DNA from: Vibrio alginolyticus NBRC 15630 = ATCC 17749 | Lineage (GTDB): Bacteria; Pseudomonadota; Gammaproteobacteria; Enterobacterales; Vibrionaceae | Length of the DNA: 32,000 nt | Reading direction: 5' to 3' | Assembly (NCBI RefSeq): GCF_000354175.2 | Contig: NC_022349.1 | Coordinates: 540,001-572,000, forward strand | Shown here: piece by piece, positions 1-32,000 of the stretch | Position numbering within the stretch: position 1 is the first letter of the stretch | How the letters are laid out: each line of letters starts with the position of its first letter | Program-made: the position numbers and the translations under genes | Notes under the pieces: generated by a model | Told to the model about the DNA's origin: nothing | Database searches by the model: none | What the model saw: only the letters and a program-made list of their open reading frames with translations

Positions 1-375
1 TTCACTCCAATGTGTATGGTGGTAAAGAACAGGTGTAGCAAACTGACGCAACAAACGACACTGCTTGAGGCTTCGGTATCCTCTTAAGCAATGTGTTTTT
101 ACGTCTTGTGGCACCAACTCCTCAAGTAACATTTTATGTTCTTGTGTTTCGGAGACCCCACAATCGTGGATCATCCCTGCGAAGTAGCAAAACTCCGCTT
201 TTTCTGGTTCCCAGTTCATGACCCGAGCACATTGGTAAGCGATGTAAGCGACACGGTGGCTATGGTGCGTATCATCAACACCTACATAGTCGAGTGCTCG
301 AGCAACCCAGATAAGTGCTTGTTTCAGATCGACTTCAAAGCCCATGTCCGTATGGGAATGGCAAGAATGATTCAT
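1..375 (-). CDS. HD-domain (probably HD-GYP-type) phosphohydrolase, N-terminal part; the gene continues past the left edge
   Basis: My own minus-strand translation starts at ATG 375 and reads MNHSCHSHTDMGFEVDLKQALIWVARALDYVGVDDTHHSHRVAYIAYQCARVMNWEPEKAEFCYFAGMIHDCGVSE...LYHHTHWSE. It is open for 125 codons down to position 1. It contains the H..HRVA and IHDxG metal-ligand motifs of the HD superfamily. It is missing from the ORF track because it is open-ended. The + ORF 136..396 is its antisense shadow. Confidence 0.6.
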   Translation of the reverse strand, partial: MNHSCHSHTDMGFEVDLKQALIWVARALDYVGVDDTHHSHRVAYIAYQCARVMNWEPEKAEFCYFAGMIHDCGVSETQEHKMLLEELVPQDVKTHCLRGYRSLKQCRLLRQFATPVLYHHTHWSE

Positions 376-1004
376 GGTTTATACCGACATTGCTAATTAG
401 CCCACGCTAAACCCAAATCAGAAGGTGATAGGAAAAATTGGGTACGACAGCGAATAGACCCCAAAAAGGTGGGCGTTTAGACATAGTTTTGATTATGGGC
501 GGGATAATAATCCTAGTTGCATAATAATATCACCTGAAGCTCATGGTTAAGAGTCAGATATTTGAACTAAGTATAAGTTTTGAAAGATTATTGTTGCTCT
601 TGTTGACTTATTTGAAAACGACAATAAATCATGATGTAACACATTCTTATTTTTATTTTTGTAAATCGTGTTCGGGCTTAACCAGAGACACACGGTATTG
701 ATGTGTGATTAACAGAATTCATATTGTTGCTTTTGAAGGCAAAAAATAAGAGGACTTCTTCGAGGCTTGCTCTGTAACTAACAGAGTAATAGGGAAAGCA
801 GCTTGTTAACTACATGACAATAGAGCGTCGTTGAAAACATTTTCTCTGTAGCTCATGTCGTTGAGGAAAGATAATAAAATGGTACGGTTTCCCAGCGATG
901 CTAGCCCTTTTAGTGAGATAAGTTTATTGAAAATGTGTGATTGCAAAGTAAGCATAGGTAGTAAAAGTAGCTAGAATGATAGCTCTAAATGAAAAGGATT
1001 TCGT

Positions 1005-2198
1005 ATGTTGAAGCATCGTTTATATCGGAGTTACACCGCAGGGTTAAAAATAGCAGCCCTTATCCTTCCTATGCCGAGACCAACCTTGTTTTCCGGCCCT
1101 GGTTCGATGAATGAGCTATTAGAATCGATGACCGAGCTGGGATTTAAACGCGTTTTGTTAGTTACCGACGAAGGGTTGGTCCAAGTCGGTATTGTAGATA
1201 AGGTGCTTGAGGCAGCAGCACAACTCGATTTACAGTTAGATGTTTTCTCGCAAGTTAAGCCCGATCCTACCTATGATCAGGTTGAGAGCGGTCTAGAGGC
1301 TTATCATCGTTTTCATTGTGAGGGCATATTAGCTTTGGGTGGCGGCTCTGCAATGGATTGTGCAAAAGTTATTGCTGCGAAAGTTACCAATAAACGGCCA
1401 ATAAAAAAATTAGCTGGACTATTGAAGGTATGGCGAATGCCAGCACCGCTTTTTGCTATTCCAACAACGGCTGGAACCGGAAGTGAAGTTACTATCGCTG
1501 CGGTCGTGTCAGATCCCTCCTCACACATTAAAACCCCTTTAATGGATCCAAAGTTGGTGCCACTAATGGCAGCTTTAGATGCGAATTTAATGATTGGTTT
1601 ACCTCCTAAGATCACGGCTGATACTGGCGTTGATGCATTAACCCACGCTATTGAGGCCTATGTATCGAAAAACGCTACTCAAGAAACGATGGCTTATTCG
1701 GTTGCCGCTATTAAACTCATTTTTAAATATCTTCCTAGGGCTGTGATGCAAGGGGATGATGTCGAAGCTCGTCATAAAATGGCTATGGCATCCTATTACG
1801 CGGGTTTAGCATTTACCAAAGCGAGTTTGGGTTATGTTCATGCCTTTGCTCACACATTCGGTGCGAGATATGGAATACCTCATGGTATGGCAAACGGATT
1901 AGCCTTGTTGCCTGTGCTGCGCTTTTCATTATCAGAGATTGAGCCTCAACTAAGAAAGCTCGATGAGTTGACGGCCGAGGGGCAGTTAGGTAACGCAAGT
2001 GCTCAGCATTTTTTGGCGAATCTGGAGTCCTTGTTTTCAACTATTGATATTGAGCAAACCAGTGCGCTCATTCAACGTGAAGATGCTGATGCGCTTGTTG
2101 ATTTAATTCTGAAAGAGGCGCACTGGAATTACCCTGTTCCCAAGTTCATGAACAGGGAAGAATGCACACAGTTATTGTTAACTATCAGTAGGGTGTAA
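1005..2198 (+). CDS. Iron-containing (group III) alcohol dehydrogenase family protein
   Basis: 397-aa ORF. GGGSAMDCAK glycine motif, TTAGTGSE, and a His cluster HAFAHTFGARYGIPHG typical of Fe-ADH. AAGGA Shine-Dalgarno lies just upstream of the ATG. Confidence 0.85.
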   Translation: MLKHRLYRSYTAGLKIAALILPMPRPTLFSGPGSMNELLESMTELGFKRVLLVTDEGLVQVGIVDKVLEAAAQLDLQLDVFSQVKPDPTYDQVESGLEAYHRFHCEGILALGGGSAMDCAKVIAAKVTNKRPIKKLAGLLKVWRMPAPLFAIPTTAGTGSEVTIAAVVSDPSSHIKTPLMDPKLVPLMAALDANLMIGLPPKITADTGVDALTHAIEAYVSKNATQETMAYSVAAIKLIFKYLPRAVMQGDDVEARHKMAMASYYAGLAFTKASLGYVHAFAHTFGARYGIPHGMANGLALLPVLRFSLSEIEPQLRKLDELTAEGQLGNASAQHFLANLESLFSTIDIEQTSALIQREDADALVDLILKEAHWNYPVPKFMNREECTQLLLTISRV

Positions 2199-2211
2199 AT
2201 TTTAGTTTACA
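2194..2211. promoter_or_regulatory. TyrR box, perfect match TGTAAA-N6-TTTACA
   Basis: The sequence TGTAAATTTTAGTTTACA matches both consensus half-sites exactly. It overlaps the ADH stop codon (TAA 2196-2198) and lies 149 bp upstream of the tyrP-like start. Confidence 0.5.
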
Positions 2212-2341
2212 TGTGTGGTTTTTTATCCTTACACTTTGCTTGATCTTCTGCTAAAGATCCTACAATATCGACGGCAATACAAATATGGTGTTGGTTTCGG
2301 TCCGCCGTTGCCCGATCTAATACTGATAATTTCTAATAAAG

Positions 2342-2359
2342 TGTAAAGATTAATATACA
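2342..2359. promoter_or_regulatory. TyrR-box-like site (TGTAAA-N6-TATACA, 11/12 half-site positions)
   Basis: TGTAAAGATTAATATACA directly abuts the ATG at 2360. Its centre is 148 bp from the centre of the first box. Confidence 0.35.
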
Positions 2360-3565
2360 ATGAGTCGTTCTAAAGTATTCGGTAGTACGCTAATTATTGC
2401 GGGCACTACAATAGGCGCTGGTATGCTAGCGCTTCCACTTGCCTCTGCCGGCATTGGTTTTTCAACTTCTATTATCATCATGCTAGGCTTATGGGCTCTG
2501 ATGGCTTTCACTGCCTTGCTTATGCTTGAGCTTCATCAACATGCGGAGAGTAGTGCTACACTTCATACTTTGGCGAAACAGATCCTAGGTCAAAAAGGCA
2601 AGTGGGTGGCAAGTTTTGCGATGTTGTTTCTTTTCTACTCATTATGTGCAGCGTATATCGCTGGCGGTGGTGCTCAGTTCGGAGACCGCCTTGCACAATG
2701 GTTTGACCTCGATATTTCAGGGCCTACATCAACGATAATCTTTACCTTGGTTGTGACTTTAGTTGTGACAGTGGGTACCGGTACGGTCGATAAAGTAAAC
2801 CGAGTTCTGTTCGCGATGAAGCTCGTTGCGATGGTTGCGGTGCTTTCTTTTCTTGCTCCAAACGTTACGGAATCTTACTTGTTAAGTATGCCAATCGAAC
2901 AAGGCCTTGTTGTAGCGGCGATTCCGGTGATCTTTACTTCGTTTGGTTTCCACGGAAGTATACCTGCAATTGTGAATTACTTAGACGGTGACACTTCTTC
3001 TTTACGCAAAGCCGTTATTATTGGTTCGACGATTCCACTTGTTATTTATATCTTTTGGCAAATCGTGACGTTGGGTGTGGTTAGCCAAAGTACGCTTGTT
3101 GAGAACGGAGGGTTGAGCGCACTGATTGGTCAACTATCTCAGACAGTACACCAATCAAATTTGGGTAGCATTGTTGGTGTGTTTGCTGACTTGGCATTGT
3201 TGACATCGTTCCTTGGCGTGAGTTTGGGTCTATTCGAATTTTTGGGTGATACCATCAAAGGAAGTAACGATAAGCCTAATCGTTTGATTGCGGCACTAGT
3301 GACGTTTACTCCACCGCTAGGCTTCGCACTTTTCTATCCTCAAGGCTTTATTATGGCTTTGGGCTATGCAGCGATTGCCTTAGCGATTTTAGCCATCTTT
3401 TTGCCTTTGGTTATGGTGATCAAGGTTCGTAAATCGGATGATTTTACTGGGGAGTACCGCGTCGCAGGTGGTCAAGGTGCGTTAGTGATAACGGGCATCG
3501 CTGGCACTGGCATCGTATTCGCTCAGGTGTTAATTACGCTGGGTGTGCTTCCTGCTCTAGGCTAG
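2360..3565 (+). CDS. tyrP: Aromatic amino acid (tyrosine-specific) permease, HAAAP family, TyrP/Mtr/TnaB-like
   Basis: 401-aa polytopic membrane protein. The N-terminus SKVFGSTLIIAGTTIGAGMLALPLASAGIGF closely follows the TyrP/Mtr signature (AGTTIGAGMLA-P). TyrR boxes lie upstream. Confidence 0.8.
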   Translation: MSRSKVFGSTLIIAGTTIGAGMLALPLASAGIGFSTSIIIMLGLWALMAFTALLMLELHQHAESSATLHTLAKQILGQKGKWVASFAMLFLFYSLCAAYIAGGGAQFGDRLAQWFDLDISGPTSTIIFTLVVTLVVTVGTGTVDKVNRVLFAMKLVAMVAVLSFLAPNVTESYLLSMPIEQGLVVAAIPVIFTSFGFHGSIPAIVNYLDGDTSSLRKAVIIGSTIPLVIYIFWQIVTLGVVSQSTLVENGGLSALIGQLSQTVHQSNLGSIVGVFADLALLTSFLGVSLGLFEFLGDTIKGSNDKPNRLIAALVTFTPPLGFALFYPQGFIMALGYAAIALAILAIFLPLVMVIKVRKSDDFTGEYRVAGGQGALVITGIAGTGIVFAQVLITLGVLPALG

Positions 3566-3631
3566 TTGTTTAGAACGTTCTTTGAATAACTTCTAGTTAC
3601 TGAATCCATCGTAATCAATCAGTATTGTTAG

Positions 3632-3660
3632 GCCAACGAGTTTCGCTCGTTGGCTTTTTT
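3632..3660 (+). terminator. Rho-independent terminator after the tyrP-like gene
   Basis: GCCAACGAG / CTCGTTGGC form a 9-bp perfect stem with loop TTTCG, followed by TTTTTT. Confidence 0.75.
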
Positions 3661-3839
3661 AATCTGGATCAAATTACCGTAAGATATCCGGTGAAAAAAT
3701 TGGTAGAAATGTGCTTTTATTTCGTACACTTAAGTTGTGGTATATCGATAATTTAAGTGGAGAAAACCGCTCAAAATACCATTGAATTTGCAACACAATG
3801 AGCTTTTCTTGTTTCTCTGCTTTGGTGTGGAGGTGAAGC

Positions 3840-4964
3840 ATGGCGCACCGGAGTTTTTACCCGTTTGCAAAACCGCTTAACGAGCAACTGCAAACGCTAA
3901 AAGGCAGGATGCAGGCGCACTTGCCATGTATTGATAGGGTGTCATTTGCAAAATATCACCCAGACCAAGATGTGCTCAAATCATTTGCAGAAAGTGAGTT
4001 CGACACTTGGTGTTTAGCCCATCACGAATCAGCATTCCGTAAACTCCACCACCTCAATATTGCCTCTAAAAACGCGGTTCCTCGTATCGTCGAAGACCTT
4101 CATGATATTAAGCACTGTCCTCGGGTTCAAATTTTACTCAAACACGGATATCAGTCGTCGGCTGCTATTCCTTGTTATGACAATAAAGCTTTTACTGGTT
4201 TTGTATTTTTGAACTCCACTCAACGTGATGCGTTTAGTTTAGAAGTGCTGAATGGTCTTAAACCTTATTTCGAAATGATTCGATTTGCGGTTGCATCAGA
4301 GACTCAAGTAGTCAATGCGATAGAAACGCTAGCGAACCGAATGCAATGTATGATGCCAGGCTATTCACCTGAGTATTACGCGCATACCAAACGCATGAAG
4401 TACTACAGTCAAATTATCGCAACGCAGTTAGCGGATCGTTATCACCTGAATGACGAAATGGTCGAAGATATTGGTATTTTTGCTCAGTTCCATGCGCTCG
4501 GTGATAGTCAGCTGCCAGTTGAAATTGCTAGCCGCCGAACAAATTACTCTCAAGAACAAGAGGCGATATTGATTCAACATATTGAGCGTTGTATCGATTC
4601 AGCGGATGACATAGTTGCCCGTATCGGAAATCCGGTTCACCCGAGTGTGACTTTGTTTTTGCAGATGGTTACTTATCAGTACGAAAACTTAAATGGCACT
4701 GGTTATCCTTATGGTTTAACCAATGATGATGTACCAATCGCCGCGCAAATTACGGCTGTCGCGAATGCCTTTGATTTTATGACAACGCACCATCCGTACA
4801 GACAAGCGTGGTCCATCCCATACGCATTGTTAGAACTTGAAAAATGGGTATATCAGGGATGGTTATCTCGAGAATGTGTTGATGCTCTGCGAGAGCATCA
4901 AGGTTATATAAAGCAAATCATCCACAAATATCCCGAGCACTATACAGGCTTGGGGTTAATGTGA
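3840..4964 (+). CDS. GAF-like N-terminal domain plus degenerate HD-GYP domain protein (GYP kept, metal ligands substituted)
   Basis: 374 aa. The C-terminal half aligns to HD-GYP landmarks: HTKRM (first His), FHALGD where HDIGK is expected (H218-A219), YQYE where HHE is expected, NGTGYPYGL (GYP intact), and AAQITAVANAFDFMTTHHPYRQ. GGAGG SD lies 6 nt upstream. Confidence 0.7.
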   Translation: MAHRSFYPFAKPLNEQLQTLKGRMQAHLPCIDRVSFAKYHPDQDVLKSFAESEFDTWCLAHHESAFRKLHHLNIASKNAVPRIVEDLHDIKHCPRVQILLKHGYQSSAAIPCYDNKAFTGFVFLNSTQRDAFSLEVLNGLKPYFEMIRFAVASETQVVNAIETLANRMQCMMPGYSPEYYAHTKRMKYYSQIIATQLADRYHLNDEMVEDIGIFAQFHALGDSQLPVEIASRRTNYSQEQEAILIQHIERCIDSADDIVARIGNPVHPSVTLFLQMVTYQYENLNGTGYPYGLTNDDVPIAAQITAVANAFDFMTTHHPYRQAWSIPYALLELEKWVYQGWLSRECVDALREHQGYIKQIIHKYPEHYTGLGLM

Positions 4965-5012
4965 AGAGCAGTAACAAAGTTGAAATATTGACGAGGAGGA
5001 ATATTTAAACAA

Positions 5013-5032
5013 TACTGTTTTTATATACAGTA
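5013..5032. promoter_or_regulatory. LexA (SOS) box overlapping a sigma70-like promoter
   Basis: TACTGTTTTTATATACAGTA matches 18/20 positions of the gamma-proteobacterial consensus TACTGTATATATATACAGTA, with CTGT-N8-ACAG intact. TTGACG (4988-4993) followed by a 17-nt spacer and AATACT (5011-5016) gives a plausible -35/-10 that the box overlaps. Confidence 0.7.
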
Positions 5033-5051
5033 ATAAGTTTGGAGGTGAAGT

Positions 5052-5270
5052 ATGTTGTGGGAAACCCTTGAAAGAGTAAACCGCTTACGCCAACAAGCAC
5101 TTGCAAATCCTGAGTTTGTTGAGTCAGCAAAAGAGCACGAACAAGCACTTCAGGAGCAAGAATACCATTATCAAACTAAGAAAAAGCGTTCAGCCAAAGA
5201 CAAACAAGGTAAAAAGTCGCTGGCCGATATCTATAAAGAAGTAGAGTTTGGCGCTGACGCTCGTCATTAA
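5052..5270 (+). CDS. Small (72 aa) highly charged helical protein of unknown function, predicted SOS-inducible
   Basis: ATG is preceded by GGAGG with 6-nt spacing. The LexA box lies 20 nt upstream of the SD. The protein MLWETLERVNRLRQQALANPEF...KKKRSAKDKQGKK... has no family I recognise. Confidence 0.55.
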   Translation: MLWETLERVNRLRQQALANPEFVESAKEHEQALQEQEYHYQTKKKRSAKDKQGKKSLADIYKEVEFGADARH

Positions 5271-5329
5271 TGTATTCACTGCGGCATTTTTCATTTCTTC
5301 ATACGCTGCAGTATTCGTTCAAATTTATT

Positions 5330-5357
5330 CGAGAGCAGTGGGAGACCGCTGCTCTCG
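5330..5357 (+). other. Strong hairpin (12-bp stem, GAGA tetraloop) downstream of the small ORF; not a canonical terminator
   Basis: CGAGAGCAGTGG-GAGA-CCGCTGCTCTCG, with one U.G pair. It is followed only by TT, so intrinsic termination is uncertain. It could be a stabiliser or processing element. Confidence 0.3.
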
Positions 5358-5440
5358 TTGACCTGCCTATAATTTACTAATGAAGTTCAGCTGAGCAAAT
5401 TATCACTAACACTTAGCAATTCTCTCAATGATCTTGTTGA

Positions 5441-5459
5441 TGTAATGATAATGACAACG
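5441..5459. promoter_or_regulatory. Candidate Fur box upstream of the fhuC-like gene
   Basis: TGTAATGATAATGACAACG matches 12/19 positions of GATAATGATAATCATTATC, including a contiguous TAATGATAAT core. It lies about 135 bp upstream of the first gene of an iron-siderophore ABC operon. Confidence 0.45.
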
Positions 5460-5594
5460 GTTTGCATTTGTATCTTTGTTGTTATATAAAACCTCCCTTA
5501 TTAATCGTTCTGTTGAATAAGAACGGCAAACGTGATCAACGAATGAGAGCTTTGAATAACTGTTATTCGTAAATGGCTATTAGGTGAAGTAGGG

Positions 5595-6359
5595 ATGTTG
5601 GAAGCTAAAGCACTCCAGTTTGAGATTGAAGGCAAGTCATTGCTAAAAGCGTTTGATGTGACATTTGAACCCGGAAAAACATACGCCCTTGTTGGACACA
5701 ATGGTTCAGGAAAATCCACATTGTTAAAGTTGCTGGCACAGCAACAGCAATACACAGCTGGTGACGTGGTTCTGCATGGAACGAGCATTAACGATCTCTC
5801 AGCGAAAAAATTCGCCCAACACATTGCCTACTTGCCTCAGCATCTTCCGGTGACCGACAGTATTTTAGGTCGAGATTTAGTCGGTTTTGGTCGTTATCCA
5901 TGGCATGGTTTACTTGGACGTTTGAGTAAGAAAGATCACGACATTGTTGAAGAAGCAATGGCGATGACAGGCACACTAAAATACGCAGATCGCTTAGTGG
6001 ACACGTTATCTGGAGGAGAGCGTCAACGTGTGTGGCTAGCTATGCTGTTAGCCCAAAAAACCGAGTATTTGCTTCTTGATGAGCCTTTGTCTGCGCTAGA
6101 TATCAGCCATCAAGTCGATATGTTGAAGCTTATCTCTAAACTCAGTCAAGAACTGGGCTTGGGCGTTATCATCGTATTACACGACATCAACTTGGCTGCA
6201 CGATTTTGCGACTACATCGTTGCATTACATCAAGGTGATTTGATTGCACAAGGCAATGTTGAACAGGTGTTTACTGAACCTAAGTTGAGGGACATATATG
6301 GGATAGAGATGATGATCTCTGACCACCCTGCGGGTTATCCGGTGGCGATGCCAAGCTAA
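5595..6359 (+). CDS. fhuC: Iron(III)-siderophore ABC transporter ATP-binding protein (FhuC-like)
   Basis: 254 aa. Walker A GHNGSGKST, signature LSGGERQR, Walker B LLLLDEP. It is followed by a binding protein and a fused double permease, as in fhuCDB. Confidence 0.8.
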   Translation: MLEAKALQFEIEGKSLLKAFDVTFEPGKTYALVGHNGSGKSTLLKLLAQQQQYTAGDVVLHGTSINDLSAKKFAQHIAYLPQHLPVTDSILGRDLVGFGRYPWHGLLGRLSKKDHDIVEEAMAMTGTLKYADRLVDTLSGGERQRVWLAMLLAQKTEYLLLDEPLSALDISHQVDMLKLISKLSQELGLGVIIVLHDINLAARFCDYIVALHQGDLIAQGNVEQVFTEPKLRDIYGIEMMISDHPAGYPVAMPS

Positions 6360-6370
6360 AGGTTGGAATA

Positions 6371-7255
6371 ATGAGCAGTACAAACACTCGACTTAAACAT
6401 TTCTCTTTCGCTCTCTCACTTAGTGCGCTTTTGGTCAGTTCTTTTCAAGCACTAGCTGACGCATCACCTCGGGTGATGTCGGTTGATTGGACACAAACTG
6501 AAACGATGTTGGCTTTAGGGGTCGTACCTGTAGGCGTTGCTCAAGGGCAAGATTACGATGCTTGGGTAAAATCGCCACCGTTACCACCTCAAACGAAGGA
6601 TGTAGGGTTAAGAACTCAACCCAATATAGAGCGCATTTACGAGCTCAGACCTGATCGTATTTTTATTGCCCCGTACTTTTCCTCAATGAAGCATCGCTTA
6701 GTTGATATCGCCCCGGTTACCACCATTGACTTATATGAAAGCGGAATTACGGATTGGTCGGTACTTACCAGTTTCACTCGGAGGTTTGGTGAAGAGCTGG
6801 GAAGAGAGGCGGAAGCAGAGGCGCTTATCCAACAATATGAAAAACGTTTGTCTTTATTAAAACAGCGTATAAATAAAGGCCAGCCGCCACTACTAATGAT
6901 TCAGTTTATGGATACAAAGCACGTACGTGTTTTTGGTCAAAATAGTCTTTACTCTCAGGCTATCGAAAAGATTGGGCTGAGTAATGCATGGAATGAAAAG
7001 ACGAATAGCTGGGGCTTTAGCCTAGTTGGCATCGACAAGTTAGCTGGCATAAAAGCTCAAATTGTTATCGTAGAGCCATTACCTTACGGTGGAGCGGAGC
7101 AGCTCTCTCAAGACCCATTTTGGCAATATGTTGTTCAACAATCTGGTGAAAAGGTCATGCAAGTCGCGCCCGTTTGGAGTTTTGGTTCTATGCCTTCAGC
7201 CCTCCGTTTCGCAGAGTTAGTTACGGCGAGTAAGGTCGAGGAGTTAACACAATGA
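6371..7255 (+). CDS. fhuD: Periplasmic iron-siderophore binding protein (FhuD-like, class III SBP)
   Basis: 294 aa with a signal peptide (…[12 protein letters not shown]). Its position between the ATPase and the permease supports the call. Its stop overlaps the next start (ATGA at 7252-7255). Confidence 0.7.
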
Positions 7256-9228
7256 AAACGATGCCTTTAAGCTTTGTGGTGTTACTTTCGGCATTTACCT
7301 TTTCTATTGGTGCTTTCCAATTGTACCAAGTAAGCTCATTTTCGTTAGCTCTAAGCAGTTTATGGGAGCCTAACTTTCAATCTATCGATTCTGTTTTACT
7401 TCACTTTAGCTGGTGGCCTCGAGTCTTCACCACGATTATATCTGGTGCTGGATTAGCGGTTGCTGGGGTATTGATGCAGCAAGTGCTGCGTAACCCTCTC
7501 GCTTCACCCACGACACTTGGTGTGGCGAGCGGTTCAAGTTTTGCTTTGATGTTAGCTACGCTATTCGCACCTTGGATGTTGGATATCGCGCCTAATTTGG
7601 TTGCTCTCATCGGCGGTGTGATATCGATGGGGTTGGTGATGCTGTTGTCATGGCGACGAGCGTTATCTCCAACGGTTGTCGTCGTTTCTGGGTTAGTGAT
7701 AAACCTGTACTTTGCATCATTAAGTACGGTTATTCTGATGATGAATACCGAAAAGCTGAATGGGTTAATGATATGGGGAGCCGGTTCGCTTGTTCAGAGT
7801 GGATGGGGAGATTTCTCGTATCTTGCCCCTCGAATCGCACTTGCTACGGTCGTTGCATTTGTGATTGCAAAGCCGTTAAGTCTGTTGGAACTCTCCGAGC
7901 AAGGTGCCAAGAGTTTAGGTGTCTCGCTAGCTAAGTTGCGTTTTGTCTGTCTTGGGCTTGCGGTGTTAATCACTTCTTGGGTGGTTTCTGCCGTAGGAAT
8001 CATCGGTTTCATCGGGTTAGCGGCGCCAGCGATTACTCGATTGATAGGTATCAATAAAATCCAGCATAAGCTTTGGGTATCAATGCTGATTGGTGCCATG
8101 TTATTGACTTTAACCGATTTGGTTATTCAGCAACTGCCAGGGATAATGGCGAGTTTTATACCAACGGGAGCAGCAACCGCTGCACTGGGCGCTCCGCTAC
8201 TGTTATGGCTGTTACCTCGTTTATCACAAAAGACGCAGGGCCATACTCAAACAGTGTTAACTCGACACCGTCAACATGTTTATAAGCTAAACCCTAAAGC
8301 GATCTCATTGGCGTTGATCGGCACGTTAATTTCTGTTGTTCTTTTTGCCACGGTTGCTGTGCAAAATGAAGGGTGGACAAATTTATTTGCTAGCCAAAAT
8401 TGGATTTTTTTGGAATGGCGCGCACCTAGATTATTTGCAGCAGCAATTGCGGGGGCAATGTTAGCGATTGCTGGAACCATGATTCAACGCCTAAGTGGAA
8501 ACCCAATGGCAAGTCCTGAAGTGATCGGTATCAGTTCAGGGACAGCGATGGGATTGATCATCGCGATGTTTACTGGGTTTGGTTCGTCAATTTTCACTCT
8601 TTCTCTAGGCGGGCTCGTAGGCGCATTAGCGACGGTATTAGTCATTGTGCTGCTAAACCGTAAGTCAGGCTTTCAGCCGGAGCGTATTTTGTTGACTGGT
8701 ATTGCAATAACCGCACTGATGAATGCAATACAGAGCTTTATTCTAGCCACTGGTGACCCAAGAAGTTATCAAGCATTGGCTTGGTTGTCTGGGTCTACCT
8801 ACTATGTTTCGGTTGAAACGTTACTCCCATTGTCCTTATCTGCGCTTGTCTTTATAGGGTTGAGTTTTCTCTGCGTAAGATGGCTAGATATTCTTCCTGT
8901 CGGTGCCGCTTCCTCTAAAGCACTTGGAATTCGAGTTGATCGTTCACGCGCAATACTGCTTCTTTTAGTTGCTTGTCTCACGGTCAGTGCGACATTGGTT
9001 GTTGGCCCGATTAGCTTTGTTGGGTTGTTGGCTCCGCATTTAGCTCGCTTATTTGGTTTTAACAAAGCGTCACAACACATGTTATGCGCCGCGATACTGG
9101 GGGCAGGGGTGATGTTGTTGGCTGATTGGTTGGGACGACAGATCCTTTACCCGCAAGAAATACCAACAGGGCTTATGGCGTCTCTCATTGGCGGTTTGTA
9201 TTTAATGTGGGGTTTACGCCGCTTATAG
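7252..9228 (+). CDS. fhuB: Fused double-domain FecCD-type permease (FhuB-like)
   Basis: 658 aa, about 20 TM segments, with two internally repeated FecCD-like halves (…[15 protein letters not shown]… and …[15 protein letters not shown]…). This size and architecture are characteristic of FhuB. Confidence 0.8.
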
Positions 9229-9268
9229 AAATGAGCTAAGCCTCAACCAAGAAAGTACTTATACAAAT

Positions 9269-9307
9269 AAGCACTCGTAGTGGCATTCGTAACCTATGCG
9301 AGTGCTT
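9269..9307 (+). terminator. Imperfect hairpin after the fhuB-like gene (possible weak terminator or attenuator)
   Basis: AAGCACTCG / CGAGTGCTT form a 9-bp stem around a 21-nt loop with an inner TAG/CTA pairing, followed by only TTT. Confidence 0.3.
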
Positions 9308-9428
9308 TATGCAAAACCTCTGGTTTGTCTTTTACGGAAACAACTGGCGATGCCGTAACTCGCTTTTCTTTCAGCGGTCGCTGAAGTCATGAAGGGTTGG
9401 TTTGGCTGCCGACAAAAAGGAGAAGAAT

Positions 9429-11651
9429 ATGACTCGGCAGTTTATGCTGACACCAACGTCGATGGCGGTTGTATTAGCTTTATCAACGCCAAATGTCTTG
9501 GCTCAGGAAGATGAAAATATAGTTGTGATTGGACAGCAGCAAGACAGTGCAGTTGGTCCTGATTTTAGTTATCTCGGAGCGAAGAGTCGGGCAGCGACGA
9601 AAACTGATATTGCTATCAATGAGACTCCAAGAGCGGTGTCTGTTGTTACGCGAGAGCAAATGGATGATCGTGCCTCTATTAGCATTTCTGACGCACTACA
9701 GTACACACCAAGCATTCAAACTAATTATTTCGGCGAAGATAACAAGCAAGATTGGTTTATTATTCGTGGTTTTAAACAGGCGAACAGTGGGTTGTATCAA
9801 GATGGTACCCGTTTATATTCTTCTGGCTTCTATAGTTGGCAAATAGATCCGTTTGCGTTAGAGAGGGTTGAAGTTTTACGTGGTGCAGCGTCTGTTCTTT
9901 ATGGGCAAAACCCTCCTGGTGGGGTCATCAATGTTGTCAGTAAGCGACCTCAATTTGATGGGGGGTCAGGACTTGTATCTTTGGAGTACGGTTCTGAAGA
10001 CCGTAAACAACTTTCTCTTGACGTAAACTCTGAGGTGAGTGAGCAGCTAGCTTTCCGCTTTCAAGGGTTAGCGAGAAAAAATGGGACGAGAATTAGTGGG
10101 GTAGAAGCAGAGCGCATTCTTCTCTCTCCATCGATGACGTACAAATTTAATGAGGCGTCTGAAATTACCTTTCTAACGAGCTATCAAAAAGACGACTCAG
10201 ATCCTTATCTGCAATTTTTGCCAGTTGAAGGAACGTTAACGCCAAACAAAAATGGAAAGATCAGTGATAGTTTAGCGATAGGCAATCCTAACTGGGAGAC
10301 GTTTGAGCGTGAGCAGGTGTCTTTAGGCTATGAGTTTTCTCATGCATTTAATGATACCACTTCATTTATTCAAGCAGCTCGTTACAGCGAAATGGATGTT
10401 AAGCTAAGACAAATGTATTCGTACGTTTACTCGGCTGATGTGCCTGCGTTGGGGCCGGTTTTGGACCCATCAAATGAACGCAAAACCATACTTCGGGGTG
10501 CTTCAACAGAAGATGGGTCATCTGATGCTTTTAATATCGATAATCGTTTGATGCACCAAGTAAATTGGGGAAGTGTTGAGCATAACTTGATGTTGGGCAT
10601 AGATTTTCAAATGATCAGTATCGATGGTAAAGATTTTGCCAATGACCCTATAGTTGCTAATGGTAATGCATTATTAAACACACCAATGGGAGCTTTGCCC
10701 GATCCTAGGTTTAATGTATTTAATCCTACTTATTCGGATAACATAATGTTACTCGATCCGAATACGCTACAACCATTGAGCGAAACCGATAAGCAAAGAA
10801 CGAAAATCGATAATCAGCAGCTCGGCGTCTACTTTCAAGATCATATGCTGATCAACGATAAATGGGCGATGTTATTGGCCGCACGTTACGACGATACAAG
10901 TAATGAAGTACATAATGTTACCACGGGTGCTCGCACGAAAGTCGATAATGGAGAGTGGACGTTTAGCGTGGGAACGGCTTATATTTCTGATTCTGGCTTC
11001 ACGCCATACTTTAGTTACTCTCAGTACTTTGATCCAATTATTCAAGAAGACAGCAATGGTAAGCCAGCGAAGCCTGAAAGCGGTGATCAATTTGAAATCG
11101 GTATGAAATACCAACCGGATTCATTTGATGGTTATTTCAATATTGCAACGTATCGGGCAACAAAAGAAAACTTGGCTCGTATCTACTTGAGTGAATTAAC
11201 GCAAATAGGAAAAATAGAAAATAACGGCGTTGAGTTTGAAGCTGTAGCTAATGTGACACCATCCTTAACATTGATCGGGAACATTGCGTACGTTGATGCA
11301 GAGATAAAAGAAGACATCAATAAGGCATGGGTTGGCAAAACACCTTCCCAAGTGGCTAATACCGTATCATCAGCTTGGGCACATTATCGTTTCTTTGATG
11401 GACCTCTTGATGGCTTTGCTGTTGGCTTAGGCGCGCGCTATACAGGTGAGTCATACGGAGACAATGAAGAGAGACTAAAAGTACCAAGTTATTTCTTAAT
11501 GGATGCGACGGTCAGTTATCGAATCGGCGACTACAAGTTACAAGTCGCAGCTAAAAACATCGCGGATAAAAAGTACATAGCGACATGTGATGGCTTTTGT
11601 TGGTATGGCGACCGACAAAATGTTATTGCAAGTTTAACTTACGACTGGTGA
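9429..11651 (+). CDS. TonB-dependent siderophore receptor
   Basis: The ATG at 9429 has an AAGGAG SD; the TTG at 9402 in the ORF track is less likely. Signal peptide …LSTPNVLAQ, TonB-box-like ENIVVIG, plug motifs (ETPRAVSVVTREQMDDR, RGF…G, VEVLRGAASVLYG), and a beta-barrel C-terminus ending …SLTYDW. Confidence 0.85.
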   Translation: MTRQFMLTPTSMAVVLALSTPNVLAQEDENIVVIGQQQDSAVGPDFSYLGAKSRAATKTDIAINETPRAVSVVTREQMDDRASISISDALQYTPSIQTNYFGEDNKQDWFIIRGFKQANSGLYQDGTRLYSSGFYSWQIDPFALERVEVLRGAASVLYGQNPPGGVINVVSKRPQFDGGSGLVSLEYGSEDRKQLSLDVNSEVSEQLAFRFQGLARKNGTRISGVEAERILLSPSMTYKFNEASEITFLTSYQKDDSDPYLQFLPVEGTLTPNKNGKISDSLAIGNPNWETFEREQVSLGYEFSHAFNDTTSFIQAARYSEMDVKLRQMYSYVYSADVPALGPVLDPSNERKTILRGASTEDGSSDAFNIDNRLMHQVNWGSVEHNLMLGIDFQMISIDGKDFANDPIVANGNALLNTPMGALPDPRFNVFNPTYSDNIMLLDPNTLQPLSETDKQRTKIDNQQLGVYFQDHMLINDKWAMLLAARYDDTSNEVHNVTTGARTKVDNGEWTFSVGTAYISDSGFTPYFSYSQYFDPIIQEDSNGKPAKPESGDQFEIGMKYQPDSFDGYFNIATYRATKENLARIYLSELTQIGKIENNGVEFEAVANVTPSLTLIGNIAYVDAEIKEDINKAWVGKTPSQVANTVSSAWAHYRFFDGPLDGFAVGLGARYTGESYGDNEERLKVPSYFLMDATVSYRIGDYKLQVAAKNIADKKYIATCDGFCWYGDRQNVIASLTYDW

Positions 11652-11661
11652 GTTAACGTAT

Positions 11662-11695
11662 AAATAAACACCCCTAACTTTAGGGGTGTTTATTT
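11662..11695. terminator. Bidirectional rho-independent terminator between convergent genes
   Basis: AAATAAACACCCCTA-ACTT-TAGGGGTGTTTATTT is a perfect 15-bp stem with A/T runs on both sides. It overlaps the stop codon of the minus-strand ORF at 11694. Confidence 0.8.
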
Positions 11696-12242
11696 AGAAA
11701 TCGGCTTTACGGACAAAGTGCGGGTTTTTGTACTTTTTCTGCGGGCCAAACGATGATACGACAAGTTTGTTCCATAATGTTTTGTCAAACTCACCCTTTG
11801 GAATCGAAGGGTAGAGGGTTTCCTCTTCTTCTCTTGCAAAGTTCATATATTGTTTCTTTTTAATTTGATTGTACTTTTTGGCGATCTGGTTATGTTTTCT
11901 TACCCACTCCAGCTTGTAATTGTGGAGCACTTTTTCACCATCTTCGAGACTCATTCGAGATAGGAACAGTCGCTTGTATGAGACCTTTCTGTCCAGCATT
12001 GTGCGCATAACGGTTTGGATATATTTACCGTGATGCGTAATGGTAATGTCGTTTTCATCAACAGGAGTGACACACCAGCCTTTAGGTAAAAAGTCTGGCT
12101 TCTTAAATTGCTTATTACGCTCCATTAGCGCCTGATGTAAAACTAAATCAGAGGTGCCGCGGAACGTCTTTTGCCATTTACCGATACGAATTTGAATCGA
12201 ACCAGGCAAGCGATAGATGTTAGTAAACTTATCTTTGTCCAT
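11694..12242 (-). CDS. Hypothetical Lys-rich basic protein (182 aa), family not recognised
   Basis: Clean ORF with its own ~250-bp upstream region and a terminator. It is visibly more AT-rich than its neighbours. Two segments (NIYRLPGSIQIRIGKWQKTF…LHQALMERN and ITITHHGKYIQTV…SLEDGEKVLHNY) are faintly reminiscent of AP2/arm-type strand-strand-helix DNA-binding units. That resemblance is speculative. Confidence 0.5.
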   Translation of the reverse strand: MDKDKFTNIYRLPGSIQIRIGKWQKTFRGTSDLVLHQALMERNKQFKKPDFLPKGWCVTPVDENDITITHHGKYIQTVMRTMLDRKVSYKRLFLSRMSLEDGEKVLHNYKLEWVRKHNQIAKKYNQIKKKQYMNFAREEEETLYPSIPKGEFDKTLWNKLVVSSFGPQKKYKNPHFVRKADF

Positions 12243-12492
12243 GGACTTGTGTCATGAGATTAATGTGCATAATTAGAAAGCGGAATTCAGCCCAATGCCA
12301 CAGGCAGTAGACTTAAGTACCGTACGATTTTACAACGACCTTGCGTGATATAGCGAGGGGTTATGTCAATAATAGGTAAGAAATAGAAAATTAGTTCACA
12401 TTATGAAGAAATTGGAAGCTTACAAGGCTAAATTTTGAAGTTACACCAATTATGCCCATGCCGACTAAATAAAAGAAGGCACGGGCATAAAA

Positions 12493-14268
12493 TCACACCG
12501 CTTCTTCGAGTTGCTTGGTGTCTTCTTCAATCTGTTGTAGGTGTCGGTTTGCTTGCTGTAACTGATACATTTGAGCATAACGACCATTTTGCGTTAAGAG
12601 TGCTTTGTGTGTGCCTTTCTCGACTAACTCCCCATGATGAAGAACAATGATTTGGTCTGCATCTAGGATAGTTGACAGCCGATGAGCAATAACAACGAGC
12701 GTCATGTCTTGTCTGAGTACCGCCAAGCTCTTTTGGATTAAAGCCTCTGTTCCTGAGTCAATATTTGCGGTTGCTTCATCTAATATCAATATCTTAGGTT
12801 TTACCACAAGCACACGTGCTAACGCCAAAAGCTGTTTCTGACCCGCAGATAAATTAGTTTCGCCTTGACCTAACTGCGTGTCTAGCCCGTTAGGGTAACG
12901 ATGAATTTGTTCTGCCAAACCTACCTTGTCTAACGCATCCCATATTTGATTGTCATCAACCGCCCGACTGAGAGAGATGTTTTCTCTGACTGAAGCAGGG
13001 AGAATATGTGGATCTTGTTGGACCATTGCCACATCTTTGCGAAGTACGTCTTTCCCTAATGTTTTAAGTGGACGACCATCTATGAGCAGTTCGCCACATT
13101 GCGTTGGATAAAAGCCCATTAACAGTGACGCTAATGTGCTTTTACCGCTTCCTGTATGCCCGACAAGCGCGATAAAGTCTTGGTGGTTGGCCTTCAACGA
13201 AATGTCTTTTAGGACGTCCTGTTTACCATCGTAGCTAAATGTGAGATCTCTAAGTTCGATAGCACCTGACCTTAATGGTTGATGATTGTCCCCGTAAGTT
13301 TGTTCTTTCGCGTCAATTAATTCAAAAACACGTTCGCTTGATACTAACGCTTGCTGAAGTAGAGCAAGTTGCTGAGTCATCTCAATTAGTGGTTCAGTAA
13401 CTCGCGCAAGATAACTGATAAATGCATACAGTACCCCCACACCAATCAACTCAATACCATTAAAACCAAAGATCGCAACCAAGCAAAGCAACGCAAGACC
13501 AGCGAGTAAGTCCATTAATGGTCTTAGCAGATAGCCGTTTAGCCGAATCACTCGTTTAGATGCCACCAGATGCTCTGCGGTTAGCTCGTTGAACTGTTTA
13601 TTAAAACGCTCTTCTTGTTGCATTAATTGAATGACACTCATCCCTTGAATGGATTCACTCAGATTCGCATTTATATCGGTCAATAGGTCACGCATCTTTC
13701 GGTAGCTTTCTGTACTTAGCTGCTTAAACAAGTACATAAAGCCGATGACGATCGGCAGCAATACAAGCACAACGAGTGTGAGCTTCCAGCTCATGAAAAA
13801 CATAACGCCAAGCATTACGACAATCATGACCACGTTTTTCACCACGGTCGCGATCAAAAGCTCATAAAATTGCTGTAAAGATTCCGTATCGTTGGTGATT
13901 CGCGACACCAATTTTCCAGCAGGAGTGTAATCAAACGCAGATAACGGCTGCTTAATCACGCCAGAAAATACTTGCTTACGAATCGCTTTGATCGTGTTAG
14001 CCGCGACAATGCTAAATTGCAATGACTGAAAATACTGGAATGTTGCCGATACGATCTGAAGAGCGATATAACCTACTGCTAGCGAAATCAGAACACTTTG
14101 TGAATAGTCACCTTTAGCGATGTGCTCATCAATGAAATATTGAATCAACCAAGGGCCGCCGGCGCTAGCTAACGCTGCAATAAACAGCAAGGCGAGTCCT
14201 TTAATCATTGGCTTTGGTTGAGATAATGGGTAAGACATTAACCGTTTAAACGTGCTGGTCTGGTTCAT
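12493..14268 (-). CDS. ABC exporter half-transporter (TMD-NBD), MdlB-like, second subunit of a heterodimeric pair
   Basis: 591 aa with six N-terminal TM helices. Walker A GHTGSGKST, signature LSAGQKQLLALARV, Walker B ILILDEAT. The start lies 3 nt after the stop of the upstream subunit (TAATGAATG). Confidence 0.85.
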   Translation of the reverse strand: MNQTSTFKRLMSYPLSQPKPMIKGLALLFIAALASAGGPWLIQYFIDEHIAKGDYSQSVLISLAVGYIALQIVSATFQYFQSLQFSIVAANTIKAIRKQVFSGVIKQPLSAFDYTPAGKLVSRITNDTESLQQFYELLIATVVKNVVMIVVMLGVMFFMSWKLTLVVLVLLPIVIGFMYLFKQLSTESYRKMRDLLTDINANLSESIQGMSVIQLMQQEERFNKQFNELTAEHLVASKRVIRLNGYLLRPLMDLLAGLALLCLVAIFGFNGIELIGVGVLYAFISYLARVTEPLIEMTQQLALLQQALVSSERVFELIDAKEQTYGDNHQPLRSGAIELRDLTFSYDGKQDVLKDISLKANHQDFIALVGHTGSGKSTLASLLMGFYPTQCGELLIDGRPLKTLGKDVLRKDVAMVQQDPHILPASVRENISLSRAVDDNQIWDALDKVGLAEQIHRYPNGLDTQLGQGETNLSAGQKQLLALARVLVVKPKILILDEATANIDSGTEALIQKSLAVLRQDMTLVVIAHRLSTILDADQIIVLHHGELVEKGTHKALLTQNGRYAQMYQLQQANRHLQQIEEDTKQLEEAV

Positions 14269-14271
14269 TCA

Positions 14272-16011
14272 TTATTCCTCCATCGCCTGCTCTAGTTTCT
14301 GATACTCGAACATCTCGGCGTACCAGCCTTTATGCGCTAATAACGCGCTATGTTGCCCACGTTCAGTAATGTGTCCGTGATTCAATACAATGATCTCGTC
14401 TGCTGCTTCCAAAGCGGTGAGGCGGTGCGCAATAACGATTAGGGCCTGATTACGGTAGTATGTTTCCAAATTCTTAAGGATTTGATGTTCGGTCCGTCCA
14501 TCAACAGCGGAAAGTGCATCGTCCAAAACCAACACTTGAGCATTCAGCAGCATAGCGCGTGCTATCGCAATACGTTGTTTTTGCCCGCCGGAGAGTGTAA
14601 TGCCTTTTTCACCAACTTCTGTTTGATAGCCTTCAGGAAACTTTTCAATATCGTCATGTATACAGGCTAACTTTGCTGCTCTATAGACTTCTTCTTTCTC
14701 TGCATTAGGGTTGCCTAAGGCAATATTTTCGAAGATAGATTTGGAGAATAGAAACGGACTTTGGTTAACGACAGCAAAACGGTTGCGCCACTGCGGTAGT
14801 AGGGCATCCTTGATCTCGACATCCCCGAATTTAATTGAGCCGTTTTCTAAATCATGTTGACGCAAAAGTAGTGTTAACAGGGTCGATTTTCCGCTTCCTA
14901 CCGGCCCTGCAACTCCCAACATTTTTCCGGGTTCAAGTTCGATGTTTACTTCCGTCAAAGCGGGCGGTAAATCACTAGACCAGTGGAAATCGTCGATATC
15001 AATTTTTAACGGAAGTGGTTTATTTTCTATTGGCTTATTACCACTGATAATTTCTGGCTTTTCATCAAAGATCTCTTGTAGTCGGTTCCATGCAGCTGAG
15101 CCTCTTTCTAAAATGTTAAATAGGAATGCGAATGCCAGCATCGGCCATATCATCAACCCTAAATACATCGTAAATGCGGTCAGATCACCAAGCGTGATCT
15201 CACCTTTATCAACAAGGTAAGCACCAGCAGCGACACTAAGAAGGAAAGAAAGACCGATGGTTAACTGAATTGCCGGGTCAAATCTAGCATCGACTCTTGC
15301 AACAGCGATGTTCTTTTCGCCAGTATCATCCACAACCTCTTCAAAACGTTGCTGCTCTTGGTTTTCTAATCCGAAAGCACGCAGCATTCGCACGCCATTA
15401 AGTGACTCTTGTGTCATGTCTGACATGGTAGAAAAGGCTTCCTGAGCGACACGAAAGCGTTGATGTAGGATGCGCACAATAAAGAAGATGATGATGGCAA
15501 GAAATGGCATTGGAAGAAGCGCCATTACGGTGAGCTTCCAGCTTACTTGCGTTATCATAATGATTAAAACCGCAATACCAGTGATCAAAGAGTCTGCGGC
15601 GGTTAAAACCCCTTCGCCGGCTGTCATAACGATATTACGCACATCATTAGTGCCACGAGCCATCAGATCCCCCGTCTTGTAACGTTCAAAAAAACGAGGT
15701 GGCTGTGTCGATAAATGCCTATATAGACGGTTACGTAGAATGGTCCCGAGCTCCCAGCTTGCGCCGAAAAGCCAAATTCGCCATAAGATGCGACACCCAT
15801 AAATGGTAAAGATCAGTACAGTTAACCCTGACAGCCATAGAATCAGCGTATTTGTATCTAAAGTGTTGTCTACGACGCCGTCAACTATGATGCCAACTGC
15901 TTTGGGCGGAACAAGCTGTAGTGCTGATATCACAGCGAAAAGCAGAATGGATCCGACATAGTGCCTCCACTTTTGTTGGAAATACCAACGTAGCTGCCAG
16001 AATATTCTCAT
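14272..16011 (-). CDS. ABC exporter half-transporter (TMD-NBD), MdlA-like, first subunit
   Basis: 579 aa. Walker A GPVGSGKST, signature LSGGQKQRIAIARA, Walker B VLVLDDALS. Tightly coupled to the downstream paralogue. Confidence 0.85.
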   Translation of the reverse strand: MRIFWQLRWYFQQKWRHYVGSILLFAVISALQLVPPKAVGIIVDGVVDNTLDTNTLILWLSGLTVLIFTIYGCRILWRIWLFGASWELGTILRNRLYRHLSTQPPRFFERYKTGDLMARGTNDVRNIVMTAGEGVLTAADSLITGIAVLIIMITQVSWKLTVMALLPMPFLAIIIFFIVRILHQRFRVAQEAFSTMSDMTQESLNGVRMLRAFGLENQEQQRFEEVVDDTGEKNIAVARVDARFDPAIQLTIGLSFLLSVAAGAYLVDKGEITLGDLTAFTMYLGLMIWPMLAFAFLFNILERGSAAWNRLQEIFDEKPEIISGNKPIENKPLPLKIDIDDFHWSSDLPPALTEVNIELEPGKMLGVAGPVGSGKSTLLTLLLRQHDLENGSIKFGDVEIKDALLPQWRNRFAVVNQSPFLFSKSIFENIALGNPNAEKEEVYRAAKLACIHDDIEKFPEGYQTEVGEKGITLSGGQKQRIAIARAMLLNAQVLVLDDALSAVDGRTEHQILKNLETYYRNQALIVIAHRLTALEAADEIIVLNHGHITERGQHSALLAHKGWYAEMFEYQKLEQAMEE

Positions 16012-16282
16012 TACGCCTCCCGCTTTAAATTATTGAATTTGTTATAGAACTATTATTGAGCGAAATGATGAGTTTACAAGCACAAGTTATAGGCGGGTTT
16101 AAAAACGATAGATTGTTTCAATTATAGCCATGTGTCGGCGCAAATTACTGGTTTTATCTCTATGAGCTAACTGTGCGACGACATTATGTGAAATAGTTGT
16201 TAATGGTGGTTTTGGAGCCATGACCTTGCAATAACGATGAAGACACCAAAAGTAAAAGTGTTACTGCCACTCTCTATGGGAA

Positions 16283-16774
16283 TTAGCAATCGTCAGTTTG
16301 TATTTTGTATTTCACTTGGCCACCAGGAGTTTCTGGGTAGTAAACTTCGACATAACACATATGTTCTGGACCAACAGGCTTGTTTGCAAAACCAATAAGG
16401 AAGTAGGGCTCGTCTGGGCTATCTACCCCATACCAAGTGTTGATAGTGAGTTGCGGATCAAAGCCTGCTAGCTCTTTTGCTGGAATAACATTTTTGATAA
16501 ATCCAAAGTAACCAATTAGGTCGTTATGGCCGTCATTATCTAGATCAATGTTATATTGTATGCCGCCATCTACTGTCTCTTGAGATTGAATCACTGCTTT
16601 GGTGTAGACAAAGTTGTTGGCGGTCATGAGTGCTTCTCTGGCTCCATATAGAACCGCCACTCTGGCATCTTTTTGTAAGCCAAGAAATTTAGGAAATGCA
16701 ACGACGCTTACAATACCAAGAATGATGATGCACACAATGAGTTCAATAAGAGTAAATCCTTGAGAGCGACGCAC
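16283..16774 (-). CDS. Type IV pilin-like protein (MshA-like), prepilin N-terminal cleavage/methylation domain
   Basis: GTG start at 16774 with GGAGA SD at 6-nt spacing. Short leader MRRSQG followed by FTLIELIVCIIILGI…; FLGLQKDAR resembles MSHA-type pilins. A C-terminal Cys pair (…HMCYVEV…TDDC) fits a pilin D-region disulfide. Confidence 0.75.
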   Translation of the reverse strand: MRRSQGFTLIELIVCIIILGIVSVVAFPKFLGLQKDARVAVLYGAREALMTANNFVYTKAVIQSQETVDGGIQYNIDLDNDGHNDLIGYFGFIKNVIPAKELAGFDPQLTINTWYGVDSPDEPYFLIGFANKPVGPEHMCYVEVYYPETPGGQVKYKIQTDDC

Positions 16775-16945
16775 AGCCTTTCTCCATGTTTTAGAAACGA
16801 ATAGGCGGCTATTCTGATATAGAAACTTTCAGGTCAAGTATTAAAAAAGAATGATAGTAAGAGATCGGGATTGCAAATCTCAAATATAAAACAAGTTGCT
16901 TATTTTCGAGATGAGGAGTGATTTTGATAAAAACCAAGGAATGAA

Positions 16946-16970
16946 CTCGAGAGGATAAAATCCTCCCGAG
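16946..16970 (-). terminator. Terminator-like hairpin downstream of the GltS-like gene
   Basis: On the minus strand, CTCGGGAGGAT-TTT-ATCCTCTCGAG (11-bp stem, one mismatch) begins 9 nt after the stop codon. A T-rich stretch follows (TTCATTCCTTGGTTTTT). Confidence 0.5.
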
Positions 16971-16978
16971 TAAAGCGA

Positions 16979-18322
16979 CTAAGATTCGTGTGTCAGAGCA
17001 CTGCTGTTACGTTTAAAAATGAATCGCCAAACAAATAAGACAATTGCGATGTAACCTAATCCTACACCAAGCGCTTGCCAGTGCATGCCGTTATACATCG
17101 CGATTGGCATCAAAGAGATGATGAAGATGTCAGTGATTGAGCCAGGGACATAAGCGATGGCGTAATCATCAAGCACCTTGCTACGCATTTTTGGATCAAC
17201 AATGCGAAGCAACGCAATACCCATAGCTACCGTACCGGTCAACCAACCCCAAGAGAAGATGCCTTTCTCAAACCAATCTTCACCCATGATTCGCGGCGCT
17301 ACCCAAAAGATTAGCCATAGTGTGAAGGCGATACCGCCGATTGCAAGTACTACCATCGGCATTAAATACTGGGCTAAGACGGTAATCTTGATGGCTGAGA
17401 TACCAAAGATAATCAAATAATCGGTACTGATGCCCGCAGCGTGTTTGAATGCACCGTCACAAAGATAGCGTGAAGCTTTCGTTTGTTTCGCGATGATTCG
17501 CACAAGCATGCCGCCAAGGAAGCCAGTTACAAACGTCGGGATCTGCACCTTATCGTGGAAAGAAGACAAGTAGTTGGCGGCGACATAAGAGAAAGCGGTT
17601 ACGACAACCACTAACGCAGCGTGAATCGCGAAAGAATCAACCGACAGGGAAGACATGGTGTCTTTCATTACCGGTTCTTGATCATCAGGCTTAACAAGGC
17701 CTTTGCGTTCGTGTTCGTCCATGCTGTCGAAGGTCGTAAAGCTACGAATCCAACCCATCTTCAATGCGAATTGCAGCATGAGCATGCCGACAGAAATCGA
17801 GATGAAAATACCCACGGTTGCGAACGTTAAGCCAAGTGTGAAGCCATCTTCCCAGCCAAGCCCCGTGAAGATTTCACCAACAACAGATGCAGAGCCATGT
17901 CCGCCCATAAAGCCCGCAGACATTGTCACACCAAAGCCAGGATTAATCTCTGGCCAGAAGAAGGTTGTGAGAACTAGACCAAACATTGCTGCAAACAACC
18001 ACTGAGAAACAGAAGCGATTTGGTTAAACGCCCACAATGAGCCAGCACGCTGTGCGACGGTTTTAGGTGATGGAACATCCGTTGCCAGACCTAACGCAGA
18101 AAAAAGTGCAGCAGTTAATAGGCTTGCGTTAGCGGTAAACGTATCGGTCCAAGGCAGTACGTCTAACAGGGCTGGTCCAAAAATTAGACCGAATAATCCT
18201 GCGAGAACCGCCGATGGAATGTACATACGCTGTAATAATGGCGCGTGAACGCGAATGACTTTTGCCAAAATTAATAGTAAGCCAGCGATGGCTAAGTCAG
18301 TCAGCATTAGACCTTTAGGCAT
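16979..18322 (-). CDS. Sodium/glutamate symporter family (GltS/ESS-like) membrane transporter
   Basis: 447-aa polytopic membrane protein. Blocks MYIPSAVLAGLF, SAGFMGGHGSA and GTVAMGIALLRIV parallel E. coli GltS blocks YTIPEPVAGGLL, LSGGHGTG and GLGATPTAIANM, recalled from memory. The substrate is not inferable. Confidence 0.6.
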   Translation of the reverse strand: MPKGLMLTDLAIAGLLLILAKVIRVHAPLLQRMYIPSAVLAGLFGLIFGPALLDVLPWTDTFTANASLLTAALFSALGLATDVPSPKTVAQRAGSLWAFNQIASVSQWLFAAMFGLVLTTFFWPEINPGFGVTMSAGFMGGHGSASVVGEIFTGLGWEDGFTLGLTFATVGIFISISVGMLMLQFALKMGWIRSFTTFDSMDEHERKGLVKPDDQEPVMKDTMSSLSVDSFAIHAALVVVVTAFSYVAANYLSSFHDKVQIPTFVTGFLGGMLVRIIAKQTKASRYLCDGAFKHAAGISTDYLIIFGISAIKITVLAQYLMPMVVLAIGGIAFTLWLIFWVAPRIMGEDWFEKGIFSWGWLTGTVAMGIALLRIVDPKMRSKVLDDYAIAYVPGSITDIFIISLMPIAMYNGMHWQALGVGLGYIAIVLFVWRFIFKRNSSALTHES

Positions 18323-18746
18323 CTTATCCTCCAGTAAATGCAGTCAAGGGGTAGCGTCCTTGTGACCTACCTTGAATAAAAATCTCTCTCAAGCCAAAAA
18401 GCCACATACGTGACTAACAGCGTTGAGAAATCAATGTCGTTTTCATAAGCAAAGGAATGTGCTTATGCAATTTGAAATGAGTGTAAATGTTGTGATTGCA
18501 CACGAACAGGAAGAGAAATTAGATTAAATTTCTCGATATTTTTTTGATAGTTCACTCAGGAAAGGCGGCAATCCTAGTCACTTTGTTAGAGCAATGCAAT
18601 TGGTGTGAATCAATAAATTATGCCTAGTTATGGGTGTTTCTGACTAACAACATGAAAAATAAAGACAATTAACAAGCAATAATATTTGTCATATCGACAA
18701 TAAAAGTTAATTAAATGGTTAAATTGTCGCCGCTTTATGTGGGGCG

Positions 18747-19625
18747 TTACGGATTCACATGCGAAAGAACAAAATCGACTAAGGTGCGATTTTTAAGGGA
18801 AAGCTGTTTTGAACGGTAAAGCAGGTGGATCGGTTTTGGCTTGGGAATGTGTGAATGGAGAATTTCTACCAAGGCGCCAGATTGGATTTCCTGTTCAACT
18901 AAGATCTTTGGTTGCAGAAGAACACCAGAGCCTTTTAACGCAGCAAACTTAAGCACATCACCATTGTTAGACGTTAATCGGGTGTTACTGTTTCCAAAGG
19001 TATTAGATGGCATGTTCACCACTTGTTGGCTTTCTCCTTGGTGATACTGAAACCCCAAACAATGATGATGTTCAAGGTCATCAAGCGATTGGATAGGGGC
19101 ATGTTGTTCAAGGTAAGAGGGTGAGGCGCAGTAAGTCATGTGGTATTCACCCAATTTTCTCGCGACTAACGACGAATCGACCAACTCACCGATTCGAATA
19201 ATCACGTCTGCTTCGCTTCGATATGGGTCAATCAAATTGTTGTCCAACATCAGCTCAACGTTCAAATCGGGAAATTCAGCTAAGAAGTCAGCCACGATAG
19301 GAGCAATGACCTTTTTGCCATACGTGACAGGGCAGTTAACTTTTACTGTTCCGGTTGGACGGTTGATCAGCGTCTGGATTAAGTTCTCTGCGTTAGTGAT
19401 GTCTTCAATAATGCGGTGGCACTCTTGGTAGTAGAGTTTACCGGCTTCGGTTAAGGACTGTTTGCGCGTGGTCCGATGAATCAGCTGTGTACCTAAGCTT
19501 TGCTCAAGAAAGCTCACGTGCTTGCCAACCATGGTCGGTGAAATATCAAAGTGGTGTGCAGCATTACGAAAGCTGCCGTGTTCGACCACGTAAGCGAAAA
19601 CTTTCATGCTTGTTAATTTATCCAT
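18747..19625 (-). CDS. LysR-family transcriptional regulator
   Basis: The N-terminal wHTH MDKLTSMKVFAYVVEHGSFRNAAHHFDISPTMVGKHVSFLEQSLGTQLIHRTTR is followed by a LysR substrate-binding domain. I prefer the ATG at 19625 (292 aa) over the track start at 19676. The extra 17 residues are not LysR-like and cover a putative operator. Confidence 0.85.
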   Translation of the reverse strand: MDKLTSMKVFAYVVEHGSFRNAAHHFDISPTMVGKHVSFLEQSLGTQLIHRTTRKQSLTEAGKLYYQECHRIIEDITNAENLIQTLINRPTGTVKVNCPVTYGKKVIAPIVADFLAEFPDLNVELMLDNNLIDPYRSEADVIIRIGELVDSSLVARKLGEYHMTYCASPSYLEQHAPIQSLDDLEHHHCLGFQYHQGESQQVVNMPSNTFGNSNTRLTSNNGDVLKFAALKGSGVLLQPKILVEQEIQSGALVEILHSHIPKPKPIHLLYRSKQLSLKNRTLVDFVLSHVNP

Positions 19626-19638
19626 TGCACACCCAGAG

Positions 19639-19672
19639 TTGATAAAGAAATAACTAAAGCAGAGTTTATCAA
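19639..19672. promoter_or_regulatory. Inverted repeat in the LysR / ABM divergent intergenic region (candidate operator)
   Basis: TTGATAAA-N18-TTTATCAA has perfect 8-bp arms and sits between the divergent starts 19625 and 19729. The spacing is not the classic T-N11-A, so the assignment is tentative. Confidence 0.3.
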
Positions 19673-19728
19673 TCAAACGAGGTTAATTACAGTGGGCGTA
19701 TGATTAAGAATGGAGAAAGAGATCCATC

Positions 19729-20016
19729 ATGAATGAGACGATTTTTGTTACCGCCGAACTGAAAATGAATGCCGATAAGCCAAGACAACAAGTAGTTGAA
19801 GCCATTGAACAATTTTGCCTTGATATGCAAAGCGAAGCGGGGTGCTTGCAAGCGAGTGCGACCTACGATTCTAAAGATCCACAACGTGTGATTCTTTGGG
19901 AGCGATATGAAAACCGCGCCGCGATTGAAGCGCATTTTGCTATGCCGCATACACAAGCGTTTATTGCGGCTGAAATGGCAGAGTTAGTTCAAGCATTCGA
20001 AACCCAAGCTCAATAG
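19729..20016 (+). CDS. ABM-domain protein (antibiotic biosynthesis monooxygenase / putative quinol monooxygenase family)
   Basis: 95 aa with the ferredoxin-like ABM pattern: FVTAELKM…EAGCL…RVILWERYENRAAIEAHFAMPHTQAF. Confidence 0.75.
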   Translation: MNETIFVTAELKMNADKPRQQVVEAIEQFCLDMQSEAGCLQASATYDSKDPQRVILWERYENRAAIEAHFAMPHTQAFIAAEMAELVQAFETQAQ

Positions 20017-20027
20017 GAGAGGCGAAC

Positions 20028-21005
20028 ATGAAATGGGGTATTTTAGGCACAAGCTTTATCTCAGGTGTCATGGCTGAGGCAATCCAAGGCGATGACAAGA
20101 GTGAACTGTACGCGGTTGCTGGGCGTTCGGAGCAGAACTTAAAGACATTCGCTGAGCAATATGGCATCGAGAATACGTTCAACGATTACGATGCGTTGAT
20201 TGCCGATGAGCAAGTCGACATTATTTACATCGCATTGCCAAATCACCTTCATCATGACTTTATCGTTAAAGCGGCAGAGCAGGGAAAAGCGATCCTGTGT
20301 GAAAAGTCACTGTCGGTAGATATGGAAAAAACCGAGTTGGCCCTAAAAGCAGTCGAAACGCACAAGGTATTCTTTGCTGAGGGTTTGATGTACTTACATC
20401 ACCCATTGATCAGCGAGTTGGTTTCTGTGCTTAAATCGGGAGAGATTGGTGAACTTCGCTCCATCCACACGTCTTATATTGCGTCGATTGCGCAGTTTGT
20501 TAATCCAGACAGTAAAGGTGCTTTGTATAACTTAGGTTGCTACCCAATGTCATTGGTGCATTTGGTGGTGAAAACCATGTTGGGTGAACAAGCCTTTGGA
20601 AACCGCTCTATGACGGCGATTGGTCGACGAGGTAACGATGGGAATATCTGTGAATCGAGTTTGATGATGCAATTCGGTGAGCAACAAACGGCGAGCGTAC
20701 ACACCGCCGAAGATCATGGATTGAAACACCAATTCACTATTCTGGGTAGTAAAGGCAGTATTACGTTAGACTCGAATCCATGGCTACCAACGCAAGACAA
20801 CCAGTTTAGTGTGGAAATTTACGAGACGTCGAAGCGCGAGGTGTCTGTATCGGCAGCTGGAGACGCTTTCTTCTATCAAGTGCGCAATATTCGCCAAGCG
20901 GTTGAAGCAGGGCGTACATCGTTAGAGAACCCTTGTGCAACATGGGAAGACTCTCACCGTATTATGCAGCTACTGACTGAGTGGGAATCACTGGCTTCAA
21001 AGTAA
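20028..21005 (+). CDS. Gfo/Idh/MocA-family NAD(P)-dependent oxidoreductase
   Basis: 325 aa. N-terminal Rossmann motif MKWGILGTSFIS and the EKS/EKP-type motif ILCEKSL. The start lies 9 nt after the stop codon of the ABM gene. Confidence 0.8.
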   Translation: MKWGILGTSFISGVMAEAIQGDDKSELYAVAGRSEQNLKTFAEQYGIENTFNDYDALIADEQVDIIYIALPNHLHHDFIVKAAEQGKAILCEKSLSVDMEKTELALKAVETHKVFFAEGLMYLHHPLISELVSVLKSGEIGELRSIHTSYIASIAQFVNPDSKGALYNLGCYPMSLVHLVVKTMLGEQAFGNRSMTAIGRRGNDGNICESSLMMQFGEQQTASVHTAEDHGLKHQFTILGSKGSITLDSNPWLPTQDNQFSVEIYETSKREVSVSAAGDAFFYQVRNIRQAVEAGRTSLENPCATWEDSHRIMQLLTEWESLASK

Positions 21006-21033
21006 GTCTGTACTTGAACCAATGAACATAAAA

Positions 21034-21070
21034 ACGGCGCACTAAATCCAATATTTGGTGCGCCGTTTTG
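21034..21070. terminator. Bidirectional terminator between convergent genes
   Basis: ACGGCGCAC / GTGCGCCGT form a 9-bp GC-rich stem with a 15-nt loop, flanked by AAAA upstream and TTTGTTTT downstream. Confidence 0.65.
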
Positions 21071-21088
21071 TTTTGGGTTCAGTCTCTG

Positions 21089-21775
21089 TTAAATGCGATT
21101 ATCGCCGGTGCTGAACGCAATGATTTGGCTGATCTCAGACAGGCTTCTGCCACTTTCTTGCTGCCATTGAACAAACGCTTTGTTGGTTGCATCGAGCGAT
21201 TTTTTCGTATCTTTGCCACCTTCAATGATCTTGCAATTGCGCAGGTAAGCCTCGACGTCGCTAGACAAGATGAAGGTATCAACGCCCATTTGACGAAGTG
21301 TGTAAGGGCCAGTATTTCCGCCTAGGCGATTACCGCGTTTCTTCAAATACGCCCACAGGTCGGTGATTTTATCTTGCGGCCAATCGGCAACCATTTTGCC
21401 AAACGAGCCGTATTCGATTTTTGCTTCGTGGATCATACGAGCGTTGGCAGGAATCGACATAACTTTAGTGAGGTGGCGAATGATGCGTTTGTCGGTTGCT
21501 TTGGTTTCCCATTGCTCATCTGACAGCATTAATAGCGGCTCAATCTTAAACCCAAAGAACACTTCTTCGAAGTTCGGCCACTTGTTGCGAACCACACTCC
21601 ACGAAATCCCACTTTGGAATACTTTCATCGAAAAAGCGGCCAGCCAACGGTCGTCGGGAATCGCTGCCAATTCTTCTTTGCTTAGTGGATGAGATAAAAG
21701 CGCTTCAAGTTGATCTTCACCACCTTTACGCTCGGCAGCGCGCTGATAAATCGCGTCAAATTTTTCGATACTCAT
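21089..21775 (-). CDS. DNA-3-methyladenine glycosylase I (Tag)-like protein, divergent
   Basis: VFQSGISWSVVRNKWPNFEEVFFGF…DKRIIRHLTKVMSIPANARMI…YLKKRGNRLGGNTGPYTLRQMGV parallels E. coli Tag blocks QAGLSWITVLKKRENYRACFHQF…AGIIRHRGKIQAIIGNARAY…ALKKRGFKFVGTTICYSFMQACGL. I prefer the start at M29 (21775), because the track start at 21859 would collide with the divergent small ORF. Confidence 0.65.
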   Translation of the reverse strand: MSIEKFDAIYQRAAERKGGEDQLEALLSHPLSKEELAAIPDDRWLAAFSMKVFQSGISWSVVRNKWPNFEEVFFGFKIEPLLMLSDEQWETKATDKRIIRHLTKVMSIPANARMIHEAKIEYGSFGKMVADWPQDKITDLWAYLKKRGNRLGGNTGPYTLRQMGVDTFILSSDVEAYLRNCKIIEGGKDTKKSLDATNKAFVQWQQESGRSLSEISQIIAFSTGDNRI

Positions 21776-21861
21776 AAAAGAAGTTAGTCCTAGTTTATGT
21801 CGATATTTGCGAAACATACTACGCTTAAGTGGCTGAATCGTAAATTGATGGAGTGTCACAA

Positions 21862-22056
21862 ATGAAGAAGGTCACATTAACGTTTGTCGGGGAAGGTTCG
21901 GATCGTATTGCGGAAAAATTCTATGCGTGGATGACGGACGGTGGGTTGGAAGACAGCATGATTGAGAATTTATCTGACCGTGAAATCTCAGTGGTCGGCA
22001 TCAGTGATATGGATAATGAAACGCGTGATGTGGTGATCAATACGGAAATGAATTAA
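21862..22056 (+). CDS. Small acidic hypothetical protein (64 aa)
   Basis: ATG at 21862 with GGAG upstream, followed by a strong terminator. The sequence MKKVTLTFVGEGSDRIAEKFYAWMTDGGLEDSMIENL… has no family I recognise. Confidence 0.45.
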   Translation: MKKVTLTFVGEGSDRIAEKFYAWMTDGGLEDSMIENLSDREISVVGISDMDNETRDVVINTEMN

Positions 22057-22093
22057 CGAGTCGACTTTCGTCAGCAAGCAGAATCAGATAAAA

Positions 22094-22119
22094 CAAAGCC
22101 CTTCACGAGAAGGGCTTTG
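22094..22119. terminator. Bidirectional rho-independent terminator (ends the small + ORF and the minus-strand Hsp70 operon)
   Basis: CAAAGCCCTTC-ACGA-GAAGGGCTTTG is a perfect 11-bp stem. TTGCGTTT follows on the + strand and TTTTATC follows on the - strand. Confidence 0.8.
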
Positions 22120-22141
22120 TTGCGTTTATGAGCATGGGAGC

Positions 22142-24967
22142 TTAGTTATTTACCAGCGTCAGACCGCTTGGCAGTGCATCACCGAAGATACGCTTCGATT
22201 CGCTCTCAGATAGCTCTTTGACTTCTTCAACCAATGATACCCAAGATTCAGGTACCTTGCTTTGCTTCAACTTAGCCAGTACCTGCTCACGGTAGTCGTC
22301 TGAGATATCGAATAGGCGGTCGCCTGTCTTACGACAAATCATTACGGCTGCGAAAGCGATCATTGGCTCTTTCTGCCAGTTCTGCTCTAACAGCTTAGGC
22401 AACCACTGTTCCGCTTGTTCACGAGGAACGACGTTATGCTGACTGCCATATAAAGGCGTACGTGATGCCAAGCGACCCATTGCCCACCAGTGTGCTTGTT
22501 CGAACTGGTTATGGTTGATGGCTTTGCTCAAGAACCACGTAGCCAATAGAACTTTGTCTTCGACTTCTAGATGCTCTAGAGAGGCAGACAAGCGAACCAT
22601 CGACTCGTAACCCATGTCTTGCGCTGCTTTGGCGGATTGTGGGTTTTTCATCGCGCCAGGGTGTAGGTATTTCGCGATGTCCGCCAAGATGGTCTCTTGC
22701 TGCTCTTGGCTTAAACCACCGGCAATGCGACGCCAGAATACCCACCAGTCAGTCCAACCTTGATGGTTCTTAAACTGAATGTTTTGCTGGTAGAGACCCC
22801 AAACTTGCTCAATGCGCCATGAGTCGGTTGGATCGCCAAAGCCCGGACGCAGTGCAAAACCTGCCAAACGAAGCCAGTTTTTCTCGTGTTGTTCAGAACG
22901 ACGGCGACGCTTACGACCTTGTGCAAAGGTATCGAACAGTTGACGTAGGGTAGTGAAATCCCATTCATCACGTTTGCCCAGTTTCTTCTCAAGATCTTTG
23001 GCTAAGGTTTTGATCTCTTTACTTTCCGCGCTTTTCTTATTACCGCTGTAAAGGCGAGCGATCAGCTCCTTACATTCGTTCAGTTTAGGGTGAAGCTTAA
23101 CTTGCTCGCTGTCATCGGTTTGCTTATTACGAACTTCGAATTCTAGCTCCCAACGTTTGCTATCGTCTTCTGCGCTGACACATTCCATCTTAAGTGTGCC
23201 GACTTCAGTCAACTGACACGCCAGTTGCACTTCTACACGCTCTTTCTGGTTGGCTTGTAGCTCGGCGCCTTCACCTTCAAGGGTGGTGATATAAGGCGGA
23301 AGAGGAGCAAACAAGTCCGGATCAACGTCAACCATCACACCGTTTTGAATAGCGGTGTTATTGGTTAAGGTGTCGTGGGTAGAAGTCAGCAGGTTAAAGC
23401 GAACGGGTTCACCTAGGGTAAGCGAGAAGCGACGACCACTTAAGCGGATCTCGTGTCCTTCTTCTGTACCTTTTGCAAGTAAACAAAGCGCTTTGCCCAT
23501 CTTGTTCTTTTCTTGAAGATGCAAGAAGTAAGAACGCGCTGCACCACCACCAATTTTTAGCTGTGCACCACGACGTGCTTTACCAAACGCAACAGCACCT
23601 AGTGCAACAGACCAATCTGGATGTGGGTTGTCTAATACCGTAACCGGAGCGCCGCGCCAATCGGACAGTAGGGTAGTGACTCGCTCAGTAACAAGTTCAC
23701 TATTGAACACACCACCGTTAAGTAGCAAACCGACTGGCATGGCATTTTGTTTGTCGTCTTCAATGCCAAGAGCGGCACGAGCAACTTGCTGATGCTGAGT
23801 TAAGAACTCGGCTACGTGTTTGCTCACCGCTGGGTCAGCAACGTATGGAAGACCAAACTCGACAACCGCGCTGCGACGTTTGTCTGGTACTTCACTGAAA
23901 TCAGAAAGCGGGAAGAAGCCATCTAAAGCGATTTGGTGCACTTCTTGTTTGCTCAGCCCAATACTCTTTGTTCCGCCAAGAAGTTTCGAGCCGCTGCCCA
24001 GCATGGTGATTTTCACTTCTTCAGGTGCATTCGCTGAAAGCAGGTTTTCTTTCGCTTTACGCGTTTGCTGAATCAACTTAGTCAGGCTTGCGGCAGTGAG
24101 CTTCTTACTTTGTTCCCCTTTATTTTGAGAAAGGCGGCTCTCCGCAAGGTGTGCTAATGCTAAATCGAGGTTATCACCACCAAGCATCAAGTGTTCGCCA
24201 ACGCCAATACGATCAAGGGCTAGTTCATCTTGAGAAGAGAAACTGGCTTCAATCAAGCTTAAGTCGGTAGTACCACCGCCCACATCACACACCAGAATCA
24301 GCGGTAACTCTTTGAGTTCATCAGCTGCGGTTTGCTGGTGGCGTGCGTACCAGTCGTAACATACGGCTTGTGGTTCTTCGAGCAGGACGATTTTTTTCAA
24401 ACCTGCCAACTCAGCGGCTTCAAGCGTGAGCTTACGAGCGGTTTCATCGAACGACGCTGGAACGGTCACAACCACATCTTGGTCTTCTAACTTATTGCTA
24501 GGATGACGGTAGTTCCATGCTTGACGAATATGGTTGAGGTAGCTTGCGCTGGCAATGACGGGAGAAACTTTATCTACGTCTTGCGCACCAGCCCAAGGAA
24601 GAATGTCTGAGCTACGATCCACGGCTTGGTGAGATAGCCAGCTTTTTGCACTGGATACCTGACGTCCTTCCACCTTAGCGCCTAACTCACGAGCCCATTC
24701 ACCCACGATCACATTACTAATGTCACCAGAGACAGGTTCGTTTTCCCAAGGGAGTGTTAGGTCAGAAGGGGAGATTTGACCAACCGCAGGGTGATAGCGG
24801 AAAGAGGGCAGCAATGGTTTACGAACCACTTCACCCGGACCAATCAATTGGTCGATGTCGAATAGGGATACTTCGGATTGTTCAAGGTTGTCGGTAATTT
24901 CACAATACGCCACCACAGTGTTTGTGGTGCCAAGGTCAATACCAACAAGAAAACGAGGAGATGCCAT
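22142..24967 (-). CDS. Non-canonical Hsp70-family ATPase 'B' (941 aa) with a ~320-aa Trp-rich alpha-helical C-terminal extension
   Basis: Actin/Hsp70-fold motifs: VGIDLGTTNT (phosphate 1), VTVPASFD, LLEEPQA, CDVGGGTTDLSL (phosphate 2), LGGDNLDLAL, LLNGGV (adenosine). It is paralogous to the upstream 654-aa protein. The tail (residues ~620-941) contains RKRRRR and 14 Trp by my count. Confidence 0.85.
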   Translation of the reverse strand: MASPRFLVGIDLGTTNTVVAYCEITDNLEQSEVSLFDIDQLIGPGEVVRKPLLPSFRYHPAVGQISPSDLTLPWENEPVSGDISNVIVGEWARELGAKVEGRQVSSAKSWLSHQAVDRSSDILPWAGAQDVDKVSPVIASASYLNHIRQAWNYRHPSNKLEDQDVVVTVPASFDETARKLTLEAAELAGLKKIVLLEEPQAVCYDWYARHQQTAADELKELPLILVCDVGGGTTDLSLIEASFSSQDELALDRIGVGEHLMLGGDNLDLALAHLAESRLSQNKGEQSKKLTAASLTKLIQQTRKAKENLLSANAPEEVKITMLGSGSKLLGGTKSIGLSKQEVHQIALDGFFPLSDFSEVPDKRRSAVVEFGLPYVADPAVSKHVAEFLTQHQQVARAALGIEDDKQNAMPVGLLLNGGVFNSELVTERVTTLLSDWRGAPVTVLDNPHPDWSVALGAVAFGKARRGAQLKIGGGAARSYFLHLQEKNKMGKALCLLAKGTEEGHEIRLSGRRFSLTLGEPVRFNLLTSTHDTLTNNTAIQNGVMVDVDPDLFAPLPPYITTLEGEGAELQANQKERVEVQLACQLTEVGTLKMECVSAEDDSKRWELEFEVRNKQTDDSEQVKLHPKLNECKELIARLYSGNKKSAESKEIKTLAKDLEKKLGKRDEWDFTTLRQLFDTFAQGRKRRRRSEQHEKNWLRLAGFALRPGFGDPTDSWRIEQVWGLYQQNIQFKNHQGWTDWWVFWRRIAGGLSQEQQETILADIAKYLHPGAMKNPQSAKAAQDMGYESMVRLSASLEHLEVEDKVLLATWFLSKAINHNQFEQAHWWAMGRLASRTPLYGSQHNVVPREQAEQWLPKLLEQNWQKEPMIAFAAVMICRKTGDRLFDISDDYREQVLAKLKQSKVPESWVSLVEEVKELSESESKRIFGDALPSGLTLVNN

Positions 24968-24984
24968 ACAAACCTTCGTGTATT

Positions 24985-25011
24985 TAAAAACGGCACCCGA
25001 TTGGATGCCGT
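24985..25011 (-). terminator. Intercistronic terminator-like hairpin between the two Hsp70 genes (possible attenuator)
   Basis: On the coding (minus) strand, ACGGCATCC-AATC-GGGTGCCGT forms a 9-bp stem with one U.G pair, followed by TTTTAAAT. It sits within the 56-nt gap between stop 25024 and start 24967. Confidence 0.5.
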
Positions 25012-25023
25012 TTGATTTTCTAT

Positions 25024-26988
25024 TTATTCTTCTTCGTTTGAGTTGCTTTTCGCGTCTTCGCGCACATCGAACTCAACATGCCATTTTTGACCGTTATCAG
25101 CGGCAATGGCTTCTAAGTAAAGCGTACCAAGCTCTGTCACGCGAGAAGCTAGGGTTACCGGAACCACTTCACCTTCACGGCGACCTTCAGATACAGGCAG
25201 CGTTACTTGGATTTCTGGTAGCTCTTCAAGCTCTTCTGGTGCCCAGTAGTCTAGGTGAGTACCCGCTAGGTCATCACGACGAACGGTTGAGCCGAAGAAT
25301 TGGAAGTTAACCGGCTGACCGATGATCAAACCAAACTCTTGGCTTGGTACGTCAACGCTTGAACCTTCTTCCATACCAAATGGTGCAACACAAAGTGCTT
25401 CCATTGGAGGCGCCATGCCCGGAATCGCTGGCATCGCACTTTCGATACCCACGTAGTACGCCGAAGCAATACCACCGCGGATACGAACGCCTTGACCACG
25501 ACGCACAGAGCCGTAGTAAGCCGCTCCGCTAGCAACTGCAAGGTCTAGATCCACACCTGTTAGGCGTTTTGCCATTTCAGCATCTGCTTCAATTAGCCAT
25601 TCGTTGATCGTGTCTTCTAGACGAGTTGCTAGAAGTTTCGATTTCAGAACACCACCGTTGAATAGGATTGCTGTTGGCTTGATGAAGTCAGCTGATTGGG
25701 CTGCATCCGAACCTGGCATACCAGGCATGTTAGCGAATGGGTTGAAATCTTGAGCTGCTGCTTCTGCGCCATTTCCTGAAGCAGAAAGAGCATTGGCTTG
25801 CTTAGACAAGAACGCTGCAATGTGACGAGTAATGCCTGCATCTTGTGCGTAAGGCAGACCCATTTGCGTTAGTGCACCACGGTTACGTTGAACAGGGTGA
25901 TCGGTAATCGCAACTTGAGGGAAGAAACCGTCAACTAATGTTTGTTGTACTTCTTCTTGAGTCAGTTCAGTTTTCAGCGTTGCACCAAGCAGTTTAGAAC
26001 CGCGACTTGGTACAACGATTGGCACTGACTGAAGCTCGCTGTCGTTCAATAGCGCTTCTTTAGCGTCACGACATGCGTGCGTCATCGCCTGAACTTGCCA
26101 TGGCTGTAGCTCTTTGCCTTCTTGCGCTAGCTTCATCTTCAAGCGGTACGCAAGTGCAAGGTCCATGTTGTCACCGCCAAGTAGGATATGTTCACCTACC
26201 GCGATACGGTTCAGAGTTAGGTTGCCTTCGTCTTCTGTTACTTCAACTAAAGAAAGGTCGGTTGTACCACCACCGATATCGACCACAAGCACGATGTCGC
26301 CAACTTCAACTTCGTCGCGCCATTTGTCGTTGCTGTTATCAATCCAGTTGTAAAGCGCAGCTTGAGGCTCTTCTAGAAGCGTTAGGTGCACAAAACCAAC
26401 GTTGCGTGCAGCTTCGGCTGTCAGGTCTCGAGCCGCAGGATCGAAAGAAGCTGGAACCGTAATGGTAACGTCTTGATCGGCAAGGTTGTGATTTGGATTG
26501 GTGTGATTCCAAGCGTCTTTTAGGTGCTCTAGGTAAAGCTCTGTCGCGCGAAGAGGGGATACTTTTTCCACTTCTTCTGGGCTACCTGCTGGTAAGAAGG
26601 CATCACGACGATTCACACCAGCGTGGCAAAGCCAAGATTTCGCACTTGCAACAAGGCGAATCGGTGTTTTTGAACCTAGGTTACGTGCAATAGCACCAAC
26701 CAGAGCTTTTGGCTCGCTCGACCACGGAAGAACGCGTGATTGCGGGTTCATTTCGTGTTCGTGTGGTTGGTAAAGGAAAGAGCCCAATTGGCTGCGAGTC
26801 TCTACCGTGCCCGGCGCAGTAAGTTGCGGGATAGGCATCACTTCAACGCGAGCGTCTTCGTCGTGAGTATCAACAAAAGACATGACGCAGTGTGTTGTAC
26901 CTAAGTCGATACCAACACTGAATTTAGGCGTCTGTTGAGTTTCAACAGACACTTCTCGAGAATGGTTTTCTTGGTTCATGTGTTCCAT
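25024..26988 (-). CDS. Non-canonical Hsp70-family ATPase 'A' (654 aa)
   Basis: VGIDLGTTHC, ITVPASFD, LLEEPQA, VDIGGGTTDLSL, LGGDNMDLAL, LFNGGV. No DnaK-type lid or EEVD tail. The start codon overlaps the upstream stop (TAATG at 26986-26990). Confidence 0.85.
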   Translation of the reverse strand: MEHMNQENHSREVSVETQQTPKFSVGIDLGTTHCVMSFVDTHDEDARVEVMPIPQLTAPGTVETRSQLGSFLYQPHEHEMNPQSRVLPWSSEPKALVGAIARNLGSKTPIRLVASAKSWLCHAGVNRRDAFLPAGSPEEVEKVSPLRATELYLEHLKDAWNHTNPNHNLADQDVTITVPASFDPAARDLTAEAARNVGFVHLTLLEEPQAALYNWIDNSNDKWRDEVEVGDIVLVVDIGGGTTDLSLVEVTEDEGNLTLNRIAVGEHILLGGDNMDLALAYRLKMKLAQEGKELQPWQVQAMTHACRDAKEALLNDSELQSVPIVVPSRGSKLLGATLKTELTQEEVQQTLVDGFFPQVAITDHPVQRNRGALTQMGLPYAQDAGITRHIAAFLSKQANALSASGNGAEAAAQDFNPFANMPGMPGSDAAQSADFIKPTAILFNGGVLKSKLLATRLEDTINEWLIEADAEMAKRLTGVDLDLAVASGAAYYGSVRRGQGVRIRGGIASAYYVGIESAMPAIPGMAPPMEALCVAPFGMEEGSSVDVPSQEFGLIIGQPVNFQFFGSTVRRDDLAGTHLDYWAPEELEELPEIQVTLPVSEGRREGEVVPVTLASRVTELGTLYLEAIAADNGQKWHVEFDVREDAKSNSNEEE

Positions 26989-27398
26989 TACAGCTCAACC
27001 TCAGCTGGAGCGATCACAGATGCGTCGTAGTTCTCAGCCAGTTTAGGCAACGTCATTGATGTTGCCTTCCAACCTTTGTGAACTAGCGTGCCGTTAAATG
27101 GCGCGCTGCCTGTTACGTTGCCAGTTAGGCGGATTTCTTGTGGGTTGAAGCCTTCTTCAACCGTAATGCGAGTTTCTTCGTCTTCGTTACGAACGTGCGC
27201 TAGCGTCACGTAGTCGTTCAGTACTTTCTGACCGCCAGTGTGGATTACGCGAGCGGCTGCGCCTACTTCTTCATCAGAGAATGACGTTAGGTCTTCTTTT
27301 AGGAAGTCAATCAGGCGAGCTTCTTGTTGCATGATAGAAAGCAGCTGCATTGCAGAGTCCGTTGACGCGGTTGCAAGTTTTGATTCAACTTCCACCAC
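26988..27398 (-). CDS. DUF2760-like domain protein (as drawn: 136 aa from GTG 27398); probably the C-terminal part of a longer membrane-anchored protein
   Basis: …LQLLSIMQQEARLIDFLKEDLTSFSDEEVGAAARVIH…FNGTLVHKGWKATSMTLPKLAE…VIAPAEVEL matches my recollection of the DUF2760 family. Translationally coupled to Hsp70-A. See the frameshift finding. Confidence 0.7.
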   Translation of the reverse strand: MVEVESKLATASTDSAMQLLSIMQQEARLIDFLKEDLTSFSDEEVGAAARVIHTGGQKVLNDYVTLAHVRNEDEETRITVEEGFNPQEIRLTGNVTGSAPFNGTLVHKGWKATSMTLPKLAENYDASVIAPAEVEL

Positions 27399-27621
27399 TT
27401 TTTTCGACGACTTTCTCTACTTCCACTACTTTTTCTACTTCAACGATCTTCTCAACTGGTTTCTCAACCTCGACGATTTTCTCGACTGGTTTTTCTACCA
27501 CTTTCTCGACCACTTTTGATTTGCGCGACACTGCAACTAGAAGAAGCAAAACGCTCGATGCGGTTAGGCCAGCGTGAAGCATATCGAACGTTTGAGGAAT
27601 TAGGTTCAAATCAATGTTCAT
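27385..27621 (-). CDS. Small membrane-anchor ORF (78 aa): one TM helix plus a (V/I)VEK-type charged repeat; likely the N-terminal part of the DUF2760 protein, displaced by 1 nt
   Basis: MNIDLNLIPQTFDMLHAGLTASSVLLLLVAVSRKSK is followed by VVEKVVEKPVEKIVEVEKPVEKIVEVEKVVEVEKVVEK and then SGGS-stop. It overlaps the next ORF by 14 nt in a different frame. Confidence 0.6.
   Translation of the reverse strand: MNIDLNLIPQTFDMLHAGLTASSVLLLLVAVSRKSKVVEKVVEKPVEKIVEVEKPVEKIVEVEKVVEVEKVVEKSGGS
27390..27513 (-). repeat. In-frame tandem coding repeat (12-18 nt sub-units; 30-nt unit KPVEKIVEVE x2) encoding the V/I-E-K(-P) spacer
   Basis: Direct reading gives GTCGAGAAAATCGTCGAGGTTGAGAAACCA followed by GTTGAGAAGATCGTTGAAGTAGAAAAAGTA, and so on. 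The periodicity also creates the artefactual + strand 'FSTSTTFSTST' ORFs. Confidence 0.8.
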
Positions 27622-27912
27622 GACGTTTTTTCTCTTTCTATTGATTTATTGGTGCTCAGTATTGGCTCATATTTGTTCACTAAAACGATCGTCTTTGCGA
27701 TCTTGCACCAAGTTTAGACATTAAAATGATGACGGATGGTAGCATATTCAAGGCTTAAGGCTGTAATAATTCGTGACTATACCGTACGAACAGCGTGAAA
27801 AATCGACGATCAGACTCCCCAATATAGGTTGTTGCTTGATGTTTGTGCATTGCTAACGCAGTATTTCAATAGATCCCGAAGTTTAACTTACGGAAGTATC
27901 AAAAATTACGAT

Positions 27913-29454
27913 ATGACACAAAGCACCGCTCATAAGAGCTTTATAAAACGACATTCAGACTCTATTTTAGCTTTTTTGGCGACTTTATGTGTCACTGCTG
28001 GTGTAGTAGGTGCTGCTTATACAATGCAGCAACGGTATACACAGACGACGTTTGATACTTTAGCCGACCGACAAGCAGAATCACTTAAAGCAAACGTCGA
28101 GAATGATCTAAAGTTCATTGGTGCGGGCGCAAACTTTTTCCATTCGATTGAGCGAAGCTATTGGCCATCGTTTCCCATGTATGCGGAACAAGTGATTAAT
28201 AGCTCGCGAAGTCTCATTGGACTTCAATGGATGCAAAAGGTCGAATTCGAAGATCTTGATGAACATATTTTAAAGACCCGTCAAAAATTTCCAAACTTCC
28301 AACCGTTTACCGTTCCTAAAGATGGTCCCAAAACCTACGGGTACATTTTTGAACACAATGAGCCAATTTTTATCGCGTCGGATATCTACCCAAGAACACC
28401 GGAAAACCTTTCTCTATTGGGTTTCTATTTTTCGCGCAAACGCTTCGATTTAATCTTGGATGATATTTCCGAAAATGGGCGAGCGAATGTCTCGGATAAA
28501 GTTCGCTTACTGCAAGATGGTTATGACAAGTCCATACCTAAGACTGGGTTGCTGGTGTTCCATCCAGTGTTCGACTTCGAGAACAAATATTTATTAGGAG
28601 TAGTGACCGGTGTTATCCGAAGTACGGTTTACTTTGAGGATTTGATTACGAAAACCGCGACGGAGCTCGATATGTCGGTGCGCGTAGAAGACTTGGGATT
28701 CGACGCAGCAGATGACCCTGTTCTCTTTCAAAGTGCTAGCTGGGATAACATTCGAGGAACCGTTATAAGCCGAACCATTCAACTGCCTAACCGTGAATGG
28801 CGTATTGACTTTAAACTTTCTGACGCAGTCTCAGCTTGGGAGCGTTCTATTTTAGCGGGCACGACGCTAGCCGGATTGGTAATCGCCTTTTTGATCAGTT
28901 GGATTGTGAATTTACAGTCTCGAGAAAAAGAGCGCTTAGCGGTCATGTTGGAGCTCAAAACCGTTGAATTAAAAAGAATGGCAGAGCGAGACCCTCTAAC
29001 TCAACTACTGAATCGCCGAGCATTCAACGATCACTTGCTTAATCAGATAAACAAAGGTGTTAACTTCGCCTTGGTTGGTTTTGATATCGACCACTTCAAA
29101 GTGATTAATGACAAACACGGCCATTTAGGTGGAGATGAAGCGTTGCAACATGTCACTAAGCTGGTCAGTGCTAATTTAAAACCGGGAGATAAGTTTTACC
29201 GCGCTGGTGGTGACGAGTTTTGTATTATTTCTAAAGTCATTGATAGAGCGGTGCTAGAAGCTTACCTAGAAAAGTTACGGAGTGTTGTGGCAAGTACGGC
29301 TTTTGATTATGGTGATGCGTCAATCATCTGTACGTTGAGTATCGGTGCGGTTATCCATAAAGAAGAAGATCCTGAGAGCTTGTATCACAAAATGGACAGT
29401 CAACTCTATTTGAGTAAAAAAAACGGCCGTAATAATGTGTCGATCGGCGATTAA
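27913..29454 (+). CDS. Membrane-bound diguanylate cyclase: TM - periplasmic CHASE-like domain - TM - coiled coil - GGDEF
   Basis: I prefer ATG 27913 (513 aa) over the TTG at 27829. CHASE-like blocks are LIGLQWMQKV…LLGFYFSRKRFDLILDDISENGRANVS…GLLVFHPVF. The GGDEF domain reads RDPLTQLLNRRAF…FDIDHFKVINDKHGHLGGDEAL…YRAGGDEF. Confidence 0.8.
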   Translation: MTQSTAHKSFIKRHSDSILAFLATLCVTAGVVGAAYTMQQRYTQTTFDTLADRQAESLKANVENDLKFIGAGANFFHSIERSYWPSFPMYAEQVINSSRSLIGLQWMQKVEFEDLDEHILKTRQKFPNFQPFTVPKDGPKTYGYIFEHNEPIFIASDIYPRTPENLSLLGFYFSRKRFDLILDDISENGRANVSDKVRLLQDGYDKSIPKTGLLVFHPVFDFENKYLLGVVTGVIRSTVYFEDLITKTATELDMSVRVEDLGFDAADDPVLFQSASWDNIRGTVISRTIQLPNREWRIDFKLSDAVSAWERSILAGTTLAGLVIAFLISWIVNLQSREKERLAVMLELKTVELKRMAERDPLTQLLNRRAFNDHLLNQINKGVNFALVGFDIDHFKVINDKHGHLGGDEALQHVTKLVSANLKPGDKFYRAGGDEFCIISKVIDRAVLEAYLEKLRSVVASTAFDYGDASIICTLSIGAVIHKEEDPESLYHKMDSQLYLSKKNGRNNVSIGD

Positions 29455-29536
29455 ATGGGCGCACAAATTCGAGTTTTACGCCGTGTTACGATAGAATCGC
29501 ACGCTTTAAATTTTATGTTAGGAACCAAGGCAAACT

Positions 29537-30067
29537 ATGAACCATAACCGTATTGTATGCTTCGATTTAGAAATGTGTTGCTGGAACGAAAATGGCGTCG
29601 GCAGCACGGGTGAAATTATCGAAGTGGGTTTAGCTGAAATAGATTTGTCTAAAGGTGAGATAGTCAAGCGTGCTCAATACTACGTGAAACCAGAACACGA
29701 TGAAGTGTCTCTGTTTTGCGCTGAGTTAACGGGCATCACACCACTTAAGATTGAAAAACAAGGACGCCCACTAGAAGAAGTGCTTAAATCTATGGTTAAG
29801 AACTTCGGTGGTCGCAACAAAATCTTTGCATCTTGGGGGCGAGATGACCTCATTCTTCTAGAAGAGTGTAAGCAAAAAGGTATTGAAGCACCGTTCACAG
29901 AGTTCATCAACTTAGCGACACTCTACCGTATTCAAAATCGTCTTAAAGATAAACGTATAGGCCATCGAGCCGCTCAAGAAGCAAAAGGAATAGACTGGGA
30001 AGGGCGTCAACACTCTGGCTATGTAGATGCATACAACTTAGCTAAGCTTGCTTTGACCATGTTTTAG
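29537..30067 (+). CDS. DEDDh-family 3'-5' exonuclease (KapD/ERI-1-like)
   Basis: 176 aa. Exo I is CFDLE, Exo II is WGRDDLILL, and Exo III is HSGYVDAYN (H-x4-D). Confidence 0.75.
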   Translation: MNHNRIVCFDLEMCCWNENGVGSTGEIIEVGLAEIDLSKGEIVKRAQYYVKPEHDEVSLFCAELTGITPLKIEKQGRPLEEVLKSMVKNFGGRNKIFASWGRDDLILLEECKQKGIEAPFTEFINLATLYRIQNRLKDKRIGHRAAQEAKGIDWEGRQHSGYVDAYNLAKLALTMF

Positions 30068-30201
30068 TTATTCGAACCTAGCTAGCTTGTAATTAAATTA
30101 TCATCCAACCATTGTTGTTTTGTCATGCAGTCTGTTTAGTGTGGAAAGAGCTAAACACATACCTTGACCAGTATTTTAATAACAATGTCGTTGGCTTATT
30201 G

Positions 30202-30228
30202 AAAAACGCGCAGAGTGCGCGTTTTTTT
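30202..30228. terminator. Rho-independent terminator (bidirectional A/T flanks)
   Basis: AAAAA-CGCGCA-GAG-TGCGCG-TTTTTTT. Confidence 0.7.
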
Positions 30229-30308
30229 ATGGCTACAGAAGCGATATCTGTTGTCATCCTAGGGGTAGCTTAGAGTTAGCCAGCGACTTATATACTCATC
30301 TCGTCACT

Positions 30309-30749
30309 TTACTGAGACTGTAACTTCGCTCGAATGAACTCGCTGTGATCAACATAGAGTAGCTCTGCTGTTTTACGGATCACCGCGTCTTCTAGCGGGT
30401 CAATTTCGCCGTCTGCGTAAGCGACTTCCCACATGCTTTTGATTAAGTTATAACGAGTTTCTTGAGTCAGTTCTCTTAGTTGAGAGGTAAAGTCGTACAG
30501 CGAAGCGGAATCTTTTATTTTCTGTTGCGCTTGCTCTAACAAAGTATTTGATTCTTCTTCATTTAACGAAAGCAGTTTCATCAATAAAGAGCGCTTTGTT
30601 TCTTGTTCTCTATCATCGACACTATGGTCTGCACCAGAAACTTCACAAAGCAAACACGCGATAGCCATGTTAGGGGAAAGTGTGTTGGTTTGGCTTAAAT
30701 CAGAGCCATCAATGAGTTGTTTAAATAATGATGTGAGAGAATTAAACAT
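30309..30749 (-). CDS. TerB-family (tellurite-resistance TerB-like) protein
   Basis: I prefer the start at M40 of the track ORF (ATG 30749, 147 aa). …AIACLLCEVSGADHSVDDREQE…LIKSMWEVAYADGEIDPLEDAVIRKTAELLYVDHSEFIRAK fits the TerB helical-bundle pattern. Confidence 0.7.
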   Translation of the reverse strand: MFNSLTSLFKQLIDGSDLSQTNTLSPNMAIACLLCEVSGADHSVDDREQETKRSLLMKLLSLNEEESNTLLEQAQQKIKDSASLYDFTSQLRELTQETRYNLIKSMWEVAYADGEIDPLEDAVIRKTAELLYVDHSEFIRAKLQSQ

Positions 30750-30895
30750 AATGAACACCGAGCTATTGTTTATTTGGTTAACATGGTAATAAATACGGAA
30801 GATCTCAAGGTGCGATACCAAATTTAGCACGCCGTTGACATTTAAGCACGGCCACTTTCTCCCCAAAAAACCTAAACTCCTGAGTTAGTTTAAGG

Positions 30896-30923
30896 TGACT
30901 TGCCTCTTACAAAGGGCAAGTCA
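30896..30923. terminator. Hairpin between the PhoD-like stop and the TerB-like promoter region
   Basis: TGACTTGCC-N10-GGCAAGTCA is a 9-bp stem. The T-run (ATTTT) is on the + strand, not on the strand of the gene it follows, so its function is uncertain. Confidence 0.35.
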
Positions 30924-30938
30924 TTTTGGGATTGATAC

Positions 30939-32000
30939 TCAGCTTTCAGCACGTGTCGGTGGAAAATGAACTTCGTCACCATCACTCGTCAGAATACTAA
31001 TTTGACTTGGTTTGCCTTCATCATCAAGACGTAGCTCACCAATGGCACTATGGTTAACCAAGCGATAAAAGTTGTGCGTACTTGGTGCGCGTTTGTAAAT
31101 CTTGAGTCGTTTACGTTTTGTGAACCAGTTTAAAGGTGAGCGAGGGCTGTATAGCAGTCTATCTAGGCCATCACAAATATTGAGCAGTTGTGTAGGGAAC
31201 TGATTTTTAATTCCACTACAGGTGATTTGATAGATATTCGGACTGTTTTTTCGATAGCGGAGCTTAATATCGTATGCAAAAGAGTAGTGTACGTCGCCAG
31301 AGAGAATAACAAAGTTAGTTGGTGTCTTTGTGTGTGTGAAAATACTAATAAGAGTATTCGCACTTCCGGGGTGAGCCATCCAGTTTTCAGCATCAACCAT
31401 CAATGGTTTACCAAGCATGGTCACCACACGTTGTAGTGCTTCGATAAATTTCACACCAAACATTGGCGCGGCAGAAACAATAACAACTTTGTCTTGGTGC
31501 ACGAGTTCTTGGTGGAACTCAATCATCGCTTCCCAGTCCATTAAGCCAGAAGGTTTGTTCATTTTAGACTCAGAACGCCAGCGTCTGGTTCGTGTATCTA
31601 GCACGACAACTTTTGGTGTCGTAGGAATGGTGTAGTGCCAATTCTCAAAGCGATACAAATATTGAATAAATGCATCTTGGGTTTGCGAGGTTCGCTCATC
31701 GATAAAGCGTTGAGCGAGGCTCATAAATTCATCATTGAATTTTTCTGGCGCATTTCCCCAACCTTGGCAAAGCCAGTAAGCAATCAAGCTATTACCGATA
31801 ATGCGTTTTGCAAACGTGTTGCTGTATGCGGCTTGTTCCCAGCCTATGGTGAGATTCCAATCGTCGGTGACATCGTGATCATCAAAGATCATATAGGTTG
31901 GAATGTGAGCGAGTAAGCGTTGAACCTTGTCCAGACCTGCGACGAATTTATCAATTTGTTTTTTTTCTTCGCGCCATTGCTGCTGCCATTTCGGTTCAAG
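30939..32000 (-). CDS. PhoD-like metallophosphatase (alkaline phosphatase D family), C-terminal part; the gene continues past the right edge
   Basis: …IFDDHDVTDDWN… and …LSGDVHYSFAY… are metallophosphoesterase motifs. My own translation upstream of the track ATG (31892) stays open for 36 more codons to position 32000 (LEPKWQQQWREEKKQIDKFVAGLDKVQRLLAHIPTY-MIFDDHD), so the true start is outside the window. Confidence 0.75.
   Translation of the reverse strand, partial: LEPKWQQQWREEKKQIDKFVAGLDKVQRLLAHIPTYMIFDDHDVTDDWNLTIGWEQAAYSNTFAKRIIGNSLIAYWLCQGWGNAPEKFNDEFMSLAQRFIDERTSQTQDAFIQYLYRFENWHYTIPTTPKVVVLDTRTRRWRSESKMNKPSGLMDWEAMIEFHQELVHQDKVVIVSAAPMFGVKFIEALQRVVTMLGKPLMVDAENWMAHPGSANTLISIFTHTKTPTNFVILSGDVHYSFAYDIKLRYRKNSPNIYQITCSGIKNQFPTQLLNICDGLDRLLYSPRSPLNWFTKRKRLKIYKRAPSTHNFYRLVNHSAIGELRLDDEGKPSQISILTSDGDEVHFPPTRAES

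Follow-up and report, generated by a model that had tools for sequence, protein, structure and literature searches.

A conserved operon of a DUF2760 membrane protein and two paralogous Hsp70-like ATPases in Vibrio alginolyticus

The window analyzed here is a stretch of 32,000 nucleotides from the genome of Vibrio alginolyticus NBRC 15630. Four minus-strand ORFs (27621-27385, 27398-26988, 26988-25024 and 24967-22142) were verified in its ORF list, as an earlier note on this DNA had described. The module nevertheless consists of three genes and not four: D (26988..27621), encoding a DUF2760 protein; A (25024..26988), encoding an Hsp70-like protein of 654 aa; and B (22142..24967), encoding an Hsp70-like protein of 941 aa with a DUF3731 region (Pfam HSP70 61.5 bits, DUF3731 336 bits). 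The first two ORFs (78 and 136 aa) are one gene because the VVEKVVEVE repeat of ORF1 runs on past the ORF1/ORF2 junction in the other frame, because removal of one A in silico gives a 210-aa D that aligns along its entire length (100%) with intact Vibrio proteins of 210 aa at 99% identity, and because the A6 homopolymer in the window (27399..27404, minus strand) is A5 in the aligned DNA of sister strains L083 and L084, the rest of the stretch being identical. Sister strains with identical B carry the intact 210-aa D gene, and the 78-aa ORF1 product was not found in any other assembly. The +1 insertion that breaks D is either a real mutation or a homopolymer sequencing error; in the former case the membrane tether is absent in this strain, unless the frame is recovered by slippage along the A-run. 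Since D is disrupted in the window, the module may be dispensable here.

The separate transmembrane anchor proposed earlier is present, but as the N-terminus of the DUF2760 protein itself. A predicted transmembrane helix (27526..27582, minus strand; aa 14-32, MLHAGLTASSVLLLLVAVS; Kyte-Doolittle mean 1.89 over 19 aa) is preceded by acidic residues, with zero basic ones, and is followed by RKSK, so that by the positive-inside rule the C-terminus with the DUF2760 domain is predicted to be cytoplasmic, which fits the orientation suggested before. A low-complexity V/I-E-K repeat linker follows (27410..27516, minus strand; tandem repeats with periods of 30, 12 and 9 nt), whose copy number differs between Vibrio species (D lengths 184-210 aa) and whose position is taken by P/A-rich linkers of 7-64 aa in other phyla. 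The DUF2760 domain (26994..27362, minus strand) matches Pfam PF10816 over its full profile length within ORF2 (E=1.3e-54), and residues Q98, R102, D105, D116, G120, R124, G167, G177, H181, G183, W184, P192 and E207 are invariant in 37 diverse homologues. At the extreme C-terminus, an acidic PAEVEL tail (26991..27008, minus strand) is nearly universal across phyla and is kept also where D and A do not overlap (loci L040, L069 and L042), and may be a docking motif; confidence is low for the tail in the structure model, which is poor for D overall (pLDDT 50.6). A transmembrane-like segment (Kyte-Doolittle mean of at least 1.6) was observed in 16 of these 37 homologues, while the remainder have an F/R/L-rich N-terminal segment (xFFxRLxLAFxxFFRxL) that we read by eye as a putative amphipathic helix. 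No recognizable effector or signaling domain, J-domain or Tim44 similarity was found in D in any search run.

D, A and B form an operon, as had been proposed, based on a conserved promoter-like block upstream, translational coupling of D and A, and a strong terminator 3' of B. The promoter-like block CTTGAATATGCTACCATCC (27734..27752, minus strand), which has a -35-like TTGAAT and may be of sigma-70 or sigma-32 type, lies 113 nt upstream of the D start codon; no other block in the intergenic region before D is strongly conserved among 4 Vibrio species. Each Vibrio locus has a single copy of the pattern, in every case upstream of D and on D's strand (1 observed vs. 0 expected in the window). 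The D stop overlaps the A start as TAATG, an arrangement already pointed out in the earlier note. A stem-loop (24988..25013, minus strand; -17.4 kcal/mol, z=-5.6) that gave no Rfam match separates the A stop codon from the B ribosome-binding site, and V. cholerae, V. scophthalmi and Photobacterium aquae have a CGGCAUCC...GGRUGCCG hairpin at the matching place. The Rho-independent terminator after B (22087..22120, minus strand) combines a G+C-rich stem of 12 bp with a downstream UUUUAU (-22 kcal/mol, z=-6.6) and was not picked up by a simple consensus scan.

A and B are paralogous Hsp70-type ATPases. Pfam HSP70 matches both (E ~5e-17; 61.9 bits for A), over the ATPase part only (profile positions 2-300 of 599), and the B product is 100% identical to a 'Hsp70 family protein [Vibrio]'. 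The two were said to be closer to each other than to DnaK, and they align with 37% identity over ~650 aa (E=2e-126), the shared sequence blocks being visible in the alignment, whereas each aligns to DnaK over only ~150 aa (E ~1e-10 to 1e-8). Profile alignment of A to DnaK likewise covers the ATPase domain only (~aa 20-495, followed by a β-domain at ~aa 496-645). The equivalents of DnaK D8, K70, E171, D194, T199 and D201 are invariant in both families (D28, K117, E207, D237, T242 and D244 in A; D11, K108, E198, D228, T233 and D235 in B, the latter invariant in 57 diverse homologues), and these retained residues predict that A and B are ATPase-competent, in keeping with the ATP turnover thought plausible before. 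In contrast, DnaK R167 (the J-contact arginine), N170 and T173 are replaced by T/V, E and Q, and the hydrophobic VLLLD linker by a conserved R-I-x-G-G or K-I-G-G-G in a manual register alignment, replacements that suggest J-independence of A and B.

Partial matches to Pfam MreB_Mbl were also recorded (25.5 bits for A and 27.8 bits for B, cut-off 27). We regard as very improbable a cytoskeletal role in which A and B are actin/MreB-like polymerizing ATPases that form a membrane filament attached through D. Such a filament would accord with these matches, with the membrane anchor on D and with the resemblance of the Vibrio linker to the EKIVEVP repeats of alveolins in eukaryotic membrane skeletons (IMCp, a sub-threshold E=0.0023), but HSP70 scores exceed those of MreB_Mbl more than twofold, the MreB_Mbl matches are limited to the shared phosphate-binding core, DnaK and HscA are the best structural and sequence relatives, the equivalents of the Hsp70-specific K70 and E171 are present, and an SBD-like β-domain follows the ATPase domain.

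The part of B beyond the ATPase domain was modeled with AlphaFold2 (aa 455-941, pLDDT 81.7). The β-domain (aa 479-610; 23138..23533, minus strand) is all-β in the model, and its best, though weak, Foldseek PDB matches include the substrate-binding domains (SBDs) of BiP, DnaK and HscA (E 0.012-0.06, probability 0.8-0.98), whereas sequence-profile searches gave no similarity to Hsp70 SBDs. The distance of the A/B β-domain from the GAA motif also equals that of SBDβ strand 1 in DnaK (manual register). The post-ATPase segment is a β-sandwich with a weak, fold-level resemblance to Hsp70 SBDβ, and the earlier view that a peptide-binding domain and lid are missing is fair for a canonical SBD or lid but too strong as 'no SBD'. 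The C-terminal third of B had been left unnamed; aa 691-938 correspond to Pfam DUF3731, 'DNA-K related protein' (E=1.8e-100), within an all-α domain (aa 629-938; 22154..23083, minus strand) of ~17 helices in the model. Foldseek matches of this domain were designed armadillo proteins, importin-α, Armc8 and Ric-8A (E 0.015-0.03, probability 0.93-1.0) and its conserved columns are rich in R and W; the DUF3731 region is modeled as an ARM/HEAT-like solenoid.

Conserved synteny, set beforehand as the key test, was strongly borne out: the order D-A-B on one strand was found in 53 of 67 informative genomes from ~12 phyla, across Gamma- and Betaproteobacteria, Myxococcota, Verrucomicrobiota, Lentisphaerae, Planctomycetota, Fibrobacteres, Desulfobacterota, Acidobacteriota, Chloroflexota, Binatia and Selenomonadaceae. 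Stop-start overlaps were measured in 50 loci: between D and A they are 4 nt long in 21 loci and 1 nt long in 9, and between A and B 4 nt long in 10. Natural A-B fusions in a single polypeptide of ~1500 aa also exist, with a DUF2760 gene directly upstream in both loci examined (n=2), and argue that A and B work in one complex. B occurs alone in 9/67 loci (mostly Planctomycetota) and with D but without A in 3/67, so the full triad is not obligatory for B. The earlier note saw no J-domain or nucleotide-exchange gene in this operon, and no J-domain or GrpE gene lies in its flanks in the window, nor beside the module in 80 other genomes; dnaK, dnaJ and grpE were linked to it in none of 80 loci, and no other gene family recurs beside the triad. 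A and B could still draw on J-proteins or GrpE from genes at other places in the genome.

The module is chromosomal and part of the core genome, with a stable position across Vibrio. It was found in no phage record and, among 72,556 plasmid records, in only 10, most of them megareplicons (0.5-3.5 Mb). This distribution bears on a further reading, in which the module would be related to the CnuD proteins found in type III CoCoNuT restriction systems and would act against phages or in conflicts. CnuD has the same architecture, an Hsp70-like NBD/SBD with HEAT-like repeats (PMC11090510), and there is a weak PADLOC match to the candidate PDC-M61B (E=4e-7). However, PADLOC gave no match for D, the neighborhood has no recurring McrB/McrC, nuclease or other defense gene, the ATPase motifs are intact here and degenerate in CnuD as described (PMC11090510), and with the module fixed in the core genome, absent from phages and nearly absent from plasmids, a defense function seems highly improbable.

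The V. cholerae orthologue is VC1375-VC1373, the same D-A-B operon with the same flanking genes. HapR acts directly on the VC1375 promoter as an activator, in vivo as well as in vitro (PMC10328515). In M. xanthus, a strain deleted for MXAN_5323 shows mild defects, with lower sporulation and slower recovery from H2O2, and MXAN_5323 fails to complement dnaK in E. coli (PMC8265645); MXAN_5323 is the probable B orthologue, given that Myxococcus B falls in the same 90%-identity cluster as a 925-aa DK1622 Hsp70 and that MXAN_5323 has the same length. The known phenotypes are mild and non-specific. Searches on DUF2760 and DUF3731 found no papers, and the literature searched contained no published function, mechanism or partner analysis for the module, the VC1373-75 and MXAN_5323 papers giving expression or mild phenotypes only. 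The statement that no function has been assigned was accurate: the parts are catalogued in databases and the function of D-A-B has never been worked out.

The explanation we favor, at somewhat less than even confidence, is that D-A-B is a self-contained, membrane-tethered two-Hsp70 remodeling machine. A and B would pair as a heteromer of active ATPases, like paired Hsp70 paralogues such as Hsp70-Hsp110, and D, as their dedicated cofactor, would keep the two on the cytoplasmic side of the inner membrane, docking via the DUF2760 domain and/or the AEVEL tail, possibly onto the basic solenoid of B. We infer this tethering, and heterodimerization of A and B from co-inheritance and fusions only. The complex may spend ATP to bind and remodel membrane-proximal protein clients, perhaps in stationary-phase or oxidative conditions, and would work without J-domain stimulation.

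The role of D could also be reversed, which we consider unlikely: instead of serving as a cofactor, D would be to A/B what IscU is to HscA, a dedicated client or switch. Its AEVEL tail or another of its segments would be bound by the β-domain of A or B, and ATP cycling would toggle membrane-bound D, which in turn would signal or act on something else. No other linear element of D is as conserved as the tail, whose model confidence is low; D is strictly co-inherited with A and B, and the best NCBIfam matches of both ATPases are HscA models, far sub-threshold; the V. cholerae operon is moreover under quorum sensing and not described as a classical heat-shock gene (PMC10328515). Yet D lacks a recognizable effector or signaling domain and HscA needs the J-protein HscB, which has no equivalent in D-A-B; the present data fit client and cofactor alike. 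Quite unlikely, in our view, is that A and B are accessory co-chaperones of canonical DnaK (Hsp110-like nucleotide exchange or disaggregation enhancers), with D only localizing them. This has been generally proposed for bacterial DnaK derivatives (FEBS J 2026, PMC13580251) and agrees with the absence of a canonical lid and linker and with the inability of MXAN_5323 to replace DnaK in E. coli, but every catalytic residue is kept in A and B, the dnaK, dnaJ and grpE genes are unlinked in all 80 loci, and the co-inherited, sometimes fused pair suggests that A and B partner each other rather than DnaK.

Compared with known systems, the putative two-Hsp70 machine shares with DnaK-DnaJ-GrpE an Hsp70-type ATPase domain with all catalytic residues followed by a β-rich domain, but equivalog scores are 52-58 bits against a cut-off of 648, A and B lack the helical lid and R167 and have the VLLLD linker replaced, and the module combines two paralogous ATPases with a membrane protein, without linked dnaJ or grpE. 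HscA gives the top-scoring NCBIfam models for A and B, and HscA-HscB-IscU offers the idea of an Hsp70 devoted to one small partner from the same operon; scores are, however, 77-82 bits against HscA cut-offs of 620-708, and D-A-B has no HscB-type J-protein or Fe-S context, its partner being a membrane-anchored DUF2760 protein. Hsp70s are tethered to membranes by Tim44 (mtHsp70), Sec63 (BiP) and, in E. coli, DjlA/DjlC. The concept of a membrane-anchored partner that concentrates an Hsp70 at a membrane face is the same, with putative binding of D to A/B, although D has neither a J-domain nor, in any search, Tim44 similarity. VC1373-VC1375 and MXAN_5323 differ in that only expression data and mild deletion phenotypes are on record there. 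B has the same three-part architecture as CnuD, compared by its description (PMC11090510), but in an entirely different genomic context, with no McrBC by D-A-B, and with ATPase motifs invariant in B and reported as degenerate in CnuD (PMC11090510). Hsp70-Hsp110 and Ssb-Ssz1 (ribosome-associated complex) have no specific sequence relationship to A and B, which both keep their catalytic residues, and the extension of B would be an ARM/HEAT-like solenoid and not an extended lid. Like D-A-B, they bring together two diverged Hsp70-fold proteins, one with an enlarged C-terminal region, in the proposed form of a heteromer, a paired-paralogue analogy that has been used for bacterial DnaK derivatives (PMC13580251).

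The earlier note had placed four minus-strand ORFs at 27621-27385, 27398-26988, 26988-25024 and 24967-22142, and all four lie exactly there, but they amount to three genes. The V/I-E-K repeat of the first ORF (78 aa) runs on in the other frame through a 14-nt overlap with the DUF2760 ORF, and in-silico removal of one A at 27399-27404 gives a single 210-aa protein, here called D, which matches intact 210-aa DUF2760 proteins from the Vibrio harveyi/alginolyticus group end to end at 99% identity. B, the 941-aa Hsp70-like protein of the same unit, matches a Vibrio 'Hsp70 family protein' at 100% identity, and an intact 210-aa ORF lies upstream of the identical B in three assemblies. DNA alignment showed A6 in the window (27399-27404, minus strand) versus A5 in two of these three strains, and no gene with this 78-aa product was present in any other assembly. 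A conserved programmed frameshift at the A-run was ruled out as the primary reading because in the sister strains the run is A5 and the frame unbroken. The window thus carries a +1 frameshift mutation of its own or else a sequencing error in the homopolymer; slippage by +1 at a low level, of tRNA-Lys or RNA polymerase on A6, could possibly restore some full-length D. Judged from these comparisons, the first two ORFs are one gene and the unit is a three-gene operon, D-A-B, in which A is a 654-aa Hsp70-like protein.

The C-terminal half of B, used as a query, retrieved 1,758 clusters at 50% identity (560 at E ≤1e-30), most of them proteins of 900-980 aa with the layout of B. Synteny was surveyed using one genome per species in the best 80 of 245 confirmed matches, which covered Gamma- and Betaproteobacteria, Myxococcota, Verrucomicrobiota, Lentisphaerae, Planctomycetota, Fibrobacteres, Desulfobacterota, Acidobacteriota, Chloroflexota, Binatia and Selenomonadaceae. 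The conserved triad that the earlier note had suggested looking for was recovered: D-A-B on one strand, the order of the window and of V. cholerae, was found in 53 of the 67 loci with enough upstream sequence. The other loci had A-B (2), D-B (3) or B alone (9, mostly Planctomycetota). When all neighboring ORFs of the best 80 of 245 loci were clustered, no other family recurred with the triad, J-domain and GrpE families included, and neither a J-domain nor a grpE gene occurs anywhere in the window; the earlier note had observed this for the operon. D-A-B is a fixed module without a linked J-protein or exchange factor. Nearly all triad lineages among the best 80 of 245 are two-membraned, including the Selenomonadaceae (a Negativicute family), a soft observation, and Actinomycetota and classical monoderm Bacillota did not appear among these 80 matches.

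B without D or A within 7 kb occurred at loci L018, L049, L054, L055, L058, L066, L068, L073 and L076 (mostly Planctomycetota, Kuenenia), and no second conserved partner was found there, the neighbors being unrelated (SecA-like, amidohydrolase, chalcone-isomerase-like and others). At L054, the genes directly before B encode a SecA-like protein (4962-6896) and an outer-membrane efflux protein. Three proteins of ~1,500 aa were scored as A-B fusions, two of which were read residue by residue: P0391 has a clean A-B junction, and the junction region of P0392 (1,499 aa, annotated as Polyangiaceae) looks scrambled, so that this fusion may be an annotation artefact. Fusion genes lie on two metagenome contigs (L086, 3001-7611, 1,536 aa; L087, 3001-7506, 1,501 aa), and in these, the loci of P0391 and P0393, a DUF2760 gene is directly upstream of the fusion. 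No D-B fusions were found among unusually long B homologs, whose extra length consists of insertions. The module was present in 0 of 50,697 phage records and in 10 of 72,556 records of plasmids, most of these 10 being megareplicons of the Burkholderia type (0.5-3.5 Mb); its inheritance is chromosomal and non-mobile.

Close packing of the three genes is itself widespread. The D stop and A start overlap as TAATG, as first described, and across the loci this overlap is 4 nt in 21 of 50 and 1 nt in 9 of 50; the A stop and B start overlap by 4 nt in 10 of 50. In the window, A and B are separated by a hairpin at 25013-24988 (minus strand; −17.4 kcal/mol), between the A stop and the B ribosome-binding site, and the same place is occupied by a hairpin in V. 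cholerae, V. scophthalmi and Photobacterium (L001 ~10544-10567, L003 ~6824-6845 and L009 ~6852-6873). This stem-loop, CGGCAUCC-loop-GGRUGCCG directly after the A stop, has stems that differ between genera with pairing kept; a U-run follows it in the window and in Photobacterium and is absent in V. cholerae. It could act as an attenuator or a stabilizer setting the A:B ratio. A terminator-like hairpin follows B at 22120-22087 (minus strand), with a 12-bp G+C-rich stem and then a U-run (−22 kcal/mol, z = −6.6). Rfam returned zero matches in the region, the A-B hairpin included, and a consensus promoter/terminator scan gave counts not above shuffled sequence and missed both strong hairpins (22087-22120 and 24988-25013), which were spotted by reading the sequence and then confirmed by folding.

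Upstream of D, the sole strongly conserved element in four Vibrio species is a 19-nt block, CTTGAATATGCTACCATCC, at 27752-27734 (minus strand). The promoter-like block CTTGAATRTGNTANNATYC occurs once in each Vibrio locus examined, always upstream of D (L001, the V. cholerae locus, 7709-7727; L003 4122-4140; L004 4181-4199; L007 4300-4318), with an extra ~165-180 nt between block and D start codon in V. cholerae. It could fit a sigma-70 promoter (a −35-like TTGAAT, 17 nt, a TATTTT-like, T-rich downstream hexamer) or a sigma-32-like promoter (CTTGAA ... CCCCTATTT in V. cholerae). The operon has ordinary neighbors and is flanked on one side by LysR, ABM monooxygenase, GFO/IDH oxidoreductase and Tag-like glycosylase genes and on the other by CHASE-GGDEF, RNase T-like exonuclease, TerB and PhoD-like genes; siderophore-uptake and ABC-transporter genes lie farther away. 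Several side observations were made in this region. G+C content is 0.49-0.50 across window 22001-27000 (the operon) versus 0.41-0.47 in the flanks. A 67-aa ORF at 21853-22056 (plus strand), convergent with B, has a gene call (64-67 aa) in sister strains and no Pfam match. The stretches 5595-11651 and 12493-16011 hold a siderophore-type uptake cluster (ABC ATPase, periplasmic binding protein, 658-aa fused double FecCD permease, TonB-dependent receptor) with two adjoining ABC exporter half-transporters, unrelated to D-A-B.

The V. cholerae ortholog is VC1375-VC1374-VC1373, with the same flanking genes as in the window. HapR binds and activates the VC1375 promoter in vivo and in vitro (PMC10328515), and this direct activation links the module to quorum-sensing physiology. 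VC1374 was also recovered among in-biofilm-repressed genes (PMC9201469), and its transcript was reduced in a vc1639 sensor-kinase mutant (PMC5636140). The divergent intergenic region of the window carries a 22-bp dyad, ATTGAAATACTGCGTTAGCAAT, at 27849-27870 (minus strand), a candidate LuxR/HapR site. It precedes the probable start codon of CHASE-GGDEF by ~45-65 nt, and in V. cholerae the spacing between the HapR site (L001 7509-7530) and VC1376 is similar.

The DUF2760 domain (PF10816) matches the second ORF with 183.7 bits over profile positions 2-124 of 124 (E = 1.3e-54) and repaired or intact D with 182.6 bits, against a threshold of at least 25 bits across the full domain. A four-part plan is common to 37 diverse D homologs: a hydrophobic N-terminus, a variable linker, the DUF2760 core with 13 invariant residues, and a C-terminal tail. 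The N-terminal segment is TM-like in 16 of the 37 (Kyte-Doolittle mean ≥1.6), and in the others it is F/R/L-rich (xFFxRLxLAFxxFFRxL), which we read as a putative amphipathic helix. In the window, acidic residues precede the helix and RKSK follows it, so by the positive-inside rule the DUF2760 domain is predicted to face the cytoplasm, in agreement with the first proposal. The extreme C-terminal (A)PAEVEL tail is nearly universal among the 37 homologs. It is still conserved at L040, L069 and L042, loci without a D/A overlap, which argues for conservation at the protein level rather than as a by-product of A's ribosome-binding site. D is thus a putative partner that carries a hydrophobic anchor at its N-terminus and ends in a conserved acidic tail. 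No D relative was found among PDB sequences with a 37-sequence profile (best E = 0.23), and an AlphaFold2 model from a Vibrio-only alignment was poor (pLDDT 50.6).

The linker of D is of low complexity in the 37 homologs, with V/I-E-K repeats in Vibrionaceae and P/A-rich sequence elsewhere, and differing repeat number varies D from 184 to 210 aa among Vibrio species. The Vibrio repeat (VEKPVEKIVEVEK..., 27410-27516, minus strand) is reminiscent of the EKIVEVP repeats found in eukaryotic alveolins (Pfam IMCp, E = 0.0023, under the cut-off) and of PfaA inter-ACP linkers (NCBIfam, E = 1.3e-4); both likenesses are probably convergent low complexity.

A and B are paralogs, as had been proposed, with 37% identity over ~650 residues (E = 2e-126). 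Since a first homolog search with B gave only 99-100% identical proteins, a deeper alignment was built from a profile of diverse representatives. Pfam HSP70 (PF00012, gathering cut-off 20.6 bits) matches A with 61.9 bits over profile positions 2-300 of 599 and B with 61.5 bits over positions 64-278, matches confined to part of the ATPase domain in the first half of the profile; likewise, each aligns to solved DnaK/Hsp70 structures over ~150 ATPase-domain residues only (E 1e-10 to 1e-8). Alignment to the E. coli DnaK sequence, together with a PDB search by family profile, placed the catalytic equivalents: DnaK D8 corresponds to D28 in A and D11 in B, K70 to K117 and K108 (confirmed by profile alignment to DnaK), E171 to E207 and E198, D194 to D237 and D228, T199 to T242 and T233, and D201 to D244 and D235. 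None of the six varies within diverse sets of 38 A-type and 57 B-type sequences. The J-contact residues of DnaK are changed: R167 is replaced by T203 in A and V194 in B, and N170 and T173 by E and Q in both. At the position of the hydrophobic VLLLD linker, set by manual register from the conserved GAA motif, A has a conserved I-R-G-G-I / R-I-R-G-G and B a K-I-G-G-G. By these residue comparisons, A and B, both predicted to be ATPase-competent, are Hsp70 paralogs lacking the J-interface and linker of DnaK.

The DnaK equivalogs (NF001413 / TIGR02350, cut-offs 648 or 822 bits) gave 51.7 and 48.9 bits for A and 58.1 and 56.2 bits for B, and HscA (TIGR01991 / NF003520, cut-offs 708 or 620 bits) gave 77-82 bits; HscA and DnaK were the top NCBIfam models of both proteins, at about a tenth of the cut-off scores. 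D could be a dedicated client or switch of the two ATPases in the style of HscA-IscU; we regard this reading as possible yet doubtful. MreB/Mbl (PF06723, 27-bit cut-off with coverage of the whole profile) matched A below the cut-off (25.5 bits) and B just above it (27.8 bits). Together with the predicted membrane anchor this might suggest that D-A-B forms an actin-like membrane filament, but the matches cover only ~115 of 327 profile positions and HSP70 scores far higher, leaving a filament very improbable.

Beyond the ATPase domain, no substrate-binding domain or helical lid was detected in the full proteins by Pfam or NCBIfam, and a relaxed Pfam scan of the isolated β-regions gave no matches. 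The A-family profile aligned to the PDB over the ATPase domain only, without a substrate-binding domain. By hhalign, a 114-sequence β-domain profile appeared unrelated to E. coli DnaK (probability 1%); the DnaK sequence used agrees with the PDB alignment across residues 136-279. The description of B as Hsp70-like held, but it had left unnamed a DUF3731 domain (PF12531, 'DNA-K related protein') that must be added at aa 691-938; this match (336 bits, E = 1.8e-100) spans profile positions 1-248 of 248, with a threshold of ≥25 bits for a full-domain match. An AlphaFold2 model of B 455-941 from 90 diverse sequences (mean pLDDT 81.7) is all-β at 479-610 and all-α, with ~17 helices, at 629-928. Foldseek gave zero PDB matches to this model at E ≤0.001. 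The top matches (E 0.012-0.06, probability 0.8-1.0) formed two groups, Hsp70 substrate-binding domains (BiP, DnaK, HscA SBD, and human and Plasmodium Hsp70 SBDs) and armadillo/HEAT solenoids (designed ARM proteins, importin-α, Armc8, Ric-8A). The proposed absence of a DnaK-type peptide-binding domain and lid thus stands at the sequence and profile level; at the fold level, the modeled β-domain bears a weak resemblance to an SBD.

The architecture of B is the same as that described for CnuD of type III CoCoNuT systems, an Hsp70 NBD/SBD with HEAT-like repeats, and could suggest that D-A-B is a conflict system related to CnuD. However, the McrBC context and degenerate ATPase motifs are features of CnuD (PMC11090510), and a conflict role is rated as highly unlikely. 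Searches of PADLOC-DB v2 recovered no known anti-phage system: A and B were weak partial matches to the candidate PDC-M61B (E 4e-7 and 5e-6) and D had no match. The accessible part of the CoCoNuT supplement text mentions none of DUF3731, DUF2760 and CnuD. No paper found in a literature search names DUF2760 or DUF3731. The M. xanthus stk locus, suspected at first, is a different system, in which StkA is a 540-aa Hsp70, followed by SCP2-like and small PhaE-like proteins.

Genetic information may come from Myxococcus, where the B of an intact D-A-B locus (L035) and a 925-aa Hsp70 from M. xanthus DK1622 belong to one cluster at 90% identity. Six Hsp70s of this strain have been characterized, one of which, MXAN_5323, has 925 aa (PMC8265645); from genus, cluster and length, we infer that it is the B ortholog. 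Its deletion was viable, with lower sporulation and delayed recovery from H2O2, and it is one of few hsp70 genes whose expression neither fell nor stayed flat on heat shock (PMC8265645). Bacterial DnaK derivatives are largely unexplored according to a 2026 review, which proposes for them an Hsp110-like role in helping DnaK (PMC13580251). A and B might be such helpers, and the failure of MXAN_5323 to complement E. coli dnaK (PMC8265645) would be compatible with this, but both retain all six catalytic residues and are inherited as a pair, and we think it unlikely.

The earlier note's observation is real and well beyond chance once the gene count is corrected to three and DUF3731 added, and its interpretation is largely sound, with the tethering of an A/B pair by D as its putative core. 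Given their co-inheritance, translational coupling and natural fusions, A and B would act as a heteromer. D may hold the two at the inner membrane, on its cytoplasmic face, and serve as their cofactor, its tail perhaps docking on the basic, W/R-rich solenoid of B, and the resulting machine could remodel membrane-proximal clients under high-density or oxidative conditions. A bolder reading, which we offer tentatively and with a good deal of doubt, is an autonomous Hsp70 motor without need of J-protein or GrpE, in which an A/B heterodimer would cross-regulate its nucleotide cycles and DUF2760 would be a new class of cofactor, combining inner-membrane anchor and AEVEL-on-solenoid docking.

Databases already list the D, A and B families, and the module varies the Hsp70 theme without being a new kind of molecule or system. 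As a fixed set of three genes it occurs in at least 12 phyla, including in Vibrio cholerae, V. parahaemolyticus, V. vulnificus and Burkholderia cenocepacia, and offers a clean, widespread case of two predicted ATPase-competent Hsp70 paralogs with a dedicated, putatively membrane-anchored partner and without J-protein or exchange factor. If the ATPase cycle does run without J-domain and GrpE control, the accepted rules of Hsp70 action would be widened, and paired Hsp70s such as Hsp70-Hsp110 would gain a bacterial model that is tractable. For work on non-canonical bacterial Hsp70s, the locus makes a good and tractable starting point. Docking of the AEVEL tail of D on the basic, ARM-like DUF3731 solenoid of B would resemble that of the eukaryotic EEVD tail on TPR co-chaperones, and an autonomous motor of this kind, switched on at high cell density in Vibrio, would be a bacterial, membrane-bound parallel to Hsp70-Hsp110 and Tim44-mtHsp70.
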